DNA from: Alphaproteobacteria bacterium
GTDB lineage: Bacteria; Pseudomonadota; Alphaproteobacteria; UBA2966
Assembly: GCA_965200265.1 (NCBI GenBank)
Contig: OZ241357.1
Coordinates: forward strand, 8,179-72,178
Length of the DNA: 64,000 nucleotides
Direction: 5' to 3'
Shown: piece after piece, positions 1 to 64,000 of the stretch
How positions within the stretch are numbered: the stretch's first letter is position 1
How the letters are laid out: each line of letters opens with the position of its first letter
Notes under the pieces: generated by a model
Databases searched by the model: none
The model's input: the letters and a program-made list of their open reading frames with translations, nothing else
Told to the model about the DNA's origin: nothing
Made by a program: the position numbers and the translations under genes

Positions 1-2
1 AG

Positions 3-2066
3 CAGCGGGTCATGGACCCGGCCTGCGGCTCGGGGACGTTCCTGTTCCACGCGGCGCGGGCCGTGCTCGCCGCGGCCGACGCGGCCGGCCTGCCGGCGGC
101 GGAAGCGGCGCGGCGCGCGGCCGAGAACGTCGCCGGCATCGACATCCACCCGGTGGCCGTCATCTTCGCCCGCGTCACCTTCCTGCTGGCGCTGATGCCG
201 GCGTTGCGCGAGGAGCAGCCGGGCCACATCACCTTGCCGGTCTATCTCGGCGACGCACTGCAGTGGAATCTGGTCGGAAAGGGTGAGAACGGGGGGCAGC
301 CCGATCTGCTCGCCGGCAACGACACCCTGGAGATATCCGTTCCCGCGGTCACGCTGGGCGCGCCGAACCCCCGGCGCCTCGACGCGGCGACGCTCCGCTT
401 TCCGGCGGCCGTCACGTCCGACGCGGGGCTCTTCGACCGGGTGCTGAACACCATGATCGAGTTCGGCGCGCGATCGGAAACGGCCGCCAGCTTCGCCGCC
501 TGGGTGGAACGGGAGGACTCCGTATCCACCGCGGACGGGGACGTCCTCCGCGGAACCTACGAGGTCATGCGCCGGCTTCGGAACGAGGGTCGCGACCACA
601 TCTGGGGCTATATCACGCGCAACCTCGCCCGGCCCGTGTGGCTCGCGTCCGACGCCGGCAAGGCCGACGTCGTCATCGGCAATCCGCCGTGGGTGTCGTT
701 CCGCCACATGGATACGGCATTCCAGCGGCGCTTCCGCGACGAGTGTCGGGCGGCGCGCCTGTGGGTCGGCGGCAAGGTGGCGACGCAGCAGGATCTGTCG
801 GGTTACTTCTACATGCGCGGGGCCTTGCTCTACATGCGCCGGACGGGGCGGATTGCCCTGGTGATGCCCTACGCGGCCCTGTCGCGCCAGGCTTACGCGG
901 AGTTCCGCCGGTGCGAGGCCGCGCGGTCCGGCGACGTCGAATTCCGTCTTCGCTTCACCGCGGCATGGACGTTCGGATCGGAGGTCCAGCCGCTCCTTCC
1001 CGTGCCGAGCTGCGTGCTGTTCGCCGAAGTCCACGACGACGCCGGGCCGGCGCCGTTGCCCGCCCGGGTGGCGGCGTTCGCCGGAACGTTGCCGAGGCGC
1101 GACGCCGACGAATCGGAGGCGGACGCGAGCCTGACGGAAACGGCGGCGCCCTGGCCCACGGAAGCCGCCGACCGCAATGGATCGCCCTACCGCGGCGTGT
1201 TTCGCAATGGCGCGACGTTGTGCCCCAGACGCATCGTGCTCGTCGAACCGGCGCCGGCGCCGGGGATACTCCCGCCCAACCCCGTGTTCCCGATGGTCCG
1301 CGGGCGAACCGGCAACCAGGACAAGACGCCGTGGAAGGACGTGGAGCCGCCCCAGGGTCCGGTGGACGCGGTGTTCCTGCGGCCGGTGCTGCTCGGAGAG
1401 TCCGTCGCGCCGTTCCGCGTGCTGGCGCCACGACAGGCCGTCATTCCGTGGGACGCGGAACGAGACGAACTGATGGACGCGCGGAAAGCGATAAGCCGGG
1501 GCTATCTGAGGCTGACGCAGTGGCTTGAACAAGCCGAGGCGCTCTGGGAACGGCACAAGCGAAGCGGCCTGAGCCTTCTCGAACAGTGCGATTATTACGG
1601 GAAGCTGTCCCGCCAGTTCCCCGTCGCGCCCATCCGCGTCGTGTACACGAAGGCCGGGACCAACCTCGCGGCGGCGACGGTCCGGGACCAGACGGCGGTG
1701 ATCGATCACAAGCTCTATTGGGCCGCGGCCGAGAGTATCGAGGAAGCCAACTATCTCTGCGGCGTCCTCAACAGCGAAACCCTGCGCGCCGGCGTGAGGC
1801 AATATCAATCGCAGGGCCAGTGGGGGGCGCGGGATTTCGACAAGTACGTCTTCAACCTGCCGATTCCGCGCTTCGACGCCGGCGACGCGCTTCATCGCTG
1901 GCTGGCGGACGCGGCCGGGACGGCGGCGGAGATCGCGGCCCTGGTTCCCGAGAAGGAGGGCGAGCATTTCACGCGGATGCGCCGGCGGGTGCGCGCCGCG
2001 CTCGCTGATGACGGCATCACGGCCCGGCTGGAGTCGCTGGCGATCGGGCTGCTTCGCGGAGAATGA
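3..2066 (+). CDS. N6-adenine DNA methyltransferase (gamma-class, Eco57I/type IIG-like), 5' end cut by window edge
   Basis: ORF 12..2066, with the frame open back to nt 3. SAM motif I DPACGSGTFL lies at the first residues and catalytic motif IV GNPPW about 230 aa later. A C-terminal extension of about 450 aa could be a target-recognition region. Confidence 0.8.
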   Translation, partial: QRVMDPACGSGTFLFHAARAVLAAADAAGLPAAEAARRAAENVAGIDIHPVAVIFARVTFLLALMPALREEQPGHITLPVYLGDALQWNLVGKGENGGQPDLLAGNDTLEISVPAVTLGAPNPRRLDAATLRFPAAVTSDAGLFDRVLNTMIEFGARSETAASFAAWVEREDSVSTADGDVLRGTYEVMRRLRNEGRDHIWGYITRNLARPVWLASDAGKADVVIGNPPWVSFRHMDTAFQRRFRDECRAARLWVGGKVATQQDLSGYFYMRGALLYMRRTGRIALVMPYAALSRQAYAEFRRCEAARSGDVEFRLRFTAAWTFGSEVQPLLPVPSCVLFAEVHDDAGPAPLPARVAAFAGTLPRRDADESEADASLTETAAPWPTEAADRNGSPYRGVFRNGATLCPRRIVLVEPAPAPGILPPNPVFPMVRGRTGNQDKTPWKDVEPPQGPVDAVFLRPVLLGESVAPFRVLAPRQAVIPWDAERDELMDARKAISRGYLRLTQWLEQAEALWERHKRSGLSLLEQCDYYGKLSRQFPVAPIRVVYTKAGTNLAAATVRDQTAVIDHKLYWAAAESIEEANYLCGVLNSETLRAGVRQYQSQGQWGARDFDKYVFNLPIPRFDAGDALHRWLADAAGTAAEIAALVPEKEGEHFTRMRRRVRAALADDGITARLESLAIGLLRGE

Positions 2067-2127
2067 GGCCCCGCGGGCCGGGAGGGCACAGGGTCGTTCG
2101 GCCCGCCGCGTCCTGCCCTGTCCCGCC

Positions 2128-4533
2128 TTATCCTGCCTCCGCGCCCTCGATCAGGGCGAGGACCGTGTCCGGCCGCAGGGGCAGCCGGTTCACGTTGGCC
2201 CCCAGGGGCGCCAGCGCGTCGCCCACGGCGCAGGCGATCGCCGGCAGCGCGCCGATGACGCCGCCCTCGCCGGCGCCCTTGAACCCGCCGATGTTGTCGG
2301 TCGCCGGGGACTCGATGTGCGCCATCTCCAGGGTCGGGACGTCGAGCGCGGTCGGAACCATGTAGTCCATCAGGGTTCCCGACAGCATCTGCCCTTCCGC
2401 GTCGTAGAGGATCTCCTCGAACAGGGCCTGCCCGAGGCCTTGCGCCACCCCGCCCTGGATCTGGCCCTTGACGAGGAGCGGATTGACCACGCGGCCGCAG
2501 TCATGAACGACGATGTAGCGCTCCACTTCGACCACCCCCGTCGCCGCGTCGACGCCGACGCAGGCGACGTGGCAGGCGTTGGAGATGGAGGACGCCGCCG
2601 GATCGTAGGTGGCGGTCGCCTCCAGCCCGAACTCCTCGCCTTCCGGAAGCCGTATCGTCTCGGTAAGGCCGTGGGCCGCCCGCGCGATGTCGCGCAGACC
2701 GACGCGCATCTGGCGGATGCCCCGGACGTGGGCGTGGCCGCCCTCCAGCACGACGTCGTCGGGGCTGGCCTCCATGAGGTGCGCCGCGAACCTCCTGATC
2801 CTTTCCCGCAGCTCTCCGGACGCGCGCATGACCGCGCCGCCGCCGACCACGGCCCCGCGGCTGGCGAATGTTCCGGTGCCGAACGGCGAGTTGCCGGTGT
2901 CGCCGCCCCGGATCGTGACGTCGTCGACGGGGACTCCGAGCTCGTCCGCGACGATCTGGGCGAAGGCGGTCTCGTGCCCCTGGCCCTGGCTCGAGAAGCT
3001 GGTCGTGGCGAGCACCCGCCCGTCGGGTCCGAGCTCGACGCGGGCCATGTCGAATCCCGGCAGATCGGAGAGCGCGCGCGCCTTGTACCGCGCCGCCCCC
3101 TGCCCCCCGAGCTCGGTCACCACGGCGACCCCGATGCCGCGGTATCTGCCGTCGACCAGACGCTCCGGCGGCCGGGCTGCCAGATAGCCCTCGTAGTCCG
3201 CCATCTCCAGGGCCCGGTCCATGCATTCGACGTAGCTTCCCGTGACGTAGAGCTGATCGACCGCGTTGACGTAGGGAAACTCGTCCGGCCCGACGAGATT
3301 GCGGCGGCGGACCTCCGCCCGGTCCAGCCCCAGGAAGCGCGCGATGCGGTCCATCATGCCTTCCATGGCCATGGCGACGCCGGGCGCCGATACGCCGCGA
3401 TAGGCGCCCGTCGGGCAGGTGTTGGTCGCGACTCCCTTGCAGGTGAAGGCGAACCGGCGGAAGCGATAGGGTCCCGGCATGTTCAGGGGGCCCTGGAACG
3501 GCTCGAGGCCCACCCCCATGGGCCAGGTGGAGTAGGCGCCGGAGTTCACCAGCGCGTCGACCGAGACGGCCTCGACGACGCCGTCGCCGTCGAAGGCGAC
3601 CGCCACCTCGTAGACGTGGTCGCGCGCCTGAAGGGTGGTCAGGAAATCCTCGAGCCGGTCCTCGATCCATTTCACGGGACGCCGGTACTTGCGCGCCAGG
3701 GCGACCGCGAGAAGCTCCTCGGGGTAGAGGTACATCTTGGGGCCGAAACCGCCGCCCACGTCGGGGGCCACCACGCGGACGGCGCTCTCCGGCCAGCCGA
3801 GACAGCGGGCGATGCCGACGCGCAGCATGTGGGGGACCTGCGTCCCCGTCCACAGCGTGACCGCGTCGTCGGATTTCTCGTGGACGGCGAGACAGCCTCG
3901 CGGCTCCATCGCCACGCCGGCCACCCGGTTGACGCGGAACCGCTCGCGCAGGACGTGATCGGCCGCCTCGAAGGCGTCGTCGAAACCCGCGGTTCCGTGA
4001 CCGCCCTCGACGAGGACGTTGTCCGCCAGCTCCTCGTGAACGCGGGGGGCGTCGGGCTTCAGCGCGTCCTCGACGCCGGAAACGGCGGGAAGCCGCTCGT
4101 AGTCCACGTGGATGAGGCCGAGGGCGTCCTCGGCGACGTAGGCGTTCTCCGCCAGGACCGCCGCCACGCCGTCGCCGACGAACCGCGCCTTGTCGGCGGC
4201 CAGGACAGACCGGCGCGAGATCTTGAATCCGGGTCTTTCGTAATCCGCCGCGAACGGCGGGATCAGGTCGGCGACGTCGGCGCCGGCGGCGACCGCGACG
4301 ACGCCCTCCAGCGCCTCCGCCTCGGATGCGTCGACCGCGCCGATCCGGGCGTGGGCGTAAGGGCTGCGCAGCACGGCGAGATGCAACGTGCCGCGCGGTT
4401 CGGGTACGTCGTCGACGTAGACGCCGGCGCCGCGCAGCAGGCGCGAATCCTCCTTGCGCGGAACGGGTCTGCCGACCCACGTCCCCGTCTCGCCGCCGGC
4501 CCCGCCGTCACCGCCGCCGCCTTGGACGCTCAC
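2128..4533 (-). CDS. molybdopterin-binding large subunit of a xanthine dehydrogenase/CoxL-family hydroxylase (form II-like)
   Basis: Lies inside ORF 2128..4923. N-terminus WVGRPVPRKEDSRLLRGAGVYVDDV is typical of the family. Loop PTGAYRGVSAPG resembles the AYRGAGR (form II) signature rather than AYXCSFR (true CO dehydrogenase). GTG at 4533 overlaps the TGA of the small-subunit gene (GTGA). Confidence 0.85.
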   Translation of the reverse strand: MSVQGGGGDGGAGGETGTWVGRPVPRKEDSRLLRGAGVYVDDVPEPRGTLHLAVLRSPYAHARIGAVDASEAEALEGVVAVAAGADVADLIPPFAADYERPGFKISRRSVLAADKARFVGDGVAAVLAENAYVAEDALGLIHVDYERLPAVSGVEDALKPDAPRVHEELADNVLVEGGHGTAGFDDAFEAADHVLRERFRVNRVAGVAMEPRGCLAVHEKSDDAVTLWTGTQVPHMLRVGIARCLGWPESAVRVVAPDVGGGFGPKMYLYPEELLAVALARKYRRPVKWIEDRLEDFLTTLQARDHVYEVAVAFDGDGVVEAVSVDALVNSGAYSTWPMGVGLEPFQGPLNMPGPYRFRRFAFTCKGVATNTCPTGAYRGVSAPGVAMAMEGMMDRIARFLGLDRAEVRRRNLVGPDEFPYVNAVDQLYVTGSYVECMDRALEMADYEGYLAARPPERLVDGRYRGIGVAVVTELGGQGAARYKARALSDLPGFDMARVELGPDGRVLATTSFSSQGQGHETAFAQIVADELGVPVDDVTIRGGDTGNSPFGTGTFASRGAVVGGGAVMRASGELRERIRRFAAHLMEASPDDVVLEGGHAHVRGIRQMRVGLRDIARAAHGLTETIRLPEGEEFGLEATATYDPAASSISNACHVACVGVDAATGVVEVERYIVVHDCGRVVNPLLVKGQIQGGVAQGLGQALFEEILYDAEGQMLSGTLMDYMVPTALDVPTLEMAHIESPATDNIGGFKGAGEGGVIGALPAIACAVGDALAPLGANVNRLPLRPDTVLALIEGAEAG

Positions 4534-5021
4534 GGTGCGCGATCCTCGTCGCGCCGGCGCCGGGCGGCCGCCTGCACGGCGCGCACGATGTTCGCGTACC
4601 CCGTGCAACGGCACAGGTTGCCCGCGAGGCGTTCGCGGATCCGGGCCTCGTCCGGGTCCGGCGTTTCCCGCAGGAACTCCGTCAGCGACATGAGGAAGCC
4701 GGGCGTGCAGTAGCCGCACTGAAGCGCGTGGTTCTCGTGAAAGGCCCGCTGCAAGGCGTTCGGCGACTCGCCGTCCGCCAGGCCCTCGACGGTGGTGATT
4801 TCCGCCCCCTCGGCCTGCACGGCGAAGGCGAGGCAGCTGCGGACCGAGACGCCGTCCAGCAGGACGGTGCAGGCGCCGCAGACCCCGTGCGCGCACCCCA
4901 CGTGCGTCCCCGTCAGGCCGCATTCGTGGCGCAGGAAATCGGCCAGCAGCATCCGCGGCTCGACGCTCCGCGTGTACGCGCGGCCGTTGACCGTGACGCG
5001 GACGTCGCGACGCGCCGTCAT
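4530..5021 (-). CDS. (2Fe-2S)-binding small subunit (CoxS-like)
   Basis: Inner start MTARRDVRVTVNGR within ORF 4530..5738. Cys clusters CAHGVCGACTV, CGYCTPG and CRCTGY are present. The ATG overlaps the stop of the medium-subunit gene (ATGA at 5018-5021). Confidence 0.9.
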   Translation of the reverse strand: MTARRDVRVTVNGRAYTRSVEPRMLLADFLRHECGLTGTHVGCAHGVCGACTVLLDGVSVRSCLAFAVQAEGAEITTVEGLADGESPNALQRAFHENHALQCGYCTPGFLMSLTEFLRETPDPDEARIRERLAGNLCRCTGYANIVRAVQAAARRRRDEDRAP

Positions 5022-5905
5022 CGCCGCGCCTCCGCGGCCCTCTCCTTCCCGTCCGCGATCTCGCGCAAGGCCCGCGCCGTCATGGCGGCGACCGCGCGCC
5101 GGCGCCAGTGGGCCGTGGCGTGCAGGTCGGCCGGAGGCTCCACGTCGCCCGCCGCGGCCTCGGAAGCCTCGGCGATCGCCCGCTCCTCCAGCGCTTCGCC
5201 CGTCAGGACGGCTTCGGCGGAGGACAGGCGCGCCGGCCGCTCCCCGGCGCCGGTGGCGGCCAGCGCCGCGGTGGCGCAACGGCCGGCGGAATCGAGATCG
5301 ACCCGCGCGGCGACGCCGACGAGGGCCAGTCCGCCGAAATGGTTGCCGACCTCGGCGAAGGCGGCCCGGGACCCGGACGGGGCTTGGGGGAACCTGATCT
5401 CGCGGAGCATCTCGTCCGGCTCCAGCGCGGTCGTCAGCTCGGCGAGGAAGAACTCCGCCGCCGGCACGGCGCGGCGGCCGTTCGGCCCGTCGGCGATCAT
5501 CTCGGCATCGAGCGCCACCGTCACGCCCGGCAGCTCGGCGGCCGGGTCGGCGTGGCTCAGGCTGCCGCCGACGGTCCCGCGGTTGCGGATGGCGGCATGG
5601 CCCACGTGCGGCATCGCCTCGGCGACGAGCGGGCAGCGGACGCGGACGGTGTCCGAAAGCTCCAGCTCGCGCTGCCGGGTCATGGGGCCGCTGACCAGCA
5701 TCCCGTCCTCCTCGCGCAGATAGGCGAGCTCGCGGCAACGGTTCAGGTCGATCAGCACCGCCGGCTGCGCCATGCGCATGTTGATCAGCGGAACGAGGCT
5801 CTGCCCGCCGGCGAGCGGCCTCGCGTCCATGCCGTACTCGGCCAGCAGAGCCAGCGCCTCTTCCGCCGTCTCCGGCGCGAAATACTCGAACGGCGCCGGC
5901 TTCAT
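5018..5905 (-). CDS. FAD-binding medium subunit (CoxM-like)
   Basis: Inner start MKPAPFEYFAPETAEEAL in ORF 5018..6013. PLAGGQSL and NRGTVGGSL motifs match the FAD-binding PCMH fold. Order medium-small-large on one strand with overlapping stops and starts. Confidence 0.88.
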   Translation of the reverse strand: MKPAPFEYFAPETAEEALALLAEYGMDARPLAGGQSLVPLINMRMAQPAVLIDLNRCRELAYLREEDGMLVSGPMTRQRELELSDTVRVRCPLVAEAMPHVGHAAIRNRGTVGGSLSHADPAAELPGVTVALDAEMIADGPNGRRAVPAAEFFLAELTTALEPDEMLREIRFPQAPSGSRAAFAEVGNHFGGLALVGVAARVDLDSAGRCATAALAATGAGERPARLSSAEAVLTGEALEERAIAEASEAAAGDVEPPADLHATAHWRRRAVAAMTARALREIADGKERAAEARR

Positions 5906-5978
5906 GCGGCCGCCGTCCGGACCGGCGCGCGGGATTCCGTCCCGGACCCGTGCGCGCCGCGCCGGGTTTCCCCTTCGA

Positions 5979-6629
5979 TCATCCGGAATCCCCCGCCGGT
6001 GACCACGACGCATCGTAGCGCATACCGAAGCTGTACCGCGTCTCGGTGACGTCGGAAAGGGCGTGGAAGGGACGGTCGGCGCGCCCGGCGAAGTCCGGCG
6101 CCCGCATGAGGAGAAGCGATCCCGGCGGCGCCGGAACGTCGCGCCGGCCCCCTCCCTGCCGGTCGTCGCAGACCCAGAACCTGCCGGTCCCGCCGAGCAC
6201 GACGATCGCCACCAGGCCGCGATACCGCACGTGGTCGCGGTGCGGGGTTATGCCGCGCCGTCCGGGCGCGTAGCGCTGCACGATGAAGTCGTTGATGACG
6301 AACGGGTAATCGAGCGGCGGCGGTGCCATCCGGTCGAGGGCGGCCTGCAGATCCGACCGCAGCCGCTGCGCCAGCGCGAGAAGCGGGCTGTCCTCCGGGA
6401 TGTCGGTGGTCAGTTCGAGATCCTGGTAGACCTCCCGTCCGGGTTTGCCCAGAACCGGACGCGCCTCGCGGAACGCGAGCGCCGCACAACGGGCGGCCAG
6501 CGCCGTGCGCGTCGCCTCGTCCAGGTAAGGCACGGCGAGGGCGTCCGCGCGGCCCAGACGGGACAAGGCGTCGGCGAGCGCGTCGCCGGCGGCGGGAGGC
6601 GGGGCCGGGAGCGGGGCTTCCAGGGTCAT
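5979..6629 (-). CDS. putative 2OG-Fe(II) oxygenase-like protein
   Basis: ORF 5979..6629. HxD...H pattern (ITPHRDH ... RPFHAL) and RYSFG near the C-terminus. Motif-level evidence only. Confidence 0.45.
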   Translation of the reverse strand: MTLEAPLPAPPPAAGDALADALSRLGRADALAVPYLDEATRTALAARCAALAFREARPVLGKPGREVYQDLELTTDIPEDSPLLALAQRLRSDLQAALDRMAPPPLDYPFVINDFIVQRYAPGRRGITPHRDHVRYRGLVAIVVLGGTGRFWVCDDRQGGGRRDVPAPPGSLLLMRAPDFAGRADRPFHALSDVTETRYSFGMRYDASWSPAGDSG

Positions 6630-6711
6630 GACGCCATGTTACCGTATGGCCGGCGGCCGGGACCAAGAGGGATGCCGGCCGGCGGACAAGGGAGAAGGAA
6701 GGACGACGCTC

Positions 6712-7716
6712 ATGGTCATGGCGGTGAGGTTCCACGAGACGGGCGGACCCGAGGTCCTGAAATACGAGGACGTCGACCTTCCCGCGCCGGGTCCGAAGGA
6801 GGCCCAGGTGCGCAACGCCGCCATCGGCCTCAATTTCATCGACTGCTACTTCCGTTCCGGCCTCTACCCCGTCGACGCCTTCGCCGGCCTGGGCGGCGGC
6901 AGCGCCATGCCCTTCGTGCCGGGAGTCGAGGGCGCCGGCGTCGTCGTCGCGGTCGGCGACCGGGTGGACGCCGTGGCCGTCGGCGATCGGGTGGCCTACG
7001 GCCTGCCGCCGCCGGGCGCCTACGCCGAGGTTCGCAATTTCCGCGCCGACCGTCTGGTCAGGCTGCCCGACTCCATCGACGACCGGACCGCCGCCGCGAT
7101 GATGCTGAAAGGCCTGACGGTCCACATGCTGCTGCGGCGCACCTACGCGGTGAAGCCCGGCGATCCCGTCCTGTTCCACGCCGCGGCGGGTGGCGTCGGC
7201 CTCATCGCCTGTCAATGGGCCAAGTCTCTCGGCGCCACCGTGATCGGGACCGTCGGTTCGGACGAAAAGGCCGCACTCGCCCGCGCCCACGGCTGCGACC
7301 ATCCGATCGTCTACACCCGCGAGAACTTCGTCGACCGGGTCAGGGAGATCACCGACGGCAAGGGCGTGCCCGTGGTGTACGATTCCGTCGGCAGGGACAC
7401 ATTCGACGGTTCGCTCGAGTGCGTCCGGCCCTTCGGCACGCTGGCGGTGTTCGGCACCGCCTCCGGCCCCGTTCCGCCGTTCGACGTCGCGCGCCTGCAA
7501 TGGGCCGGATCGGCGTTCCTGACCCGCGCCGGCGTGTTCAACCACGTGACGACGCCCGCCGATCTCGCGGCGGCCTCGGGCGCCCTGATCGAGGTCGTCG
7601 AGTCCGGCGCGGTCAGGATCGAGGTGAACCAGACGTTCGCGCTCGCCGACGCCGCCGAGGCTCACCGCGCCCTCGAGGCCCGCGCGACGACGGGGTCGAC
7701 GATACTGCTGCCGTGA
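6712..7716 (+). CDS. NADPH:quinone oxidoreductase (zeta-crystallin/MDR family)
   Basis: Inner start MVMAVRFHETGGPEVLKYEDV preceded by GGAGAAGGAAGGA. Nucleotide-binding AAGGVG motif. Family-typical C-terminus GSTILLP. Confidence 0.88.
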   Translation: MVMAVRFHETGGPEVLKYEDVDLPAPGPKEAQVRNAAIGLNFIDCYFRSGLYPVDAFAGLGGGSAMPFVPGVEGAGVVVAVGDRVDAVAVGDRVAYGLPPPGAYAEVRNFRADRLVRLPDSIDDRTAAAMMLKGLTVHMLLRRTYAVKPGDPVLFHAAAGGVGLIACQWAKSLGATVIGTVGSDEKAALARAHGCDHPIVYTRENFVDRVREITDGKGVPVVYDSVGRDTFDGSLECVRPFGTLAVFGTASGPVPPFDVARLQWAGSAFLTRAGVFNHVTTPADLAAASGALIEVVESGAVRIEVNQTFALADAAEAHRALEARATTGSTILLP

Positions 7717-8110
7717 GGAGGAACATGGGCGCCGGGATGGCGCCGTCCGTCTTCCCGCACCATATATGTTCGATATTGACGTCAATACCGCAATATGTTG
7801 TTGACAGGGCGGATTCCGGTTGGTAGCGATACCCCCGCTCAAGTGCATGGACGCGGGTGCATTGTCTGACGCCGAAAGGTCCGGTGACGGCTTCCTCCGA
7901 TGGAGTCGCACCGGGCCTTTCTTCGTCCGGGCAAGGATATCCAAGGGGGAGGCGCCGCGCCGCCGGAGCACGCACGGAGAGCGCGACGGGCCTTTGCCGC
8001 CGCCGCGTCACGGTCTCGAAGCGGAAACGCCGGGAAAAAAAGGAAGAGGCGCCAAGTGCTCAGACGCGGGGTCTTTGCGCGTACTCCGAGGAGTACTCCT
8101 GACGCCTCTT

Positions 8111-8234
8111 CCGGACCACTCCGCCCGAAGGCCTCGTGGCCCCGGACCGCGCCACCCGAAGGTTTCGCCGTCCCGGATCGCCTCGCCCGAAGGCTCCGCG
8201 ACCCCGGATCACGCGACCCGAAAGCCGCATGACC
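8111..8234. repeat. 4 x 31-bp tandem repeat (CCGGAyC..C.CCCGAAGG......)
   Basis: Units start at 8111, 8142, 8173 and 8204. The 31-bp period is not a multiple of 3, so the repeat is non-coding. It lies in an ~880-bp gene-less gap. Confidence 0.7.
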
Positions 8235-8478
8235 CGATGCGTATTCTAGAGGCCTTCCGGGCCGCCGCAATCGAATATGGCGGCTCCTCGCAAATTTCTT
8301 GGTGATGGTTCGCACTACTTATCCAATTACTGCTCACAAGTTACCCACAGCATCCGATCAACCCGTTGATTTCAAATAATTCGTCCGGGAACCGGGCGTC
8401 TGCCCGGCGCGAAAATCTTTTCGAGGCGCACGCGAAAGGATTGCGCATTTCTGGTCGCCGGCGCGTCGCCCGTGTGCG

Positions 8479-8507
8479 TTGACCCCTCAAGGGGTCTGTG
8501 CGCTAAT
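8479..8507 (+). promoter_or_regulatory. candidate sigma70-type promoter of the TRAP operon
   Basis: TTGACC (8479-8484), 17-nt spacer, GCTAAT (8502-8507), about 95 nt upstream of the substrate-binding gene. Confidence 0.3.
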
Positions 8508-8599
8508 CGGTTCCGGAATCCCGGAGAGACCGCCGTCCCGGCGGGACGGTGGGTTCGCGTGACCACGCGAGGGGTCCATCGACAAGGAGGATGTCGAAC

Positions 8600-9604
8600 A
8601 TGCTCGAACGACTGACGAAGGCCGTGGCCGCGGCCGGCCTCGGGACGGCCGTGTGCGTCGGTGCCGCTTCGGCCGGCGGCATCAAGTGGGACATGCCGAA
8701 CGAATACCAGGCGACCTCGATCCACGGCGAGGGCGACAGATGGTTCTCGAAGTTCCTCAAGGACACGACGGGCGGCGAGATCGAGATCGTCCACCACTTC
8801 GGCGGCGCGCTCGGCTACAAGTCGGCCCAGCAGCTCGACGCCGTGGGCGACGGCGCGGTGCCGATCGCCGACAGCTACGTCGGCGCGTTCGGCGGCATCG
8901 ATCCCATTTTCCTGCTGCCGTCCCTGCCGTTTCTCGCCAGGACGACGCAGGAGGCGAAGACGCTCTTCGAGGCGGCCCGTCCGCACTTCGAGCGCGTCTT
9001 CGCCCGGCACAACCAGATTCTGCTCTACGCGTCGCCCTGGCCGCCGAGCGGCATCTGGGCCAGGAAGCCCGTCGACGGCATCGGCGAGTTGAACAACCTC
9101 AAGATCCGCACCTACGACCGCAACGGCACCCTCACCCTCAAGGCGGCGGGGGCGGCGGCCGTCAAGCTGAGCTGGGCGGACGTCATCCCGCAGCTCGGCG
9201 TCGGCGCCATCCAGGCCGTGCTGACCTCGGCGGAAGGAGGCGTGAACGCCAAGTTCTGGGAGCATCTCGACCACTTCACCGAGATCAACTACGCGATGCC
9301 GCTCAGCATGGTCCACATGAACAAGGACGTATTCGACGGCCTGCCCGACAACCTGAAGAAGGCGGTCAGGGCCTCCGCGGACGCCGCCAACGACCGCAAT
9401 TGGCGGGAGGTCGTCACGCGGCGGCGGCTGAACTACAGGACGCTCGAGAAGAACGGCGTCACCGTCGTCACCCGCGTGCCGCCGGCATACCTGACGGCGC
9501 TCGGCGAGGCGGGCCGGGAAGCGCTCGACGACTGGTACGGAAAGATGGGCGGCGACGGCGAGGCGATCATCGCCGAATACCGCCGGCGTCTCGAAAGCGG
9601 CTGA
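8600..9604 (+). CDS. TRAP transporter substrate-binding protein (DctP family)
   Basis: ORF 8549..9604. ATG 8600 sits 9 nt after AAGGAGG. Signal peptide LTKAVAAAGLGTAVCVGAASAGG. Followed by DctQ and DctM genes. Confidence 0.85.
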   Translation: MLERLTKAVAAAGLGTAVCVGAASAGGIKWDMPNEYQATSIHGEGDRWFSKFLKDTTGGEIEIVHHFGGALGYKSAQQLDAVGDGAVPIADSYVGAFGGIDPIFLLPSLPFLARTTQEAKTLFEAARPHFERVFARHNQILLYASPWPPSGIWARKPVDGIGELNNLKIRTYDRNGTLTLKAAGAAAVKLSWADVIPQLGVGAIQAVLTSAEGGVNAKFWEHLDHFTEINYAMPLSMVHMNKDVFDGLPDNLKKAVRASADAANDRNWREVVTRRRLNYRTLEKNGVTVVTRVPPAYLTALGEAGREALDDWYGKMGGDGEAIIAEYRRRLESG

Positions 9605-9671
9605 GACCCGCCCGGTCCACGCCGCCGGCCGCGAGCAGAACCGGCGCGGGCCACCGCCGCCGCGTTTCGTC

Positions 9672-10205
9672 GTGACCGCCATGAGACGGTTTCAGGCCGC
9701 CGTGTCCGCCGTCTCGAGGTTCGCGGGGCGCGTTTCCGCGGCGATCCTGGTCGCGATGGTGGCGCATATCGTTCTCGAGATCGTCCTGCGCGGCTTCTTC
9801 CACACGTCGACCTTCGTCGTCGACGAATACGTCGGCTACGGCGTCGCCGCCATGACCTTTCTCTCCCTGGCCTACGCCTTCGAGGAAGGGTCCCTCATTC
9901 GCGTCAACCTGCTGCTCGTCCGGCTGCGCGGGCGGCCCAGGCATGTCGTCGAGTGTTTTTGCGTCGTCGCGACGCTGGGCGTCACGGTCTTCGTCGCCAC
10001 CTTCTTCTGGCGCGGCGTCAAGCGGAACTGGGACCGGGGCGCGGTCAGCGAGTCGATGGCGGAAACCCCGTTGTGGATCCCCGAGGCGCTGGTGTTCGCC
10101 GGCCTCGCCCTGTTCGCCGTCCAGTTGCTCGCCTACTTCCTCCGGCTGCTCGGGGGCGAGCGGCCCATGGACGCGGACCGCTCCGCGGACTTCGGCGCGC
10201 GGTAG
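9672..10205 (+). CDS. TRAP transporter small permease (DctQ family)
   Basis: 177-aa, four-helix hydrophobic protein between the SBP and large permease genes. Confidence 0.85.
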   Translation: MTAMRRFQAAVSAVSRFAGRVSAAILVAMVAHIVLEIVLRGFFHTSTFVVDEYVGYGVAAMTFLSLAYAFEEGSLIRVNLLLVRLRGRPRHVVECFCVVATLGVTVFVATFFWRGVKRNWDRGAVSESMAETPLWIPEALVFAGLALFAVQLLAYFLRLLGGERPMDADRSADFGAR

Positions 10206-10209
10206 GTTC

Positions 10210-11526
10210 ATGGACGCCCTGTTCACCGGCGCCGCGACGCTGCTGCTCGTCTTCCTGTATCTGGGTCTCGGCGCCTGGGTGTTCTCGGGCCTGATGCTGG
10301 TGAGCGTCACCGGCCTCTACTTCCTCGTCGACTTTCCCCTCGAGCGTATCGGCGCCATCGTCCAGCCGATCGTCTGGCGCAGCGCCAGCACCTGGGAGCT
10401 CGCCGCCATCCCGATGTTCGCGTGGATGGGCGAGATCATCTTCCGCACCGATATTTCGGAACGCCTGTTCCGCGGCCTGTCGCCGCTGGTGGACGCGGTG
10501 CCGGGGCGCCTCCTCCACACCAACGTCGCCGGCTGCACCCTGTTCGCCGCGGTGAGCGGGTCGAGCACCGCGACGACCGCGACGGTGGGCAAGATGACCG
10601 CGACCGCCTTGACCGAGCGGCGGTACGACACCGATCTCGCCATCGGTTCGCTGGCCGGCGCCGGCAGCCTCGGCCTGCTCATCCCGCCGTCCATCGTCAT
10701 GATCATCTACGGCGTCCTCGCGGAGGTCTCCATCGCCAGGCTGTTCGCGGCCGGCGTGCTTCCGGGGCTGATGATCGCCGGGCTCTATTCCGGCTATATC
10801 GCCGTCCGCTGCCTGTTCCAACCGGAACGCGCGCCCGCCGGCGGCGAGACCTACACCTGGGGCGATCGCGCGCGCGGCGTATTCGACCTGCTCCCGGTTC
10901 TCGTCCTCATCGTGCTCGTGCTCGGCGGCATCTATTCGGGCCTGGCCACGCCGTCGGAGGCTGCGGCGGTCGGCGCCGCGGCCACGGTCGTCATGAGCCT
11001 CGGCATGGGTCAGTTGACCTGGCCGGTCTTCGTCGAGTCCCTGATGGGCGCGGTGAAGATCTCGTGCATGGTCTGCTCGATCCTGGTGGCGGCGGCGCTC
11101 CTTTCGACCGCCATGGGCTATCTCCACGTTCCGACCGAGCTGGCCGGCTGGATCGCGACGCTCGACCTGTCTCCCTACGGGCTGATCTTCATCCTCGGCC
11201 TGTTCTACATCGTGCTCGGGCTGTTCCTCGACGGCATCTCGATCACCGTGATGAGCCTGCCCATCACCCTGCCCCTGATCCTGCAGGCGGGATTCGACCC
11301 GATCTGGTTCGGCGTCTTCCTGGTGGTGATGGTCGAACTGGCCCAGATCACGCCGCCGATAGGCTTCAACCTGTTCGTGCTTCAGGGCCTCACCGGCCAC
11401 CCCGTCGGCCGGGTCGCCGTCGCCGCCTTCCCGTTCTTCGTCCTGATGTGCGTCGGCGTCGCGATCCTCACGGTCTGGCCGCGGATCGCGCTCTGGCTCC
11501 CCGAGGCGATGCTGGGCGGCGGGTAG
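10210..11526 (+). CDS. TRAP transporter large permease (DctM family)
   Basis: Inner start MDALFTGAATLLLVFLYLG in ORF 9943..11526, 4 nt after the DctQ stop. Polytopic 438-aa membrane protein. Confidence 0.9.
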   Translation: MDALFTGAATLLLVFLYLGLGAWVFSGLMLVSVTGLYFLVDFPLERIGAIVQPIVWRSASTWELAAIPMFAWMGEIIFRTDISERLFRGLSPLVDAVPGRLLHTNVAGCTLFAAVSGSSTATTATVGKMTATALTERRYDTDLAIGSLAGAGSLGLLIPPSIVMIIYGVLAEVSIARLFAAGVLPGLMIAGLYSGYIAVRCLFQPERAPAGGETYTWGDRARGVFDLLPVLVLIVLVLGGIYSGLATPSEAAAVGAAATVVMSLGMGQLTWPVFVESLMGAVKISCMVCSILVAAALLSTAMGYLHVPTELAGWIATLDLSPYGLIFILGLFYIVLGLFLDGISITVMSLPITLPLILQAGFDPIWFGVFLVVMVELAQITPPIGFNLFVLQGLTGHPVGRVAVAAFPFFVLMCVGVAILTVWPRIALWLPEAMLGGG

Positions 11527-11535
11527 CGCCCGTCC

Positions 11536-12471
11536 TCACGCCTCGGCGGCGAACGCCCTCCTGTAGACGGGACCCAGCAGGGCCGGCAGCACGAACATCG
11601 GCACCTGGGCGAGAACGAGGTAGAGCTCCAGGTCGGGCATGACGCCCGCCGGGACCACCGCGAGGATGATGGCCATGTTCCGGTTGCCGGCGCAGAACGC
11701 GACGGTGAGCGCGCGCCGCCGGCCGAGGGCGACGAAGGGCGCGGCCGCGTAGGCCTGCATCCCCGCGTTGGCGACGAACGACAGCGCCACCACGGCCAGG
11801 ACGTATATCGGCCGGTCGATCATGACCGCGCCGATCCCGTCCATGATGGCGATCGCGAAGACCATCAGGACGATCAACATGCACGAATCGAGCGGACCGG
11901 CGGCGGCGGTCACGCGCTCGCGTCCCAGCAGCTTTCGGGCGGCCGCGGCCGCGGCCGTCGCGCTGCCGACGAGGATGCCCAGCCGCCACATAAGCTCGCC
12001 GGCGGTCACGCCGAACTCCAGGTCGAGCAACCCGACGGCGACCGCCGGCAGGCTGAACGGAACGGCCAGCGTGGTCAGCGCCATCACCAGAAGGCACAGC
12101 GCCGCGTCCAGTCCGAGGATCATGCACAGCGCGGGCGCCGACAGGATGGGCGCCGACGCCGCGGAGAGCACGAGCGCCGCCTCGATGCCCGGGGGCAGTC
12201 CGAAGGGCGTGACGATCGCCGAAAGCACGACCGGCGCGCCGAGCACGATCCACGCGGCCGCGAGCACGACCGGCGCGGGCCGGCGCGCGTGCCGGCCGAC
12301 GGCGTCCCAGTCCACCCGCATCGCAGCGAGGAACAGCAGGGCCCAGACGATTTCGGCGAGACGGGGGCGAAGCGCCGCGGCGAGAGGCGGCGCGCCGATC
12401 CCCGCCGCGATCGACAGGACGAGAAGCTTCGTGGCGTGGCGCGCCAGCCACCGGGAGATGCGGTCCGGCAT
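11536..12471 (-). CDS. bile acid:sodium symporter (BASS/SBF-like) family membrane transporter
   Basis: ORF 11536..12471, 311 aa, about 9-10 hydrophobic helices. Family assignment made by overall look only. Confidence 0.55.
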   Translation of the reverse strand: MPDRISRWLARHATKLLVLSIAAGIGAPPLAAALRPRLAEIVWALLFLAAMRVDWDAVGRHARRPAPVVLAAAWIVLGAPVVLSAIVTPFGLPPGIEAALVLSAASAPILSAPALCMILGLDAALCLLVMALTTLAVPFSLPAVAVGLLDLEFGVTAGELMWRLGILVGSATAAAAAARKLLGRERVTAAAGPLDSCMLIVLMVFAIAIMDGIGAVMIDRPIYVLAVVALSFVANAGMQAYAAAPFVALGRRRALTVAFCAGNRNMAIILAVVPAGVMPDLELYLVLAQVPMFVLPALLGPVYRRAFAAEA

Positions 12472-12979
12472 GGACGGAGGCGGCGCCGGACGTCGAACGG
12501 CCCGCTCAGGCGGGCCGGACCACGACGAACCCCGCGTCCTTCACGATCGCGCCGGGGAACCGCGCCTCCCGAAGCGCGCACCGCCGTTCGGAGGCGCGCC
12601 TCGAGGGCCGCGCCGGCGCCGGGCGGATGGAGCACCGGGTCGCCTCCCGTGAAAGCGCGCGGCCGATGATGCAGATGGCAGGCATACGCGATGCGGCGGT
12701 TGTCCCGGACGGCCCCGTGGTCTCTGCCCGGTTCCCCATCCTGCATATATCAACGGGGAAATGAATCCCGATTTCAGGCTTCCGGGCCGAAGACCGCCGC
12801 AACCTCTCGTGTGTCGGGTGGGAAAGGGGCGCTCCTTGCGGCGCCTTGCGGGCGGTGGCGCGCCGCCGGGGCGGTGGGAGCGTTTCGTCACGCATCGGCC
12901 GCGTCACGGAGGCCGATCCGGATATCGGCAGCGGAGCGGTCTGCGGGCCTCCGGGCGAGGCGGCTAACATGCGCGCGCC

Positions 12980-14212
12980 ATGAGCTTGCGGAGTCCCGTC
13001 ACCACGTCCGCCGCGGCCGCCGTCGCCGTGCTCCTGCTGGTATTCGCCCTGTTCATGCTGGCGCGCGGCATGATCGAGACCTGGCCGGTTTTCCTCTCCC
13101 CGGTGCAGTCCGGCCTCGGATGGGACCGCGCCGGAGTCGCCTCGGTCTATTCGGTCCTGATGATGGCGTTCGGCCTCGGCGGCATCCTGACCGGGCTGGC
13201 TCACGACCGCTTCGGACCGCGCGCCGTGTACACGGTCGGACTGCTCATGCTCGGAAGCGGATTCTTCGCCGCGTCCCGACTGGAGTCCGTCTGGCAGTTC
13301 CATCTCGCCGTCGGCGTCTGCGGCGGTCTGGGAGCCGCGGCGATCGGCATGGTTCCCGCCCAGTCCCTCATCAGTCGCTGGTTCGACCGCAACCTGGCGG
13401 CCGCCATGGCCTTCGCCTCGACGGGACTCGGTTTCGGCACCCTGTGTCTGGCCCCCCTGTCCCGGGTGCTTATCGACGCGTTCGGGTGGCGCGGCGCGCT
13501 CGAGATGATGGGTGGCGCCGTCATGGCGTTCGCCGGCGCCGTGGTGCTCCTGCCCTGGCGCCGCATCGCCGCCGGTCCGATCCGCCCGGTGGGCGCCGGC
13601 GGCGGGCCGAGTCTGCGCGAAGCGGCGTCCGGGCGGGCCTTTTGGGCCCTCTGGGGGGCGTTCTTCGTCACCTCGGTGGGGATGTACGCCGTCAGTCTTC
13701 AGTCCGTCACCTACATGATGGAGCACGGCATGGACCCGCTCGACGCGGCGACCGCGTTCGGCGTCGCCGGCGGGCTCTCCATCGTGGGCATGATCGTCAC
13801 GGGCATCGCCGCAGACCGCTGGGACCGTCGCATGATCGCCGCCCTGAGCTACGGCCTCGGCATGATCGGGCTTGTGGCGTTGTGGTTGCTGCCCTGGCTG
13901 CCCATCGCCGCGGCGGTCCTCGTGTTCGTCACCTGCTTCGGTCTGTCGCTGGGCGTTCGCAGCCCGGTGATCGCCACGCTGGCGGCCCAGCTCTTTCGCG
14001 GTCGGGGCATGGCGTCGATCTACGGCTCGATCCAGACCGGACAAGGCGTCGGCGCGGCGGCGGGAACCTGGATCGCCGGCGCCTTGCACGACGCCACCGG
14101 CGGCTACGGCGCGATCTTCATCCTGTCGCTCGCGGCTCTGGTCGTGGCCGCCGCGCTGTTCTGGTTCGTGCCGGAAATGCACATCGCCGGCGCGCGGACC
14201 GGGAGGCGCTGA
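12980..14212 (+). CDS. MFS transporter
   Basis: ORF 12980..14212, 410 aa, 12 predicted helices. DRFGPR-type motif after TM2. Confidence 0.85.
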   Translation: MSLRSPVTTSAAAAVAVLLLVFALFMLARGMIETWPVFLSPVQSGLGWDRAGVASVYSVLMMAFGLGGILTGLAHDRFGPRAVYTVGLLMLGSGFFAASRLESVWQFHLAVGVCGGLGAAAIGMVPAQSLISRWFDRNLAAAMAFASTGLGFGTLCLAPLSRVLIDAFGWRGALEMMGGAVMAFAGAVVLLPWRRIAAGPIRPVGAGGGPSLREAASGRAFWALWGAFFVTSVGMYAVSLQSVTYMMEHGMDPLDAATAFGVAGGLSIVGMIVTGIAADRWDRRMIAALSYGLGMIGLVALWLLPWLPIAAAVLVFVTCFGLSLGVRSPVIATLAAQLFRGRGMASIYGSIQTGQGVGAAAGTWIAGALHDATGGYGAIFILSLAALVVAAALFWFVPEMHIAGARTGRR

Positions 14213-14275
14213 CGCGGGACCGGCTGCACCCCGAGGCAGGAGGGAACCGGACCGGGACGGGAAACGGCCGGGTTC

Positions 14276-14971
14276 TCAGTCCCGGTTCCGGTCGTCCGCC
14301 GGCCTGCCGACGATGACCTCGTTGGCGAGCGAATCGTCGATCTCGCCGATGCGCTTGAGGACGTACTCGGGCAGCCTGGCGTATTCGCGGGCGAAGTTCT
14401 CGTTGATCGAATCGATGTGCTGCGCGGCGAGGCTGGCCCCGGTGCAGTCCCCGTCGACGATGAAGGGGCCGAAATTCTCCACGTCGAGCACCCACATGGC
14501 CTCGGGCAGGCCCAGTTCTTCCTTCCAGAACACGTCGACGACCCGTTTCACCGCGCGGCCGTAGAGGGCGGCGATGCCGTAGCCGACCGTCGTCAGGAAC
14601 ACGGTTCCCGTCCTGGCGAAGACGTCCTCGTAGACCCATTTGTCCATGCCGCCCTTGCCGATGACGGCCCGGATCCCGAAGCGTTCGACGTAGTCGGGCA
14701 CGTACTTCCAGTAGCGGAAGCTCGCCGTGGCCTGGATCGACGACAGCCGGTACTCGCCGGGCGCGTCCTCCACCGCGGCGGGGGCGCCGTGCATCTGCAC
14801 GTTGCTCTCGTTCGCGAGATCGAGCGGCGGCCGGTTCCCGGCCCGGAGCACGTGCTCGTAGACCAGGGCCCTGCCGGTGTGGACCGTGCCGTCGAGATGG
14901 ACGACGTCGCCGACGCGGAGCCGCCGGACGTCGTCCTCCCGGAGCGGAATGGCAAGCCTGTGAGTCGCCAT
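14276..14971 (-). CDS. class I fumarate hydratase / L(+)-tartrate dehydratase beta subunit
   Basis: ORF 14276..14971. LRVGDVVHLDGTVHTGR and AVIGKGGM motifs match the Fe-S hydrolyase C-terminal domain. Lies 13 nt downstream of the alpha subunit. Confidence 0.85.
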   Translation of the reverse strand: MATHRLAIPLREDDVRRLRVGDVVHLDGTVHTGRALVYEHVLRAGNRPPLDLANESNVQMHGAPAAVEDAPGEYRLSSIQATASFRYWKYVPDYVERFGIRAVIGKGGMDKWVYEDVFARTGTVFLTTVGYGIAALYGRAVKRVVDVFWKEELGLPEAMWVLDVENFGPFIVDGDCTGASLAAQHIDSINENFAREYARLPEYVLKRIGEIDDSLANEVIVGRPADDRNRD

Positions 14972-14984
14972 GTCCCGGCCCTCC

Positions 14985-15971
14985 CTATTCGACGCCCGCG
15001 CGGCGCGAGTAATCCGAGAACCACGACGGCGCGGGGCGCGTCTCCGCGCGGCCGTCCATGTGGACGCGAACGACGCCGCGGCGGGTGGCCTGGCAGAGCT
15101 GATGGATGCCCATCGGCGTCAGCGCGCTGTGGGTGTACGCGATCTCGACGTGGACGTCGGTGGCGTATCCCGCCGTGCCCACGTAGCCCATGGCGCCGAT
15201 CCCCAGCGAATTGGCCATCTCGAGGAGCTCGTCCTCGAGCGCCGCCACGTCCGGGTCGGGGTGGCGGTCGCCGATGGGGCGGAGTTGCGCGGCCTGCTTG
15301 GCGATGGCGAAGGACTGGTCCTTCGTCCCGCCGAGGCCGACCCCGATCACCACCGGCGGGCAGGTCAGGCCCCGGCGGCCGAATTCCGCAATGGCGTCGA
15401 GCACGGCCTTGCGGATGCCGGGCAGCCCGTCGCCGTCCACCAACATGCGGAAGTCCGTCCCGAAGGCGCCGCCCTTGTGGACGGCGCAGATCTCGATGTA
15501 ATCGGCGTCCGGCTCGACCCTGTATTCGATGTTGGGCGCGAACACGCCGACGTTGTTGCCGGGATTGCGCCGGGTGATGGGATGGCAGCGGTTCGACCGC
15601 AGCGCCAGATCGCCGGTGATGCGCTCGGTCGCGCGGCGCACGGCGCGCTCGAACGAGACGAAGCCGCCGGCGACCGTCGCCTCGTTGCCGATGACCGCGT
15701 AGATCCGCGGCACGCCGACGTCGGCGCAGACGGGACGCTGATCGTCCTCGGCCGCGTGAAAGTTGTCGACGATCGCCTCGAGCACGCGCTTGGGCAGCTC
15801 TTCCCGTTCGCGGTCGCGCATCCCGACGAAGGCCCGCTTGACGTCGTCGGGCAGCGTCGTCGCCGCGAGGCGATGGGCCTCGTAGGCCGCCTCCTCCAGC
15901 AGTGCCTCCGGAATCCCGCCGCCGGCCGCGGGCGAAAGCGCCCCCGCCAGCCCGCCTGTCGCATCCGTCAT
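14985..15971 (-). CDS. class I fumarate hydratase / L(+)-tartrate dehydratase alpha subunit
   Basis: Inner start MTDATGGLAG in ORF 14985..16568. CADVGVP, HKGGAFG and VIGVGLGGT motifs match the Fe-S hydrolyase N-terminal domain. Confidence 0.85.
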   Translation of the reverse strand: MTDATGGLAGALSPAAGGGIPEALLEEAAYEAHRLAATTLPDDVKRAFVGMRDREREELPKRVLEAIVDNFHAAEDDQRPVCADVGVPRIYAVIGNEATVAGGFVSFERAVRRATERITGDLALRSNRCHPITRRNPGNNVGVFAPNIEYRVEPDADYIEICAVHKGGAFGTDFRMLVDGDGLPGIRKAVLDAIAEFGRRGLTCPPVVIGVGLGGTKDQSFAIAKQAAQLRPIGDRHPDPDVAALEDELLEMANSLGIGAMGYVGTAGYATDVHVEIAYTHSALTPMGIHQLCQATRRGVVRVHMDGRAETRPAPSWFSDYSRRAGVE

Positions 15972-16173
15972 GTCGGCCTCCCCGAACCTTCCTGAATTTG
16001 GTATGATCAGCATGGCCCGGCGGCGCCCGGACGGCAAGGGCCGGAGGGACGTCCGGCGGGCGCGCGAAAACTCCGGGAAACGGGGTAGACCGGGCGACGG
16101 GTTTGCGGCAACATCGGGCCGCGGTCGACGGGCGATCCGAAACGTCGCCGTGTCGTTGACAGGGGAGGACACC

Positions 16174-17190
16174 ATGAAAGTCGTTGCGAGAAAGAGTTGG
16201 CTCGCGGCCGGTGCCGCGGGCGTCATGCTCGCGGCCGTTTCGGCCGTGCCCGCCAAGGCGGAAGTTTCCACGGTAAATCTGGCCCAGCAGTTCGGGCTCC
16301 TGTACGTGCCGCTGCACGTCGTGCTCGAGCACAAGCTCGTCGAGAAGCACGCCGGGAAGATCGGCCTGCCCGTGCCCGAGATCAAGCTGTTCAAGATCAG
16401 CGGCGGCGCCAACATCAACAAGGCCCTGCTCGCCAAGACCATCGATTTCGGCGCCCACGGCATCGGTCCGGCGCTCAAGCTCTGGGGCAAGACCAACGGC
16501 GCCTTCAAGGTGGCGAGCGGCATGGCCGACATGCCCCTGAAGCTCAACACCAACGATCCGAACGTCAAGACGGTCGAGGACTACGTCAACGCCACCGACC
16601 ACAAGATCGCGACCCCGGCGGCCAAGGTGTCGATCCAGGCCGTGACCTTGCAGATGTACGCGGACATGAAGTGGGGCGAGCCGACCAAGCTCGATCACCT
16701 GGTCGTCTCCATGAAGCACCCCATCGCGCTCGCCGCCATCATGTCGGGCGGCCAGACGGTGAAGAGCCACTTCGCCACGCTGCCCTACTCCTTCCAGGAG
16801 CTGAAGAGCGGCAAGGTCCACAACGTCATCACGTCCTACGACATCCTGGGCGGTCAGCACACGGTGCTGGTGATGAGCGCCAGCCAGGACTTCAAGGACA
16901 AGAATCCGAAGACCTACCAGGCGGTGATCGGCGCCTACAACGAGGCCTTCGAGTGGGTGAACGCCAATCCCGAGGACGCGGCCGAGCTCTACATCAAGTA
17001 CACCAAGACCAAGCTCGACCCGGCCGAGGTGAAGGCGATGCTGACGGACAAGAACGAGATCGAGTTCGATCCGACGCCGAAGCACACCATGAAGTACGCG
17101 AACTTCCTGCACAAGATCGGCGACATTCCCAAGGCCGACAGCTGGAAGGACTTCTACTTCGAGAACAACCACCACATGTCCGGTAGCTGA
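16174..17190 (+). CDS. ABC transporter substrate-binding protein (NitT/TauT, sulfonate/taurine type)
   Basis: Inner start MKVVARKSWLAAGAAGVMLAAVSAVPAKA (signal peptide) after GGGGAGG. Followed by ATPase and permease genes. Confidence 0.85.
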   Translation: MKVVARKSWLAAGAAGVMLAAVSAVPAKAEVSTVNLAQQFGLLYVPLHVVLEHKLVEKHAGKIGLPVPEIKLFKISGGANINKALLAKTIDFGAHGIGPALKLWGKTNGAFKVASGMADMPLKLNTNDPNVKTVEDYVNATDHKIATPAAKVSIQAVTLQMYADMKWGEPTKLDHLVVSMKHPIALAAIMSGGQTVKSHFATLPYSFQELKSGKVHNVITSYDILGGQHTVLVMSASQDFKDKNPKTYQAVIGAYNEAFEWVNANPEDAAELYIKYTKTKLDPAEVKAMLTDKNEIEFDPTPKHTMKYANFLHKIGDIPKADSWKDFYFENNHHMSGS

Positions 17191-18027
17191 ATGGCGACCG
17201 GCAGCGAACCGGCGGTGGGGACGGCGGGCGCGACGCCCGCCGTCCTCGACGTCGACGGCGTCACGCTCCAGTACAAGACCAAGGAGCACCTGATCACCGC
17301 GACCTACCGGGTCAGTTTCCAGACGTACCCGGCGGATCGCTTCGTCATCCTCGGTCCGTCCGGGTGCGGCAAATCGACCCTGCTCAAGGGGATCGCGGGC
17401 TACCTGCATCCCGTCGAGGGCGAGATGCGCCTCAAGGGCAACGCGATCCGCGATCCCGGACCCGACCGCTGCATGGTCTTCCAGGAGTTCGATCAGCTCC
17501 TGCCGTGGAAGACGGTCATGGGCAACATCACCTTCGCGCTCCTCAACGGCGGCAAGTGCCGGTCCCAGGACGAGGCGCGGGAGATCGCCCACGAGTACAT
17601 CCGCAAGGTCAAGCTCGAGCGTTTCGAGGACACCTATCCCCACATGCTGTCCGGCGGCATGAAGCAGCGCGTCGCCATCGCCCGCGCCATGTCCATGGAG
17701 CCCGACGTCCTGCTGATGGACGAGCCGTTCGCCGCGCTCGACGCGCTGACCCGCCGCCAGATGCAGGAGGAGCTTCTGCAGTTGTGGGACGACACGCGGT
17801 TCACCGTGATCTTCGTCACCCACTCGATCGAGGAGGCCGTCATCGTCGGCAGCCGCATCCTGATCATGTCGCCGCATCCCGGGCAGGTGAAGGCCGAGCT
17901 CAACGCCCATCTGCACACCCACGACGACGTCGGCGGCGAGGACTTCATGGCCCTGCAGAACCGCATCCACGGCATGATCTTCGCGGACAGGGTGCTGGAG
18001 GAGGAGACCCAGCCCCAGCATGTCTGA
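17191..18027 (+). CDS. ABC transporter ATP-binding protein (NitT/TauT family)
   Basis: Walker A GPSGCGKST, signature LSGGMKQR, Walker B LLMDEPF. Confidence 0.93.
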   Translation: MATGSEPAVGTAGATPAVLDVDGVTLQYKTKEHLITATYRVSFQTYPADRFVILGPSGCGKSTLLKGIAGYLHPVEGEMRLKGNAIRDPGPDRCMVFQEFDQLLPWKTVMGNITFALLNGGKCRSQDEAREIAHEYIRKVKLERFEDTYPHMLSGGMKQRVAIARAMSMEPDVLLMDEPFAALDALTRRQMQEELLQLWDDTRFTVIFVTHSIEEAVIVGSRILIMSPHPGQVKAELNAHLHTHDDVGGEDFMALQNRIHGMIFADRVLEEETQPQHV

Positions 18028-18940
18028 CCGCGTGATCCAGCCATACGTCCGGGAGGAGCTGGACGACCGGGACGTCGGCGAAGCGGTGGTCGGCGACGTC
18101 GAACGGCGGCTGTCCGTCTGGGAGCGCGTCTCGAACGTCGACGCGGTGCGCAAGCTCAGCGTCCTCGTGACGCTGGTCGTGGCGTGGGAGATCTACACCC
18201 GCATCAGCGACATCAACGAGCTCATGTTCCCGACGTTCTCCTCCACCGGGACGGCTCTCTACAACGCGCTGGTCAACGAGGGCCTGCTGATCAACGTCTG
18301 GAACTCGCTCAGCCTGCTGCTGATGGGCTACGGCATCGGCCTCGGCATCGCCGCCGTGCTCGTCGTCTTCGGCGTGTGGACGCGCTTCGGCAGCGACCTG
18401 CTGACGACGCTCACGGCCATGCTCAACCCGTTGCCGGCCATCGCGCTGCTGCCGATGGCCATGCTGTGGTTCGGCCTCGGTCCGGCGGCCATCGTCTTCA
18501 CGCTGCTCCATTCCATCATCTGGCCGGTGGCACTCAACACCCATTCCGGGTTCATGGGCGTCAGCGAGACCCAGCGCATGGTGGGCCGCAACTACGGTCT
18601 CCGGGGCCTGCCCTACATCTACAAGATCCTCATCCCGGCGGCCTTCCCGTCGATCCTGACGGGGCTGCGCATCGGCTGGGCCTTCGCTTGGCGCACGCTG
18701 ATCGCGGCCGAGCTCGTGTTCGGCGGCCAGGTGGCGGACACGTCGGGCCAGCTCGGCGCCGAGGGATCCAGCGCCGGCGGGCTGGGCTGGGTCATCTTCC
18801 AGAGCCAGATGGAGAACCAGACGCCGTATGTATTCGCCGGCCTGTTCGCCGTGATCCTGGTGGGGATCGTCATCGAGAACGGCGTGTTCCGCAACATCGA
18901 GGATCGCACGATCCGCCGCTGGGGGATGCAGATCGCATGA
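18020..18940 (+). CDS. ABC transporter permease (first of two)
   Basis: ORF 18020..18940, overlapping the ATPase stop. EAA-like loop in the region MGVSETQRMVGRNYGLRG. Confidence 0.88.
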   Translation: MSDRVIQPYVREELDDRDVGEAVVGDVERRLSVWERVSNVDAVRKLSVLVTLVVAWEIYTRISDINELMFPTFSSTGTALYNALVNEGLLINVWNSLSLLLMGYGIGLGIAAVLVVFGVWTRFGSDLLTTLTAMLNPLPAIALLPMAMLWFGLGPAAIVFTLLHSIIWPVALNTHSGFMGVSETQRMVGRNYGLRGLPYIYKILIPAAFPSILTGLRIGWAFAWRTLIAAELVFGGQVADTSGQLGAEGSSAGGLGWVIFQSQMENQTPYVFAGLFAVILVGIVIENGVFRNIEDRTIRRWGMQIA

Positions 18941-19818
18941 CGGACGCGACGACCGAGATCCACGTCCGGCCGGAGTTCGTCGTCGAACGGCTCGAGGCGG
19001 CCCGGAACGTCGACGTCGAGCGGCGCCTGTCTCCGTTCGAGCGAATCTCGAACGTCAACGCGGTCCGCAAGCTCACCATACTCCTGGGCCTCGTCGTGCT
19101 GTGGGAGGGCTACACCTGGATCGGGGAGGTCGAGCCGCTGCTGTTCCCGAGCTTCTCCGAGAGCGCCTCGGTCCTGTGGGAGACCCTGTTGAGCGGCCTG
19201 ATGCTGGAGAAGGTCTGGATCACCGTCTACGTGCTGGTGCTCGGGTACGCGGCGGGCCTGTTCCTCGCCGCGGCGCTGCTGATCTTCGCGGTGATGACGC
19301 GGATCGGCAGCGACTTCCTCAGCACCATGACGGCCATGTTCCAGCCGCTCCCGGCGATTTCCCTGCTGCCGCTGGCGATGCTGTGGTTCGGCCTCGGGGT
19401 GCCGAGCCTGGTCTTCGTCACCATCCACTCGGTGCTGTGGGCCGTCGCGCTGAGCACCCACACCGGCTTCATGTCGGTCAGCGAGACGTTGCGCATGGTG
19501 GGCCGCAACTACGGCCTGCGCGGCATTCCATACGTCTTCATGATCCTCGTGCCGGCGGCCTTCGCCGCCATCCTGACGGGGATGAAGGTCGGGTGGGCCT
19601 TCGCCTGGCGGACGCTGATCGGCGCCGAGCTCGTGTTCGGCGCGGCGTCCGGCGAGGGCGGGCTGGGCTGGATGATCTTCGAGAGAGGCGACAACCTCGA
19701 AACGCCCTACGTCTTCGCGGCCCTCTTCACGGTCATCGTCATCGGCCTCATCGTCGAGAACCTGATCTTCCGCAACGTCGAGATCGGCACGGTGCAGAAG
19801 TGGGGTATGCAGCGCTGA
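18937..19818 (+). CDS. ABC transporter permease (second, paralogous)
   Basis: Inner start MTDATTEIHV in ORF 18184..19818, ATGA overlap with the previous stop. Same N-terminal ERRLSPFERISNVNAVRKL and MSVSETLRMVGRNYGLRG motifs as the first permease. Confidence 0.88.
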   Translation: MTDATTEIHVRPEFVVERLEAARNVDVERRLSPFERISNVNAVRKLTILLGLVVLWEGYTWIGEVEPLLFPSFSESASVLWETLLSGLMLEKVWITVYVLVLGYAAGLFLAAALLIFAVMTRIGSDFLSTMTAMFQPLPAISLLPLAMLWFGLGVPSLVFVTIHSVLWAVALSTHTGFMSVSETLRMVGRNYGLRGIPYVFMILVPAAFAAILTGMKVGWAFAWRTLIGAELVFGAASGEGGLGWMIFERGDNLETPYVFAALFTVIVIGLIVENLIFRNVEIGTVQKWGMQR

Positions 19819-19852
19819 GGCTCCGGGAGCCGGGGCCGGATCGGGAAGACGC

Positions 19853-20704
19853 ATGACGCTCGCCGTCGAGCTCCAGGACGCGCCGATCGGCGCCGAGGTG
19901 ACCGGGGTCGATCTCGGCCGTCCGGTCGCTGCCGGCGTCGCCGGCGAGATCGGAGCGCGGCTCCGCGAACACGCCGTGCTCGTGTTCCGGGATCAGCGGA
20001 TGTCGCCGGAGGCCCAGGTCGCGCTGACCCGTCAACTCGGCGAGCCCGAGGTGCACGTCCTCGACGACTTCACGCTGCCGGGTATGCCGGAGGTGTTCGT
20101 CGTCTCCAACGTGCGCCGGGACGGCAAGCCCGTCGGCGCCGTCAACGCCGGCCAGTACTGGCACTCGGACCTGTCCTACACCGCGCACCCGACCTTCGCG
20201 TCGATGCTCCACGCCAGGGAAGTTCCGGCGGGACGGGGCGAAACCGTGTTCGCCGGCATGGTGCGCGCCTACGAGACGCTGCCCGCGGACGTCGGGAAGC
20301 GAATCGACGGGCGCCGCGCGGTCCACGACTACACGCTGGCCTACGAGACCGTGTTCGCCGACAACCCCGACCGGACGCTGACGCCCGAACAGGAGGCGGC
20401 GGTGCCGCCGGTGGCGCATCCGGTGGTGCGCACCCAGGTGCGGACCGGGCGCAAGGCGCTCTACGTCAATCCCGGATTCACCCGCAGGATCGTCGGGATG
20501 GAGGCGGAAGAAAGCCGGGAGCTCTTGGACCTGCTGTTCGCCCGGGCGACCGATGCCGCCAACCTCTACACCCACCGTTGGCGCAAGGGGGATTTCGTGA
20601 TGTGGGACAACAGCGTCACCATGCACAGGGCGCTCGCCAACTACGCCGACGGCGACGTGCGCCATATGCTGCGCACCAGCGTGAAGGGAGAGGCGCCGGT
20701 CTGA
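19853..20704 (+). CDS. TauD/TfdA-family Fe(II)/2OG dioxygenase
   Basis: ORF 19853..20704. WHSDLSY (HxD) and WDNSVTMHRA motifs. Immediately follows the sulfonate-type ABC genes. Confidence 0.88.
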   Translation: MTLAVELQDAPIGAEVTGVDLGRPVAAGVAGEIGARLREHAVLVFRDQRMSPEAQVALTRQLGEPEVHVLDDFTLPGMPEVFVVSNVRRDGKPVGAVNAGQYWHSDLSYTAHPTFASMLHAREVPAGRGETVFAGMVRAYETLPADVGKRIDGRRAVHDYTLAYETVFADNPDRTLTPEQEAAVPPVAHPVVRTQVRTGRKALYVNPGFTRRIVGMEAEESRELLDLLFARATDAANLYTHRWRKGDFVMWDNSVTMHRALANYADGDVRHMLRTSVKGEAPV

Positions 20705-20754
20705 GCGGGTGGTCCGGGCGGAGCGGCCGCCCGCCCGCGCCGCCGCCCCGGACC

Positions 20755-21795
20755 CTATCGCTGACGGAAGGGCCGCCCCCGCCGGTAGAGCTGCAGCCGC
20801 TCGCGGAAGCCCGCGACCACCTCGCGGCGCCCGGAATCGCCCGACAGCGCGATCGCCCGTTCTTCCTCCTCGACGGCGCGGGCAAACCGCCCCGTCTCGG
20901 CATACGCGGCGGCCAGGGTGTCCCGATGCTGCGCGGTGTCGCCGAACCGCACGGCCTTCCTGGCCAGCCGCATCGCCTCGGCGCCGTCCCGCACGTCGCG
21001 GTCGGGCGCGGTCGCCCGCAGCCAGGCCAGGGCGTTGTAGGGCACGGCGTTCAGGGGTTCGAGGCCGATCGCCGCCTGGTAGTCGTCGGCGGCCGCGGCG
21101 TATTCCTCCATCAGGTAATGCACGATGCCGCGGTTCATCCACGCCCGCCAGTAGGTGGGCTCCATCTCGATGGCCCGCGTGCAGTCCTCCAGGGCCTTGG
21201 CGAACTCGCCGACGGACCGGTGCGCCACGCAGCGGTTGTTGCGGGCCAGCATGAGCCCCGGATCGAGACGGATGGCCTCGTCGTAATGGGCGAGCGCCCG
21301 GCGATGATCGGCCAGCTTCTGGTAGACCGTGCCGCGGTTGTTGAACGTGCTGCCGTCCTCCGGATCGAGGCGCAGCGATTCCGCGAAATCGGCGAGCGCC
21401 CGGTCGAAGACGCCCAGGGCCGCGTAGGCGTTGGCGCGGTTGTTGTAGGCGACGGCGTTGCCCGGATTCAGGCGGATCGACTCGGAAAAGTCCGAGACGG
21501 CGTTCTCGCCGTCGCCGAGCGCGTCATGCGCCAGCCCCCGGGCGTGAAAGGCGGCGGCGAGGCTCCTGTCGTCGTGATCGCCCCAGCGGATGAGATGCGT
21601 GCAGGCGCCGACCCGCACGTCGGGATGGGCCGTTTCGTCGCGGCAGAGCGCCGCTTCCCCGGCGAGGTCGGCGCCGGCCGCCGCCGGTGGCCACAGCAAC
21701 GCCACGGCGAACAGCGCCAGGCGGGCGCCGCGCCGGGACACGATGTGCGACCGTGGCCCGTCGACGTCATCGGCCGCCGCCGCGCGCCGCGTCAC
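20755..21795 (-). CDS. secreted tetratricopeptide-repeat protein
   Basis: C-terminal part of ORF 20755..22890. Hydrophobic leader LALFAVALLWPPAAAGA, then about 7 TPR units (AYNNRANAYAALG, TFNNRGTVYQKLA and others). Start taken as the GTG overlapping the upstream TGA (GTGA at 21792-21795); GTG 21741 is an alternative. Confidence 0.7.
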   Translation of the reverse strand: MTRRAAAADDVDGPRSHIVSRRGARLALFAVALLWPPAAAGADLAGEAALCRDETAHPDVRVGACTHLIRWGDHDDRSLAAAFHARGLAHDALGDGENAVSDFSESIRLNPGNAVAYNNRANAYAALGVFDRALADFAESLRLDPEDGSTFNNRGTVYQKLADHRRALAHYDEAIRLDPGLMLARNNRCVAHRSVGEFAKALEDCTRAIEMEPTYWRAWMNRGIVHYLMEEYAAAADDYQAAIGLEPLNAVPYNALAWLRATAPDRDVRDGAEAMRLARKAVRFGDTAQHRDTLAAAYAETGRFARAVEEEERAIALSGDSGRREVVAGFRERLQLYRRGRPFRQR

Positions 21796-23111
21796 TGCGC
21801 CGCCATCCCGGCCTCGGCCTTCCAGGCCGCCGGCACCCGGCGGCGGCGGGTTTCGCGTTCGGCGATCAGGGCGCGGGCGAGAGACCCGCGTCCGGAGCGG
21901 ATCGCGGCCACCACCAGGGTCTGATCGAAGACGTCCCGTTGGGCGTGGCTGCCGCCGGACAGGCGCAGGTCGTAGCGGACGGGCAGGAGGAGGTCGACGG
22001 CCATGCCGCAGTCGCCGTCGTGAAACGCCCGCAGCGCTTCCGACAGGGCAACGCCGGCATCGACGGCGCGCGCGGCGACGGGGTCGTTGCGGGCCGATTC
22101 CCCGCGCATCGCCGCGAGCAGATCCGCCGCCGCCTCCCGCCGGCCGGTGGCCAGCAGGGCCATCAGGTAGTTGGTGCTGAAGAAGACGTTCGCGGCATCG
22201 CGCGCGCGGGCCTCCGCGCGCTCCCCCAGCTCCTCCCAGCGGTGGCCGACGTCGACGCCCCGGAGCGCCAGCCGCCAGAGCAGGGCGGCGCCGTTGGCGA
22301 TGTCCGTCGCGAAGTCGGTCTTCTCGCCGCGGATGCCGGTGTCGTGGAGATCGAGGACCTCGTCGATCTCGTCCCGCTCCAGGTGATGGAGGGCGCGGTG
22401 CCACCACAGGTGAAAGCGAAAGTTGTTGTTCCCGAGCCAGTCCGCTTCCGTGCGCTTCAGCCATTCGATCCCGTCGGCATGTCTTCCTTCCATTTCGATC
22501 GTGTGCGCGACGGCATGGACGGCCCAGGAATCCTCGGGGTTCAGGTCCACGGCCTCGCGTCCCGCGCGCTCCGCCGCCTCGCAATCGCCGCTTTCCTCGA
22601 AGCCGAAGGACAGCATCCCGAGGACGAATCCGTAGCCCGGCACGTCCGGGTTCCACGCATGAAGGGCGCGCCCGATGACGTCGCGCATGTTGGCGGCGTC
22701 GCCGCGCCAGAAATGGAGAAACTGCGTCAGCTTCAGCGTCGTCAGGTCGGTCGGATGGTCGACGGCAATGCCGTCGAGCACGGCCAGCGTGTCGACGGCC
22801 CGGTCGTCGAGCAGCAGGCGGGCCGCGGAAACGTGGCGCCGTTCCCGGTCCGTCGCGCCCCCGGCCGCCCTCCCGGCCGCGTCCAGGCATTCGCGCGCGG
22901 CGGGCAGGAAGGCCGGGTCGAAGGCCATCTTCAGCAGGTAGACCTTGAGGCAGCGCGCCATGACGAAGTCCGGATCGGCGTCGAGCGCGGCGTCGAGGTG
23001 GTCCATGGTGTCGGGCTTCTGCGCCAGATAGCCGGCGACCGCCTTCTCGTATGCCGAGAGCGCCTCGTCGTTGGCGACGGTGACGGGCAGACCGCGGACG
23101 TCGACGGACAT
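21792..23111 (-). CDS. TTC38-like tetratricopeptide-repeat protein
   Basis: ORF 21792..23111, 439 aa. WAVHAVAHTIEMEG and FRFHLWWH motifs are typical of the TTC38 family. Confidence 0.75.
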   Translation of the reverse strand: MSVDVRGLPVTVANDEALSAYEKAVAGYLAQKPDTMDHLDAALDADPDFVMARCLKVYLLKMAFDPAFLPAARECLDAAGRAAGGATDRERRHVSAARLLLDDRAVDTLAVLDGIAVDHPTDLTTLKLTQFLHFWRGDAANMRDVIGRALHAWNPDVPGYGFVLGMLSFGFEESGDCEAAERAGREAVDLNPEDSWAVHAVAHTIEMEGRHADGIEWLKRTEADWLGNNNFRFHLWWHRALHHLERDEIDEVLDLHDTGIRGEKTDFATDIANGAALLWRLALRGVDVGHRWEELGERAEARARDAANVFFSTNYLMALLATGRREAAADLLAAMRGESARNDPVAARAVDAGVALSEALRAFHDGDCGMAVDLLLPVRYDLRLSGGSHAQRDVFDQTLVVAAIRSGRGSLARALIAERETRRRRVPAAWKAEAGMAAQ

Positions 23112-23246
23112 GGACGGGCGCTCCTCGATTCCTCCCGCGAGGCGGCGTCTCGGGACCTGCTCAGACTATCACCGAAGCGGGATCCGAGTCGGGGGCGGCG
23201 CGACCCGGTTGACCGGATATCCGGGCGCGCCTAGAAGGTCGGCAGC

Positions 23247-23323
23247 GACCCCGTAGCTCAGTCGGATAGAGCGGCGGATTCCTAATCCGCAGGCCGGGGG
23301 TTCGAATCCCTCCGGGGTCGCCA
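23247..23323 (+). tRNA. tRNA-Arg (anticodon CCT)
   Basis: Folded by hand. Acceptor GACCCCG/CGGGGTC, D arm GCTC-AGTCGGATA-GAGC, anticodon stem GCGGA/TCCGC with loop TTCCTAA, variable AGGCC, T arm GGGGG-TTCGAAT-CCCTC, discriminator G, encoded CCA. 77 nt. Confidence 0.93.
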
Positions 23324-23366
23324 CTCCCCGCGGGAACGGCCGGACATTTCCGCACCGGAACGACGC

Positions 23367-24398
23367 ATGGTCGCGATGCCTGAAGCGCCGCTCGCAATGG
23401 GCGGGGACACGGACGTGAAAGCGCTCGCCGAAGGCGTCCGCAGCGGCGACCGGCGCGCCCTGGGACGCGCCGTCACGCTGATCGAGTCGCGCCGGGCGGA
23501 TCACCAGGACCGGGCGCTGGCGTTGCTGGACGTGCTGCTTCCCGATGCGGGCAACGCGGTTCGGGTCGGCGTCTCCGGTGCGCCGGGCGTCGGCAAGTCG
23601 ACGTTCATCGAGGCGGTCGGGGTCGGGTTGACGGCCGCCGGCCACCGGGTCGCCGTCCTGGCGGTCGATCCGTCCTCGAGCCGTTCGGGCGGTTCGATCC
23701 TCGGCGACAAGACGCGCATGAACGACCTGTCCCGGGACCCTGCCGCGTTCGTTCGGCCGTCGCCGGCCGGGGGCGCCCTCGGGGGGGTGGCGCGGCGCAC
23801 GCGCGAGGCCATGCTCGTCTGCGAGGCCGCGGGTTTCGACGTCGTGATCGTGGAGACGGTCGGGGTCGGCCAGTCCGAGACGGCGGTGGCCGGCATGGTC
23901 GACACCTTCCTCCTGCTCATCGCGCCCGGCGGCGGCGACGAGCTGCAGGGCATCAAGCGGGGGATCGTGGAGCTCGCCGACGTCGTGTTCGTGAACAAGG
24001 CGGACGGCGACCTCGCCGGTCAGGCCAGGGCCGTGGCCGCCGAGTACGCCGCCGCCCTGCGTCTCCTGCGGCCGGCGACGAAGTTCTGGACGCCGCGGGT
24101 CCAGACGTGCTCGGCCCTGAAAGGGACCGGCATCGGAAACGTCTGGCGCACCATCGAAGCCCACCATCGCGCATTGCGGGCGGGCGGCGAGCTCGGCCGC
24201 CGCCGCGAAGCGCAGGCCCGTCACTGGATGTGGAGCGAGATCGGCGACAGTCTGATCGCGTCCCTGCGCGAAGACCCCGCCACGGCGGCGCTGATACCGG
24301 CGCTCGAGCGGGACGTGAGCGCCGGCCGCGCCACGCCCGGCGCGGCCGCGCAACGCCTGCTCGGCGCCTTTCGCGCCGCCGGAGACGGCGGCCGATAG
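23367..24398 (+). CDS. meaB: methylmalonyl-CoA mutase-associated GTPase MeaB/ArgK
   Basis: ORF 23367..24398. [13 protein letters not shown]-loop [18 protein letters not shown] and NKADG motifs. Confidence 0.9.
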
Positions 24399-24532
24399 CC
24401 CGGCAATTTCCGTCCTGCCTGTCCCTTCCCGTATGTCCCTGGGAGCGCCGGCGTCCCGCCGGCATCGTGCGAAGCGCGAACGGGCGCCATCGGAGGATCG
24501 GAAGTCCGGGAAGGATGCGGGCCTTCGGCCCG

Positions 24533-24567
24533 CTTGGGAGCGCCGGCGGGACGCCGGCGCTCCCAAG
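24533..24567. repeat. perfect 16-bp-stem palindrome built from two head-to-head GCGCTCCCAAG modules
   Basis: CTTGGGAGCGCCGGCG-gga-CGCCGGCGCTCCCAAG. The same GCGCTCCCA(A/G)GG module is part of the MITE-like family at 37.4, 40.4 and 47.1 kb. Confidence 0.75.
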
Positions 24568-24577
24568 CGGCCCGACG

Positions 24578-24899
24578 GTGTGCAAGGTGTGCAATTCGGC
24601 GCGCTCGTGGTGGCCGGTGGCCGGTGGTCAGTGGCCGGTAGGCGGTGCCCCCACCGTGTGTAAGGTGTGCCATTCGACGCGCCGAACTCGTGCCCCCCAT
24701 GCGGTGTGCAAGGTGTGCAAGTCGCCACGCCGGGCCGCAACCGGCGACTGGCCACCGGCCATAGTGTGCAAGGTGTGCCATTCCGGGTGCGGCCCGGACT
24801 TCCGCGGGATGCGCTCCACGGTGTGCAAGGTGTGCAATACCAGCGCGCCGAACCCCCAACTGGCAACCGGCCACCGGCCATAGTGTGCAAGGTGTGCAA
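24578..24899 (+). repeat. array of six direct 17-nt repeats GTGTGCAAGGTGTGC(A/C)A
   Basis: Copies start at 24578, 24656 (one mismatch), 24704, 24764, 24821 and 24883. Spacing is 78/48/60/57/62 nt and all copies share one orientation. Spacers alternately carry GGCCACCGGCC heptamer-type sequence. Confidence 0.85.
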
Positions 24900-24989
24900 T
24901 CCGGCCCGGCGACGCACCGGGACGATAGCCCTGCGTATCCGGTTCAGACTACTTAGTGGATATTTTTTGTTCACAATGGAACTTTTCTC

Positions 24990-25019
24990 TTGACATGCAT
25001 GGAAACGTTCCCATATCGT
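24990..25019 (+). promoter_or_regulatory. candidate promoter with embedded near-palindromic operator
   Basis: AT-rich patch with TTGACA (24990-24995), 18-nt spacer and TATCGT (25014-25019). The spacer contains TGGAAAC/GTTCCCA, an inverted repeat with 1 mismatch. Confidence 0.35.
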
Positions 25020-25058
25020 TCCACAACGGGAAACCCAGCCGGACACGGAGACACCACC

Positions 25059-25826
25059 ATGCACGCCAACACCGACCGCGACGGCGCCAGGCGTCCGCGA
25101 CGCCAGCGCGCCTTCCTCAAGTCCCTCGCTCACTCCGTCAACGTCGCCCGCGCCTGCCGCACCGCCGGCATCCCCAGACGCACCGCATACCACTGGCGCG
25201 ACGCCGACCCCCGCTTCGCCCGCCAATGGGACGACGCCCTCGACGACGGCATCGACCTGCTCGAGGCCGAACTCCACCGCCGCGCCTTCGAAGGCGTGGA
25301 GAAGCCGGTCTGGCACAAGGGCGAACAGGTGGGGACGGTGCGCCACTACTCCGACGCCCTCGCCATGTTCCTGCTCAAGGCCCACCGCCCGGCGCGCTAC
25401 CGCGACGGCTACCGCCCGCCGGAGGCGGACCGCCTCCCGCGCGCCGGCGCGGCGGCGGGGGCGGTCGGGGACGACCGGATCGAGGACGCCGCCGGTCTCG
25501 ATACCGGGACGGAGGAAGCGCCGGGCGCGGCGGACACGGCGGACGTGGAGATGACGGCGGAGGCCGTGCTGGTGGACGCCCTGGTCGCGGCGGCGACGGC
25601 GACGGTGACGGGCGTCCCGGCCGCGGCGGCGACGGCGGCGACGGTCACGGTGGCGGGCGTAACGGACGCGACGGCCGCGACGGCGACGGTGGCCGGTGCC
25701 TCCGGGTCTCCGCGGCGCCGGCGCCGGCGGCCTCGTGACGCCGGGGCGGCTTCCGTGTATAGGAAGGGGCCGGGAGCGCCGGGCGTTCGCCGGCGAGTCG
25801 AATCGACAGCGGCAGGGAGGCCGCCG
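25059..25826 (+). CDS. phage terminase small-subunit-like HTH protein; no stop codon of its own, in frame with the next CDS
   Basis: Part of ORF 24990..27500. ATG 25059 follows GGAG. Segment VARACRTAGIPRRTAYHWRDADPRFARQWDDAL ... YSDALAMFLLKAHRPARYRD resembles alphaproteobacterial phage small-terminase/HTH proteins. It is followed by an Ala/Thr/Val low-complexity tract. Confidence 0.5.
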
Positions 25827-27500
25827 ATGACCTACGACCTTCTGATCAGGAACGGCACCGTCGTCGACGGGACGGGCGCGCCCGGCAGGCGCGCCGACGT
25901 CGCGGTGGCGGGCGGCAGGATCGCCGCAATCGGCGAGATCGCGGACGGCGCGCGCGAGACCATCGACGCCGGCGATTGCGTCGTGGCGCCGGGGTTCATC
26001 GACCCGCACACCCATTACGACGCCCAGATCTGCTGGGACGGCGCCGTGACCCCGTCGTCCTGGCACGGCGTGACGAGCGTGGTGATGGGCAACTGCGGCG
26101 TCGGCATCGCGCCCTGCCGGCCCGAGGCGCGCGAAATCGCCATGCGCGACCTCGTCAACGTCGAGGGCATCCCGTTCGACGTGCTCGACAAGGGGATCGC
26201 TTGGGAGTGGGAGACGTTCCCGGAGTTCATGGACGCCGCCGACGCGCGCGCGCCTGCGGTGAACCTCGCGTTCCTGGCGCCCCTGACGCCCTTCCGGCAC
26301 TACGTGATGGGCGAGGAGTCGATGGAGCGCGCGGCGAGTGCGGAGGAAACCGGGCGCATCGCCCACCTCCTCGGCGAAGCCGTGGACGCCGGCGCGTTCG
26401 GGTTTTCCACCACCATCCTCAACCAGCACGTGGGATACGAAGGCCGCCCCCTCGCCTGCCGCAACGCCGACGACGCCGAGCTCGCGGCCTATTCCCGCGT
26501 GCTGCGCCGGCGCGGCAAGGGAACCATCGAGATCGCGGCGACGAAACGGATCGGCATCATCGACGACGATCAGTATGCGCTGCTCGACCTGCTGCTGACC
26601 GAGAGCGGTCGCCCGGTCACGTTCCTGGGGCTGGTCGATCGCGACGACGTTCCCGACGCCGCCCGCGACACCCTGGAGAAGACGGCGCCGTTGCTGGAGC
26701 GCGGCGTGCGGCCGCAGATCCTGCCGCTGCCCCTGACGCGCGAGTTCAACATGCGCAACCCGTTTTCCTTCGCCGCCTTTCCCTCGTGGAACCGGGTGTT
26801 CGTCGACAAGTCGAAGGAAGGCCAGCGCGCGGCCTACGCCGACCCGGAGTTCCGGAACGCGTTCCGCGGAGAGATGCGGGAGCGGCTCAACTTTTGCGAC
26901 TTCGACCGGATAACCCTGCACGAGGTCGGGAACCCGGACCTGAAGCGGCTCGAAGGGCGGACCGTCACCGAGATCGCGCGGGAGCGGGGGATCGACGAGG
27001 TCGACGCCTTCCTCGACGTCACCCTCGAGGACGACGTCGACAACGAGTTCGTCTTCACGTCGTTCAACACCCGGATCGACAGCATGACCCGCCTCCTCAA
27101 CCACCCGCACGTCGTGATCGGCCTCGGCGACGGCGGCGCCCACGTGGACATGCTGTGCGACTCGGGCTACCCGACGTTCCTGCTCGGCACATGGGTGCGG
27201 GAGCGCCAGGCCATGACGCTGGAGCGCGCGGTGCGGAAACTGACCGCGGAGCCGGCCGACCTGTTCGGAATCGCCGACCGCGGCCGCCTGTGCGAGGGAA
27301 GCCGGGCCGACGTCACGATCTTCGATCCGCAGAACGTCGGATCGCCCGACCGCAACGAGCGCTCCCACGACCTGCCGGGCGGCGCCAAGCGCATGGTGCG
27401 GCCGTCGCGCGGCATCGAGTGCGTCATCGTCAACGGCGAGCCCGTCTACCGGAACGGCGGGCTGACCGGGGCCGCCCCGGGGCGGGTGCTGCGGTCCTGA
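25827..27500 (+). CDS. N-acyl-D-amino-acid deacylase (D-aminoacylase) family amidohydrolase
   Basis: Inner start MTYDLLIRNGTVVDGTG 6 nt after GGGAGG. PGFIDPHTHYD metal-binding motif, GLGDGGAH, and a C-terminal beta-sandwich segment (VIVNGEPVYRNG). Confidence 0.88.
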   Translation: MTYDLLIRNGTVVDGTGAPGRRADVAVAGGRIAAIGEIADGARETIDAGDCVVAPGFIDPHTHYDAQICWDGAVTPSSWHGVTSVVMGNCGVGIAPCRPEAREIAMRDLVNVEGIPFDVLDKGIAWEWETFPEFMDAADARAPAVNLAFLAPLTPFRHYVMGEESMERAASAEETGRIAHLLGEAVDAGAFGFSTTILNQHVGYEGRPLACRNADDAELAAYSRVLRRRGKGTIEIAATKRIGIIDDDQYALLDLLLTESGRPVTFLGLVDRDDVPDAARDTLEKTAPLLERGVRPQILPLPLTREFNMRNPFSFAAFPSWNRVFVDKSKEGQRAAYADPEFRNAFRGEMRERLNFCDFDRITLHEVGNPDLKRLEGRTVTEIARERGIDEVDAFLDVTLEDDVDNEFVFTSFNTRIDSMTRLLNHPHVVIGLGDGGAHVDMLCDSGYPTFLLGTWVRERQAMTLERAVRKLTAEPADLFGIADRGRLCEGSRADVTIFDPQNVGSPDRNERSHDLPGGAKRMVRPSRGIECVIVNGEPVYRNGGLTGAAPGRVLRS

Positions 27501-27523
27501 GCGCTGCCCCGGAGAGGAACGTC

Positions 27524-28621
27524 ATGAGCCCGGAACCCGCGGCGCGGCCCGAACGGGTCGAACCGCCCGTCCGTTTCGGCATCCTGAGCTTCGCGATGTA
27601 TCACGCGAACTTCTGGGCGCGCGCGATCGCCGACTCCGGGCTGGCGGCGTTCGTCGGGATATGGGACGCCGACGCCGACCGCGGCGCCGCGGCGGCGCAG
27701 GAGTACGGGACGGCGCATTGGGCGGATCTCGACGCGCTCCTGGAAGCGTGCGACGCCGTCGCGATCACGTCGGAAACGCTCACCCACGTGGATCTCGCGG
27801 AGCGGGCGGCGGCGCGCGGGTGCCACATCCTGGTCGAGAAGCCCCTGGCGACGACGATGACGGGGTGCGACCGCATACGGACGGCGGTCGAACGGGCGGG
27901 GGTGTCGTTCATGCAGAGCTTCCCGAAGCGCTTCGACCCCGTGAACCACGAGCTCAAGCGTCTCGTCGACGACGGGGAACTCGGCCGCGTCACCCTGATG
28001 CGTGTCCGTCACGGCCATCTGTACGGGCTGACGGGCGGCGGCGCTCATTCGGGATGGCCCGAGGATCCCGTGTCCGCGGGCGGCGGGTCGCTGCTCGACG
28101 AGGGCGTCCACGGGGCCGACTTCATCCGCTGGATGCTGGGCGACCCCGACACCGTCATGGCGACCGTCGCCCACCCTCTCGGGCGCCGGGTCGAGGACGT
28201 GGGCGTCGCCGTCTTCACCTGGGACGACGGCCCCGTCTGCGAGCTCGCGTCGAGCAACGCGTTCGCCGCCGCCGACAACTCGATCGAGATATTCGGCACC
28301 GGGGGCGCGGCGGTCCTCTCGGGCGTCGATCTGGCGTCCCGCGACGTGACCGACGGGGCGTACCTGAAGGTCTGCCGTCTCGCCGAAGAGAACCTGCGGG
28401 ACCCCGCGACCCGGCGCTGGGTGGCGTCGGACGTCGTCCCGCGGTTCAAGACCACGCCCGAGTTCCATCAACAGAACCCGCTCCGGTTCCTCGACGCCCT
28501 GACGACGGGCGCCGCGCCGCCCACCACGATGGAGGACGGGCGGCGGGCGCTGCGGATGATCCTCTCCGCCTACGACTCGGCGAGGACCGGCCGGATGGTC
28601 CGGATTCCCTGGGATGCATAG
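27524..28621 (+). CDS. Gfo/Idh/MocA family oxidoreductase
   Basis: Inner start MSPEPAARPE after GGAGAGG in ORF 25976..28621. RFGILSF... N-terminal Rossmann fold and the family-typical EKPLA motif. Confidence 0.85.
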   Translation: MSPEPAARPERVEPPVRFGILSFAMYHANFWARAIADSGLAAFVGIWDADADRGAAAAQEYGTAHWADLDALLEACDAVAITSETLTHVDLAERAAARGCHILVEKPLATTMTGCDRIRTAVERAGVSFMQSFPKRFDPVNHELKRLVDDGELGRVTLMRVRHGHLYGLTGGGAHSGWPEDPVSAGGGSLLDEGVHGADFIRWMLGDPDTVMATVAHPLGRRVEDVGVAVFTWDDGPVCELASSNAFAAADNSIEIFGTGGAAVLSGVDLASRDVTDGAYLKVCRLAEENLRDPATRRWVASDVVPRFKTTPEFHQQNPLRFLDALTTGAAPPTTMEDGRRALRMILSAYDSARTGRMVRIPWDA

Positions 28622-29207
28622 CTCGCGAGGCGCCGTGAAACCCGCCCGTCTGGCCCCCCGTCTGGCCTTGATCGCCGGCCTCGTCCTCGGAACGTTCCTG
28701 CCGGGCCGGTCCGCCGGCGCCGCCGACGCCGGGAACACCCTCCACATGGACCTCGAATACGGCCGCGTGACGATCGAGATGAGGCCGGATCTGGCGCCCC
28801 GCCACGTCGCGCGGATCAGGCAGCTGGTCCGGCAGGGCTTCTACGACGGGGTGGCGTTCCACCGCGTCATCGAGGGCTTCATGGCCCAGGGCGGCGATCC
28901 GACTGGGACCGGCCGGAGCGGGTCGGGGACGACGCTGCCGGCGGAGTTCTCGGACCATCCCCACGTCCGCGGCGTGGTCTCGATGGCGCGCACCCAGGAC
29001 CCCGACAGCGCCGACAGCCAGTTCTTCATCATGCTCGCTCCGGCCCCGCATCTCGACGGCCAGTACACCGTCTGGGGCAAGGTGGTCTCGGGCATGGAGT
29101 TCGTCGACCGGCTCGAACGGGGCGACCGGCAGCGCGGCGGCGTGGTCGCCGATCCCGACAGGATCGTCCGCATGACGGTCGCCGGGGACGCCGAGCGGGC
29201 CAACTGA
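28614..29207 (+). CDS. periplasmic peptidyl-prolyl cis-trans isomerase (cyclophilin type)
   Basis: ORF 28614..29207. Signal peptide, FHRVIEGFMAQGGDP and SQFFI motifs. Confidence 0.9.
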   Translation: MHSSRGAVKPARLAPRLALIAGLVLGTFLPGRSAGAADAGNTLHMDLEYGRVTIEMRPDLAPRHVARIRQLVRQGFYDGVAFHRVIEGFMAQGGDPTGTGRSGSGTTLPAEFSDHPHVRGVVSMARTQDPDSADSQFFIMLAPAPHLDGQYTVWGKVVSGMEFVDRLERGDRQRGGVVADPDRIVRMTVAGDAERAN

Positions 29208-29341
29208 ACGCCCCGCCCGGACGGGGGGCCGCCGGCGTCCGCGGAGCGGCGTTGCCAATCCCGGAGCGATGGTGTCCAATTCAAGGCGCGGCGCGGGTTG
29301 CGGGGAGCCGCCGCTTTCGAGAGGAACAGGGAGGGAGGACG

Positions 29342-30394
29342 ATGAGCAACTGGACCAGGAAGGGCGTGTCCCGCCGGGACGCCCTGAAGACCACCGGGGC
29401 CGCGGCGGCGGCCGGCGCGGTCGTCACCGGCTTTCCGGCGCTCGTGCGCTCGGCGCAGCAGAAGAAGTTCCTGAAGCCGATCGTCGCCGGCCTCAACGGC
29501 CGGCCCGGGGACCCGTCCTACGTATCGGTCTCCGAGGTGCCGCGGATACTGGCCGAGAAATACGACATCGAGGTCAAGTTCGAGGTCCATCACTCCTCGA
29601 CCCTGGGCACCGACCTGTCCCAGCTCGAGGCGGTGCAGACCGGCTTCATCGACGTCACCAGCAACGTGACGGCGCAGTTCTCGAAGTTCGACGATTCGTT
29701 CGCGTTCGTCGACCTGCCGTACATCGTCACCAGCTGGGACCAGTATCTCCGGGTCGCCAGGAGCGACGCCTGGAAGCGGCAGGCGGCGAAGTTCGAGAAG
29801 AAGGTGCCGGTGAAGGTGCTGCCGCCGGTCGGTGCCGGGGGCTACCGGCTGCTGTGGAACAACGTGCGTCCGCTGCCGGACCCGGGCGCCGTGCAGGGCC
29901 TCAAGTTCCGCACCGTCACGTCGCCGATCGCGATCGAGCTGATGAAGGCGTGGGGCGGCAATCCGACGTCGATGCCGTGGACGGAGACGTACACGGCCCT
30001 TCAGCAGAAGGTCGTGCAGGGCTTCCACGTGCAGCCGATCTGGACCTACAAGTTCAACATGTACGAAGTGCTCAAGTACGCGACGGAGGTGAAGGCCATC
30101 TTCGGAATCCAGTTCCAGGTCATGAACGTCAACACCTGGAACGCGATCCCCGAGGACATCCAGGGACCCATGATGATGGCGTTTCAGGAGGCCGCCGATC
30201 TCGGCAACGCCGCCGACCGCGATTCCGAGGACGGCTTCAAGGACAGGCTCCGCGAGAAGGGGATGGAGATCTACACGCCCTCGGCCAGGGAATACGCGGA
30301 ATGGCGTTCGCGGGGCGAAGGCATATGGGAGAAGGTCGGCGTCGGTTCGAGCATCGACAAGGGCCTGGTCGACGCCGTCGTCGAGATGGGCTGA
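29342..30394 (+). CDS. TRAP-type substrate-binding protein (DctP family) with Tat signal; no adjacent DctQM
   Basis: Inner start MSNWTRKGVSRRDALKTTGAAAAAGA (twin-arginine motif) after GGGAGGGAGGA in ORF 29252..30394. Confidence 0.8.
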   Translation: MSNWTRKGVSRRDALKTTGAAAAAGAVVTGFPALVRSAQQKKFLKPIVAGLNGRPGDPSYVSVSEVPRILAEKYDIEVKFEVHHSSTLGTDLSQLEAVQTGFIDVTSNVTAQFSKFDDSFAFVDLPYIVTSWDQYLRVARSDAWKRQAAKFEKKVPVKVLPPVGAGGYRLLWNNVRPLPDPGAVQGLKFRTVTSPIAIELMKAWGGNPTSMPWTETYTALQQKVVQGFHVQPIWTYKFNMYEVLKYATEVKAIFGIQFQVMNVNTWNAIPEDIQGPMMMAFQEAADLGNAADRDSEDGFKDRLREKGMEIYTPSAREYAEWRSRGEGIWEKVGVGSSIDKGLVDAVVEMG

Positions 30395-30399
30395 TCCGC

Positions 30400-33300
30400 A
30401 TGGCCGTGTCGGAGCGCGCGCGGGTCCTGGCCGGCGGGCTGGCCCTCGCGTTCTTCCTCGCGGGCGGCGGCGGCGAGGCTGCCGCACAGAGCGCCGTGTG
30501 CAGCAGCACGCCCGCAACGGGCCAGAGAATCGACTGCCGCGAGGGCTCCGGCAGCGCCGCCGACATCCGCATCGACACGACCAACGTCGTCATCCCGGCG
30601 ACCGCCACGCACGCGATCTATGCGCGCCATTCGGGCTCGGGCGGCATCGACGTCGACGTGTCGGGCGGCTCCCTCACGACCACGGGCGAGCGGGACTACG
30701 CCGTCATCGGCTGGCACTCGGGCCCGAGCGGCGACGTCGACATCGGCCTGAAGGACGTCGTCGCGAGGACGAGCAACGCCGACTCCCACGCCGTGGTCGG
30801 CTACGGCCAGGGCGGGATGCGCGCCGTCCGGATCGACGTTCGGGGCGGCTCCTTCACCACGGAGGGCAGCGGCGCCGGCTCCCATGCCGTCGTCGCCTGG
30901 CAGACGGGCTCCGGCGACATCGACATCGACGTGCGGGACGCCGCCATCGAGACGCAAGGCCGCAACTCGATCGGCGTCTTCGGCTATCGCACGGGCACGG
31001 GTGCTTCGGGGAACGTCGACGTCGACGTCCGGGGCGGCTCCGTCGCCTCGAAAGGCCTCGGCCTCTACGGCATCCACGCCTGGGCCCGCAACTCCGACGG
31101 CGCCGGGGACGTCGGGATGAACGTGGCGGGCGCCGTCGTGACGATGGAGCGGCGGCTCGCCAGCGCCGTCTTCGCGGAGAACGCGGGGACGGGCGACCTC
31201 GCCGTCACGGTGTCGAACGGCGCGATTCTCAGGGCGGACGGCGAGAGGAGCATCGGCGTCCGTGCCGTTCACGGCGGGAACGGCGGCATCGCCGTCGACG
31301 TATCGGGCAAGACCGTCGTTGCGGTGGAAGGCGGGGACAGCGCCGGCGTCCACGCCTATCACTCGGCGTCCAGGGCCGTCGCCAACGAGGACACCACCGT
31401 CGACATGACGATCGGCGCCGGCGTGCGGATCGACGCGCCGTTCGCCTCCGGCGTCCAGGGGCGGCTGGGCGGCTCGAACACGGCGGGCGTCGCCATCTCG
31501 CACCAGGGCGCCATCCGGGCGCGGGATACGGGCATTCTCGCCTGGGCCTCGCTCTCCAGCGGCATCGAAATCCTGCGGCTGGCCGACCACGAGGGCAGGA
31601 GGGAACCGATGGTCCACGTCACGTCGAGCGGAGACGTGACGGTGGGCGCGGGCGTGATGGACGCCTGGGTCCGCGAGGTCGTGACGGGCGACGACGGGAC
31701 GCTCTCGGCAGGCGAGCAGGCGGTCCTCGGCGCCGTCGAGGCGGAGGATTCGGAGGCGCTGGATACGGCGCTCGCGGCGCTTCCCGCCGCCTATACGGAC
31801 CGCTGGAAGGCGCGCGTGCGAGGCTTTCTGAGCGCGCGCGGCCTGAGCATGACGGACAAGTCGCAGGCGGTGACGATGACGGCCGAGGAAAGGGCGGCGG
31901 ATCGGGCGACGTTCGAGATTCTGGGGATTCCCCGGGCGGGCATCCGCGCCATGGTGATGGACCACGAGAGGATCTCCGGCTACATCCGGGTGTCCGACCA
32001 GGACCCGGCGATCCTGGCCATCGACGCGGCGTCCCGCACGCCGGAGCAGCAGGCGGCGTTGCAGGCGCAGAGGGCGCTCTCGGCCGCCGAGCGGCGGGTG
32101 CTGGAGGCCTCCCTGCTGGGCGGCGACCTGGAAGCGGCGCTGGCGGCGCTTCCCGCGGATTATACGGAGGACGAGAAGACCGGGATCCGGCTGCGCGCGA
32201 CGTACTACAACGAGGGCGACGTCCGCGTGGACGTGACCGGCGGCATGATCGTCTCCGAGGGCGACGGCGTTCATGCGCGCTACATCCTGACGAATGACAG
32301 GAACGGCGCCATTGCCGTGACCGTCGCCGATGGGGCGACCGTCACGGGCGGGCGCAACGGCATCTACGTCGGCAGCGCCGGCGCCGCGGAGGAGGGGAAC
32401 TTCCGCGCCCAGAGCGTGACCGTGAACGGCGCGGTGACGGGCGGGACCGGCGCCGGCGTGCACATGGCCGGCGGCGGCAGGCTCACCGTCGGCAGGACCG
32501 GGCGCATCGGCGCGACGTCGGGCGTCGGCGTGCTCTCCGACGGTGCGGGCGACCTCCATGCGACGGTGGCCGGGCGGGTCGAGGGCGACGTCCGCATGGC
32601 GGGCACGGGCGCGCTGACGCTGGCGGTGCCGGAAGGCGGCGTCGTCACCGGCACGGTGCGCGACCCTGTCGGCCCACTGACGGTGGCGGGCAGCATCGGG
32701 CGGCTGCTCTACACCGACGGCGCCACGGTGACGGTGGCCGCGACGGGCGCGCTCACCGGCGTCAAGGTCGACGGCAGGACCGAGGCGCTGCGCGCCGAGG
32801 CCGGCGACCTGGACGTGACCGTGGCCGGACGGGTGGCGGGCGACCTGCGCGCACCGCGCGGCGGCACGCTGAAACTTTCGGTGCCGGCAGGCGGCGCCGT
32901 CACCGGGACGGTCCGCGACCCGGTCGGCCTGCCGACGGTGACGGGCAGTATCGGGCGGCTGCTCTACAGCGGCGGGGCCACGGTGACGGTGGCCGCGACG
33001 GGTGCGCTCACCGGCGTCGAGGCCGGCGGCAGGATCGAGGCGCTGCGCAGCGAAGCCGGCAACCTGGACGTGACCGTGGCCGGCATGGTGACGGGCGACG
33101 TCCTGGGCCGTGGCGACGGCGATCACACGGTGACGGTGGCGCGCGGCGGGACGGTGACGGGCGACATCCACCTTGCGGCGAGCACGGTGCGGGTGGCGGG
33201 CACCGTCGGCCGGGTGCGCTTCGACAACGGCGGCACGGTGACGGTCGGCAGGACCGGCCGGCTCACCGGGATCGAAGGGGTTGCCATCCGCAACGCGGGC

Positions 33301-34680
33301 GGCGTTCTGCGCGTGACGTCGGCCGGCAGGATCGAGGGGAATGTCGTCGATGTCGGCGAACGCCCCGCGGCCGTCACGGTGGAAGCCGGCGGCACGGTGA
33401 CGGGAAGCATCGACTTGTCCGCCGAGGGCAGCGCGGTGACGGTGGACGGAACGGCCGGTCGCGTGCTGCTGGATCGCGGCGGCACGGTGGCGATCGGCGA
33501 GGCCGGCCGCGTGACGGGCGTCGATGGCGAGACCATCCGCAGCGCCAGCGGCGAACTGGTGGTGTCGTTCCGGCAGGCTGCCGGCGAGACGGTCTCCCGG
33601 GCTGTCGGGCGGGTGCAAGGCCGCATCGAGGAGGTCGGCGGGACGCCGCAGGTGCTGTTCCAGCGGGCCGGCGAGCAGGAGGCCATGCCGTTGGGCGGCG
33701 CGCCCGGCAGCGCGGCGTCGGCGCCTGTGGGTGCCTATGACGTGGGCGTGGTGGCCGATGGCGACGGCGTGCGGGTGGAGCGCGCCTTTGCGCCGCGGGC
33801 GCGGGTGTACGAGGCGCTGCCGTCGGTGCTGCTGGGCCTGAACGGGACGCTGGGGTTCCATGACCGGATGGCGGCGCCGCGCTCGCCGAACGGGGTGTGG
33901 GCGCGTATCGAGGCGGCGGGCGGTTCGCGCGAGACGGAGCGGTCGACGTCGACATCGGGGGCCGGGCTGTCGTGGGCCGAGCGCCGCTACGGGGCGGAGA
34001 CGGGCGTCGACTTTCCGCTGGAGGCGGGCGTGGTCGGCCTGTCGGCGCACCACCGCCGCGCCTCGGCGGAGGTGTCGGGGAACGACGGCGGGATCGACGT
34101 TGCGGGGAACGGCCTGGGGGCGTCGATGGCGTGGCGGTTGTCCGACGGCGCGTACATGGCCGGCGAGGTATCGGCGACGTGGTACGACGTGGCCTTGGAG
34201 TCCGGGCGTCGCGGGTCGCTGAAGTCGGGCGTCGGCGCTTTCAGCCATGCGGTTGGCGTGGAGGTGGGCCGCCGGGTCGATCTGGGTTCGGGTCCGCTGG
34301 GGGCGTTGACGGCGACGCCGCGTGCGCGGCTGTCGTATTCGCGTGTGGGCATGGACGCCTTCACGGACGCGGTGGACGCGCGCGTGTCGCTGGACAAGGG
34401 CCGGGCCGCAACGGGGGTTGCGGGTGTCGCGCTGGAGGCGTCGGAGGGGAGGAGCCGCATGTTCGGTTCGGTGGACGTGGAGCACGGGTTCTCTCGGGAG
34501 ACGGTGGTGGAGGTGTCGAAGGTGGCGCTGTCGTCGCAGTCGGAGGCGACGCGTGCGCGGTTCGAGGTCGGCGGTTCGGTCGAATGGGGCGGCGGCCGGT
34601 ACGCGCTGCAAGGGGCGGCGCGCTGGGCGACGGGCGCGCGCGACTACGGCGGCGGGCTGACCCTGAACGCGCGCTTCTGA
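30400..34680 (+). CDS. autotransporter outer-membrane protein (1,426 aa)
   Basis: Inner start MAVSERARVLAGGLALAFFLAGGGGEAAA (signal peptide) in ORF 29269..34680. Gly/Val/Thr-rich beta-helical passenger with repeats. C-terminal beta-barrel with alternating hydrophobic strands ending ...GGGLTLNARF. Confidence 0.87.
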   Translation: MAVSERARVLAGGLALAFFLAGGGGEAAAQSAVCSSTPATGQRIDCREGSGSAADIRIDTTNVVIPATATHAIYARHSGSGGIDVDVSGGSLTTTGERDYAVIGWHSGPSGDVDIGLKDVVARTSNADSHAVVGYGQGGMRAVRIDVRGGSFTTEGSGAGSHAVVAWQTGSGDIDIDVRDAAIETQGRNSIGVFGYRTGTGASGNVDVDVRGGSVASKGLGLYGIHAWARNSDGAGDVGMNVAGAVVTMERRLASAVFAENAGTGDLAVTVSNGAILRADGERSIGVRAVHGGNGGIAVDVSGKTVVAVEGGDSAGVHAYHSASRAVANEDTTVDMTIGAGVRIDAPFASGVQGRLGGSNTAGVAISHQGAIRARDTGILAWASLSSGIEILRLADHEGRREPMVHVTSSGDVTVGAGVMDAWVREVVTGDDGTLSAGEQAVLGAVEAEDSEALDTALAALPAAYTDRWKARVRGFLSARGLSMTDKSQAVTMTAEERAADRATFEILGIPRAGIRAMVMDHERISGYIRVSDQDPAILAIDAASRTPEQQAALQAQRALSAAERRVLEASLLGGDLEAALAALPADYTEDEKTGIRLRATYYNEGDVRVDVTGGMIVSEGDGVHARYILTNDRNGAIAVTVADGATVTGGRNGIYVGSAGAAEEGNFRAQSVTVNGAVTGGTGAGVHMAGGGRLTVGRTGRIGATSGVGVLSDGAGDLHATVAGRVEGDVRMAGTGALTLAVPEGGVVTGTVRDPVGPLTVAGSIGRLLYTDGATVTVAATGALTGVKVDGRTEALRAEAGDLDVTVAGRVAGDLRAPRGGTLKLSVPAGGAVTGTVRDPVGLPTVTGSIGRLLYSGGATVTVAATGALTGVEAGGRIEALRSEAGNLDVTVAGMVTGDVLGRGDGDHTVTVARGGTVTGDIHLAASTVRVAGTVGRVRFDNGGTVTVGRTGRLTGIEGVAIRNAGGVLRVTSAGRIEGNVVDVGERPAAVTVEAGGTVTGSIDLSAEGSAVTVDGTAGRVLLDRGGTVAIGEAGRVTGVDGETIRSASGELVVSFRQAAGETVSRAVGRVQGRIEEVGGTPQVLFQRAGEQEAMPLGGAPGSAASAPVGAYDVGVVADGDGVRVERAFAPRARVYEALPSVLLGLNGTLGFHDRMAAPRSPNGVWARIEAAGGSRETERSTSTSGAGLSWAERRYGAETGVDFPLEAGVVGLSAHHRRASAEVSGNDGGIDVAGNGLGASMAWRLSDGAYMAGEVSATWYDVALESGRRGSLKSGVGAFSHAVGVEVGRRVDLGSGPLGALTATPRARLSYSRVGMDAFTDAVDARVSLDKGRAATGVAGVALEASEGRSRMFGSVDVEHGFSRETVVEVSKVALSSQSEATRARFEVGGSVEWGGGRYALQGAARWATGARDYGGGLTLNARF
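32566..33075 (+). repeat. 2 x 255-bp in-frame tandem duplication inside the autotransporter passenger
   Basis: Units begin GTGGCCGG at 32566 and 32821; the next GTGGCCGG is at 33076. The encoded 85-aa units (VAGRV.GD...TGTVRDPVG...GSIGRLLY..GATVTVAATGALTGV...LDVT) are highly similar. Confidence 0.8.
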
Positions 34681-34822
34681 ACCGGCGGCAGGCGGCGGCA
34701 ACCGCTGCCCGGAAACCCGCCGGGACACGGACCGGACGGGTCCGTCCCGGTTCATATACGTGCGAGACGTGGCCGGGTCGGATTTTGACCTTGCGGCGTC
34801 GTTTGCGGCGTGTTACAGAATA

Positions 34823-34873
34823 ACGAACATACCCCCCCCCCCCCCGTAGCGGGGGGGGGGGGGGTATGTTCGT
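34823..34873. repeat. perfect hairpin ACGAACATA-C14-GTAGC-G14-TATGTTCGT (23-bp stem)
   Basis: Read directly: C14 at 34832-34845 and G14 at 34851-34864, flanked by 9-bp complementary arms. Lies between the autotransporter stop and the lipoprotein start. Confidence 0.95.
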
Positions 34874-34898
34874 ATCTGGCGGAAGTCTGGAGGTTCTC

Positions 34899-37136
34899 AT
34901 GGCCGCATCGAAGCATTTCCCCGTCCTTGTCTGCGCCGCGCTGCTGGCGCTCGGCGCCTGCACCAACACCAAGCACGTGCGCACCGGCGACGAGGAGGCG
35001 CTCAAGACCGAGAGGGGTAAGACAGCGGCCGCGACGCAGAGGGCCGAGGCGGCCGAGAAGGCGCTGACCGATCTCCACGCTTCGCTGGCGGCGGCCAATA
35101 CGGCGCTCGGTGCGCTACAGAGGGACAACACCAGCCAGCAGCGCGATGCGGCCCGCACGGCGGTGGGCACTGCCCAAAGGACTCTGCGGCAGGTCCAGGA
35201 GGATCTGGCGGATCAGCCCGCGAGCGACGCCAGGACGGCGGCCGAGGCGGCGCTGACGGCGGTCGATACGGCGCTGGCGCGGACCGCCGAGGCGCTGGCG
35301 GCGGCCAACGGGTCGCTGGCGTCCGGGGGGGGGCCGGTGGCGCTGGCGAACATGCACACGACGCTGGACCGGGCGCAGACGGCCGTGGACGACGCGCAGG
35401 TCGAACTGAAGACGGCGCTGGCGGCGGAGGGCCTCACCACGGAGCTCCGCACCGTGCTGTCGCAGGCCCAGGGCACGCTGACCACGGCCCAGGTCTCGCT
35501 GATCCCCCTGCTGCGCCAAGAGCTGGCTAAGTTGAGGGACGAGCACGTCTCTCCGCCGCTCTTCCGGAGCACCGCCGGCCCGAAGGACCTCGGGGCGACG
35601 ATCACGATCACCCGGACGGCCCGGACCGTCCCGAACACCGCGACCGACCCCGATACGTGGATCAGGAATACGGACGCGCTCGCCATCGCGACGGACGCCG
35701 TCCCCTACGCCGCCGGCAGGACGCTGACCTCCCGCGCCGGCAACGAGGAGTTCCCCATGCGGGCGATCACCTTCCGGGGCGACATACGCCAGGGAAGCCA
35801 GCGGGGGAAAACCGGCGCCGACGCCAACAACGACGGGCGCTATCCGATCATCCAGGGACCCGGCAACACGCTGGGCAACGCCAACGACCACACCAAGAAC
35901 GCGGTGATCAGCTCGATCCAGTTCTCGGAAGCCGGGGGGCTGATCCTCAAGGCCGGGGGATCGGGCGTCGTCTTCAACGAGTTTCAGTGGGACATCCGCG
36001 GGACCGAAGGCGACGGCCCGGACGGCATCCCGGGCGATAGCGGCGCGACGACGAGCACCGCGGCGACGGCCTACCACGCCGCCATGTTCCGCCGGGCCGG
36101 GGAGACGGCGCCCACGGTCGGCGCCACGTTGACGCAGGCCCAGGCCGACAAGCTGACCGGGTGGGCGGCCGACAACTGCTCCGGCGTGACCTTCCCCTGC
36201 TGGGACGGCAACATGCGCGACCTGACGATCGACTTCGGGACGCCTTCCCCGGATCCGGACGGCGAATCCGGCTATCACTGGGCGTCGAAGATTCCGTCGT
36301 CCACGGACCAGCCCAAACCCGCCGACGGCGACGCCATGCACCGCTGGGCCAAGTCCAAGGTCGACAACTTCGTCGACCCCGAGCGCGGGAACGGCGAACA
36401 CCGGGGCGAATACCGGGTGTGGCTCTCGAACTATGCCGGCCTGGACACCGGCGCGACGGATGCGGCAACCGACGATTCCCACCGCTATCTGCAATACGCC
36501 GCCTACGGCCTGTTCACGTTCACCGACTACCTCACCTCGAACGTCAGGCCGGGCCGTATGCAGGGGTTCCATTTCGGCTACGACGCCTTCGCCGGCGCCG
36601 CCGGGATGAGGACGACCGATCTCGACAACCCGATCGAGGCCACGTTCACGGGCAGGGCCTCCGGGATGGTCATGGAGCCCCACAGCGACAGGTCCCAGGT
36701 CGAACGCCTGATCCGGGTGCGGGGGGACGTCACGCTCAACGCGACGATCGGCGGCGCCAACACCATCACCGGCGCGATCTCCAACTTCGAGACGCCGGCC
36801 GGCGGCGGGTGGGGACCCTACGTGCCGCTGAGAGACGAAGTCCGGTTGACGGGCGGAACGATCGCGGCCGACGGCAGCTACGAGGGCGATGCCGACGTGG
36901 AAGGCGACTCGGGCCATCTCTGGGACCCCGGCAGCTTCGGCGGAAACCTCTACGGCGACAGGGGCGGCCCCGGCCTCGAAACCGCGGGCTGGTGGTATCT
37001 GACGGCGCGGGGATACACCCCCGACGCCCGCAACCTGACCGGGAGTGCTGCCCAGAACGATCCCCGCCGGCCGGACTTCAGGTACTCGGGCGCTTTCGGC
37101 AGCTTCGGCGCCCAGTGCACCGAAGGCTGCGAGTGA
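34899..37136 (+). CDS. surface lipoprotein with long helical N-terminal region and TbpB/fHbp-like C-terminal beta-barrel domain
   Basis: Inner start MAASKHFPVLVCAALLALGAC (lipobox LGAC) 5 nt after GGAGG in ORF 34866..37136. Ala/Gln/Thr-rich helical segment. C-terminal pattern YLQYAAYGLFTF...FHFGYDAF...ATFTGRASGMV...GDVTLNATIGG.NTITGAISNF...FGGNLYG...ETAGWW...GAFGSFGAQ resembles transferrin-binding-protein-B-type barrels. Confidence 0.7.
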   Translation: MAASKHFPVLVCAALLALGACTNTKHVRTGDEEALKTERGKTAAATQRAEAAEKALTDLHASLAAANTALGALQRDNTSQQRDAARTAVGTAQRTLRQVQEDLADQPASDARTAAEAALTAVDTALARTAEALAAANGSLASGGGPVALANMHTTLDRAQTAVDDAQVELKTALAAEGLTTELRTVLSQAQGTLTTAQVSLIPLLRQELAKLRDEHVSPPLFRSTAGPKDLGATITITRTARTVPNTATDPDTWIRNTDALAIATDAVPYAAGRTLTSRAGNEEFPMRAITFRGDIRQGSQRGKTGADANNDGRYPIIQGPGNTLGNANDHTKNAVISSIQFSEAGGLILKAGGSGVVFNEFQWDIRGTEGDGPDGIPGDSGATTSTAATAYHAAMFRRAGETAPTVGATLTQAQADKLTGWAADNCSGVTFPCWDGNMRDLTIDFGTPSPDPDGESGYHWASKIPSSTDQPKPADGDAMHRWAKSKVDNFVDPERGNGEHRGEYRVWLSNYAGLDTGATDAATDDSHRYLQYAAYGLFTFTDYLTSNVRPGRMQGFHFGYDAFAGAAGMRTTDLDNPIEATFTGRASGMVMEPHSDRSQVERLIRVRGDVTLNATIGGANTITGAISNFETPAGGGWGPYVPLRDEVRLTGGTIAADGSYEGDADVEGDSGHLWDPGSFGGNLYGDRGGPGLETAGWWYLTARGYTPDARNLTGSAAQNDPRRPDFRYSGAFGSFGAQCTEGCE

Positions 37137-37311
37137 GGCCGCAGGCGGGACCCGGCGAACCCCGGCGCGGCGGGGCGGACGGGAAGCGCCGGCGAGGGCG
37201 CCGCAACCGCCCCACGCCGGGCGCCCGCCCGAGGGCCGCGCCCCCGCGCACCCCGGCAGGATCGCGCGGGTGCGACGCCTTTCCCCCCGGCTCGTATGTA
37301 CCGAATGGGGA

Positions 37312-37493
37312 GGTGGTGTCTCAGTTTGAAATTCCTGCTTGTTCGTGGTTTTCAGTGGCCGGTGGCCGGTGATCGGTACTGGCAACTGGCCACTGGCCAC
37401 TGGCCACTGGTCACTGGTCACTGGCCGATGGTGCTCCCAAGGATATGCCGGATAGCTCACCCAGCGGGCCATATTTCAAACTGAGACACTACC
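37312..37493 (+). mobile_element. MITE-like element copy A (182 bp)
   Basis: TIRs GGTGGTGTCTCAGTTTGAAAT (37312-37332) and its complement at 37473-37493 (20/21 match). Flanked by direct AATGGGGA at 37304-37311 and 37494-37501. Internal run of about 8 CACTGG(C/T) heptamers. Confidence 0.65.
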
Positions 37494-37573
37494 AATGGGG
37501 ACGGCAGGTAGACGCGGGCGGGAATAAGAGGGAGGATGCCGGTCCGCCATACCGGCGGAGACAGGATCGCGCG

Positions 37574-39220
37574 ATGACCGCTCAGGGAGGAGGCAGCCTG
37601 GCCGAGCAGCTGGCGTCGGTGCTGCCGCGCCTGCACGGCGCCCGCGCGCCGGCGCCCAGGCGGCCGGCGTGCCGGGTGACGCTGCACGTCCCCGCGGACG
37701 ATCTCGACGGCGCGTTCGGCGAGGTGCGGAACGAGGTGCTGCGCTGGATGCAGGATCGCGCCGGGCGGCGTCTGCCGGCGGAGGCATGGCGCGGCGAGGG
37801 GTTCGAACTCGCCGGGGCCAATCCCCTCCGCGCCGAAACGGCGCCGGCGCGGGATGCCGACCGCTGGACGGCGCGGCTGGACGAGGCCGACGGCGACGCG
37901 CCGGACCGCTTGTGGACGACCGAAGCCGGGATCGCCAGGGACGGGGAGGCGATAGGCGTGCAGGTGCGGCTCGGCTGCGCGGCGCGGAGAGAGAACCCGC
38001 CCGCCCGGTCCGTTCCCGGCCTCGTCCGGTGGATCGTGGACCGGTTCGGCGTCGTCGCCGACGGTCGGCCGATCGGCGCCGGGCCCTGGCTCGTCAATAC
38101 GCCGGAACGGGCGGAGAAGCTTCTCGCGCTGCTCTGCGACCCGGAGCGCGAGCAGGACGTGCTGGCCATCGCGACGCATGATCGTGGCGACGACCCCTCG
38201 ACCGTGCTGGTCTCGCCGCGGTCCGTCTTCGAACGCACGCTGGGCGCGGCCCACGTCGCCGTCGTCACGACGTCGGCCACCTTCGCCCTGACCGATCGGT
38301 TCGGCAAGGAACTGTCCGTATTCCGCCAGGCGGTGCGGACCTACAGGCCCGGCTTCGACCCCCGCCGGGCGGAGCCTTACGACCACCCGCTCGCCGTCGG
38401 GACGCGCATATCCGCCTGGGACGGCGGGCCGGAAGCCTTCGAAGACTTCCTCGTCGCCGACTGCCTGCGCGCCACCGTCGGCGCCGCGGACGGCGAGGGG
38501 CGTGCGCCCCTCCCCTTCGCCGCGAGGCGGACCGCCCCGGCATTGCCGCGCGCGTCCGTCCTTCCGGCCGCCCTCTCGGGGGACGAAGGGCCGGACGCGC
38601 TGCGGCGGGAAAACGAGGAGCTCAGGGCCGAGAACCTGAAGCTGGCGGAAGCTCTGAGCAAGGAGCGCAGCGCCGCCGCCGCCGCGCGGAAGGAGGTCAG
38701 GAGCCTCAAGGACCGGGTGGCCCATCTCGAACGCACGCGCGGCAATGCGCCGGCGCACCCCGGCGGGCCGTCCGTTCCGGACAGCTTCGGGGAGCTCGAG
38801 CACTGGTCGAAGGAGCATCTGGACGGCAGGGTCCGGCTGCATCCGCGGGCGATCGGGGCGGCGAAGAAGTCGGCGTTCGAGGACGTGGCGCTCGCCTATC
38901 GCGCCTTGCTGATCCTGCGCGACCGCTACGTCCCGATGCGCCTGGAGGGCGGCAACGACAGGCGAACCGCATACCAGGAGGCGCTGTCCGGGGAGGGGCT
39001 CAGGGAGGAGCGGACGTTCGCCGGGGCGCGGGCGGGGGAGCACGGCGACGCCTACTTCATCCGCCACGGCGGGCGCCGGCGGGAGCTCGAACGGCACCTG
39101 AAGGGCAGCAACGCCCGCGACGAACGCCGCGGGTTCCGCCTCTACTTCTTCTGGGACGAGAGCGACCGGGAGGTCGTCGTCGGCTGGCTGCCCACCCACC
39201 TGCCGACGCGGCTCAGCTGA
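37574..39220 (+). CDS. hypothetical protein (548 aa), central coiled coil, no recognisable catalytic motif
   Basis: Inner start MTAQGGGSLAEQL in ORF 37445..39220; the track start lies inside the MITE. Coiled-coil stretch ENEELRAENLKLAEALSKERSAAAAARKEVRSLKDRVAHLE. C-terminus RGFRLYFFWDESDREVVVGWLPTHL recalls the last strands of RelE/ParE-fold proteins (weak). Confidence 0.65.
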   Translation: MTAQGGGSLAEQLASVLPRLHGARAPAPRRPACRVTLHVPADDLDGAFGEVRNEVLRWMQDRAGRRLPAEAWRGEGFELAGANPLRAETAPARDADRWTARLDEADGDAPDRLWTTEAGIARDGEAIGVQVRLGCAARRENPPARSVPGLVRWIVDRFGVVADGRPIGAGPWLVNTPERAEKLLALLCDPEREQDVLAIATHDRGDDPSTVLVSPRSVFERTLGAAHVAVVTTSATFALTDRFGKELSVFRQAVRTYRPGFDPRRAEPYDHPLAVGTRISAWDGGPEAFEDFLVADCLRATVGAADGEGRAPLPFAARRTAPALPRASVLPAALSGDEGPDALRRENEELRAENLKLAEALSKERSAAAAARKEVRSLKDRVAHLERTRGNAPAHPGGPSVPDSFGELEHWSKEHLDGRVRLHPRAIGAAKKSAFEDVALAYRALLILRDRYVPMRLEGGNDRRTAYQEALSGEGLREERTFAGARAGEHGDAYFIRHGGRRRELERHLKGSNARDERRGFRLYFFWDESDREVVVGWLPTHLPTRLS

Positions 39221-39409
39221 TCGCCGGGGCCGCGGCGGGAACTGCTCGCACCCGGGATCGACCCGGCGGTCGTTCTCGCCCCGGCTGTGCAGAAACAACA
39301 CCTTCCGGCCTCATCAGGCACTCGACGGACATACTCCCGCCGAATACCTTCAATCACTGACGGCGAAAGAGACTCCCGCGTCTCATATGTCGTGAATCAG
39401 AACATGCAC

Positions 39410-39437
39410 TTGCAAATGACCGACCTTGCTGTACAGT
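39410..39437 (+). promoter_or_regulatory. candidate promoter of the phd-vapC pair
   Basis: TTGCAA (39410-39415), 16-nt spacer, TACAGT (39432-39437), about 60 nt upstream of the antitoxin ATG. Confidence 0.3.
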
Positions 39438-39495
39438 CGTCCGGGAAACGGCGGGGAGCCGATCTCGCCGATCGCCGCCGACAAGGATACCGGTC

Positions 39496-39777
39496 ATGCC
39501 GCCCGCGACATACGAGGTCACGGAAGCCCGCGCTCACTTCTCGGAGCTTCTGGCGCGGGCCCGAGCCGGCGAGGAGATCGTCATCACCAAGGGCCACGAG
39601 CCCCATGCCCGGCTCCTGCCGCCGGCCGGGCGCGGGGAGCGGGAGAGTGTGCCGCTGGAACATCTCCACCTGCCGGACGACCTCTTCGACGGCGACGATC
39701 CGGAACAGGCCGCGATCGATGCCGGCGACCGCAACGATGCCCTCGGCATCTGGCGCGGCCGCGCGGCCGCTTCGTGA
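39496..39777 (+). CDS. type II antitoxin, Phd/YefM family
   Basis: ORF 39496..39777. N-terminus TYEVTEARAHFSELLARARAGEEIVITKGHEPHARLLP is typical of the family. Its stop overlaps the toxin start (GTGA). Confidence 0.82.
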   Translation: MPPATYEVTEARAHFSELLARARAGEEIVITKGHEPHARLLPPAGRGERESVPLEHLHLPDDLFDGDDPEQAAIDAGDRNDALGIWRGRAAAS

Positions 39778-40151
39778 GACTGCTTCTCGACAGCCATGCC
39801 GTCTATTGGTGGATGACGGGTGACACCCGGCTGTCCGCGATCACCCGGGAACTGATCCTCGACGGCGCGAACACCGTTTTGGTCAGCGCGGTTTCGATCT
39901 ACGAGATCGAGCTCAAGGCCGGACGCAGGCGCGTGAACCTGCCGCCCCAGGAACTGCGGGCGGCGCTCAGGCGCAACGCCGTCGAGGAACTGGCCATCAC
40001 CCACGACCATGCGGAGTATGCCGCCCATCTCGCCTGGGCGCATCGCGATCCGTGGGACCGTCTGCTGGCTGCCCAGGCCCTTCTGGAGAACTGTGTCCTC
40101 GTATCCGTCGACAAGGTTTTCGACGGCATCCCCATCGACCGGCGTTGGTGA
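39774..40151 (+). CDS. vapC: type II toxin, VapC family PIN-domain ribonuclease
   Basis: GTG start within ORF 39426..40151. Acidic PIN residues lie in LLLDSHA, SIYEIELK and HRDPWDRLLAAQA. Confidence 0.85.
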   Translation: MRLLLDSHAVYWWMTGDTRLSAITRELILDGANTVLVSAVSIYEIELKAGRRRVNLPPQELRAALRRNAVEELAITHDHAEYAAHLAWAHRDPWDRLLAAQALLENCVLVSVDKVFDGIPIDRRW

Positions 40152-40356
40152 ACCCGGTTGCAATCGCCTGCCCGGCCTGTGCATGAGCCTGCGGTGACGA
40201 GACACCGTGAATCGGACCGGGAACATCCTCGCCGGGAACTCGAACGGCCCCGTGAATGGAGCAAGGAACCGTCGAGCACGAACGAACGCCGTCCGCGTTC
40301 ATGCACGTGCGAGACACGGCCGGCCCGCCCGGTGTCTCGTACGTACCGCACCGGGA

Positions 40357-40517
40357 GGTGGTGTCTCAGTTTGAAATTTCTGCTTGTTCGTGGTTTTCAG
40401 TGGCCGGTGATCGGTGCTGGCCACTGGTCACTGGCCACTGGTCACTGGCCGTCGGCGCTCCCAAGGATATGCCAGATAGCTCACCCGGCGCGCCATATTT
40501 CAAACTGAGGCACTACC
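40357..40517 (+). mobile_element. MITE-like element copy B (161 bp)
   Basis: Same TIRs (40357-40377 and 40497-40517, 19/21 match). Flanked by direct GCACCGGGA at 40348-40356 and 40518-40526. It is 21 bp (three heptamers) shorter than copy A. Same orientation as copy A. Confidence 0.65.
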
Positions 40518-40631
40518 GCACCGGGACGGGCATTTCACACCGCCCGGCGTCGGCGGTATAATCGCGTTCGCACGACCGCGCCGTCGGTGTCGCCGGAGGC
40601 CGGTCGGGGGCGCGAAGGGAGCCGGGAACGC

Positions 40632-42509
40632 ATGTCGACGGCGGCGAGTACCGCTGAAACGATAGAACCGCTCGAAGACCGGGAAGAGCTCGAATCCGTC
40701 GTGATCCGGTTCGCCGGCGACTCCGGCGATGGCGTTCAGGTCACCGGCGGCCAGCTCACGCAGGTCACGGCGCTGGCGGGAAACGACCTGGCGACGTTTC
40801 CCGACTTCCCGGCGGAGATCCGCGCGCCCGCCGGGACGACCTACGGGGTGTCGGCCTTCCAGATCAACTTCGGCGCGCGGCGCATCCGCACGGCCGGAGA
40901 CCGGCCCGACGTCCTCGTCGCGTTCAATCCGGCGGCGCTCAAGGTCAACATCGAGGACATGCCGGGGGGCAGCCTCGTCATCGTCGACACCGGAACGTTC
41001 TCCGACCGCAACCTGAGAAAGGCGGGGTACGCCGCCAACCCGCTGGAGGACCGGTCCCTCGACAACCACCGGGTGATCGAGATCGACATCTCGAAGCGCA
41101 CGCTGGACTCGGTCGACTCGTTCGGCCTGACGCAGAAGCAGGCGCTGCGCTGCAAGAACTTCTGGGCGCTCGGGCTGATCTACTGGCTCTACGGCCGCGA
41201 CCGCCGGCCCACGATGGACTGGCTGAACGCGAAGTTCGGCAGGATCCCCGCGGTGGCCGACGCCAACGTCGCCGCCATCAACGCCGGCCACGCCTACGGC
41301 GAGACGGCGGAGCTCGGCCCCGAGGTCAAGGGCTACGTCATCCCGCCGGCCGACATGCCGCACGGCCTCTATCGCACCGTGACCGGCGCCGACGCGACCG
41401 CCTACGGGCTGGTCGCCGGCGCCCGGTCGGCGGGGCTCCGGCTCATGTTCGGCTCCTACCCGATCACGCCCGCCTCCGCCCTGCTGCACGTGCTGGCGGG
41501 CATGAAGGAGTTCGGCGTCGTCACCTTCCAGGCGGAGGACGAGATCTCCGCCGTGTGCTCGGCGATCGGCGCCTCCTACGCGGGCGCCCTCGGCGTGACG
41601 TCGAGCTCGGGTCCCGGGATCGCCCTCAAGACCGAGGCGATCGGGCTCGCCGTCAGCGTCGAACTGCCGCTGGTGATCGTCAATTCCCAGCGGTCGGGCC
41701 CGTCGACGGGGATGCCGACGAAGACCGAGCAGTCGGACCTCTATCAGGCCGTCTACGGCCGCAACGCCGACGCGCCGGTTCCGGTGATCGCCGCCTCGTC
41801 CCCGGCGGACGCCTTCGACGCGGCGGTCGAGGCCGTGCGCATCGCCACCAAGTACATGACGCCGGTGTTCCTGCTTACCGATTCCTACATCGTGAACGCG
41901 GCCGAGCCGTGGCTGATCCCCGACGTCGACGCGCTTCCCCCGCGGGAGGTGGAGTTCCGCACCGACGCCGACGGGTTCCACCCGTTCCTCCGCGACGAGG
42001 ACACGCTGGCGCGCGCCTGGGCGCTGCCGGGGACGCCGGGGCTGGAGCACCGGATCGGCGGCCTGGAGAAGGACCACGACACCGGCAACATCTCCTACGA
42101 CCCGGAGAACCACCACCGCATGACCATGACGCGGAAGGCGAAGATCGACGGCATCGCCGACGACGTCCCGCCGCAGGCCGTCACCCTGGGCGCCGCCGGC
42201 GACGCCGTCGCCGTCGTCGGCTGGGGATCGACCCACGGGCCGATCAACCGGGCCGTCGACGACCTGCGGTCGGAGGGCCTGGGCGTGTCGCACGTCCACG
42301 TCCGCCACCTGTGGCCCCTGCCGCGCAACCTCGGCGAGCTGCTGCGGTCCTTCGATCACGTCCTGGTGCCGGAAATGAACACGGGCCAGCTGCGCACGGT
42401 GCTGCGGAGCGAGTATCTGACGCCGGCCGCCGGCCTCAACAACGTTTCCGGCTTGCCGTTCAGGATCGCCGAGATCAAGGACGCCGTGCGGAAACTGCTG
42501 GAAGGGTGA
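40632..42509 (+). CDS. korA: 2-oxoacid:ferredoxin oxidoreductase alpha subunit
   Basis: Inner start MSTAASTAETIEPL after GAAGGGAG in ORF 40587..42509. Contains the pattern VIRFAGDSGDGVQVTG, plus YPITPAS. Confidence 0.88.
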   Translation: MSTAASTAETIEPLEDREELESVVIRFAGDSGDGVQVTGGQLTQVTALAGNDLATFPDFPAEIRAPAGTTYGVSAFQINFGARRIRTAGDRPDVLVAFNPAALKVNIEDMPGGSLVIVDTGTFSDRNLRKAGYAANPLEDRSLDNHRVIEIDISKRTLDSVDSFGLTQKQALRCKNFWALGLIYWLYGRDRRPTMDWLNAKFGRIPAVADANVAAINAGHAYGETAELGPEVKGYVIPPADMPHGLYRTVTGADATAYGLVAGARSAGLRLMFGSYPITPASALLHVLAGMKEFGVVTFQAEDEISAVCSAIGASYAGALGVTSSSGPGIALKTEAIGLAVSVELPLVIVNSQRSGPSTGMPTKTEQSDLYQAVYGRNADAPVPVIAASSPADAFDAAVEAVRIATKYMTPVFLLTDSYIVNAAEPWLIPDVDALPPREVEFRTDADGFHPFLRDEDTLARAWALPGTPGLEHRIGGLEKDHDTGNISYDPENHHRMTMTRKAKIDGIADDVPPQAVTLGAAGDAVAVVGWGSTHGPINRAVDDLRSEGLGVSHVHVRHLWPLPRNLGELLRSFDHVLVPEMNTGQLRTVLRSEYLTPAAGLNNVSGLPFRIAEIKDAVRKLLEG

Positions 42510-42510
42510 G

Positions 42511-43533
42511 ATGAACGTCGAAACGAGAATCGCGCCGCCCGCGGCGAAGGACTTCGCGTCCGATCAGGAAGTGCGCTGGTGCCCCGGCTGCGGCGATTAC
42601 GCCATACTCAAGGCGATGCAGAAGACCTTGGCCGACGTCGGCGCCAGGCGGGAATCGACGGTGTTCGTGTCGGGGATCGGCTGCGCCGCGCGGTTCCCGT
42701 ACTACATGTCGACCTACGGTTTCCACACGATCCACGGCCGCGCGGCGGCCGTCTCGACCGGCATCAAGCTCGCCAATCCCGACCTCGACGTGTGGGTGGC
42801 GTCGGGCGACGGCGACGCCCTGTCCATCGGCGGGAACCATCTTCTCCACGTGTTGCGGCGCAACGTCGACTTGCAGTTCCTGCTGTTCAACAACGAGATC
42901 TACGGCCTGACCAAGGGGCAGTACTCGCCGACGTCGCGGGTCGGCACCCGCTCGCCGTCGACGCCCCTGGGATCGGTGGAGCGCCCGGTCTCGGCCTGCG
43001 AGCTGGCGCTCGGCGCCGGCGCCCGGTTCGTCGCCCGCTCCGTCGACACCCAGCAGAAGCACCTGCCGGGGGTCTTCCGCCGGGCGCGCGAGCATCGCGG
43101 GGCCTCGTTCGTCGAGATCCTCCAGAACTGCATCGTCTACAACGACGACGTGTTCGCCGGGTTCACGGCCCGGGACGTCGCCCCCGACCGGCAGATCCAC
43201 GTGGCCCACGGCGAGCCTCTGGTCTTCGGCGCCGACCGCGACAAGGGCCTGGCGGTCGACCCCGCCTCCATGTCCCTGAAGGTCGTCGCCGTCGGCGAGG
43301 ACGGCGCCGCCGGGTCCGGCGTCATGGCGCACGACGAGACCAACCCGACGCTCGCCGGAATGCTGGCGCGTATGCAGCCGCCGGACCATCCCGTGGCGAT
43401 GGGCGTGCTCTACTGCGATCCGGCGCCGACCTACGACCGCGACGTCCTGGCGCAGGTGCGCGAAGCCGGGGAGCGCGCCCCCGACGCCGACCTCAACGAA
43501 TACCTGCGCCGGGGCCACACCTGGACGGTCTGA
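42511..43533 (+). CDS. korB: 2-oxoacid:ferredoxin oxidoreductase beta subunit (TPP-binding)
   Basis: ORF 42511..43533. WCPGCGDY motif and TPP motif GDGD...NN.IYGLTKGQ. Confidence 0.9.
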   Translation: MNVETRIAPPAAKDFASDQEVRWCPGCGDYAILKAMQKTLADVGARRESTVFVSGIGCAARFPYYMSTYGFHTIHGRAAAVSTGIKLANPDLDVWVASGDGDALSIGGNHLLHVLRRNVDLQFLLFNNEIYGLTKGQYSPTSRVGTRSPSTPLGSVERPVSACELALGAGARFVARSVDTQQKHLPGVFRRAREHRGASFVEILQNCIVYNDDVFAGFTARDVAPDRQIHVAHGEPLVFGADRDKGLAVDPASMSLKVVAVGEDGAAGSGVMAHDETNPTLAGMLARMQPPDHPVAMGVLYCDPAPTYDRDVLAQVREAGERAPDADLNEYLRRGHTWTV

Positions 43534-43627
43534 GCCGGCGCGGGCCGCGCGCCCGGCGGCCGCCCGGCGCATCGGCGGCCGCCGTCCCCGACCGGACCCC
43601 CGGCCCGACGAGCGAGCACGCCAGGTC

Positions 43628-44929
43628 ATGACGGTATCGGTGGCCATCGTCGGGGCGGGGCCCAGCGGGTTCTACACGGCGGACGCCCTGCTGAAGACCG
43701 GGCGGCGCCACGAGATCGACGTCATCGACCGCATCCCCGCGCCCTACGGGCTGATCCGCTACGGCGTGGCGCCGGATCACCAGACGACCAAGAACGTGTC
43801 GCGCGCCTTCGAGAAGACGGCGACGCGGGAAGAGGTCCGGTATTTCGGCAACGTCGAGCTCGGTCGCGACGTCGGCCTCGGCGAACTGAAGTCCCTGTAC
43901 GACGCCGTCGTGCTGGCGGTGGGCGCGCGCCTTGATCGGCGGCTCGGCGTCCCCGGCGAGGATCTCGCGGGCGTCCACGGTTCCGTGGAGTTCGTCAACT
44001 GGTACAACGGGCACCCCGATTGCCGGGACCTGGACCCCGATCTCGACGTCGCCGCCGCCGTGGTCGTCGGCAACGGCAACGTCGCCATCGACGTGGCCCG
44101 CGTGCTCGTCAAGACGGCGGCGGAGATGGCCCGTTCGGACCTGCCGGAATACGCGGCGAGGGCGATACGGGGCTCGCCGCTGACGGACGTCCACCTGTGC
44201 GGCCGGCGCGGCCCCGTCGAGGCGAAGTTCACCAACGTCGAGTTGCGCGAGATGGGGGCGCTGGAGGCCTGCGCGCCGGTCGTCGATCCCGGCGTCCTGC
44301 CCGGCGAGGCGGCGGGGAACTGGTCCGACCGCGACCGCCGCCTGCGCGAACGGAACCTCGCGACCTTGCGCGGGTTCGCCGGGATGGACCCGGCGGCGAA
44401 GGCCCGGCGCGTCCACTTCCGGTTCTTCTCGGCGCCGGTGGAGATCCTGGGGGACGGACGGGTCGAGGCGGTGCGGTTCGAGCGGATGCGGCTGGAGGAG
44501 GGGCGCACGGTGGGGACGGGGGAGCGCTTCGACGTCCCCTGTGGCCTGGTCGTCGCCGCCATCGGCTCGCGGTCGGAGGCCGTGGACGGCGCGCCCTTCG
44601 ACGACGAGCGCGGGATCGTCGTCAACCGCGACGGCTGGGTCGAGGACAACGTCTATGCCGTGGGCTGGGTCATGCGCGGATCGACCGGCGTGATCTCGAC
44701 CAACCGCAACGACGCCGTCGCGGTGGCGGGCCACATCGCCGGCAAGGTCGGCGCCGGCGGCCGGCCCGGTCGCGCGGGGCTGGAGTCGCTGCTGGCCGAA
44801 CGGCGGGTGCGGCGGACCGATTTCGCCGACTGGAAGTCCATCGAGGCGGCCGAGATCGCCAACGCGCCCGCCGGCGCCCCGCGGCGCAAGTTCGTCTCCA
44901 TCGACGAGATGCTGGCGGCGCTCTCCTGA
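43628..44929 (+). CDS. FprA/adrenodoxin-reductase-type NADPH:ferredoxin reductase
   Basis: ORF 43628..44929. VAIVGAGPSGFY FAD motif and a second GNGNVAIDVAR dinucleotide motif. Adjacent to korAB. Confidence 0.82.
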   Translation: MTVSVAIVGAGPSGFYTADALLKTGRRHEIDVIDRIPAPYGLIRYGVAPDHQTTKNVSRAFEKTATREEVRYFGNVELGRDVGLGELKSLYDAVVLAVGARLDRRLGVPGEDLAGVHGSVEFVNWYNGHPDCRDLDPDLDVAAAVVVGNGNVAIDVARVLVKTAAEMARSDLPEYAARAIRGSPLTDVHLCGRRGPVEAKFTNVELREMGALEACAPVVDPGVLPGEAAGNWSDRDRRLRERNLATLRGFAGMDPAAKARRVHFRFFSAPVEILGDGRVEAVRFERMRLEEGRTVGTGERFDVPCGLVVAAIGSRSEAVDGAPFDDERGIVVNRDGWVEDNVYAVGWVMRGSTGVISTNRNDAVAVAGHIAGKVGAGGRPGRAGLESLLAERRVRRTDFADWKSIEAAEIANAPAGAPRRKFVSIDEMLAALS

Positions 44930-44953
44930 ACGGCGGCCCGCCGCGCCGCGCGG

Positions 44954-46072
44954 TCACAGGAACAGGGAGAGGACGCCGGTATATCCGTAGAGCCGCTGGT
45001 GGCTGATCTCGCCGTTGCAGAACACGCCGATCAGGGGCACGTCGCCGAGCGCGCCGGCGATGGCGCGCAGCTCCGCCGAGTCGGGGCCGAACAGGTTCGG
45101 TCCCCGCGCCAGGCAGGAGTGGTAGAGGCCGCCTCTCGGCGGCGAGTCCCCCGTCCGCCGCCCGAGGTCGTCGAGCATCCGCGTCAGGTCCTGGCGCGCC
45201 GCCTGCCCGTCCCGGCGGCAGATCATGATGGTGTCGCCCCTGTCGATCATGGCGCCGACGGCGAACGCGCCGGCGGCCGGATCGATGGCGACGAGGTTGC
45301 GGACGAGATAGTCGGGCCGGTCGGCGCCGGTGACCGGAAAGGCCACATGGATGTAGCCGCCGATGCGCCGGAGATCGCGGGCCAGAACCTCGCCGACGTC
45401 CTCCTTCAGAACCTCGAGGGCCGGGCGGTCGTCCAGCCCGACGATGACGTTCTCTTGGCAGTCGGTCACCTCGCGCACGGGACCGATGGGCGCGCAGCCC
45501 TGGGTCAGCCCCGTGGCGACGGCGACGTCCGGCTCGAACAGCACGCCCGACACGCCGCCCGCGGTCACCGCGCCGGCGAGTTGCGGATGGGCGCCGCGCG
45601 AGGACGTGAGGCCGCCGACGAGAAACGCCCCCGTGGCCTCGACGACCGCCGGGATCAGAGCGCCCAGATTGGCGTTGCGGGGATCGGCGTGCACGATCCC
45701 GAACCGCCCTTCCCGCGTTCCCAGCGCGCCGGCCAGCCGCGCCGCCGCCTCGCCGGGCGTGTCCGAACCCGTATCGAGCAGGTGAATCTCGTCCTCCGGG
45801 ATCGATCCGGCGAGAAGCGCGAGGGCGGGCCGGTCGAAGTACTCGGCGCCGGTGGCGCAGATCCCGATTCCCGTCGTGCCGATCCAGGTTTCGATCCCGG
45901 TGCGGATCCGCAGTTCGTCGCGGACGTCCTGGACGTCGTCGGCGAAGTGGTCGGTGACGTAGAGGAAGCCGACGTTCGCCCCGTCGCGCGAGACGTCCGC
46001 CATGACGAGCGCGGCGTGCAGGGCGCCGCGCCAGTCGGACGCCGCCGCGTGGCCCATGCGGAAGGGAGTCAT
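44954..46072 (-). CDS. FIST N/C-domain sensor-like protein
   Basis: Inner start MTPFRMGHAA in ORF 44954..46630, ATGA overlap with the TauD-like stop (46069-46072). Segments GFLYVTDHF... and ...GVFCNGEI are typical of FIST_N and FIST_C. Confidence 0.75.
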   Translation of the reverse strand: MTPFRMGHAAASDWRGALHAALVMADVSRDGANVGFLYVTDHFADDVQDVRDELRIRTGIETWIGTTGIGICATGAEYFDRPALALLAGSIPEDEIHLLDTGSDTPGEAAARLAGALGTREGRFGIVHADPRNANLGALIPAVVEATGAFLVGGLTSSRGAHPQLAGAVTAGGVSGVLFEPDVAVATGLTQGCAPIGPVREVTDCQENVIVGLDDRPALEVLKEDVGEVLARDLRRIGGYIHVAFPVTGADRPDYLVRNLVAIDPAAGAFAVGAMIDRGDTIMICRRDGQAARQDLTRMLDDLGRRTGDSPPRGGLYHSCLARGPNLFGPDSAELRAIAGALGDVPLIGVFCNGEISHQRLYGYTGVLSLFL

Positions 46073-46971
46073 GGGCGGCATGGTGGCCGGGCCTCGTCCG
46101 CGGCGCAAGCGTCCGCCGGCCGGCCGGTCCGGGCGTCGTCGTCGAACGCCACGAACATGCGATAGAGGGTGCGCCTGGCGTCGGCCGGGTAGTCGGGCGT
46201 GGCGCTGTGCATGGTCGTCCGGTTGTCGAAGAACACGATCTGGCGGTTCCGCCACCTGTGCCGGTACTGGAACTCGGGGCGCAGCGCGTGCGCGTACAGC
46301 GCCTCGAGCAGGGCGTCGCTCTCCGCTTGCGGACGGCCGGCGATGCGGACGGTCCAGCCCGGATTGACGTAGAGGGACCTGCGCCCGGTCTCGGGGATGG
46401 CCTTGACCACCGGGTGCGTCACCTCCGGGTGCGCCGCGCGCTGTTCTTCCGAAAGCCCGACGATCGAATCGCCGGGGTCGCGGCCGCCGTAGCGGTGGAT
46501 GGCGGTCAGGCCCTCGATCCCGTCCTTGAGGGCGGCGGGCAGCGCCTCGTAGGCCCCGGCCATGTCGGCGAACCGGGTGTCGCCGCCTGCTTCCGGCACC
46601 TGCACCGCATACAGGAACGACACGTCGCACGGCTTCTCCTCGTAGGTCAGGTCGGCGTGCCAGAAGGAGCCGGCGGGGCGCCTGGTCGCGCGTCCGAAGC
46701 CGGACTCGGGGTCGTTGGAGACGACCGCGATCTCGCGCGCCTCCGGGTGGTGGTACTGGCTCAGGACGTGGGGCCGGAACGCGCCGAAGCGGCGTCCGAA
46801 GGCGACCAGCACCCTGACGTCCGCGGGGACCTCCGGGATCACGGCGACCTGATGCTCGATAAGGGCGGCCCTGATCTCCGCGAACGTCGCCGCGTCCAGC
46901 GGCGCGGCCAGATCGACGCCGCCGATCTCCACGCCGAACGAGTCACCCAGGGGCGTCACGCTGATCGTCAT
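46069..46971 (-). CDS. TauD/TfdA-family Fe(II)/2OG dioxygenase (second copy in window)
   Basis: ORF 46069..46971. FWHADLTY (HxD) and FDNRTTMHSA motifs. Confidence 0.88.
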   Translation of the reverse strand: MTISVTPLGDSFGVEIGGVDLAAPLDAATFAEIRAALIEHQVAVIPEVPADVRVLVAFGRRFGAFRPHVLSQYHHPEAREIAVVSNDPESGFGRATRRPAGSFWHADLTYEEKPCDVSFLYAVQVPEAGGDTRFADMAGAYEALPAALKDGIEGLTAIHRYGGRDPGDSIVGLSEEQRAAHPEVTHPVVKAIPETGRRSLYVNPGWTVRIAGRPQAESDALLEALYAHALRPEFQYRHRWRNRQIVFFDNRTTMHSATPDYPADARRTLYRMFVAFDDDARTGRPADACAADEARPPCRP

Positions 46972-47032
46972 CGGCAGGGCCTTGAGGTGATGAGCGTCGG
47001 GACGGCTGCCGGATCATAACCGTTCCCGCCCG

Positions 47033-47125
47033 TGTTTTCAGTGGCCGGTGCTGGCAACTGGCCACCGGCCACCGGCCACCGGCAGCCGGCCACTGGTCAC
47101 CGGCGCTCCCAGGGACATGCCGGAA
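47033..47125 (+). repeat. TIR-less relic of the MITE-like family
   Basis: GTTTTCAGTGGCCGGTG..CTGGCAACTGGCCACCGGCCACCGGCC...GGCGCTCCCAGGGACATGCCGGA is colinear with the interior of copies A and B. The TCAGTTTGAAAT ends are missing. Confidence 0.6.
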
Positions 47126-47244
47126 ATGCAGCGGCGGGCGCGCCGCCTTGCCCGGATGGGCGGGAGTTCCATAATGGCGCCGCACCCCGCGCGACGCCGA
47201 CCGCGAACCCCGCGACCGCACGAATCCGAAGGAAGGAGCCCGAG

Positions 47245-47643
47245 ATGGACGAGAAACGATACGAACGTGGCCTCGCAATGCGCAAGGCGGTGATGGGCGA
47301 GGAATACGTCTCGCGGGTCATGGACGGCGCCGGCGAGTTCGAGAAGGAATTTCAGGAGTACGTCACCGAGATGGCGTGGGGCGGCGCCTGGGGACGGGAG
47401 GGCGGCCTGTCCCGGCGGGAGCGCAGCATCCTCAACCTCGGGATGCTCGCGGCCATGGGCAAGAGCCAGGAGTTCGCCGGCCATTTCCGCGGCGCCATGC
47501 GCAACGGATTGACCCTGGACGACCTCAACGAGGTGCTGTTGCAGATATCGCTCTATTGCGGGTTCCCCACCGGCGTCGAGAGCTACCGCATCGCCAGGCG
47601 GGTCCTCGACGAACGGCAGCCGTCGCCGGGGGCGTCCTCGTGA
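47245..47643 (+). CDS. carboxymuconolactone decarboxylase family protein
   Basis: Inner start MDEKRYERGLAMRK after GGAAGGAG in ORF 47032..47643. WGREGLSRRERSIL and YCGFP motifs. Confidence 0.85.
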   Translation: MDEKRYERGLAMRKAVMGEEYVSRVMDGAGEFEKEFQEYVTEMAWGGAWGREGGLSRRERSILNLGMLAAMGKSQEFAGHFRGAMRNGLTLDDLNEVLLQISLYCGFPTGVESYRIARRVLDERQPSPGASS

Positions 47644-48506
47644 CCGGGGAAACCGTGGGGTTCATCGGCATCGGCAACATGGGGCGGCCGATCTCGACCA
47701 ATCTCTTCAACGCCGGATACCCCCTCGTCGGGTACGACATCGCCGGCACCAGGGAGCGCGTGCCGGAAGGCGCCGTCGCCGGCCGCGACGCCGGGGACGT
47801 GGCGGTGCGGTCCGACGTCGTCATGATGAGCCTGCCGGACGGGCACGTGGTGCGGGAGATCACGGAAGAGATCATCGCCACCAACGACCGCCGGACGTCG
47901 ACGATCATCGACCTTTCCACCAGCGGCGTGGCCGCCGCCCGGACGGCAAGCGCCCGCTGCCGCGATTCGGAGATCGGCTTCTACGACGCGCCCGTCTCGG
48001 GCGGCGTCCCCGGCGCCGTCGCCGGCGCCCTCTCCATCATGTTCGCCGGTCCCGAGGACGCCTTCGAGAGGCTGCGGCCGCTTCTGGAGACCATCGGCAA
48101 GCCCTTCCTGGTGGGCGTCGAGCCGGGGCAGGGCCAGGCGATGAAGGTCATCAACAACTTCCTGTCGGCGACCGCGATGATCGCGACGAGCGAGGCCATC
48201 GCCCTCGGCGAGGCCGTCGGCCTCGATCTCGAGCTCATGATCGACGTGCTCAACGCCTCGTCGGGGCGCAACGACGCCACCGCGACCAAGTTCCCCGCCA
48301 ACATCATCCCGGGGACGTTCGACCGCGGGTTCACCGCCCGGCTGTTGCAGAAGGACATCGACCTGTACCGCGAGGCCCAGGCCGGCGCCGGGACGGCGGA
48401 CCGGGTCAGCAGGGAGATCGTCGAGGGGTTCCGGGCGTTCCACGACGTCGACCCGGAGGCCGACATGACGCGCCTCTATCCCTTCGTCAGGGACGGGAAG
48501 CCGTGA
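47640..48506 (+). CDS. NAD(P)-dependent oxidoreductase, 3-hydroxyisobutyrate dehydrogenase family
   Basis: GTG start (GTGA overlap with the previous stop) in ORF 47376..48506. GFIGIGNMG Rossmann motif, DAPVSGG, and catalytic-Lys region AMKVINN. Confidence 0.85.
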   Translation: MTGETVGFIGIGNMGRPISTNLFNAGYPLVGYDIAGTRERVPEGAVAGRDAGDVAVRSDVVMMSLPDGHVVREITEEIIATNDRRTSTIIDLSTSGVAAARTASARCRDSEIGFYDAPVSGGVPGAVAGALSIMFAGPEDAFERLRPLLETIGKPFLVGVEPGQGQAMKVINNFLSATAMIATSEAIALGEAVGLDLELMIDVLNASSGRNDATATKFPANIIPGTFDRGFTARLLQKDIDLYREAQAGAGTADRVSREIVEGFRAFHDVDPEADMTRLYPFVRDGKP

Positions 48507-48519
48507 GCGCCGGCGGGCT

Positions 48520-49833
48520 TCAGTAGGCGCTCAGGACATCGCGGAGCACGCCGGAGATCTCGTCGATGTGGCTCCTTTCGGCGATCAGCGCCGGCGCCAC
48601 GAGGGCGCAGTCGCCCGTCGTCTTGAGGTGGAGGCCCGACTCGAACAGCCTGATCTGCGCGTCCGGCCCGCGGGTTCCCGGCTGTTCGGCCGGCGCCAGG
48701 TCGATGCCCGCCATCATCCCCTGCGCCCGGACGTTGTCGACGACCGGGACGTCCTTGAGGTCCATCATGGCGTCGGCGAAGTAGGGCGACGTCTCCTCGC
48801 CGCGCTCGAACAGCCTGTCCCGTTCGTAGATGTCCTGCGTCGCGAGGCCCGCGGCGCAGGCCGCCGGATGCGCCGAATAGGTGTAGCCGTGAAACAGCTC
48901 GATCTCGTTCTCCGGCGCGCCGTCGACGATGGCGTCGTAGATCTCCTCCTGGACGGCGACCGCCGACATCGGCTGCGCGCCGTTGGTCAGCGCCTTGGCC
49001 AGGGTCATCATGTCCGGGGTCACGTCGAAGGTCTGCGCGGCGAAGGCCTTGCCCGTGCGCCCGAACCCGCAGATCACCTCGTCGAAGATCAGCAGGATGC
49101 CGTGCTCGTCGCAGATCCGGCGCAGGCGTTCGAGATACCCCTTCGGCGGCGCCAGCCAGCCGGTCGATCCGGCCGCCGGCTCGACGACGCAGGCGGCGAT
49201 GGTGTCGCCGCCGTAGAGCCGGACGAACCGCAGGAGGTCGTCGGCCAGCTCGGCCCCCGTCTCCGGCTGTCCGGTGACGAATTTGTGCTCGGGAAGGTCG
49301 GTATGGCGCATGTGCGTCACGCCCGGAAGGCCGGTGCCGTAGGTGTCGCGGTTCCGGACCAGCCCCGACAGCGCCGTGCCGCCGAAGTTGACGCCGTGAT
49401 AGGCGCGCTCGCGCGAGACGAAGCGCACCCGCTGGCCCTCGCCTCTGGCCCGGAAGTAGGCGAGCGCGATCTTCATCGACGTGTCCACGGCCTCGGAGCC
49501 GGAATTGGCGAAGAACACGCGGTTGAGGTCGCCCGGCGTCATCGCCGCGATCCGCGAGGCGAGCGCGAAGGACGAGGGATGGCCGAGCTGGAAGCTGGTG
49601 GCGTAGTCCATCTCCATCAGCTGCTTGTGGACGGCGGTGGCGATCTCCTCGCGGCCGTGGCCGGCGGCGCAGCAGAACAGCCCCGAACACGCGTCGATGA
49701 CCCGGTCGCCCCTGTGGTTCCAGTAGTACATCCCCTCCGCCTTCGATATCAGGCGCGGCTCTTCCTTGAACCGCCGGTTGGCGGTGAACGGAAGCCAGTG
49801 ATGTTCGAGCGTGTTGACGAGAGTCTGGGCCAT
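48520..49833 (-). CDS. class III (omega) aminotransferase, beta-alanine/omega-amino acid:pyruvate type
   Basis: ORF 48520..49893, with inner start MAQTLVNTLEHHWLPF after GGGGGA. PLP region LLIFDEVICGFGRTG and TLAKALTNG (Lys). Confidence 0.9.
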   Translation of the reverse strand: MAQTLVNTLEHHWLPFTANRRFKEEPRLISKAEGMYYWNHRGDRVIDACSGLFCCAAGHGREEIATAVHKQLMEMDYATSFQLGHPSSFALASRIAAMTPGDLNRVFFANSGSEAVDTSMKIALAYFRARGEGQRVRFVSRERAYHGVNFGGTALSGLVRNRDTYGTGLPGVTHMRHTDLPEHKFVTGQPETGAELADDLLRFVRLYGGDTIAACVVEPAAGSTGWLAPPKGYLERLRRICDEHGILLIFDEVICGFGRTGKAFAAQTFDVTPDMMTLAKALTNGAQPMSAVAVQEEIYDAIVDGAPENEIELFHGYTYSAHPAACAAGLATQDIYERDRLFERGEETSPYFADAMMDLKDVPVVDNVRAQGMMAGIDLAPAEQPGTRGPDAQIRLFESGLHLKTTGDCALVAPALIAERSHIDEISGVLRDVLSAY

Positions 49834-49929
49834 CGTGTCCCCCATTGCCGTGGCGCCGCGGTCGGAGAGGCGCGTCGCCCCGGACGCTATCACGCGCGCC
49901 CGGCGCGCGCCAAGACGCGCGCGGGGCGC

Positions 49930-50012
49930 GAGTGGCTGGTTGCCGGTTGCCGGTGGTCAGTGCCCCCCGCGCGCACTGACCACTGGCCACCGACCACCGG
50001 CCACCGGCCGCG
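49930..50012. repeat. heptamer-tract relic plus 9-bp-stem hairpin overlapping the glcF 3' end
   Basis: GCTGGTT GCCGGTT GCCGGTG heptamers, then hairpin GGTCAGTGC-n9-GCACTGACC (49954-49980), then CACTGGC CACCGAC CACCGGC CACCGGC. The last about 20 glcF codons (PVAGGRWPVVSARGGH) are read from this sequence. Confidence 0.6.
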
Positions 50013-51276
50013 GGCCGCCCGTCGCCCAGTCCAGAAGCTCCACCGTGTGGACGACCGGAAGGTCCGTGTAGGCCCCGATCTGCATGATGCAGCCGAGGTT
50101 GCCGGCCGCGACGACGTCGGGCGGCCCGGCGCGCTCCAGGTTCGCGGCCTTGCGCGCCCCGAGCCGCGACGCGATGGCCGGCTGGAGCATGTTGTAGGTT
50201 CCGGCGGAGCCGCAGCACAGGTGCCCCTCGGCCGGCGACCGGACGTCGAACCCCGCTTCCGCCAGCAGGCGCCGCGGCGGCTCGGTGAGGTGCTGTCCGT
50301 GGCGCAGGGAGCAGGCGTCGTGATAGGCCACGACCGTCGGTCGCGCCGGCCCCGGCTTCAGGTCCAGGCGCGCGAGCAACTCGGTCACGTCGACGGCGCG
50401 CGCGGCCACGGCCGCCGCCGCCTCGCGGAGTTCCGGCCGGTTGCGGAACAGGTGGGCGTAGTCCTTGATCGCGGCGCCGCACCCGGAGGCGTCGGCGACG
50501 ATGGCGTCGAGGCCGCCGCCCTCGATCTCGCGCCACCACGCCCGCACGCTCCGCTCCGCCGCGCGCAGCGCCGCCCGTTTGTCGCCGAGATGAAGGTTGA
50601 GCGCGCCGCAGCAGCCGGCGCCCTTGGCGACGACCACCTCGCATCCGTGCCGCCGCAGGACGCGCATCGTCGCTTCGTGGATCTCCGTCCCCGTCACCGA
50701 CTGGACGCAGCCCGTCAGCAGCGCCGCCCGCATGAGCCGCTCGCCTTGCGCGGGGTGGCGGCCGGGGGCGACGGCCGGCGCCGGGCCGCGGGCGATGCCG
50801 GGCGACAGCCGCGCCAGCGCCGCCAGGCGCGGCGGCAGCAACGCCGAGAACCGGCGCGCCAGGGCGCCCGCCGACATGGCAATTCGGAGCGCCGGCGGCC
50901 TGACCAGCACCCAGCCCAGGATGCGCCGCAGCCAGCGGTCCGGCCACGGGCGGCGGAACGTCGTTTCGATGCGGACGCGCGTCTGGTCGACGAGGCGCCG
51001 GTAGTCGACCCCCGCCGGGCACGTCGACTCGCACGACAGGCAGGAGAGGCAGCGGTCGATGTGCTTGACGGTCTCCGCCGCCGGGGGGCCGCCGGCCTCC
51101 AGCATCTCCTTCATGAGATAGACGCGCCCGCGCGGCGAATCGAGCTCGTCCCCGAGCAGGACGTAGGTCGGGCAGGTCGCCAGGCAGAACCCGCAGTGAA
51201 CGCACTTCCGCAGCACGCCGTTCGCGTCCGCGATCAGGGGATCGGCGAGCTGCTCCTCGGAGAAACGGGTCTGCAT
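49957..51276 (-). CDS. glcF: glycolate oxidase iron-sulfur subunit
   Basis: Inner start MQTRFSEEQLADPL in ORF 49957..51363. Two ferredoxin motifs, CVHCGFCLATCP and CLSCLSCESTCP, and CCG-type C-terminal domains (CCGSAG, CCGALN). Confidence 0.87.
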   Translation of the reverse strand: MQTRFSEEQLADPLIADANGVLRKCVHCGFCLATCPTYVLLGDELDSPRGRVYLMKEMLEAGGPPAAETVKHIDRCLSCLSCESTCPAGVDYRRLVDQTRVRIETTFRRPWPDRWLRRILGWVLVRPPALRIAMSAGALARRFSALLPPRLAALARLSPGIARGPAPAVAPGRHPAQGERLMRAALLTGCVQSVTGTEIHEATMRVLRRHGCEVVVAKGAGCCGALNLHLGDKRAALRAAERSVRAWWREIEGGGLDAIVADASGCGAAIKDYAHLFRNRPELREAAAAVAARAVDVTELLARLDLKPGPARPTVVAYHDACSLRHGQHLTEPPRRLLAEAGFDVRSPAEGHLCCGSAGTYNMLQPAIASRLGARKAANLERAGPPDVVAAGNLGCIMQIGAYTDLPVVHTVELLDWATGGPRPVAGGRWPVVSARGGH

Positions 51277-51391
51277 GGTGCCGCCGACGCTCCTTGATCG
51301 GGTCCTTGGGTATCCGCCCCGGAATATATCACCCCGTCCCTCCTGCCGTAGGGGTGGGGACAATTGACGGTGCGCGCCGACATGCGGCAGC

Positions 51392-53092
51392 TTGGGCGCA
51401 CATGCATCCGGCGGCCCATACGTGGAGAACGGCCCTCATGGCTCGACGAAGCCCCTCCGTTTCCGGCCCGGTCGCCGCGCACCGCGCGAGGCCGCGTTCG
51501 TGAACGCGCTGCACGCCGTCCTCAAACGGGTACGGGCGCGACTCGTGCTCATAATCCTCGTCGCGCTGCTGATCGGTCTGCTCGTGGTCTTCGTATGGGT
51601 CGGAGTTTTCGACCCGGCATGGGTCCATCGCTTCTTCTTCGGCGAGGTGAAGGACGCGGAGAAGTCTCGAATCCTGGAACTCATCGGCGTCGGCATGGGC
51701 GGCGTGCTGCTCGCCATCGGGGCGACGATCGCCAATCGCCGCGCCGTGGCGATGGAGGTGACCAACCGGGGCGCGGAGGACGGGCGGCGGCAGGAGCGGC
51801 TGAAGAACGCCATCGAGCATCTGGGCTACAAGTCGGACTCGGTGCGCCTGGGCGGGGCCTACGAACTCTTCCATCTGGCGCGGGATACCAAAGACCTGCG
51901 CCAGACGGTTATGGACATCCTCTGCGCCCACATCCGCCGGACAACGGGGGAGGACGGGTATCGGGAGACGTACAAGGAGAAGCCTTCGACGGAGGTGCAG
52001 AGCCTGCTGACTCTGTTGTTCAGACAGGAGCATGAAGTCTTCACGGGCCGCCGCATCGACTTGCAGGGAAGCTGGCTGAACGGGGCCATGCTCGAACGGG
52101 CGCGACTGCAACGGGCGGAACTTTCTGGAGCATATCTGCAAGGGGCGATCCTTCACGGGGCGGAACTGCAAGAGGCGATCCTTCACGGGGCGGAACTACA
52201 AGGGGCGAGCCTTCACGAAGCGCAACTGCAAGAGGCGTACCTTCACGAAGCGCAATTGCAAGGAGCGGACCTTCACATGGCGCAACTGCAAGGGGCGACC
52301 CTTCACGAAACGCAACTGCAAGGGGCGCAACTGCAACGAGCGAACCTTCACGGGGCGGAACTGCAAGAAGCGAACCTTCACGGGGCGGAACTGAAAGGAG
52401 CGAACCTTCACGGGGCGCAACTGCAAAGAGCGAACCTTCTCGAAGCGCAACTGCAAGGAGTGAACCTTCACGTGGCGCAACTGCAAGGAGCGTACCTTTA
52501 CGAAGCGCAACTGCAAGGGGCGGACCTTCACGGGGCGGAACTGCAAGGAGCGGATCTTCATGCGGTGCAACTACAAGGAATGAACCTTCACGGGGCGGAA
52601 CTGCAAGGAGCGAACCTTCACGCGGCGGAACTGCAAGGAGCGAACCTTCACGCGGTGGAACTACAAGGGGCGAACCTTCTCGAAGCGCGACTGCAAGGGG
52701 CGAACCTTCACGCGGTTCAACTGCAAGGAGCAAACCTTCACAAAGCGCAACTGCAAGAAGCGAACCTTCACGCGGCGCATCTGCAAGGGGTTACTTGCCA
52801 GGATAGCAGTCGTATATCGTTCAAGGGGCGTATCCGCGAAGGGATCGGCCGAGAGAACGACCTGTCAAAGGTGACGTTCGCGGGCGGGTTGAGTCAGGAA
52901 GACGTGGATTCTCTCGTTCAGGATTTGCCCGGCGAAAAAGCGAAAAAGTTGCGGGAGAAACTGGAACCGCATGTCGACAAGGAGGCGAGCAACGAATTGC
53001 CGGAAGGCAGAGGCGCCATTGTCGAGGCCTATACGGTGGAAGAAGCCGAGCGGTGGATCGCCGAATATGCGGAAGCGACGGGTGAAGCCTAA
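51392..53092 (+). CDS. membrane-anchored pentapeptide-repeat protein, paralog 1
   Basis: ORF 51392..53092; GTG 51500 (VNALHAVLKR) is a plausible alternative start. Two TM helices (LVLIILVALLIGLLVVFVWVGVF and ILELIGVGMGGVLLAIGATIA), then a helical module LKNAIEHLGYKSDSVRLGGAYELFHLA. About 48 consecutive A(N/D)L..-type pentapeptides follow, then a conserved tail AYTVEEAERWIAEYAEATGEA. Confidence 0.8.
   Translation: MGAHASGGPYVENGPHGSTKPLRFRPGRRAPREAAFVNALHAVLKRVRARLVLIILVALLIGLLVVFVWVGVFDPAWVHRFFFGEVKDAEKSRILELIGVGMGGVLLAIGATIANRRAVAMEVTNRGAEDGRRQERLKNAIEHLGYKSDSVRLGGAYELFHLARDTKDLRQTVMDILCAHIRRTTGEDGYRETYKEKPSTEVQSLLTLLFRQEHEVFTGRRIDLQGSWLNGAMLERARLQRAELSGAYLQGAILHGAELQEAILHGAELQGASLHEAQLQEAYLHEAQLQGADLHMAQLQGATLHETQLQGAQLQRANLHGAELQEANLHGAELKGANLHGAQLQRANLLEAQLQGVNLHVAQLQGAYLYEAQLQGADLHGAELQGADLHAVQLQGMNLHGAELQGANLHAAELQGANLHAVELQGANLLEARLQGANLHAVQLQGANLHKAQLQEANLHAAHLQGVTCQDSSRISFKGRIREGIGRENDLSKVTFAGGLSQEDVDSLVQDLPGEKAKKLREKLEPHVDKEASNELPEGRGAIVEAYTVEEAERWIAEYAEATGEA
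52076..52790 (+). repeat. about 24 tandem 30-bp units encoding the pentapeptide solenoid
   Basis: Near-identical units such as CTTCACGGGGCGGAACTGCAAGGAGCGAAC recur throughout, producing the mirror-image antisense ORFs 52041..52733 and 52196..52570. Confidence 0.85.
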
Positions 53093-53131
53093 GAGGACGC
53101 CGACGGCAAGGACGCGCCGACATGCGGCAGC

Positions 53132-54346
53132 TTGGGCGCGTGTGCATCCGGCGGCCCATACGTGGAGAACGGCCCTCATGGCTCTACGAAGCCCCTTCGT
53201 TTCCGGCCCGGTCGCCGCACGCCGCGCGAGGCCGCGTTCGTGAACGCGCTGCGAGCCATCCTCGAATGGGTACGGGAGTCGCCCGTGCTCGCGATTCTCG
53301 TCGCGCTGCTGATCGGTCTGCTCGTGGTCTTCGTGGTCGTCGGAGTTTTCGACCCGGCATGGGTCCATCGTTTCTTCGGCGTGGAGACGGGAACGGGAAA
53401 ATTCCGAATCCTGGAATTCATCGGCGTCGGCATGGGCGGCGTGCTGCTCGCCATCGGGGCGACGATCGCCCATCGCCGCGCCCGGGCGATGGAAGATGCC
53501 GCGAACGCGCAGGCGAAGGCGGTGGCGCAGCAGACAGTAGCCAACGAAGGCGCGGAGGACGGGCGGCGGCAGGAGCGGCTGAAGAACGCCATTGAGCATC
53601 TGGGCCACGAGTCGGACTCGGTGCGCTTGGGTGGGGCCTACGAACTCTTCCATCTGGCACAGGACACCGAGGATCTACGCCAGACGGTTATGGACATCCT
53701 CTGCGCCCACATCCGCCGGACCACGGGCGAGGCCGGGTATCGGGAGACGCACAAGGAGAAGCCTTCGACGGAGGTACAGAGCCTGTTGACCTTGCTGTTC
53801 GTACGGAAGCACGCGGTTTTCAGGGGTTGCCGCATCGACTTGCAGGAAAGTTGGTTGAACGGAGCAGAGCTCGCTGGAGCGTATTTATGTGGAGCATTTT
53901 TGGACGCGGCATATCTTCGACGTGCTACACTTGTTCATGCGTACTTACAGGGAGTTACATTTATAGGTACAGAAATGCAAAACTCCTATATTACGAATGC
54001 ACATATGCAAGGTTCTACTCTCATGGGGACTGAATTACAGGGAGCACAAGCTGTAAATACTTACTTTCAGGGTGCGATTTTACATGTAGTTGATTTGAAT
54101 GAATCCAATATAAATAATGCTGATTTTCGAGGTATAACACTGCCAAGATCAGGAGGTTTTTCGAACCTGATATTGGATTCCATAAATAAAGAAAGTGACT
54201 TGACTGGAATTATTTTTGGGCAAGAAAATAATCCACAAACTATACGAGTCATGCTTGAAAAAGCAGGTGCCATCATTGGAGCCTACACGGAGGAAGAAGC
54301 CGAGCGGTGGATCGCCGAATACAACGAAGCGACGGGCAGGGGATAG
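53132..54346 (+). CDS. membrane-anchored pentapeptide-repeat protein, paralog 2 (shorter, AT-richer repeat core)
   Basis: ORF 53132..54346 (alternative GTG 53240). The leader, TM and helical module are near-identical to paralog 1, as is the tail AYTEEEAERWIAEYNEATGRG. The central repeats (53.82-54.26 kb) are divergent and visibly lower in GC. The TAG stop lies 3 nt before the mod ATG. Confidence 0.8.
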   Translation: MGACASGGPYVENGPHGSTKPLRFRPGRRTPREAAFVNALRAILEWVRESPVLAILVALLIGLLVVFVVVGVFDPAWVHRFFGVETGTGKFRILEFIGVGMGGVLLAIGATIAHRRARAMEDAANAQAKAVAQQTVANEGAEDGRRQERLKNAIEHLGHESDSVRLGGAYELFHLAQDTEDLRQTVMDILCAHIRRTTGEAGYRETHKEKPSTEVQSLLTLLFVRKHAVFRGCRIDLQESWLNGAELAGAYLCGAFLDAAYLRRATLVHAYLQGVTFIGTEMQNSYITNAHMQGSTLMGTELQGAQAVNTYFQGAILHVVDLNESNINNADFRGITLPRSGGFSNLILDSINKESDLTGIIFGQENNPQTIRVMLEKAGAIIGAYTEEEAERWIAEYNEATGRG

Positions 54347-55987
54347 CCGATGCCGACGTTGCATTGGCTGACGCGGGACGAGGACGTCGGCGCGGCGTCG
54401 CGGGCGCCGTACCGGCTTCTGGAGGAGGCGCCGGAGCTTTCCGCCGGAGAGGCGGAAGCGGGCAACATGCTGATCCAGGGCGACAATCTGGAGGCGCTGA
54501 AGGCGCTGCTGCCGTTCTACGCCGGGCGGGTGAAGTGCGTCTACATCGACCCGCCGTACAACACACGCTCGGCTTTCGCGCACTACGACGACAACCTGGA
54601 GCACGCCAAGTGGCTCGCCATGATGTGGCCGCGGCTGGAGCTCCTGCGCGACCTGCTGGCGGACGACGGCTCGATCTGGGTCTCCATCGACGACAACGAG
54701 GCGCACTACCTCAAGGTCGTCATGGACGAAGTGTTCGGCCGCAACAATTTCATCGCAAATTTCGTCTGGCAGAAGAAATATACGCGCGCGAACGACGCAA
54801 CGTTCGTGAGCGATAATCACGATCATATAGTCTGCTTTGTGAAAGATCGTGATCAGTCATCTTTTCGAGGAATACAGCGTGACGAGAGACAGAATAAAGC
54901 ATACAAGAATCCTGATAACGATTCTCGTGGATCGTGGAAATCAACACCATTACATGCGAAAAGCGGAACAGAAAAGAATAGATACCCCTATACGTTTTCC
55001 AACAGAGTGACATGGACCCCGCCTGTCGGAACCTACCACCGATTCAGCAGGGAAACACTTGCTGAGCTTGACCGTACAGGGCAATTGTGGTTTGGAACGA
55101 AGGGGGATGCGACTCCTTCGCGCAAGTCGTACCTGTCGCAAGTGAAGCAGACAGTGGTTCCGGTTACGGTATGGCTGCACGACGAGTTCGGTAGCAATCA
55201 CGACGCCAAGAACGAGAACCGGGCCGTGTTGCCGAGCGCCTATTTCGATACCCCAAAGCCCGAGAAGCTATTGGGACGTATTCTTGAGATCGCCACCGAC
55301 CCGGGCGATCTCGTGCTCGACTCGTTCCTCGGCTCCGGCACCACGGCGGCGGTCGCGCACAAGATGGGCCGGCGCTGGATCGGCGTCGAGCTGGGCGAAC
55401 ACGCCGTCACCCACTGCGCGCCGCGCCTGAAGAAGGTGATCGAGGGCGAACAGGGCGGCATCTCGCGGTCGGCGGGCTGGACGGGCGGCGGCGGCTTCCG
55501 CTTCCACCGCCTGGGGCCGCCGGCCTTCGACGCCGACGGGCGCATCCGGCCGGACGTCTCCTTCCCCGTGCTCGCCGCCCACGTCTGGTTCGCCGAGACC
55601 GGCCGCCCGTGGACCGCGCCGGCGGCGCCGTCGCCCTTCCTCGGCGCGCGCGACGGGCGGGGCTACGCGCTGCTCTACAACGGCGTGCTCCGCGACCGCT
55701 CGGCCGCCGGCGGCAACGTGCTGACGCGGCGCACGCTGTCGGCCATCCGCGCCGCGGCGGGCGGTTTCGACGGGCCGCTCACCGTCTACGCCGCGCGGTC
55801 GGCGTTCCGCGACGCGACGCTGAAGGCGGAAGGGCTGGCCTTCCGGCAGACGCCCTACGACGTGACGGCGCGGGCCTGACCGATGGAGCTCAAGCCCTAT
55901 CAGGCCGAGGCGCTCGACACGCTGCGCCGCTTCCTGGAGGACGCGCGGATCGCCGGGCCGGCGGCGTCCTACGAGAAGCTCGCCGCC
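54328..55987 (+). repeat. segmental direct duplication, copy 1 (mod allele 1 plus first ~35 codons of res)
   Basis: 54350-54745 and 55290-55987 are near-identical by eye to 60196-60590 and 61140-61836. The centres differ. Confidence 0.85.
54350..55879 (+). CDS. mod: type III restriction-modification methyltransferase (Mod), allele 1
   Basis: ORF 54350..55879. Beta-class order: catalytic DPPY (VYIDPPYNT) first, a variable middle, then SAM motif VLDSFLGSGTT. Confidence 0.9.
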   Translation: MPTLHWLTRDEDVGAASRAPYRLLEEAPELSAGEAEAGNMLIQGDNLEALKALLPFYAGRVKCVYIDPPYNTRSAFAHYDDNLEHAKWLAMMWPRLELLRDLLADDGSIWVSIDDNEAHYLKVVMDEVFGRNNFIANFVWQKKYTRANDATFVSDNHDHIVCFVKDRDQSSFRGIQRDERQNKAYKNPDNDSRGSWKSTPLHAKSGTEKNRYPYTFSNRVTWTPPVGTYHRFSRETLAELDRTGQLWFGTKGDATPSRKSYLSQVKQTVVPVTVWLHDEFGSNHDAKNENRAVLPSAYFDTPKPEKLLGRILEIATDPGDLVLDSFLGSGTTAAVAHKMGRRWIGVELGEHAVTHCAPRLKKVIEGEQGGISRSAGWTGGGGFRFHRLGPPAFDADGRIRPDVSFPVLAAHVWFAETGRPWTAPAAPSPFLGARDGRGYALLYNGVLRDRSAAGGNVLTRRTLSAIRAAAGGFDGPLTVYAARSAFRDATLKAEGLAFRQTPYDVTARA

Positions 55988-56023
55988 CACGCTGTCGCCA
56001 AGGCGGCTCCCCGTGTAACATGA
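55883..56023 (+). pseudogene. 5' stub of type III res (46 codons)
   Basis: MELKPYQAEALDTLRRFLEDARIAGPAASY matches the start of the full res at 61732. Identity ends at about 55987 and the frame stops at TGA 56021-56023. Confidence 0.8.
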
Positions 56024-56138
56024 CGGGCAGGCTGAAGGTCTGCATGGTGTCTCAAACCAACAGCTTCGGAGACCCCTTACCCTCCTTCAAGGGCCCCGTC
56101 TTGCATGTGTCTGAACCAGGTCAGCGACCAGGGCCGGC

Positions 56139-57191
56139 ATGACCCGAACCACTGACATCAAGGCCATTGACTTCTGTTGTGGTGCCGGCGGATTGACTCG
56201 CGGCTTGCTTGACGCGGGCGTTTCGGTGGTGGCGGGGCTGGACAACGACGAGCGTCTACGCAAGACCTACGAGCGCAACAACAAGCCCAGCCGCTTCGTC
56301 GCTGGCGACATCGCCGAAGTGGAGATTGACGCGCTTCGGACCGATCTAGGCATCGACGAGGAAGACATCACCTTGTACGCCGCCTGCACACCTTGCCAGC
56401 CGTTCTCCAGCCTCAACACCGCCAAGGGCGAAGACGGCAGGAAATCTCTGCTGCTGGAGTTCGGCAAGATCGTGGCCCAGCGTCCGCCGGACTTCATCAT
56501 CGTGGAGAACGTGCCGGGCTTGCACAACGCCTTTGGCCTGGACATCTACCAGGAGTTCATGGCGGCTATCAAAGCCCAGGGCTTTTGCGCCGCCTCGGAC
56601 CTCTTGGACGCCAAGGACTACGGCGTTCCGCAAACGCGCAAGCGCTTCATTCTCGCCGCCGCCAGGGGCCGCGAGCCCCGGCTGCCTGTCGCCACGACCA
56701 GGAACAGCCCGGTCACCGTGCGCGAGTGCATCGAGAAGTACCCACCCTTGGCGGCCGGCGAACAAGACACCAGGTTCGTCAACCACGCCGCCCGCAAGCT
56801 GCCACCACACCATCAGAGAATCGTAGCCGCCGTGCCCACGGATGGCGGTAGCCGCAGCGACGTGGCTGACACGTCGATTCTGCTGCCCTGCCACCAACGC
56901 CACCCCAAGGCGCACAAGGACGTTTTCGGCCGCATGGCGTGGGATGCGCCCAGCCCGACGTTGACCTGCCGCTGCACGGATGTCTACTGTGGCCGCTTCG
57001 TCCACCCACAGCAGGACCGCGGCATCTCGCTGCGCGAAGCCGCCGCGCTACAGACGTTCGACGACAGCTACGAGTTCTTCGGCGGCTCGTTCCTGGAGCA
57101 GGCGCGGCAAATCGGCAACGCCGTTCCCGTGCGACTGGCAAGAGCCTTGGGAACGGCTGCCATCGAGTGCCTGCAACCGACCAGGGCCTAG
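56139..57191 (+). CDS. DNA (cytosine-5)-methyltransferase
   Basis: ORF 56139..57191. Motif I DFCCGAGG, IV TPCQPFS, VI ENVPGL, VIII QTRKRF, X GNAVPV. Confidence 0.93.
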   Translation: MTRTTDIKAIDFCCGAGGLTRGLLDAGVSVVAGLDNDERLRKTYERNNKPSRFVAGDIAEVEIDALRTDLGIDEEDITLYAACTPCQPFSSLNTAKGEDGRKSLLLEFGKIVAQRPPDFIIVENVPGLHNAFGLDIYQEFMAAIKAQGFCAASDLLDAKDYGVPQTRKRFILAAARGREPRLPVATTRNSPVTVRECIEKYPPLAAGEQDTRFVNHAARKLPPHHQRIVAAVPTDGGSRSDVADTSILLPCHQRHPKAHKDVFGRMAWDAPSPTLTCRCTDVYCGRFVHPQQDRGISLREAAALQTFDDSYEFFGGSFLEQARQIGNAVPVRLARALGTAAIECLQPTRA

Positions 57192-57205
57192 CCAAGGAAG
57201 TTGCC

Positions 57206-59113
57206 GTGTCCAGTCCCTACCGGATCGATTTCGACATTTCCACCATCAAGCACCTCGGCTTGCAAATGTACGCCACGCTGCCGCCGGTGGTCGGGGAACT
57301 GGTCGCCAACGCTTGGGACGCAAACGCCACCCAAGTCGAAATCACCATCCCGGAAACGCCGATAGACGAGCACACGTCGGAAATCGTCATCAAGGACAAC
57401 GGTGTCGGCATGTCCGACAGCGACATTCGCGAAAAGTACCTCATCGTCGGTCGCGACCGGCGCGAGAGCGAAGGCCGTGACCGGACCCCTGCGCCATTGA
57501 ACCGCCCAATCATGGGACGCAAGGGCATCGGCAAGTTCTCGGCGTTCGGCATCGCCCGAGAGCTGGAGATAGAGAGCGTCAGCAACGGCACCGTAAGCCG
57601 CTTCGTGATGGATTACGACACGATGCTCGCAAACGCATCACGCCGCCATGCCGAATTTCCACCGCTTCAGCCCACCGGATGCACAACGGAGGGCACGACG
57701 ATCAGGCTGAGGCGAATTACCAAGTATCGGACTCGGAGCATCTCGTTGCCTCGGTTGCGCCGAGGGCTCGCCAGACGCTTCGCCGTCATCGGCTCGCAGC
57801 GCCAATTCCAGGTCGTCATCAACGACTCGCGGATCTCCGTCGAGGAGCGGGAAATGCAGCGGCTGCTCGCGAAGGATGCCGACGGCAACGCCTATCTTTG
57901 GAAGTTTGAGGACGAGGAGATCATGCCCGAGACCGGTTGGAACGTATCCGGTTGGATCGGCGCATTGGACCGAACGACGTCAGATGCGGATGGCGTGGAC
58001 CGAGGCATCTCCATCATGGCGCGCGGTAAGCTCGTGCAGGAGCCGTTCGTGTTCAACGCCGTCGTCGGCCAACAATTTGCACTGTCGTACCTCGTCGGGG
58101 AACTGCACGCGGAGTTCGTCGATGCTGGCGAGGACACCATTGGAACGAGCCGCAACGTGTTGGTCTGGGATACTGAAGCGAACGCCAAACTCATGGAGTG
58201 GGGAAAACGGCAGGTAACGAAGATCGCTCGCGAGTGGGCGGAGAAACGCCAAACCGACAACATTCGTAAACTGGAGAACAACGACCTGTACCGCAGCTTC
58301 AAGGAGCGTGCGAGCGAAGTCGGCAGCAAACACGCGTTTCCATTGGCCGACAAACTTGTGCGACAAGCGATCAGTAAAAACCCCACGGCTGGCGTTGACG
58401 AACTAGAGCCCATCATCAAGACCTCTCTGGATTTTCTGGAGTTCGACACATTCTGGGAGATCGCCCAAGGAATGGTTCAATCCGATCTGGATGACGTTGC
58501 AGCGTTGCTTGGCTTGTTCAAGGAATGGGAGGTCGTGGAAGCGAAGGAGATGATGCGTGTTACCGAGGGCAGAATTACCACGATAGGGAAGCTGCAAGAC
58601 CTCATCGAGAAGAACGCCCTCGAAGTACCCACACTGCATAACTTTCTCAAGGAGTTCCCGTGGGTCATCGATCCACGCTGGACGCTGGTGGCTGATGAAG
58701 TTTGGTTCAGCGATATGTTGAAGGAGAAGTTCCCCGACGGCGATATTGCCGAGAAAGATAGGCGAATCGACTTTCTGTGCGTTCGCGAAAGTACGAACTT
58801 TGTGGTTGTTGAAATCAAGCGCCCAGGTAGCAAAGCTTCCAATAAGGAGTTGGATCAGATATTGCGCTATGTTTCTTTTGTTCGAGACTATGTGGAGCAA
58901 ACCACAGATCCTGAACTGGCGACTCGAAACGTGGTCGGCTACTTGCTTTGCGGCGATCTGGTTGATACTTGGGAGGTGCGAGGAAAAAAGAAAGTACTTG
59001 AGCAATCACAAATCTACGTGAGGCGATACGGGGACCTATTGGGTATGGTCAAGAAGATTCACCAAGAGTTCATCGAACGCTATGAACAGCTGCAAGAACG
59101 AATCAAGACGTGA
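57206..59113 (+). CDS. GHKL (MORC/MutL-like) ATPase fused to a C-terminal PD-(D/E)xK nuclease (DUF4263/Shedu-like)
   Basis: GTG 57206 follows AAGGAAG in ORF 56939..59113. N box ELVANAWDA, G1 DNGVGM, G2 GRKGIGKFS. C-terminus RIDFLCV...VVVEIKRPG carries a D...ExK signature. Starts 14 nt after the C5-methyltransferase. Confidence 0.78.
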   Translation: MSSPYRIDFDISTIKHLGLQMYATLPPVVGELVANAWDANATQVEITIPETPIDEHTSEIVIKDNGVGMSDSDIREKYLIVGRDRRESEGRDRTPAPLNRPIMGRKGIGKFSAFGIARELEIESVSNGTVSRFVMDYDTMLANASRRHAEFPPLQPTGCTTEGTTIRLRRITKYRTRSISLPRLRRGLARRFAVIGSQRQFQVVINDSRISVEEREMQRLLAKDADGNAYLWKFEDEEIMPETGWNVSGWIGALDRTTSDADGVDRGISIMARGKLVQEPFVFNAVVGQQFALSYLVGELHAEFVDAGEDTIGTSRNVLVWDTEANAKLMEWGKRQVTKIAREWAEKRQTDNIRKLENNDLYRSFKERASEVGSKHAFPLADKLVRQAISKNPTAGVDELEPIIKTSLDFLEFDTFWEIAQGMVQSDLDDVAALLGLFKEWEVVEAKEMMRVTEGRITTIGKLQDLIEKNALEVPTLHNFLKEFPWVIDPRWTLVADEVWFSDMLKEKFPDGDIAEKDRRIDFLCVRESTNFVVVEIKRPGSKASNKELDQILRYVSFVRDYVEQTTDPELATRNVVGYLLCGDLVDTWEVRGKKKVLEQSQIYVRRYGDLLGMVKKIHQEFIERYEQLQERIKT

Positions 59114-59152
59114 GCCGATGCGATGGCCAAGTCGGACATCGGCCGCGCGACC

Positions 59153-59290
59153 CGGTCACGGCCGGCGGAACGTCGATTCGATGTGGACGCGCGTCTGGTC
59201 GACTTCCGCCAAGCATGTCGACTCGCACGACAGGCAGGGGAGGCACCGGTCGATGTGCTTGACGGTCTCCGCCGCCGGGGGGCTGCCGGC
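59153..59290 (-). pseudogene. glcF fragment
   Basis: Colinear with glcF nt 50937-51096 (CGGCGGAACGTCG.TTCGATG.GGACGCGCGTCTGGTCGAC ... GTCGACTCGCACGACAGGCAGG.GAGGCA.CGGTCGATGTGCTTGACGGTCTCCGCCGCCGGGGGG). It has an internal deletion and reads ...AAETVKHIDRCLPCLSCESTC... then stops. Confidence 0.75.
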
Positions 59291-59425
59291 ATGACGCGGG
59301 GTCGTACCCCTCGGGGCGCGACCCGGACTTTCGCGAGATACGACGACCGGCGGTACACAAGGCGTTGCATCGGCTACGGTGCCGGTCTATTGAAGAAGTG
59401 TAAGGGTTGCTTGTGAGGATCGCCG

Positions 59426-60160
59426 ATGTCTACTGCTGATGAACGACAATACAAACCACCTCGTATAGATAAGCGGGCCTTCAATTGCCCGCATTGTGGT
59501 GCTTTTGCGCACCAATATAAATATCAGACGATGGTCCAAATGATAACAAGTGATGAAAATTTCACTGCAACAATATCTCGCGATATGTCACAAAACAGGA
59601 AGAATCCATTCATAACACAAAATAATTCATATTCTCAATATCAACGAGATATGGGAGGTATTTACTTTTTTCGTTGCGGCAGCTGTCATGAGTTATCCAT
59701 ATGGATATTCAGTGAGATGATCTGGCCCTCGAAGAGTGGCGTACCACTTCCAAATCCAGATTTGCCGGATGATGTCCGTAGGGATTATGAAGAGGCAGGT
59801 GCCATTCTCGGATCGTCACCTAGGGGTGCCGCAGCATTGTTACGCTTGAGTATCCAGAAGTTGTGCAAACACCTTGGCGAATCTGGGGATAACTTGAACA
59901 AAGACATCTCTGAATTGGTCAAAAAAGGTCTCCCTCCTCTAATAAAAGAGTCGTTGGATTCGGTCCGGGTAATCGGAAACCATGCTGTTCATCCAAGTCA
60001 TATCGATCTTCAAGATGATCCAGAAACAGCACGAATCTTGTTTGATCTTGTCAATATAATTGCGGATTCAATGATAAGCACCCCGAATAAGGTGAAGAAG
60101 GTATATGAAAGTCTTCCTGAAGGCGACAAGCAAGCGATAAAAAAGAGGGACGCGAGTTAG
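59426..60160 (+). CDS. DUF4145 domain protein with N-terminal 4-Cys zinc ribbon
   Basis: ORF 59426..60160, the lowest-GC gene in the window. CPHCG...CGSC, and a helical segment AAALLRLSIQKLCKHLG...LDSVRVIGNHAVH typical of DUF4145. Confidence 0.7.
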   Translation: MSTADERQYKPPRIDKRAFNCPHCGAFAHQYKYQTMVQMITSDENFTATISRDMSQNRKNPFITQNNSYSQYQRDMGGIYFFRCGSCHELSIWIFSEMIWPSKSGVPLPNPDLPDDVRRDYEEAGAILGSSPRGAAALLRLSIQKLCKHLGESGDNLNKDISELVKKGLPPLIKESLDSVRVIGNHAVHPSHIDLQDDPETARILFDLVNIIADSMISTPNKVKKVYESLPEGDKQAIKKRDAS

Positions 60161-60177
60161 CCGATGGCGAAGCATCG

Positions 60178-61836
60178 AGGAAGCGACAAGCACCTATGCC
60201 GACGCTGCATTGGCTGACGCGGGACGAGGACGTCGGCGCGGCGTCGCGGGCACCGTACCGGCTTCTGGAGGAAGCGCCGGAGCTTTCCGCCGGAGAGGCG
60301 GAAGCGGGCAACATGCTGATCCAGGGCGACAACCTGGAGGCGCTGAAGGCGCTGCTGCCGTTCTACGCCGGGCGGGTGAAGTGCGTCTACATCGACCCGC
60401 CGTACAACACGCGCTCGGCCTTCGCGCATTACGACGACAACCTGGAGCACGCCAAATGGCTCGCCATGATGTGGCCGCGGCTGGAGCTCCTGCGCGACCT
60501 GCTGGCGGACGACGGCTCGATCTGGGTCTCCATCGACGACAACGAGGCACACTACCTCAAGGTCGTCATGGACGAGGTGTTCGGAAGAACATGTTTCATC
60601 GGGAATATGATTTGGCAGAAGATATTTTCTCCGAAGAACAGTGCTCGGCACTTTTCGGCGGATCATGACCATATGTTTGTTTACGCTCGTGATTCGGAGA
60701 CTTGGTTGCCGAATCCGCTACCCAGAACGGAGAGGCAAGACAAGCTCTACAAGAATCCCGATAACGATCCACGCGGGCCTTGGACGTCGGGTGACCTTTC
60801 GGCTCGAAACTATTACGGCGCAGGGACCTATCCGGTGACTACTCCGAAAGGTAGAATCATTTCAGGCCCTCCCAAGGGTATGTATTGGCGTGTTTCCAAG
60901 GAGAAAATGGCTGATCTTGATCGAGAGGGGCGCATTTGGTGGGGATCAGGTGGCAACAATGTCCCCCGACTGAAACGCTATCTCTCGGAAGTAAGGACTG
61001 GAATCGTCCCGCAAACCATTTGGTTCAATCAGGATGTCGGCAATACGCAAGAAGCCAAGAAAGAGATCGTGAGCCTGTTCGGCGACGACGTGTTCGGCAC
61101 CCCCAAGCCCGAACGCCTGATCCAGCGCGTCCTGCACATCGCCACCGACCCGGGCGATCTCGTGCTCGACTCGTTCCTCGGCTCCGGCACCACGGCGGCG
61201 GTCGCGCACAAGATGGGCCGGCGCTGGATCGGTATCGAGCTGGGCGAGCATGCCGTCACCCACTGTGCGCCGCGCCTGAAGAAGGTGATCGAGGGCGAAC
61301 GGGGCGGCATCTCCACGGCAGCGGGCTGGACGGGCGGCGGCGGCTTCCGCTTTCACCGCCTGGGGCCGCCCGCCTTCGACGCCGACGGGCGCATCCGGCC
61401 CGACGTCTCCTTCCCCGTGCTCGCCGCCCACGTCTGGTTCGCCGAGACCGGCCGCCCGTGGACCGCGCCGGAGGCGCCGTCGCCCTTCCTCGGCGCGCGC
61501 GACGGGCGGGGCTACGCGCTGCTCTACAACGGCGTGCTCCGGGACCGCTCGGCCGCCGGCGGCAACGTGCTGACGCGCCGCACGCTGTCGGCCATCCGCG
61601 CCGCGGCGGGCGGTTTCGACGGGCCGCTCACCGTCTACGCCGCACGGTCGGCGTTCCGCGACGCGACGCTGAAGGCGGAAGGGCTGGCCTTTCGGCAGAC
61701 GCCCTACGACGTGACGGCGCGGGCCTGACCGATGGAGCTCAAGCCCTATCAGGCCGAGGCGCTCGACACGCTGCGCCGCTTCCTGGAGGACGCGCGGATC
61801 GCCGGGCCGGCGGCGTCCTACAGGAAGCTCGCCGCC
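60178..61836 (+). repeat. segmental direct duplication, copy 2 (mod allele 2 plus start of intact res)
   Basis: See copy 1. The offset between copies is about 5.85 kb. Confidence 0.85.
60196..61728 (+). CDS. mod: type III restriction-modification methyltransferase (Mod), allele 2
   Basis: ORF 60196..61728. The first 133 aa and the last ~205 aa are essentially identical to allele 1. The central ~170 aa (TCFIGNMIWQKIF...FGTPKPERLIQRVLH) diverge strongly. Confidence 0.9.
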   Translation: MPTLHWLTRDEDVGAASRAPYRLLEEAPELSAGEAEAGNMLIQGDNLEALKALLPFYAGRVKCVYIDPPYNTRSAFAHYDDNLEHAKWLAMMWPRLELLRDLLADDGSIWVSIDDNEAHYLKVVMDEVFGRTCFIGNMIWQKIFSPKNSARHFSADHDHMFVYARDSETWLPNPLPRTERQDKLYKNPDNDPRGPWTSGDLSARNYYGAGTYPVTTPKGRIISGPPKGMYWRVSKEKMADLDREGRIWWGSGGNNVPRLKRYLSEVRTGIVPQTIWFNQDVGNTQEAKKEIVSLFGDDVFGTPKPERLIQRVLHIATDPGDLVLDSFLGSGTTAAVAHKMGRRWIGIELGEHAVTHCAPRLKKVIEGERGGISTAAGWTGGGGFRFHRLGPPAFDADGRIRPDVSFPVLAAHVWFAETGRPWTAPEAPSPFLGARDGRGYALLYNGVLRDRSAAGGNVLTRRTLSAIRAAAGGFDGPLTVYAARSAFRDATLKAEGLAFRQTPYDVTARA

Positions 61837-64000
61837 GAACCCGAACTCGCGGCGCGGCTCGGGCGCTACGCCGGGACCTACGCGCCGCTCAAGGGCCTGC
61901 CGGAGACGCCGCACGTCTGCCTGCGCCTGCCGACCGGCGGCGGCAAGACGCTCCTCGCCGCCCATGCCGTCGCCGTCGCCCGCCGCGCCTGGGTCGATCG
62001 CGACCATCCCCTCGTCCTGTGGCTGGCGCCGACCGCGACCATCCGCCGCCAGACGGCGGAGGCGCTGAAGAACCCGCGCCACCCGTGCCGCCGCGCCCTC
62101 GACGCGGCGTTCGCGGGCCGGGTGCGCGTCTTCGACATCGCCGACTTCGCCCAGCTTCGCCCTCACGACCTGCGCGGCAGGTGCTGCGTCGTCGTCGGCA
62201 CCATCCAGACGCTGCGGGTCAAGGACACCGACGGCCGCAAGGTCTACGCCCACCACGAGGACATGGAGGCGCACTTCGCCGCCCTGCCCGCGGCCGCGAT
62301 CGATGCCGCCGCCGCGCCGGGGCTGGAGCGCCTGGAGAACGGCCGGGTCAAGTTCTCCTTCGCCAACCTGCTGCATCTCCAGCGCCCGCTGATGATCGTC
62401 GACGAGGCGCACAACGCCGTCACCGGGCTCACGCGCGAGATGCAGGAGCGGGTGAACCCGTGCGCCGTGATCGAGTTCACGGCCACGCCGCGCAAGGGCT
62501 CCAACGTCCTGTTCAACGCCACGGCGTCGGAACTGAAGCGCGAGGCGATGATCAAGCTGCCGGTCGTACTCGCCGAGCACGACGCCTGGGAGGGCGCGGT
62601 GACCGCCGCCGTCGCCGCCCGCGCGGCCCTGGCCGCGGCGGCGAAGGGGGAGCGCGAGTACGTCCGCCCGGTGGCCCTGTTCCAGGCGCAGCCGAAGAAC
62701 CGCGAGGTGACGGTCGCGGCGCTGAAGCAGCACCTGATCGAGGTCGAGCGCGTGCCCGAGGAGAAGATCGCCGTCGCCACCGGCGCCCAGCGCGAGCTCG
62801 ACGGGATCGACCTGTTCGACCCGGACTGCCCGATCGAGCACGTCGTCACCGTCGAGGCGCTCAAGGAAGGCTGGGACTGCTCCTTCGCCTACGTCTTCTG
62901 TTCGGTGTCGCGGATCGGGAGCGCCACCGACGTCGAGCAGCTTCTCGGCCGGGTGCTGCGGATGCCCTACGCCGAACGGCGCGCCGACGCCGCCCTGAAC
63001 AAGGCCCATGCCTTCGTCTGCGAACCGACGTTCGGCGCCGCGGCGAAGGCGCTGACGGACAGGCTGGTGGGCATGGGCTTCGAGGAGGACGAGGCGGAAG
63101 ACGCCATCGAGCGGCGGCAGCCGGCGCTGGACGGGAACGGCGGCCTGTTCCGTCCCGGCGGCGATGGGGATCGCGCGGAGACGCAAGGCCCGGCGTCGCC
63201 GGCGGACCGGGGAGAGGCCTTCGCGGTTCCGCGCCTGATGTCGGAAGTCCAGGAGGAGCTGGAGCTCGCCGACACCGACGTGTTCATGGAGAGTCACGAC
63301 TGGTCGCTCGCCGGCCATCCGTTCCGGCCGGACGCAAGCGCGTTCGAGATCCTCGAGACGGCGCGCGGGTTCGAGATCGACGTCGACGGCGACCGCGTGG
63401 TCTACAGGCAGACCGGCGCCGAAGCGCAGTTCATGCTCGACGTCGACGTGGAGGGCTGGACGCCGCAGAGCCTGGTGCTGTGGCTCGACCGCGAGGTCCG
63501 CGCCATCGACATCGACCAGGGCGACCTGATCGCCTGGCTGTCGGGCTTCGTGAACCACCTGACGGCGGCGTGCGGCCTCCCGCCCGCCGCGCTCATGCGC
63601 GCCAGGTTCCTGCTCGCGCGCAAGGCGAAAGGGCGGATTGCCGCCATCCGCCGCGAGGAGCGCGCGAAGGTCTACCAGCAGCGCCTGTTCGCGCCGGAAG
63701 CCCGGCCGCGGGTCTCCTTCGACCACGCCTTCGCGTTCCGCGACGGCATGTACGCCGACGAACGGCGCTACCGCGGGCGCTGGCGGCCGAACCGGCACTT
63801 CCTCGGCGCCGACGCCGTGCCCGCCTTCGACGGCGCCGACGACGGCGAGGAGGTCCAATGCGCCCAGGCCCTCGATTCCCTGCCCGGCGTGACGTTCTGG
63901 ATCAGGAACGTCGCGCGGCACCCGGAGTCGTTCCGGCTGCCGCTCGCGGAAGGCTGGTTCTATCCCGATTTCGTGGCCCGGCTCGACGACGGCCGGTTCC
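61732..64000 (+). CDS. res: type III restriction endonuclease Res subunit (helicase-nuclease), 3' end beyond window
   Basis: Not in the ORF track because no stop falls within the window; translated by hand from ATG 61732 with no stop to nt 64000. Motif I LPTGGGKT, II IVDEAHN, III FTATP, then ALKEGWDC and QLLGRVLR. Approaching the nuclease core, ...GWFYPDFVA. Confidence 0.88.
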   Translation, partial: MELKPYQAEALDTLRRFLEDARIAGPAASYRKLAAEPELAARLGRYAGTYAPLKGLPETPHVCLRLPTGGGKTLLAAHAVAVARRAWVDRDHPLVLWLAPTATIRRQTAEALKNPRHPCRRALDAAFAGRVRVFDIADFAQLRPHDLRGRCCVVVGTIQTLRVKDTDGRKVYAHHEDMEAHFAALPAAAIDAAAAPGLERLENGRVKFSFANLLHLQRPLMIVDEAHNAVTGLTREMQERVNPCAVIEFTATPRKGSNVLFNATASELKREAMIKLPVVLAEHDAWEGAVTAAVAARAALAAAAKGEREYVRPVALFQAQPKNREVTVAALKQHLIEVERVPEEKIAVATGAQRELDGIDLFDPDCPIEHVVTVEALKEGWDCSFAYVFCSVSRIGSATDVEQLLGRVLRMPYAERRADAALNKAHAFVCEPTFGAAAKALTDRLVGMGFEEDEAEDAIERRQPALDGNGGLFRPGGDGDRAETQGPASPADRGEAFAVPRLMSEVQEELELADTDVFMESHDWSLAGHPFRPDASAFEILETARGFEIDVDGDRVVYRQTGAEAQFMLDVDVEGWTPQSLVLWLDREVRAIDIDQGDLIAWLSGFVNHLTAACGLPPAALMRARFLLARKAKGRIAAIRREERAKVYQQRLFAPEARPRVSFDHAFAFRDGMYADERRYRGRWRPNRHFLGADAVPAFDGADDGEEVQCAQALDSLPGVTFWIRNVARHPESFRLPLAEGWFYPDFVARLDDGRF

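Follow-up and report, generated by a model that had tools for sequence, protein, structure and literature searches.

The six direct repeats upstream of the helix-turn-helix (HTH) gene at 25059 represent a single array from a mosaic repeat family specific to this lineage, and the array, a sigma-70-like promoter and the gene constitute one repeated cassette of ~1.1 kb (~24571-25700). By sequence comparison the HTH gene is a true homologue of the phage small terminase subunit (TerS), keeping its predicted DNA-binding and ring-forming core. The repeat lies beside TerS genes and varies with them within the genome, it occurs across the genus together with TerS and the large subunit (TerL), and both proteins are under purifying selection. 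We suggest that the doubled octamer at the heart of each repeat is the TerS binding site and that the cassette is a capsid-less terminase-derived element, selfish or domesticated. We consider the chances of this reading about even; binding and mobility are its conjectural parts. All positions refer to the window, i.e. the whole 64-kb stretch of DNA analyzed (G000:C1:8179-72178), unless a genome position is indicated. G000 denotes the single-contig, 3.55-Mb genome of this bacterium (69% GC), and G001, G002, G003, G004, and G005 denote its congeners. The features of the locus are the following.

23247-23323, plus strand: tRNA-Arg(CCT) gene, outside the element and given for context only (ARAGORN; Rfam tRNA, 71.4 bits; collinear with congeners)
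23367-24398, plus strand: MeaB-type GTPase gene, the left host flank (Pfam MeaB, E 5.9e-110)
24426-24570, no strand: MITE-like 144-nt hairpin, a separate dispersed repeat (inverted repeat I4)
24571-24909, plus strand: six-unit mosaic array, a doubled-octamer core opening each unit (pattern search; unit types defined from other arrays)
24578-24593, 24656-24671, 24704-24719, 24764-24779, 24821-24836, and 24883-24898, plus strand: the six doubled-octamer cores (pattern search)
24609-24646, plus strand: GGCCGGT-type heptamer run, inverted relative to the in-array runs 24740-24761 and 24852-24880 (inverted repeats I2, I3, and I8)
24900-25058, plus strand: AT-rich promoter patch of the cassette (search for sigma-70-like sites; GC profile)
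25059-25412, plus strand: conserved core of the TerS-like gene, residues 1-118, comprising the HTH and oligomerisation region (phrog_4044, E 3.2e-38)
25413-25700, plus strand: tail of the TerS ORF, of low complexity and rich in Ala/Thr/Val, with which the cassette ends on the right (alignment of copies c1-c4; congener homology)
25824-27500, plus strand: amidohydrolase gene forming the right host flank, its reading frame that of the TerS ORF (Pfam Amidohydro_3, E 3.3e-35)

A search of the window with GTGTGCAAGGTGTGCA at up to two mismatches returned six matches, all on the plus strand: four cores without mismatches, one with a single mismatch, and the core at 24656 with two. The chance expectation is 0.03 matches, and six were reached in none of 100 shuffles. 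The core has the form GTGTGCAAGGTGTGC[A/C], the exact 15-mer GTGTGCAAGGTGTGC being common to five of the six copies. The initial annotation had described six co-oriented direct repeats sharing in five copies a perfect 15-mer that is itself a doubled octamer, irregularly spaced by 48-78 nt and ending about 160 nt ahead of the HTH ORF, next to an AT-rich promoter-like patch. Every element of this description is confirmed: the cores start 78, 48, 60, 57, and 62 nt apart, and the last one ends at 24898, 160 nt before the ATG at 25059. The repeat units exceed the core, with ~34 nt alignable across the window copies, and contain GGCCGGT-type heptamer runs that are mutually inverted; runs of the same type lie beside other arrays in the genome too. 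The 144-nt hairpin preceding the array, with 24-nt, 100% complementary arms (24440-24463 and 24542-24565), has at least 11 near-full-length copies elsewhere in the genome at ~90% identity, out of 99 blastn hits, and its arm has 53 genome matches at up to two mismatches.

The sole strongly AT-rich stretch between the array and the ATG (24940-25019, GC 0.39) contains one sigma-70-like site, TTGACA (24990-24995) and TATCGT (25014-25019) separated by an 18-nt spacer, with 10 of 12 matches (mean in shuffles, 0.1). Nine copies of the promoter patch are present in the genome, six ahead of TerS genes and three ahead of TerS relics, and the patch is also conserved in G003.

The terminase-like character ascribed to the HTH gene by the initial annotation is borne out by the match of the ORF to the PHROG family phrog_4044 (terminase small subunit) and by tblastn, which found TerS matches in 148 phage records at ~50% identity over residues 19-116. 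Annotated phage homologues adjoin TerL and portal genes; in particular, the homologous gene of Achromobacter phage JWX overlaps TerL and precedes the portal gene. The Pfam Sf6_terminase match is borderline (E 5.7e-6, 26.8 bits at a cut-off of 27), and NCBIfam gave only weak HTH matches to IS3/IS481 transposase models (20 bits at a cut-off of 160). The AlphaFold model of TerS is confident for residues 10-100, with Sf6 gp1 and other small terminases as its best, albeit weak, fold matches in the PDB (probability 0.95, E 0.09). A PDB sequence search with TerS and TerL found no match, and PADLOC assigned the two proteins to no family.

Six intact TerS copies are encoded in G000 (the window copy, 100%, and others of 99, 97, 95, 83, and 79% identity). 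At 87-94% identity, copies c1-c4 have in common the DNA from approximately -250 to +640/+670, counted from the ATG, and c5 and c6 form a second subfamily. The dN/dS ratio is 0.28 among c1-c4 and 0.11-0.34 within G001, G003, and G005. The two subfamilies diverge mainly in the N-terminal HTH region, and the ratio between them is 0.75. The TerS tail, which contacts TerL in studied phages, is not conserved among homologues; in this species it is degenerate, which speaks against the proposed reading, and has no stop codon of its own. There is no stop codon inside the cassette, the TerS frame of the window copy stays open to 27500, and no copy has a stop within the shared region, so the frames run on into the following DNA.

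Genome-wide, GTGTGCAAGGTGTGC at up to one mismatch has 114 matches (62 forward, 52 reverse), and the reversed-pattern control gave 0 and 1 matches. At up to two mismatches the core has 132 matches (79 exact, 35 with one mismatch, and 18 with two), which fall into 31 clusters, 19 of them multi-core and 12 singletons. Core orientation is uniform within each array. The unit types are few, namely 45-46 nt, 57 nt, and 66-81 nt, the last containing the heptamer runs; there are perfectly periodic arrays, such as ten 46-47-nt units at genome position 1360077, and arrays that alternate 46- and 57-nt units. The invariant part over the 132 copies is GTGTGCAA-NN-TGTGC[C/A]A, conservation at positions inside the search pattern being partly ascertainment, and the family consensus is ...CCACG GTGTGCAA NN TGTGC[C/A]A(T)TC(G)GCGCGCCGG. 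The core is a direct, non-palindromic doublet: its two half-sites, TGTGC[A/C]A, are spaced 9 bp apart, and the dinucleotide that separates them varies (GG in 84 cores, GC in 11, CG in 10, TG in 8, GT in 8, CC in 7, and others in 4). The half-site of G000 is GTGTGCCA, of which TGGCACA is the reverse complement minus one base. Core forms in G000 include GTGTGCAAGGTGTGCAA and the variant GTGTGCAAGTTGTGCCA.

By crude GC3-based gene calls, many of them over-extended or run-on ORFs, 69 of the 132 cores lie inside ORFs; at both sites compared with congeners the insertion is intergenic. One of them, the array at genome positions 3366579-3366840, is an insertion where G004 and G005 have ~20 nt and G001 and G003 carry unrelated filler DNA. 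Concerted evolution of arrays at orthologous sites was rejected for this one site. No replichore bias of array orientation was obvious when the cluster list was compared with the cumulative GC-skew extremes (1.28 and 3.15 Mb).

An array precedes all six TerS copies and all three truncated relics within ~0.7 kb. The relics, which adjoin arrays at 548604, 2110060, and 1194396, consist of the promoter patch followed by only ~15 to 30 TerS codons or fewer. In total, a TerS copy or relic is found within 1.5 kb of 9 of the 19 multi-core clusters, which together contain 61 of the 132 cores. The other 10, together with the 12 singleton cores, have neither within this distance, an observation that counts against the proposed reading. 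The initial annotation had named, as the outcome that would speak against it, a common dispersed repeat with no link to the HTH gene. The repeat is indeed dispersed, and since it is genome-wide, a unique packaging signal is half refuted by the annotation's own criterion; the link to the gene, on the other hand, is present at every TerS copy and relic. Its suggestion of a lone relic or satellite packaging signal did not survive, given 132 cores at 31 places and more than half of the multi-core clusters without TerS nearby.

The arrays differ in agreement with the TerS subfamilies. In the arrays of the first subfamily (c1-c4), which all have the gene's own orientation, the spacer is AAGG in 36 of 37 cores and the core ends in AA in 30 of 37. 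The arrays of the second subfamily (c5 and c6) are inverted with respect to the gene, and there the spacer is AAGG in 5 of 19 cores and the end is CA in 17 of 19. Such subfamily-matched differences would be expected of a co-evolving protein and site, and linked inheritance would produce the same pattern. Because duplication of the cassette took the last core along with it, the association of array and TerS is partly one inherited structure, and the copies are not independent.

Comparison with the congeners demonstrated that the repeat turns over rapidly in sequence while its place ahead of TerS is kept. The exact G000 core is species-specific, with 0-4 matches in each of 40 relatives. The generalised pattern GTGTGCNNNKTGTGC has 107 matches in G000, 139 in G001, 94 in G003, 4 in G002, 0 in G004, and 2 in G005, and 0-3 in 15 further genomes. 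The doubled octamer is found within 500 nt upstream of 25 of 26 TerS copies in five genomes, which ties the repeat array physically and evolutionarily to the HTH gene. In G001, the core GTGTGCGGATTGTGC (139 genome matches) lies on the same strand ~120 nt upstream of 6/6 TerS copies, and in G003, the core GTGTGCG[AG][AG][GT]TGTGCGGA (94 matches) precedes 4/4. Nine TerS copies, 62-64% identical, are present in G005, where the core TTCGCACAGTTCGCAC, a member of the same half-site family on the opposite strand, has 182 genome matches and occurs once at -334 to -500 in 8/9 copies. The 170-contig draft of G002 contains one TerS gene with an internal stop and a core-like motif ~250 nt upstream (1/1), with 25 matches in the genome. 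Finally, G004 (98% complete) has no TerS and no TerL, and its 0 and 6 near-matches to two core patterns are at background level. On the two genes compared, the outgroup is G002, while G004 nests within the genus; the state of G004 therefore looks like joint loss, a single event in a sample of six related genomes.

In the mechanism that we propose, the doubled octamer would be the recognition site of the TerS-like protein, a pac-like site positioned where operator action on the cassette promoter would be possible. The cassette would multiply and decay in the genome, leaving arrays without TerS, and the whole system would be a capsid-less terminase-derived element, selfish or domesticated, that works by a logic like that of REP/RAYT; it would not be a pac site belonging to a resident phage, gene transfer agent (GTA), or satellite. 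Against this reading, no terminal inverted repeats or target-site duplications were seen at the cassette and array ends. As transposon-like ends were not found, transposition and ectopic recombination or gene conversion between arrays are equally likely routes of spread.

The lack of such ends favours an alternative in which the family would be a purely selfish or neutral mosaic intergenic repeat of the BIME/NIME/MIRU type, spreading by replication slippage and ectopic recombination, with the TerS cassette as a passenger or preferential inserter and the core not read by TerS. In agreement with this alternative, every module is species-specific and not the core alone, as illustrated by a hairpin module of G005 that matches 47 times there and 0-2 times in the remaining four congeners. 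Regular arrays of 45-47-nt or alternating 46/57-nt units also exist far from TerS (1360077, 2396979, and 1750252), and copies c1 and c3 sit at two rearrangement breakpoints relative to G003, as recombining repeats would. We nevertheless regard it as rather unlikely, because it leaves unexplained the presence of the doubled octamer upstream of nearly every TerS copy in five genomes despite divergence of the rest of the units, the cross-species conservation of the half-site and its 9-bp spacing, and the absence of the family in G004, the sole congener without TerS and TerL.

The rearrangement is seen from the flanks. Congener homology at the MeaB locus stops at 24395-24400, the tRNA-MeaB block being collinear with congeners up to there, and congener homology at the amidohydrolase locus begins at 25699-25729. 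Amidohydrolase orthologues are present in 5/5 congeners (80-94% identity), and in 0/5 do they adjoin MeaB. In G003, the DNA after MeaB corresponds to the DNA just after TerS copy c3 in G000, and the DNA preceding the amidohydrolase gene in G001 and G003 corresponds to the DNA just before the c3 locus in G000. This exchange of flanks between the MeaB, amidohydrolase, and c3 loci indicates that c1 and c3 mark the two junctions of a rearrangement relative to G003. A TerS-less array lies directly upstream of the amidohydrolase gene in G003.

The same flanks bear on another possibility raised by the initial annotation, that the repeats are replicon iterons or belong to a decayed integrative element at tRNA-Arg as its arm-type sites. 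Apart from the closeness of direct repeats to a tRNA gene, little agrees with it, and we find it hardly credible: MeaB, within its collinear block, separates the tRNA from the array, the repeat occurs at 31 chromosomal places, and the three neighbouring ORFs scanned with Pfam (MeaB, a TPR protein, and one without a match) include neither an integrase nor a replication gene.

The repeats might also be envisaged as sites of another host protein (a nucleoid protein or regulator, for instance) or as an element that acts at the RNA level and is co-transcribed with adjacent genes, as many arrays abut AT-rich promoter-like patches, between divergent or tandem genes, and the units contain in addition the CGGCGCGCCG palindrome and small hairpins. 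Nonetheless, the core itself is not palindromic, being a direct doublet, the arrays show no consistent orientation with respect to the genes beside them, and species-specific turnover is unlike a conserved regulon. An Rfam scan of 22500-26000 (E up to 1) matched the tRNA only, plus two sub-threshold plastid families overlapping it. As TerS is moreover the sole candidate protein that co-varies with the core, an explanation of this kind seems very unlikely.

The statement of the initial annotation that no other phage genes are present holds for the ORFs examined beside the array and fails genome-wide. A single TerL homologue was identified in G000, at genome positions 1894059-1895588, 1.86 Mb from the window array (phrog_2, E 6.7e-25). 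Its neighbours, named from their translations, are RNase PH and an oxidoreductase. Capsid (PF05065) and portal (PF04860) families, as well as the terminase families PF03354/PF03237, had no match in the complete G000 genome, the search being confined to these families. G000, G001, and G003 have one TerL copy each, at a syntenic site, 67-68% identical. All three are intact (508-513 aa), with dN/dS of 0.20-0.45. In G005, 4 of the 9 TerS cassettes continue into an overlapping 515-aa ORF (module from -490 to +2200), which matches phrog_2 'terminase large subunit' with E 1.6e-32, two unnamed PHROGs matching more strongly and no Pfam model matching. The TerL protein belongs to a very large family that the sources name 'terminase'. 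The lone conserved TerL may well be the catalytic partner of TerS. The AlphaFold model of TerL, from a 6-row alignment, is unusable (mean pLDDT 40), and prediction of the TerL-TerS complex (scores 0.00 and 0.15, mark 0.32) gives no evidence either way.

An intact TerL and a true TerS, both under purifying selection, are what one would expect if the arrays were working chromosomal pac sites from which, given a helper phage or particle producer, the two subunits started headful packaging of host DNA, for satellite-like or lateral-transduction-like transfer or for packaging sabotage. The four two-gene cassettes of G005, with their overlapping ORFs in a phage JWX-like arrangement, fit this possibility, and strict co-orientation within arrays would set the direction of packaging. 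It is quite improbable all the same. Capsid and portal genes of the families searched, which are not exhaustive for capsids, are missing from the complete genome, TerL is remote from the window array, and the TerS tail is degenerate. Phage genes were recognised neither around the TerS-TerL pairs of G005, where the translations of flanking ORFs were read, nor in a PHROG scan of the neighbours of the TerS-TerL cassette L143. A role of the proposed element in packaging, transduction, or phage interference would be a further conjecture.

The nearest known systems include phage packaging recognition repeats, for example the P1 pac hexamers and the lambda cosB R sites. The likeness to pac or cos arrays noted in the initial annotation applies to the local layout. 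PMC4737164 describes in the SPP1 pac region three sets of direct repeats that span promoters and the terS start. The SPP1/SF6 arrangement (pacL-pacC-pacR, with boxA/B/C direct repeats) shares with G000 short direct repeats directly upstream of terS, together with promoter and terS start (PMC4737164), and a genuine TerS homologue beside them. According to the same paper, the DNA-binding domain of SF6 TerS shows little specificity for pac repeats, a precedent by which repeats beside terS need not be specific sites and which weighs against our reading. The likeness does not extend to a single packaging signal: phages have one region per genome, in contrast to more than 100 sites at 31 places in G000, where TerS is multi-copy, TerL is unlinked and stands between housekeeping genes instead of adjacent to TerS with capsid and portal, no capsid or portal of the families searched is present, arrays also occur without TerS, and the cores are species-specific.

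The small terminases of SaPI/PICI satellites redirect helper-phage packaging. As in these satellites, TerS in G000 is encoded outside a phage and has a predicted recognition site of its own; unlike them, the cassette is 1.1 kb long, multi-copy, and not an island, and no integrase, replication, or capsid-remodelling genes were seen beside any cassette examined. Mosaic intergenic repeat arrays are represented by E. coli BIMEs, Neisseria NIMEs (RS units bounded by dRS3), and mycobacterial MIRUs. By their general description, these resemble the G000 family as dispersed arrays of few unit types, with a short conserved core alternating with variable segments and a copy number that varies per locus, and this is the architecture found here (45-46, 57, and 66-81 nt, with 46/57 alternation); they differ in that none is tied to a terminase gene. 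REP/REPIN-RAYT systems, as portrayed in PMC3116915, PMC3337134, and PMC8266576, share with G000 a short lineage-specific intergenic repeat that flanks the gene of its presumed acting protein and co-occurs with it across genomes, as the doubled octamer and TerS do here and as both are missing in G004. In those accounts the repeats are inverted REP pairs and the protein is a single-copy HUH (Y1) tyrosine transposase, whereas G000 has a direct, non-palindromic doublet in co-oriented arrays and a multi-copy TerS-like HTH protein without a known catalytic domain. By analogy, the array-TerS system may be seen as a local pac anatomy in another copy number and context, as REP/RAYT logic with another repeat and protein, or as BIME/NIME/MIRU architecture with a link to a protein.

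A literature search on terminase cassettes that are multi-copy or orphan and accompanied by repeat arrays found nothing relevant. The chance that sites and reader here make up a new type of system derived from terminase is moderate. A more ambitious version, which we put forward tentatively and think somewhat unlikely, is that this bacterium, whose genome yielded no phage head genes, has retained a terminase holoenzyme as a self-propagating system of sites and their reader, a 'REP/RAYT of terminase origin'. This version would comprise the multi-copy TerS cassettes, the 100-180 species-specific cognate sites per genome, and the one conserved TerL. TerS rings would synapse or mark arrays, and cleavage by TerL followed by repair would amplify and disperse them. 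Phage T4 gp16 has reportedly been proposed to synapse pac-like sequences and thereby drive local amplification, which would be a precedent for array growth driven by TerS. Chromosomal pac-like arrays could in addition draw capsids away from infecting phages, either as a decoy for packaging or in the service of gene transfer.

With REP/RAYT as the chief exception, the protein that 'authors' a dispersed bacterial repeat is as a rule not known. The repeat family described here is linked to a phage small terminase through its position, its co-variation with the gene inside one genome, and its pattern of presence and absence in the genus. If TerS does bind the doubled octamer, it would be a second, independent domesticated mobile-element protein that maintains its own population of sites, the TerS and site variants would form a natural set for studies of specificity in ring-shaped HTH proteins, and chromosomal pac arrays in phage-less genomes would become a testable idea. 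For annotation, such TerS genes would otherwise pass as prophage markers.

Beyond the genus, a TerS homologue was found in 28 of the 400 Alphaproteobacteria sampled, nearly always in a single copy. At 61 out-of-genus loci among the best 80, an ORF of 430-530 aa usually comes next after the gene, where TerL would be, and repeated 11-mers were found upstream in 3 of the 61, none of the G000 core type. Multi-copy TerS-like cassettes are present in two other genomes, the alphaproteobacterial G265 (11 matches) and G167 (4), and the eight G265 loci examined are compact cassettes. In ~2 kb on either side of the G265 and G167 TerS genes (12 loci), GTGTGC/TGGCACA does not occur next to the genes, and the multi-copy homologues of G265 therefore count against our reading; three isolated motif matches lie more than 1.3 kb upstream in two of these loci. 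As to the repeats themselves, we also observed that short-read contigs break at them and that arrays sit at rearrangement breakpoints.

The c1 cassette, comprising core array, AT-rich promoter and gene for a small-terminase homologue (TerS), lies between the MeaB and amidohydrolase genes of the window. Compared with the congener G003 the genome is rearranged here, with c1 at one of the two junctions and copy c3 at the other. In a second congener, G001, MeaB is followed by a different neighbour again, which reads as purC. The elements found at these and related loci are as follows:

Window 24426-24570: hairpin (MITE-like) repeat of 144 nt with perfectly complementary 24-nt arms, distinct from the core array
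Window 24400 and 25700, G000:C1 357158-358445 and 366940-368258: rearrangement junctions (MeaB-rpmB region, and X-amidohydrolase)
L056 929-1289 (G003): array with a 180-nt period, directly 5' of the amidohydrolase orthologue
G000:C1:363054-365884, minus strand: four tandem paralogous genes (144-188 aa) adjoining TerS copy c3
G000:C1:667941-669139, plus strand: two tandem paralogous genes (144-188 aa) adjoining TerS copy c4
G000:C1:1894059-1895588, minus strand: intact orphan homologue of the large terminase (TerL), 509 aa

The L056 array, whose units each contain three half-sites (TCCGCACAC..TCCGCACAA TCCGCACAC), has no TerS nearby. At least 11 further near-full-length copies of the hairpin repeat (~90% identity) and 53 matches to its 24-nt arm are present in the genome under study (G000), where copies of the repeat adjoin other core arrays as well (997361, 794677, and 1632932). 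In four metagenome runs the contig depth over window 24418-24491 reaches 10-400 times the flanking depth.

The TerS open reading frames lack a stop codon within the cassette (window 25059-27500; G000 296017, 3414315, 2110756, and 1195423). In five of the seven cases with a co-directional downstream host gene, the frame of TerS or of its relic continues in frame into that gene, the genes entered being identified by reading their translations as amidohydrolase, RNase HII, cupin-like, carboxyltransferase, and dGTPase-like. This excess is weak (binomial p ~0.045); selection against out-of-frame read-through may be the cause of the in-frame junctions.

In each of the tandem paralogues adjoining c3 and c4, a heptad-like repeat at the N-terminus is accompanied by a single membrane segment and by repeats of 11 residues. 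A core array stands between each paralogue and the next. A Pfam search with one of them detected no family.

The orphan TerL, which is covered by no Pfam model, is flanked by putative RNase PH and oxidoreductase genes (named by reading translations); its synteny is conserved in G001 and G003, with dN/dS of 0.20-0.45. In the congener G005, TerS and TerL form a two-gene cassette of 2.7 kb, four copies of which (L042, L043, L046, and L047) are located among metabolic genes and have a long perfect palindrome as their right boundary. Five more copies are cut at one common point, a few codons into TerL, which suggests a single deletion derivative that was multiplied afterwards. A 153-aa TerS is likewise paired with TerL (61% identity to the G005 protein) on two other MAG contigs, L143 (2962-4924) and L144; no recognisable phage structural gene was found within 3 kb on either side of the L143 pair.

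Among other genomes, G167 contains four diverged TerS copies (L188-L191) with no mutual DNA similarity. The alphaproteobacterial genome G265 has 11 matches to TerS; the eight loci examined (L180-L187) are compact cassettes of ~0.9 kb, which carry no core arrays and consist of a short AT-rich promoter, a 255-aa gene with its own stop codon, and a GC-rich hairpin.

What the first reader, a model, noticed from the sequence alone, without database searches (positions are those of the whole stretch)
37304..40526. Two same-orientation MITE-like elements bracket a 2.86-kb module
Each element has 21-bp terminal inverted repeats (GGTrGTGTCTCAGTTTGAAAT). Each is flanked by a copy-specific direct duplication: AATGGGGA for copy A and GCACCGGGA for copy B. 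The interiors are colinear and differ by exactly three CACTGG(C/T) heptamers. No transposase is present in the window. The pair encloses one unknown gene plus a Phd/VapC addiction module, a layout reminiscent of a composite, non-autonomous transposable unit. Caveat: about 45 nt to the left of both copies is also loosely similar (GTGCGA.GAC...CCGG..CTCGTAyGTACC), and a related ACGTGCGAGACGTGGCCGG occurs at 34751-34781. So the element may be longer than the TIRs, or it may target a REP-like sequence, and the target-site-duplication reading is tentative.
Basis: seen in the sequence. Interest (0 to 1): 0.65.

Follow-up and report, generated by a model that had tools for sequence, protein, structure and literature searches.

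The report
Two IS1-family MITEs, independently inserted
Two small non-autonomous transposons derived from an IS1-type insertion sequence landed separately on either side of a candidate phage-defence gene and a toxin-antitoxin pair in a sponge-associated bacterium; this is ordinary mobile-DNA litter, and the evidence is against a composite transposon that moved as one piece.

Summary
Copy A (37312-37493) and copy B (40357-40517) each have 21-bp terminal inverted repeats and a copy-specific flanking duplication (8 bp AATGGGGA; 9 bp GCACCGGGA).

- **Family.** The same repeat ends 2.0-4.8 kb elements in many phyla. Those elements encode an IS1-type DDE transposase and mostly have exact 8-bp duplications. 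The transposase's last codons (ISN-stop) lie inside the repeat. The copies here keep a frameshifted remnant of that coding end, so they are IS1-family MITEs.
- **Copy number.** In sponge and marine metagenomes the unit is roughly 15-30 times deeper than its flanks. Its boundaries sit exactly at the repeat ends, and the flanks differ between copies.
- **Polymorphism.** Contigs in three listed runs (two look like near-duplicates) carry the VapC-to-oxidoreductase junction precisely without copy B (170 nt missing, one GCACCGGGA). That junction therefore predates copy B.
- **Composite reading not supported.** The outer flanks do not match. The "unknown gene" is HEC-07, a candidate phage-defence gene, and its relatives occur elsewhere without these elements.
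- **Unexplained.** An identical 13-mer abuts the duplication on the left of both copies.

Verdict: a new member of a known kind, of modest interest.

The parts
37312..37493 (+). MITE copy A, 182 bp. Terminal inverted repeats at 37312-37332 and 37473-37493. No coding capacity for a transposase.
   Evidence: In 4 runs metagenome depth steps up at bin 37311-23 and down at bin 37493-505. Loose ends fall at 37312 and 37493.
37304..37311 (.). Left copy of the 8-bp target-site duplication AATGGGGA of copy A. The right copy is at 37494-37501.
   Evidence: An 8-bp duplication is the family norm.
37494..37501 (.). Right copy of the target-site duplication AATGGGGA of copy A.
37378..37426 (+). Heptamer array (ACTGGCC/ACTGGTC, 7 copies) inside copy A. 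Its length varies between strains.
   Evidence: In L119 copy A is 175 nt against 182 nt here.
37421..37484 (+). Frameshifted remnant of the transposase 3' coding end (LADGAPKDMPDSSPSGPY, then ISN-stop inside the repeat). It orients the element.
   Evidence: Family transposases end ...APKP..KRGPYKKRISN*, with ISN* encoded in the repeat.
40357..40517 (+). MITE copy B, 161 bp, same orientation as A. Terminal inverted repeats at 40357-40377 and 40497-40517. Heptamer array at 40417-40450.
   Evidence: It is absent precisely in contigs of runs X6, X7 and X8.
40348..40356 (.). Left copy of the 9-bp target-site duplication GCACCGGGA of copy B. The right copy is at 40518-40526.
   Evidence: The empty allele skips 170 nt = 161 + 9 and keeps one copy.
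40518..40526 (.). Right copy of the target-site duplication GCACCGGGA of copy B.
37291..37303 (+). 13-mer CTCGTATGTACCG directly left of the duplication of copy A. It is target DNA, not part of the element.
   Evidence: It lies outside the repeated unit.
40336..40348 (+). 13-mer CTCGTACGTACCG left of copy B. It ends at the first base of the 9-bp duplication, which is directly before it if the duplication is read as 8 bp. It forms the right arm of a 12-bp-stem hairpin at 40305-40344.
   Evidence: The empty-site contig covers this stretch and no differing letters are listed there, so it appears to predate copy B.
37574..39220 (+). 548-aa gene: HEC-07 candidate phage-defence protein with a RelE-like C-terminus. 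The segment 37502-39239 is homologous to a gene embedded in ICE-like islands of relatives.
   Evidence: PADLOC HEC-07, E 2.3e-151, full length. Domain description from bioRxiv 10.1101/2024.01.29.577857. Genomic contexts.
39297..39395 (+). Probable remnant of the 3' end of an rve-type (IS3/IS481-like) transposase gene (NTFRPHQALDGHTPAEYL...*). It marks the right edge of the island-derived fragment.
   Evidence: translation; rve_3 positions 54-67, E 0.012, below cut-off; 11/16 identity to an IS3-like OrfB.
39496..40151 (+). Type II toxin-antitoxin pair: Phd/YefM antitoxin (39496-39777) and PIN/VapC toxin (39774-40151), with a 4-nt overlap.
   Evidence: Pfam PF02604 and PF01850. TIGR01552.
40534..40562 (+). 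Promoter-like site TTCACA-17-TATAAT of the 2-oxoacid:ferredoxin oxidoreductase operon. It lies 8 nt right of copy B's duplication, so the insertion left it intact.
   Evidence: The sequence is conserved in relatives that lack the MITE.

Best explanation
Copies A and B are two members of a multi-copy family of miniature inverted-repeat elements. The family derives by internal deletion from a single-ORF, IS1-family insertion sequence.

Each copy was inserted on its own by a transposase supplied in trans. That enzyme would be a DDE enzyme of the IS1 type that binds the 21-bp ends and makes a staggered 8- or 9-bp cut, which gives the flanking duplication.

The DNA between the copies is a patchwork that was already there:
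- a fragment of an ICE-like island carrying the HEC-07 candidate defence gene;
- a weak remnant of another insertion sequence;
- a Phd/VapC addiction module.

The pair did not arrive as a composite transposon.

**Shown:** element boundaries, duplications, multi-copy status, insertion polymorphism of copy B, and the family link to IS1-type transposases.

**Inferred:** mobilisation in trans, and the existence of an autonomous partner in this organism.

Two direct copies 2.9 kb apart could still mediate deletion or excision of the module by homologous recombination. In principle the outer ends could also be used together by a transposase.
For: **Link to IS1-type transposases**
- The 21-bp repeat pattern hit more than 118 loci in Acidobacteriota, Bacteroidota, Chloroflexota, Pseudomonadota, Planctomycetota and others.
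- 48 of those loci encode a roughly 295-aa transposase. Examples are L051 1965-2852 and L015 4866-5780.
- That transposase matches Pfam DDE_Tnp_IS1 at 35.5 bits, above the 24.1 cut-off.
- PGAP names its 60-64% identical homologues 'IS1 family transposase'.
- An ISAba3-like IS1-family element described in PMC6382973 has the repeat GGTGGTGTTTCA... and 8-bp duplications.

**Duplications and derivation**
- Of 51 repeat pairs in the loci, 34 have exact 8-bp duplications. These include transposase-less elements of 101-940 bp.
- Transposases end ...KRGPYKKRISN*, with ISN-stop inside the repeat. The right ends of A and B keep a frameshifted APK..GPY remnant of that coding end.

**Boundaries and copy number**
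- Depth over 37312-37493 is about 15-30 times that of the flanks in four runs, with steps exactly at the repeat ends.
- Loose ends fall at 37312 (7, 6 and 3 contigs) and at 37493 (4, 4 and 4 contigs), with only 0.5-0.6 agreement between the flanking sequences.

**Empty site of copy B**
- Contigs in X6, X7 and X8 join 40343 to 40514. They skip 170 nt, and 13 nt fit either side.
- X7 record 14 covers 40150-40343 and 40514-700 contiguously.

**Relatives**
- A 98% identical relative (L119) has both copies at the same sites but with different heptamer counts.
- HEC-07 homologues lie without MITEs in another context (L120) and inside ICE-like islands (L121-123).
Against: - No autonomous element with these ends was found in the window, and none could be linked to this organism.
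- No empty site was found for copy A.
- The identical 13-mer next to both duplications is not predicted by random, independent insertion.
- Two copies within 3.2 kb is more than the roughly 0.2-0.4 per 64 kb expected from the estimated copy number.
- The transposase family scores below NCBIfam's IS1 equivalog cut-off (66 against 100 bits). It is therefore a distant IS1 subgroup.
Confidence: 0.87

Rival explanations
1. **Composite non-autonomous transposon.** A transposase acted on the left end of A and the right end of B and moved the 3.2-kb unit (HEC-07 plus Phd/VapC) to this site as one piece.
For: - Two same-orientation copies bracket accessory genes.
- The 3,206-bp span lies within the 2.0-4.8 kb range of cargo-carrying full-length relatives.
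- The cargo of those relatives is rich in toxin-antitoxin and defence-type genes.
- MITE-bounded composite-like structures are described in Acinetobacter (PMC6382973).
Against: - Each copy has its own perfect duplication, and the outer flanks differ (AATGGGGA against GCACCGGGA).
- The VapC-to-oxidoreductase junction exists without copy B in natural populations.
- The HEC-07 segment occurs elsewhere without MITEs or the toxin-antitoxin pair.
- No second locus carrying the unit was seen.
Confidence: 0.04
2. **REP/BIME-type intergenic repeat.** The units are not transposed. They spread or persist by recombination or by a RAYT-type enzyme, and the flanking repeats are coincidental.
For: - The units are intergenic, multi-copy and carry internal short tandem repeats.
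- Related heptamer arrays occur outside the elements.
Against: - Both copies have exact 8- and 9-bp direct duplications.
- The empty allele retains exactly one duplication copy.
- The ends are identical to those of transposase-bearing elements, which carry 8-bp duplications across phyla.
- A remnant of the transposase coding end lies inside the units.
Confidence: 0.02
3. **Sequence-directed insertion (an addition to the main model, not an alternative).** The element is guided to a site a fixed distance 3' of a motif (CTCGTAYGTACCG, or a hairpin, or an end-like GGTGTCTC). That would explain why both copies sit at the same offset from it.
For: - The 13-mer is identical at the same offset: P about 8e-6.
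- It appears to predate copy B: the empty-site contig covers it and no differences are listed there.
- B-left contains GGTGTCTC, which equals repeat positions 4-11, and a 12-bp-stem hairpin.
- In run X14 another copy lies 15 nt from a GTTCATGCACGTGCGAGAC-type sequence.
Against: - The flanks of other copies in the metagenomes show no conserved consensus; agreement is about 0.5.
- Twenty-two oriented full-length relatives show no flank motif.
- The hairpin is absent at A-left and in L119's B-left.
- Only two sites support the idea.
Confidence: 0.25

Closest known systems
IS1 family insertion sequences, single-ORF type (e.g. ISAba3), and their MITE derivatives
   Same: - The ends begin GGTGGTG / GGTAGTG. 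Eleven of the first 12 nt match the ISAba3-like repeat given in PMC6382973.
- Duplications are 8-9 bp.
- Full-length relatives encode a DDE transposase that matches Pfam DDE_Tnp_IS1 and is named IS1 family by PGAP.
   Different: - The transposase is a distant subgroup, below the NCBIfam IS1 equivalog cut-off.
- Full-length relatives are 2.0-4.8 kb and carry cargo genes.
- The transposase stop codon lies inside the terminal repeat.
- The MITE carries a hypervariable heptamer array.
Transporter IS (tIS): IS derivatives carrying passenger genes
   Same: Full-length elements with these ends carry 1-4 kb of passenger genes between the repeats. This category is described in PMC9330008.
   Different: The window holds only two transposase-less miniatures. 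The genes between them lie outside each element, not inside one.
MITE-bounded composite-like structures in Acinetobacter (MITE-flanked integrons; MITE-297 pair on pA297-3)
   Same: Two copies of a MITE bracket accessory genes (PMC6382973).
   Different: Here each copy has its own duplication and the unit lacks one. One junction also exists without its MITE. The bracket is therefore incidental.
IS that target REP/BIME palindromes (IS1397, ISKpn1; from my own knowledge)
   Same: Both insertions sit at a fixed distance from a shared short motif, and at copy B that motif is the arm of a hairpin.
   Different: The motif is low-copy: two exact copies in 64 kb. The hairpin is not conserved. Other copies do not share the flank. 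Those IS belong to other families.

Membership tests
IS1-family-derived MITE | Terminal inverted repeats of IS1 type (ends GGnnnTG, from ISfinder as I recall it) | tested here: met
   The ends are GGTGGTG / GGTAGTG. Eleven of the first 12 nt match the ISAba3-like repeat quoted in PMC6382973.
IS1-family-derived MITE | Direct target-site duplication of 8-9 bp | tested here: met
   8 bp at copy A and 9 bp at copy B. 34 of 51 family repeat pairs have an exact 8-bp duplication. The empty allele keeps one copy.
IS1-family-derived MITE | Autonomous elements with the same ends encode an IS1-type DDE transposase | tested here: met
   Pfam PF03400 scores 35.5 bits against a cut-off of 24.1. PGAP names homologues 'IS1 family transposase'. 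48 of 118 loci hold the gene.
IS1-family-derived MITE | Transposase reaches the curated NCBIfam IS1 equivalog score | tested here: not met
   NF033558 scores 66 and 59 bits against a cut-off of 100. This is a divergent subgroup rather than canonical IS1.
IS1-family-derived MITE | Small, no transposase, with internal sequence traceable to the parent element | tested here: met
   The copies are 182 and 161 bp. No transposase is in the window. A remnant of the transposase 3' coding end lies at the right end.
IS1-family-derived MITE | Multi-copy with unrelated flanks, and insertion polymorphism | tested here: met
   Depth is 15-30 times the flanks, and loose ends fall at 37312 and 37493 with about 0.5 agreement. 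Copy B is precisely absent in X6, X7 and X8.
IS1-family-derived MITE | A cognate autonomous element in the same genome that mobilises it in trans | not testable with these tools
   Only 64 kb of this genome is available. None of the fetched loci is from the same species.
Composite (compound) transposon | One target-site duplication flanking the whole unit | tested here: not met
   The sequence left of A is AATGGGGA and that right of B is GCACCGGGA. Each copy has its own pair.
Composite (compound) transposon | The unit is present or absent as a whole, or is found at another locus | tested here: not met
   The VapC-to-oxidoreductase junction is present without copy B. HEC-07 occurs elsewhere without MITEs or the toxin-antitoxin pair.
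HEC-07 candidate defence system (PADLOC) | Full-length match to the HEC-07 profile | tested here: met
   PDLC04161, E 2.3e-151, protein residues 27-548 on profile positions 19-553 of 553.
HEC-07 candidate defence system (PADLOC) | Embedded in or next to an Hma-type helicase/methylase system | tested here: inconclusive
   Homologues 78-80% identical lie near a 1503-1508-aa AAA_34/Helicase_C_4 gene in L121-123. No such gene was noted beside the window's copy, but only ORFs at 17-51 kb were scanned for domains. Whether those neighbours are Hma was not tested.
HEC-07 candidate defence system (PADLOC) | Protection against phage | not testable with these tools
   The parts of the preprint that I read describe its domains but do not state its result.
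Type II toxin-antitoxin, Phd/YefM-VapC | Small antitoxin gene directly upstream of and overlapping a PIN-domain toxin gene | tested here: met
   PF02604 and TIGR01552 match on 39496-39777. PF01850 matches on 39774-40151. The genes overlap by 4 nt.

The most novel reading that the evidence does not exclude
The ends seen here may belong to a pan-phylum clade of cargo-carrying IS1-like transposons with three unusual properties:
- The terminal repeat doubles as the coding sequence for the transposase C-terminus.
- The cargo is biased towards toxin-antitoxin and defence genes.
- Insertion can be guided to an end-like motif.

On this reading, the pair of miniatures around HEC-07 plus Phd/VapC is an early stage of cargo capture: a defence cassette that the outer ends could mobilise.
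Probability: 0.1. Interest if true: 0.6.

Novelty: new member of a known kind. Interest (0 to 1): 0.3.

Why it matters
- **Annotation.** It names the ends, the size, the duplication length and the parent family of an abundant small repeat in a sponge-associated alphaproteobacterium. This repeat coincides with contig breaks in short-read assemblies of this organism: contigs start inside or at the element.
- **Method.** It shows that a bracket of two MITEs around accessory genes need not be a composite transposon. Duplication logic plus one empty-site contig settles the question.
- **Possible follow-up.** The family behind these ends is widespread across phyla and carries toxin-antitoxin and defence-type cargo. 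That may deserve its own study. The finding itself is routine.

Tried and rejected
- **Plasmid search.** blastn of copy A against PLSDB plasmids gave no match.
- **RNA families.** An Rfam scan of the window found only a tRNA, so the unit is not a known RNA family.
- **Metagenome scan.** A scan with an interior pattern (CCCAAGGATATGCCRGATAGCTCA) gave 0 hits.
- **Exact-protein look-up.** The look-up of the oxidoreductase was not on record. It was replaced by a homologue search plus context look-ups.
- **Same-species loci.** None of the 118 repeat-bearing loci is from the same species. Only L109 shares interior sequence: 76 aligned nt at 78%.
- **Element extending into the left flank.** Rejected because depth steps and loose ends fall at 37312 and the flank persists in the empty allele.
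- **A and B as a segmental duplication.** Rejected because the duplications are perfect within each copy yet differ between copies at 3 of 8 positions.
- **Campbell-type integration through one MITE.** Rejected because it predicts matching outer flanks.
- **Left flank as a conserved REP hairpin.** Only B-left folds well (z -1.9). A-left and L119's B-left do not.
- **Family-wide flank motif.** None was found in 22 oriented elements.
- **Empty site for copy A.** None was found in eight runs.
- **PDB sequence search of the 548-aa protein.** No hit.


Full report
**1. The observation**

- The 21-nt sequence GGTGGTGTCTCAGTTTGAAAT occurs four times in the window with up to 3 mismatches, and never in shuffles.
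- The four hits form two inverted pairs: 37312-32 with 37473-93, and 40357-77 with 40497-517.
- Copy A (182 bp) is flanked by AATGGGGA on both sides. Copy B (161 bp) is flanked by GCACCGGGA on both sides.
- The two interiors are colinear, 88-91% identical, and differ by one 21-nt gap inside a heptamer array.
- No family transposase is encoded in the window; the best tblastn E-value is 1.4.

**2. What the ends belong to**

These come from Acidobacteriota, Bacteroidota, Chloroflexota, Nitrospinota, Planctomycetota, alpha-, beta-, gamma- and deltaproteobacteria and a candidate-phylum bacterium.
- In 48 of the loci a roughly 295-aa protein lies next to the repeat.
- That protein matches Pfam DDE_Tnp_IS1 above its gathering score.
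- It matches NCBIfam's IS1 model best, but below that model's cut-off.
- PGAP calls its 60-64% identical plasmid homologues 'IS1 family transposase'.
- An ISAba3-like IS1-family element described in PMC6382973 has the repeat GGTGGTGTTTCA... and 8-bp duplications.
- Among 51 inverted repeat pairs in the loci, 34 are flanked by an exact 8-bp direct repeat. Several others are one mismatch away.
  - The pairs that hold the transposase are 2.0-4.8 kb long.
  - Pairs of 101-940 bp mostly lack it; only the 994-bp L046 element retains a fragment.
- The transposases end ...KRGPYKKRISN*, and the codons ATT TCA AAC TGA are part of the terminal repeat. This may help explain the repeat's extreme conservation.
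- The right ends of copies A and B still read ...APK......GPY in a shifted frame just before the repeat.
- The two copies are therefore internally deleted derivatives, that is MITEs, of a divergent single-ORF IS1-family element. Both are oriented with the former transposase 3' end to the right.

**3. The copies are mobile and multi-copy**

- The window comes from a bacterium found in sponge and marine metagenomes.
- Contigs of four runs were laid on 37220-37600.
  - Word depth rises from about 40-115 to about 950-1300 (runs X14 and X16) in the bin that starts at 37311.
  - It falls back in the bin that starts at 37493.
  - The other two runs show the same shape.
  - This is roughly 15-30 copies per genome equivalent. 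The estimate is rough, because contig word depths pool related strains.
- Contigs that continue into unrelated sequence start exactly at 37312 (7, 6 and 3 contigs) and at 37493 (4, 4 and 4 contigs). Consensus agreement there is only 0.5-0.6.
- The repeated unit is therefore the stretch from repeat to repeat, and nothing more.
- A 98% identical relative from another metagenome (L119) has both copies at the same sites with the same duplications. Copy A is one heptamer shorter there and copy B one heptamer longer, so the arrays slip.

**4. The decisive polymorphism**

- In runs X6, X7 and X8 (X7 and X8 give identical records and look like near-duplicates), a contig joins 40343 directly to 40514.
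  - It skips 170 nt, which equals 161 + 9.
  - Thirteen nt fit either side of the joint.
- In X7 one 826-nt contig covers 40150-40343 and 40514-40700 without a break. It differs from the window at 6 letters on the left part and 1 on the right part.
- This is an empty site: the end of VapC, the left-flank motif, one GCACCGGGA, and the oxidoreductase promoter.
- Three conclusions follow:
  - The flanking repeat is a real target-site duplication.
  - The left-flank motif is target DNA.
  - The junction between the toxin-antitoxin pair and the oxidoreductase operon is older than copy B.
- Copy B landed 8 nt upstream of the operon's promoter-like site TTCACA-17-TATAAT (40534-62). It left that site intact.

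**5. What lies between the copies**

- The 548-aa 'unknown' gene matches PADLOC's HEC-07 profile end to end, with E 2.3e-151.
- According to bioRxiv 10.1101/2024.01.29.577857, HEC-07 is a candidate defence protein. It has an AdoMetDC-like domain, a thioredoxin-like domain and a RelE-type RNase domain.
- Homologues 78-80% identical sit in ICE-like islands. Their neighbours include SSB, a Toprim/DUF7146 protein, a Y-family polymerase, a roughly 1500-aa AAA_34/Helicase_C_4 protein and integrases.
- Their homology to the window runs only from about 37500 to 39239.
- A 93% identical (protein level) copy, L120, sits in yet another context, followed by fdhD, and has no MITE and no toxin-antitoxin pair.
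- Shortly after 39239 the window carries a short, weak remnant of an rve-type transposase 3' end at 39297-39395.
- The Phd/VapC pair follows.
- Relatives with 94-97% identical oxidoreductase (L124-126) share sequence with the window only from 40520 rightwards. They have unrelated DNA upstream.
- More distant relatives have other upstream genes.
- The region is therefore a strain-variable patchwork of mobile-DNA debris.

**6. Why it is not a composite transposon**

- A unit moved by its outer ends would carry one duplication, with the sequence left of A equal to the sequence right of B. Those sequences differ.
- Instead, each copy has its own perfect pair.
- One inner junction predates its MITE.
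- The cargo gene is found elsewhere without the bracket.
- A segmental duplication cannot explain duplications that are perfect within copies but differ at 3 of 8 positions between copies.
- Integration by recombination through one MITE predicts matching outer flanks, which are not seen.
- What remains possible is future behaviour:
  - recombination between the two direct copies would delete or excise the module;
  - a transposase could in principle use the outer ends, as proposed for MITE-bounded structures in Acinetobacter (PMC6382973).

**7. The residue that is not explained**

- The 13-mer CTCGTAYGTACCG occurs exactly only twice in the window, at the same offset from both elements. Read with an 8-bp duplication in both, it ends directly before the duplication.
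- Anchored there it matches 12/13 (P about 8e-6) and 20/30 (P about 8e-5) against random window pairs.
- It is not part of the element.
- It appears to predate copy B: the empty-site contig covers the stretch and no differing letters are listed there.
- At B it is the right arm of a 12-bp-stem hairpin at 40305-40344, and the flank contains GGTGTCTC, which equals repeat positions 4-11.
- The hairpin is missing at A and in L119's B flank. L119's B flank carries a cluster of transitions.
- Twenty-two oriented full-length relatives show no flank motif.
- Other copies in the metagenomes have no common flank.
- In run X14 another copy lies 15 nt from a GTTCATGCACGTGCGAGAC-type sequence. A related 19-mer sits at 34758.
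- I rate sequence- or structure-guided target choice at about one in four. A closed genome would settle it.

**8. Comparison and novelty**

- The copies work like any IS-derived MITE and pass the tests for IS1-family derivation. The one failed test is the strict NCBIfam score, which places the parent in a divergent subgroup.
- The parent clade behaves as a transporter IS, a known category (PMC9330008).
- Its passengers, across 26 elements (68 ORFs scanned), include:
  - HTH plus Peptidase_M78 pairs (7);
  - P63C (4);
  - SocA/Panacea (3);
  - ClpP or SDH proteases (4);
  - MazF, HigB, GmrSD_N plus HEPN, NYN and a methylase.
- Many elements also carry a roughly 75-100-aa protein that has no Pfam match.
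- That side observation is the most interesting thing met here, but it was not the finding under review.
- The finding itself is a new member of a known kind, and its most attractive interpretation, the composite unit, is not supported.

Noticed in passing
window 34822-34873: A perfect palindrome: AACGAACATA-C14-GTAGC-G14-TATGTTCGT. The ATG (34866) of the 756-aa ORF lies in its right arm. The long homopolymer tracts look like a slipped-strand (phase-variation) switch for that gene.
   Followed up: no
window 34866-37136 compared with L119 1-1812: The 756-aa gene of unknown function is only about 90% identical between the window and a relative whose neighbouring DNA is 97-98% identical. It is a fast-evolving, possibly surface-exposed protein next to an autotransporter (29269-34680) that has 255-nt tandem repeats (32620-33269).
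   Followed up: partly
window 37276-37283: A poly-C tract just left of copy A is length-polymorphic among metagenome contigs, with insertions of 1-5 C.
   Followed up: no
window 24609-24647, 47060-47104, 49974-50009: Heptamer arrays of related units (GGTGGCC, GGCCACC, CCACCGG) occur outside the MITEs. In one run the heptamer part of the MITE has 30-50 times the depth of the rest of the element, so such arrays are very abundant in these communities.
   Followed up: partly
window 52100-52788: A long tandem array with a 15/30-nt period (about 38 copies of GGGGCGAACCTTCAC-like units). It partly overlaps a small minus-strand ORF (52196-52570).
   Followed up: no
window 39297-39395: A short reading frame, NTFRPHQALDGHTPAEYLQSLTAKETPASHMS*, resembles the last residues of rve-type (IS3/IS481) transposases. 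It scores E 0.012 on rve_3, below the cut-off, and is 11/16 identical to an IS3-like OrfB. It lies shortly after the point where homology to the ICE-like islands ends.
   Followed up: partly
loci L002-L104 (e.g. L051 1956-4129, L015 3724-5789, L034 1296-6085): Full-length IS1-like elements with these ends carry 1-4 kb of cargo rich in toxin-antitoxin and defence-type genes: HTH plus Peptidase_M78, P63C, SocA/Panacea, ClpP or SDH protease, MazF, HigB, GmrSD_N plus HEPN, NYN and a methylase. Many also carry a roughly 75-100-aa protein (..PKGPKGEKRPADVIG..GGKARA..LTPEQRSEIAKKAA.ARW) with no Pfam match.
   Followed up: partly
loci, right ends of full-length elements (e.g. L015 5769-5789): The transposase stop codon and its last three codons (ISN*) are encoded inside the 21-bp terminal repeat. 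This may help explain why the repeat is nearly invariant across phyla.
   Followed up: yes
L124 1-136, L126 1-66: Relatives with 94-97% identical oxidoreductase have unrelated sequence upstream of position 40520. Their contigs end 66-136 nt further upstream. The region upstream of this operon is a strain-variable spot.
   Followed up: partly

Follow-up and report, generated by a model that had tools for sequence, protein, structure and literature searches.

Type III restriction-modification (R-M) systems of the EcoP15I/EcoP1I type place mod directly before res; in their Mod proteins, DPPY and FxGxG motifs surround a variable target-recognition domain (TRD) in the centre, and their Res proteins combine an SF2 ATPase with a C-terminal PD...ExK nuclease. 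Such systems hemimethylate asymmetric sites, and their ATP-dependent cleavage requires a pair of inversely oriented sites. Families of modA alleles are known in Haemophilus and Neisseria, and Helicobacter pylori provided the first description of R-M units that insert with long target duplication. Allelic replacement of TRDs and movement of domains have been documented in mod genes (Furuta and Kobayashi, 2012; PMC3467074), and a further study (Furuta, Abe and Kobayashi, 2010; PMC2853133) describes R-M gene complexes inserting with long target duplication, together with rearrangements linked to R-M systems. RAZR, also referred to as PD-T7-4, has been defined and functionally described as a ring-activated zinc-finger RNase (PMC13017515). 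Among pentapeptide-repeat proteins (PRPs), DNA mimics such as Qnr, MfpA and AlbG are linked to topoisomerase protection.

All of these themes meet in a sponge-associated alphaproteobacterium, whose genome carries a defence island ~12.9 kb long. The island is a mosaic of four phage-defence systems arranged around a Type III restriction system adjoining a tRNA gene, and in kind it is clear but ordinary. We consider it likely that a PRP-mod-res core at tRNA-Gly(CCC) underwent later changes and that glcF was joined to it by rearrangement.

Content and composition of the island

The window, i.e., the whole 64-kb stretch of DNA that was analyzed, was compared with loci L001, L002, L083, L086-L088, L091, L094 and L095, the complete genome OZ251449.1 and 80 metagenomic GlcF loci. 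The island contains two PRP genes, mod1 with a res stub of 35 codons, a Type II m5C R-M pair, a RAZR/PD-T7-4 homologue and mod2-res (Table 1). All of its genes lie on the plus strand and glcF on the minus strand. Every member of the gene list given by the first-pass annotation (pentapeptide proteins, mod, res stub, C5-methyltransferase, GHKL-nuclease, DUF4145, mod and res) was confirmed, and the low-GC patches that it had pointed out against a GC-rich backbone were equally evident. Given a background of 0.707 +/- 0.032 (1-51 kb, 500-nt windows), GC falls to 0.425 in the 3' half of PRP2 (z -8.9), 0.429 in RAZR (z -8.7), 0.497 in TRD-A of mod1 (z -6.6), 0.509 in the 3' half of the restriction endonuclease (REase) gene and 0.526 in TRD-B of mod2 (z -5.7), with background-level values in the C-terminal part of mod and in res. 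The tetranucleotide distance within the island reaches z +11.

Table 1. Features of the island and its left flank (positions in the window)
Feature	Position	Strand	Basis or remark
glcF, intact, 439 codons; left flank, not island	49957..51276	-	NCBIfam GlcF equivalog, 416.8 bits vs cutoff 333
Junction segment, 96 nt; left rearrangement joint	51277..51372	.	Between glcF start and PRP repeat unit
PRP1, membrane-anchored pentapeptide-repeat protein	51392..53092	+	Pfam Pentapeptide 5.8e-63, alignment
PRP2, tandem paralogue of PRP1	53132..54346	+	Direct repeats
Left copy of 1.64-kb direct repeat (mod and first 35 res codons)	54347..55987	+	Repeat comparison
mod1, full-length Type III methyltransferase with TRD-A (~54746-55280, GC 0.50)	54350..55879	+	PADLOC MTase_III 7.7e-183
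res stub	55883..56023	+	35 res-homologous codons (to 55987), then 11 unrelated codons and stop
Insert (spacer, m5C MTase, REase, glcF fragment, RAZR), 4205 nt	55988..60192	+	Bracketed by repeat; composition
C5-cytosine DNA methyltransferase, Type II M	56139..57191	+	Pfam DNA_methylase 1.3e-49
GHKL-ATPase-type Type II REase, BbrUII/HgiDII family, 635 aa, GTG start	57206..59113	+	NCBIfam NF050001
glcF pseudogene fragment, 144 nt, gene nt 181-342 with 18-nt deletion	59147..59290	-	Same orientation as glcF
RAZR/PD-T7-4 homologue, Cys4 zinc ribbon and DUF4145 HEPN-like RNase domain	59426..60160	+	PADLOC PD-T7-4 1.1e-78
mod2, Type III methyltransferase with TRD-B (~60591-61130)	60196..61728	+	PADLOC MTase_III 5.5e-193, full profile
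res, Type III restriction subunit, cut by window end	61732..64000	+	Pfam ResIII/DEAD, PADLOC REase_III 1.3e-175

Since the source is a metagenome in which several strains occur together, and the repeated parts are 95-98% identical, the twin-mod repeat could be regarded as an assembly artefact that concatenated strain variants of one mod-res locus. We find this scarcely credible: L002, an independent assembly from a different sample that is 97% identical to the window, has the same island architecture and gene order, and independent short-read contigs from several runs span the unique joints, namely glcF/PRP1, PRP2/mod1 (54346/54350), res stub/insert (55987/55988) and fragment/RAZR/mod2 (59113-59426 and 60160-60196).

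The home site and the glcF joint

The right flank is visible in L002, where res encodes 825 aa and ends at about window-equivalent position 64209, 35 nt into tRNA-Gly(CCC) (L002 12144-12217, minus strand), which directly abuts it and is followed by apaG, folE and trkH. The home of the island is the 3' end of this tRNA gene, upstream of apaG, ~175 nt beyond the window end. At the same site the closest complete genome, OZ251449.1, has the order MTase-PRP-(mod/res relic)-tRNA-Gly-apaG, the relic consisting of 19 mod codons and the final ~30 nt of res, fused at a CGCGGGCA-type microhomology, while glcDEF-aptA is intact ~118 kb away. L094 has MTase-PRP-mod stub, and the left neighbour of PRP in these two relatives, a SAM methyltransferase, is the ancestral one. 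In the more distant relative L083 the site is empty, with MTase-tRNA-Gly-apaG and nothing between.

Neither an integrase or transposase domain nor an att repeat turned up in the island or in the ~6 kb beyond the island in L002, where the first-pass annotation had proposed to look for integrase or att repeats past nt 64000. The window contains no duplicate of the tRNA 3' end, i.e., the att repeat of an integrase-mobilized island is absent from it. No mobility gene or att repeat was seen that would explain the arrival of the core at the tRNA.

GlcF in the left flank is 90% identical (aa) to GlcF of L001, and the dN/dS of its gene (0.27) is similar to that of the neighbouring aptA (0.23). Directly upstream of glcF lie glcD-glcE in essentially all of the 80 metagenomic loci with enough upstream DNA, and likewise in the nearest complete genome; in the window neither gene occurs anywhere in 64 kb, which bears out the earlier observation that glcF here lacks glcE. 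The glcDEF genes of L001 are contiguous, and window homology to this locus ends 1 nt upstream of the glcF ATG, window synteny with it also stopping at 44945. The segment at 51277-51372 has no match in any fetched locus. As evidence on the age of the glcF/PRP1 joint, contigs span it in four runs from different studies. In L087 and L088, homology to L001 is lost at the glcE stop codon. The window's own sample, X1, holds a contig of depth 47.5 (window contigs ~50) with glcE, which ends at its stop and is followed by unrelated genes, and this contig matches the post-glcE sequence of L087 at 30/30; on the basis of depth and identity, glcDE probably survive elsewhere in the same genome. Had the change relative to OZ251449.1 been one inversion, the MTase gene would be expected after glcE; L087 instead has a Pyr_redox_2 gene there.

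On a reading in line with the first-pass annotation, foreign DNA would have entered between glcE and glcF as an island, displacing or deleting glcDE and leaving the glcF fragment as integration debris. The missing glcE, the break exactly within the glcE-glcF spacer and the glcF fragment inside the island (confirmed at 144 nt) all agree with such an event. However, the far border carries tRNA-Gly-apaG-folE-trkH rather than glcE, PRP-mod-res relics occupy the tRNA site of OZ251449.1 where glcDEF is intact, PRP ancestrally had the SAM methyltransferase on its left, and the source sample still contains glcDE at another place. Placement into the glc locus is therefore unsupported and, in our judgement, quite improbable. 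The right flank, the relics in OZ251449.1, the empty site and the separate glcE contig together argue that glcF-aptA was moved beside an existing island, i.e., that the island adjoins glcF because the chromosome was rearranged there. The fragment itself is 88-89% identical to 50935-51096 and is also present in L002. It shares states with both the window glcF and that of L001, and therefore comes from this clade.

The 1.64-kb direct repeat and the 4.2-kb insert

The right copy of the repeat (60193-61836) has flanks that are 95-98% identical to the left copy around an unrelated central stretch of 540 nt. The repeat is sharply bounded: it starts 3 nt ahead of the mod ATG and runs as far as res codon 35, where the res homology of the stub stops abruptly (55987/55988). 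The arrangement resembles the insertions with long target duplication (PMC2853133) in that long direct repeats of the target enclose an R-M unit, the target is an R-M locus in its own right, and the locus adjoins a tRNA gene at a synteny breakpoint. It differs from those cases in that the repeat copies are non-identical, since their TRDs differ, and in that the insert holds, besides R-M genes, RAZR as a system of another kind and part of a housekeeping gene. The empty site that the first-pass annotation had suggested seeking in relatives exists at tRNA-Gly-apaG (L083), but not for the 4.2-kb block: among the fetched loci there is no isogenic empty site and no close insert-free strain. Single-copy PRP-mod-res occurs only in the distant genomes L091 and L095, and L086 has a deletion relic.

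Within the explanation that we prefer, the insert may have arrived by repair of a break in res at codon 35, in which a related strain's dcm-REase-glcF'-RAZR-mod(TRD-B)-res allele was copied, one end being resolved via mod/res homology and the other joined illegitimately. The left end of the repeat is the mod start, where the two alleles would lose homology (PRP side versus RAZR side), and the mod flanks, with a dS of 0.10-0.14, are not a fresh duplication. Also, the glcF fragment, although it belongs to this clade, differs by 12% from the glcF resident here and has some states in common with L001 instead, and the TRD of mod2 is demonstrably exchangeable between strains. Nevertheless, no donor-type allele, with RAZR directly upstream of mod and without PRP-mod1, was found among the loci compared, an old in-situ duplication with later neutral decay of the fragment and TRD replacement fits these divergences as well, and gene conversion blurs the dating. 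We thus put this repair route forward tentatively, at somewhat less than even weight.

The m5C methyltransferase of the insert scores 123.6 bits against TIGR00675 dcm (cutoff 100.65) and matches PADLOC MTase_II (2.5e-76). Its gene ends 14 nt before the start of the REase, for which it is the cognate C5 methyltransferase. The REase, with the same start codon as called in L002, matches PADLOC REase_II (6e-44) and aligns with NF050001 over its full length (1.3e-102), yet its 344.5 bits remain under the 550-bit equivalog cutoff; it belongs to the wider BbrUII/HgiDII family, and GTCGAC specificity is not assignable. The HgiDII site GTCGAC is not avoided (75 seen vs 45.3 +/- 6.4 expected), a count that is uninformative if the real site differs. 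The pair would be expected to add an m5C-based barrier.

The RAZR homologue matches the PD-T7-4 profile over positions 3-208 of 211 and PDB 9y9c at 1.7e-54. It keeps both cysteine pairs of the ribbon (CPHC...CGSC; C21/C24 and C84/C87) and the motif RVIGNHAVH, whose R181...H189 align with the catalytic Arg and His of CRIVGNQAVH. Like known RAZR (PMC13017515), it is a single gene with a Cys4 zinc ribbon, a DUF4145 HEPN-like domain and the catalytic Arg/His, and presumably, upon activation by ring-forming phage proteins, it would kill infected cells via RNA cleavage, as in abortive infection. Unlike known RAZR, it has a zinc-ribbon region with ~35-45 additional residues (roughly 32-81) separating its two CxxC pairs; it has a GC of 0.43 in a genome of 0.71, and its host is a marine alphaproteobacterium.

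Type III genes and exchange of recognition domains

Mod2 (Pfam N6_N4_Mtase 3.6e-48) shows the catalytic DPPYN and AdoMet-binding FLGSGTT motifs and a central TRD, and res, which starts 3 nt after mod2, encodes an SF2 helicase-like ATPase with a C-terminal PD-(D/E)xK nuclease. Res is collinear end to end with Res of L095, including the conserved nuclease motif YPDF...VVEYKG; no solved structural relative of it is detectable by sequence. Gene order, the 3-nt gap, the Mod motifs around a variable TRD and the Res domains are all as in EcoP15I/EcoP1I. Two features are unlike that type: one intact res is accompanied by two full-length mod genes with the same ends and different TRDs, and mod is preceded by, and translationally coupled to, a gene for a membrane pentapeptide-repeat protein.

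No intact res partner follows mod1, only the stub, and by position Mod1 is either an orphan or a user of the downstream Res. The N- and C-terminal parts of Mod1 are identical to those of Mod2, and therefore Mod1 probably uses the same Res and adds a second specificity; at the least it would methylate a second site. Judged from its genes, Mod2-Res would restrict DNA that is devoid of its N6-adenine mark.

The four Mod proteins of the two strains are the same at both ends and contain three different low-GC TRDs. The N flank and TRD of mod1 are 100% identical to L002 mod1, while the mod2 position of L002 holds a third TRD, with ~540 nt replaced between flanks 98% identical to the window. Gene conversion is indicated because the two mod C flanks in L002 are 100% identical to each other. 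Purifying selection acts on both copies of mod (dN/dS 0.02-0.2; 0.02 for the N flank of mod1 vs mod2). Conserved ends, interchangeable TRDs and exchange between near-identical strains are shared with allelic TRD replacement (PMC3467074), from which this locus differs in carrying two alleles in tandem within one genome and TRDs 20 GC points below the host. A tandem-repeat search of 54350-55879 and 60196-61728 gave no simple-sequence repeat (SSR) tract; with no such tract in or before either mod, the variation is not SSR phase variation of the phasevarion kind.

Proposed history and the PRP-mod linkage

The stepwise insertion and rearrangement suggested by the first-pass annotation is supported in the form of duplication, insertion and recombination in a compositionally foreign mosaic island. 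The core would be a module of a membrane-anchored PRP and a Type III R-M system, which would already have occupied the tRNA-Gly site in the ancestor shared by the window and OZ251449.1. In the window lineage, PRP would have been duplicated in tandem, and a single recombination event would have put the 4.2-kb block into res at codon 35, either by insertion with long target duplication or by break repair using a relative's diverged allele, leaving mod and the res start duplicated on both sides of the block. Recombination in the conserved mod flanks would have swapped the central TRDs and homogenized the flanks. At least one rearrangement would have broken the 14-nt spacer between glcE and glcF and brought glcF-aptA to the left edge of the island, glcDE staying elsewhere.

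The PRP duplication unit (51373-53112) is repeated from 53113, with direct repeats D4-D6 and D8 at 83-89% identity. The true start of PRP1 is probably near 51500, and its gene contains a hypervariable 30-nt tandem array (52100-52788) whose repeat number differs in L002. In the AF2 model of PRP2 (pLDDT 86), two TM helices and one long helix are accompanied by a helical cap and the pentapeptide beta-helix; its PDB matches are PRP structures only, and a PADLOC search gave no match for PRP2. The predicted fold shares the right-handed quadrilateral beta-helix of Qnr, MfpA and AlbG, and differs from these DNA mimics in its two N-terminal transmembrane helices with a helical stalk of ~70 residues, in a conserved helical cap that lacks any structural counterpart, and in its hypervariable repeat number. 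Whereas those proteins are associated with topoisomerase protection, the PRP gene here is linked to Type III mod-res: only 3 nt separate the PRP2 stop from the mod1 ATG, and PRP lies directly upstream of mod or a mod relic at six of the seven loci. We contend that this linkage is the most novel lead of the analysis.

Gene content, composition and integrity of the island

From 51.3 kb onward the window carries two membrane-anchored pentapeptide-repeat genes (PRP1 and PRP2), mod1, a 35-codon res stub, genes for a C5-methyltransferase, a GHKL-type restriction enzyme of the BbrUII/HgiDII family and a DUF4145 protein, and then mod2 and res; profile and domain matches recover every gene that the first-pass annotation had listed for this stretch. 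The patches of low GC that it had pointed out are also real. Window GC is about 71% (0.707 +/- 0.032 in 500-nt windows over 1-51 kb), and the patches coincide with particular modules, namely the 3' half of PRP2, the target-recognition domains (TRDs) of the mod genes, the 3' half of the restriction enzyme gene and the DUF4145 gene, where GC falls as low as 0.43. Tetranucleotide distance reaches a maximum z of +11. Host-like composition is seen in the C-terminal part of mod and in res. The glcF fragment reported inside the island is likewise present (see Table).

An assembly artefact is ruled out as the source of this mosaic, since the island order is identical in L002, an independent metagenome contig of 97% identity that extends beyond the window, and the joints glcF/PRP1, PRP2/mod1, res stub/insert and glcF fragment/DUF4145 gene/mod2 are spanned by contigs from several public runs. 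Runs containing the sequence carry either a sponge-metagenome label or a coded organism name. Among complete genomes the nearest is OZ251449.1, a MAG labelled Alphaproteobacteria, and the aminotransferase neighbouring glcF fits a Caulobacter-type AptA model. Junction spacers had no informative match in any locus compared, and the island yielded no above-chance match in Rfam or promoter/terminator scans. Exact look-up returned L002 for the DUF4145 protein and no match for mod2.

The DUF4145 protein is homologous to PD-T7-4, since renamed RAZR (PADLOC PD-T7-4, 1e-78; PDB 9y9c, 1.7e-54), with the two CxxC pairs and the Arg/His pair conserved. RAZR acts in abortive infection as an RNase and becomes active when it assembles around ring-shaped phage proteins (PMC13017515). 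Avoidance of GTCGAC was used as a test of HgiDII-like specificity, but the site is over-represented and the result is uninformative on specificity. Elsewhere in the window, an 1834-codon ORF with a C-terminal autotransporter beta-domain shows a GC skew of unusual strength (+0.1 to +0.2 over 31-35 kb).

Table. Positions and composition of features in the window and in related loci
Feature	Sequence	Position	Strand	Remark
GlcF	window	49957-51276	-	ATG at 51276, one base left of the first-pass 51277
Embedded glcF fragment	window	59147-59290		88-89% identity to 50935-51096; 18-nt deletion
PRP unit	window	51373-53112		recurs from 53113
PRP1 repeat region	window	52100-52788
mod/res-start repeat copies	window	54347-55987; 60193-61836
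PRP2 3' half	window			GC 0.43
mod1 TRD (TRD-A)	window			GC 0.50
mod2 TRD (TRD-B)	window			GC 0.53
Restriction enzyme gene 3' half	window			GC 0.51
DUF4145 gene	window			GC 0.43
Junction spacers	window	51277-51372; 55988-56138; 59291-59425
Inverted repeat	window	49932-50004
1834-codon ORF	window	29176-34680
tRNA-Gly(CCC)	L002	12144-12217	opposite to res	window-equivalent ~64175-64248
mod/res deletion scar	L086	11049-11131
glcD-glcE pair	L001	7144-9987
glcD-glcE pair	L087	8395-11233
glcD-glcE pair	L088	8391-11248
PRP-mod locus	L091	7001-12312
PRP-mod locus	L095	5963-12827
PRP-mod locus	L085	10001-11314
PRP-mod locus	L086	10001-11131
PRP-mod locus	L094	10001-11273
mod 5' stub	L095	5963-6100
DUF1902 gene	L095	9852-10103
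Interspersed repeat (OZ251449.1)	L086	9457-9660; 11244-11324; 15285-15344; 16408-16494
Interspersed repeat (OZ251449.1)	L001	14942-15041; 17245-17339; 18624-18717; 6787-6859

The tRNA-Gly site

Extension to the right, which had been proposed as the way to glcD and glcE, leads in L002 to a tRNA-Gly(CCC) gene directly after res on the opposite strand, followed by apaG, folE, trkH, an M20 peptidase gene and argF, and neither glcE nor glcD is present in this flank. The res reading frame extends 35 nt into the tRNA gene. The 74-nt tRNA-Gly is 100% identical among genomes that elsewhere share 84-92% identity.

Relatives share the tRNA-Gly-apaG-folE-trkH block but differ in what precedes it. L083 (~84% nucleotide identity) has a SAM methyltransferase gene, a short ORF and the tRNA, and is thus an empty site. 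At the same site in OZ251449.1 (~90% identity; locus L086) the methyltransferase gene is followed by a PRP gene, 19 mod codons fused to the final ~30 nt of res, and the tRNA, while L094 has the methyltransferase gene, a broken PRP gene and a mod stub. Since remnants of both mod and res follow the PRP gene in L086, a PRP-mod-res unit stood at the tRNA-Gly site in the common ancestor of the window and OZ251449.1, with mod-res deleted later in the latter. The mod/res join of L086 has the form of a deletion scar with CGCG(G/C)GCA microhomology, the whole mod-res pair being lost. With this right flank and these relics at the same site in relatives, the placement of the island at glcF is not borne out; comparison of the loci points to the tRNA gene outside the window as its anchor. 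The integrase or att repeats suggested for it were not found either: neither the island nor the L002 flank holds an integrase gene, the island has no mobility genes, and the window contains no copy of the tRNA-Gly 3' end.

Separation of glcF from glcDE

It is correct that glcF lacks its normal upstream neighbours, the PRP1 end of the island adjoining its start in place of glcE. The order glcD-glcE-glcF is contiguous in L001, the glc locus of OZ251449.1, and in essentially all of 80 metagenomic GlcF loci with enough upstream DNA to judge. Homology between the window and L001 covers glcF, aptA and the next genes and ends 1 nt before the glcF ATG; in two contigs with glcDE ~92% identical to L001 (L087 and L088), homology is lost exactly at the glcE stop codon and unrelated genes follow. 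The operon appears to have been cut within the 14-nt glcE-glcF spacer with neither gene damaged, and the glcF of the window looks functional (dN/dS 0.27 vs 0.23 for aptA). In X1, the sequencing run of the window's own sample, which contains the window at 98% of words, a contig of depth 47.5 carries glcE and 30 of 30 bases of the post-glcE sequence of L087. Because this contig matches both that sequence and the depth of the window contigs (~50), the genome very probably keeps glcDE elsewhere.

The glcF/PRP1 joint was found in four runs from different studies and is therefore old and fixed. In OZ251449.1 the glc and PRP loci lie 118 kb apart in the same orientation, and one inversion would give the order of the window. 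The orientations fit such a single inversion, but the reciprocal glcE/methyltransferase-gene joint that it predicts is not seen in L087 or X1, and synteny with L001 breaks off at 44.9 kb as well. We claim only one or more rearrangements with a joint at the left edge of the island. Contigs of four runs compared with the island showed only short-sided, out-of-register variant joints. Neither a mod1/mod2 deletion form nor strains with glcE-glcF (likeness >=88%) were in evidence, though contig data do not prove absence.

Several other features were observed around these genes. Synteny with L001 downstream of aptA stops at window position 44945 (L001 17200), another breakpoint within 6.5 kb of the island. 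The glcD-glcE pair is 92-96% identical among L001, L087 and L088, its neighbours are wholly different on both sides, and homology stops at the gene boundaries, as if the pair had moved as a cassette. A 32-nt inverted repeat (84% complementary, 9-nt loop, GGTTGCC-like units) spans the glcF stop and the aptA start. Intergenic regions of OZ251449.1, including both sides of the PRP gene, carry scattered copies of a short repeat (60-96 nt, 76-92% identical) that could serve as a substrate for rearrangement.

Twin mod genes and recombination

Mod1 and Mod2 are identical in protein sequence over residues 1-131 and from ~310 to the end, and their central TRDs are unrelated. In the underlying DNA, the repeat begins 3 nt ahead of the mod ATG and stops at res codon 35, with both ends sharp. 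Its copies are separated by 4205 nt, in which lie the two Type II R-M genes, the glcF fragment and the DUF4145 gene. The single complete Res, of 825 aa in L002, aligns end to end with its homologue in the PRP locus L095, including the PD...ExK motif. Purifying selection acts on both mod copies (N flank dS 0.14, dN/dS 0.02), and no simple-sequence repeat occurs in either.

This layout agrees with the insertion with long target duplication known from R-M units (PMC2853133). An equally good fit is a break in res at codon 35, repaired by copying a relative's diverged allele. Three points favour this second reading: the left end of the repeat coincides with the start of mod, dS between the flanks is 0.10-0.14, and the glcF fragment belongs to this clade yet shares states partly with the glcF of the window and partly with that of L001. 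All three points are, however, also compatible with an old in-situ event.

Exchange at the mod genes is seen in the comparison with L002, which has the same mod1 TRD and a third TRD (TRD-C) in mod2, ~540 nt being replaced between flanks that are 98% identical. The mod1 N flank and TRD-A (window 54350-55490, L002 2306-3446) are 100% identical in surrounding DNA of 97%, as would be expected if this allele had recently been transferred or swept. Gene conversion between the mod copies is indicated for L002, because its two C flanks are 100% identical to each other, whereas those of the window differ by 2-5%.

Linkage of pentapeptide-repeat genes to mod-res

PRP1 and PRP2 are tandem paralogues, the 5' part of the repeated unit being 88-94% identical. 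AF2 models PRP2 (pLDDT 86) with two transmembrane helices at the N terminus, one long helix, a helical cap for which no structural match was found, a beta-helix of pentapeptide repeats and a short C-terminal tail that is conserved. The repeat region of PRP1 is a regular 30-nt tandem array with units 79-82% identical in DNA; since the unit count differs between the window and L002, the length of its beta-helix is variable. At E < 1e-5 the PRP N-terminal domain finds 908 relatives, largely from metagenome assemblies; PADLOC has no model for the family. It is absent from the viral contigs searched, and its plasmid matches are distant only and lack R-M neighbours.

Seven distinct loci were inspected, and at six of them a PRP gene lies directly upstream of mod or a mod relic: the window with L002 as a single locus, L085, L086, L094, L091 and L095. 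The seventh, L089/L090, lacks mod. Four of the six belong to the window's own clade and only L091 and L095 are independent of it. At the linked loci mod is intact, a relic, or fused to res, and the stop codon either overlaps the following start codon or is 3 nt away from it. In L091 the PRP gene overlaps the start of a 1373-aa Mod-Res fusion, and L095 has the order PRP-mod-DUF1902-res. As PRP, mod flanks and res in these two loci each show 68-80% DNA identity to the window, the three genes travel together. L095 also has a second mod 5' stub (46 codons) upstream of its PRP gene and the DUF1902 gene inserted between mod and res, and this homologous module is being rearranged as well.

No report linking pentapeptide-repeat proteins to Type III R-M operons was found in the literature searched. 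We consider it possible rather than probable that PRP belongs to a Type III R-M subfamily (PRP-Mod-Res) as a true third component and not a passenger, with the twin-mod/single-res arrangement serving two specificities. Its beta-helix could present a DNA-like surface by which the Mod-Res complex is held or regulated at the membrane, where phage DNA enters. The tandem layout may allow one Res to serve two specificities, and with one Res shared by two Mods, gene conversion between the mod copies may amount to a built-in renewal of specificity.

Implications

The earlier interpretation as a mosaic island formed by stepwise recombination is upheld by the TRD swaps, repeats and gene conversion; glcF as its insertion site is not. 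A tRNA-linked defence island shaped by R-M-associated recombination is of a known type, and the PRP partner together with twin Mods sharing one Res is possibly a feature not described before. The growth of defence islands is seen here in a well-resolved natural case, with one R-M system nested in another, kilobase-scale duplication, TRD swaps between near-identical strains, gene conversion of paralogous mod genes, and chromosomal rearrangement jointed at the island edge, by which a conserved operon was apparently split within a 14-nt spacer. The repeated PRP-mod-res linkage is the part with possible importance beyond this case. If it is functional, PRP would be an unrecognised accessory protein of Type III systems, apparently common in metagenome-assembled bacteria, including sponge-associated ones, and if Res is shared by both Mods, a Type III system could hold two specificities at once.
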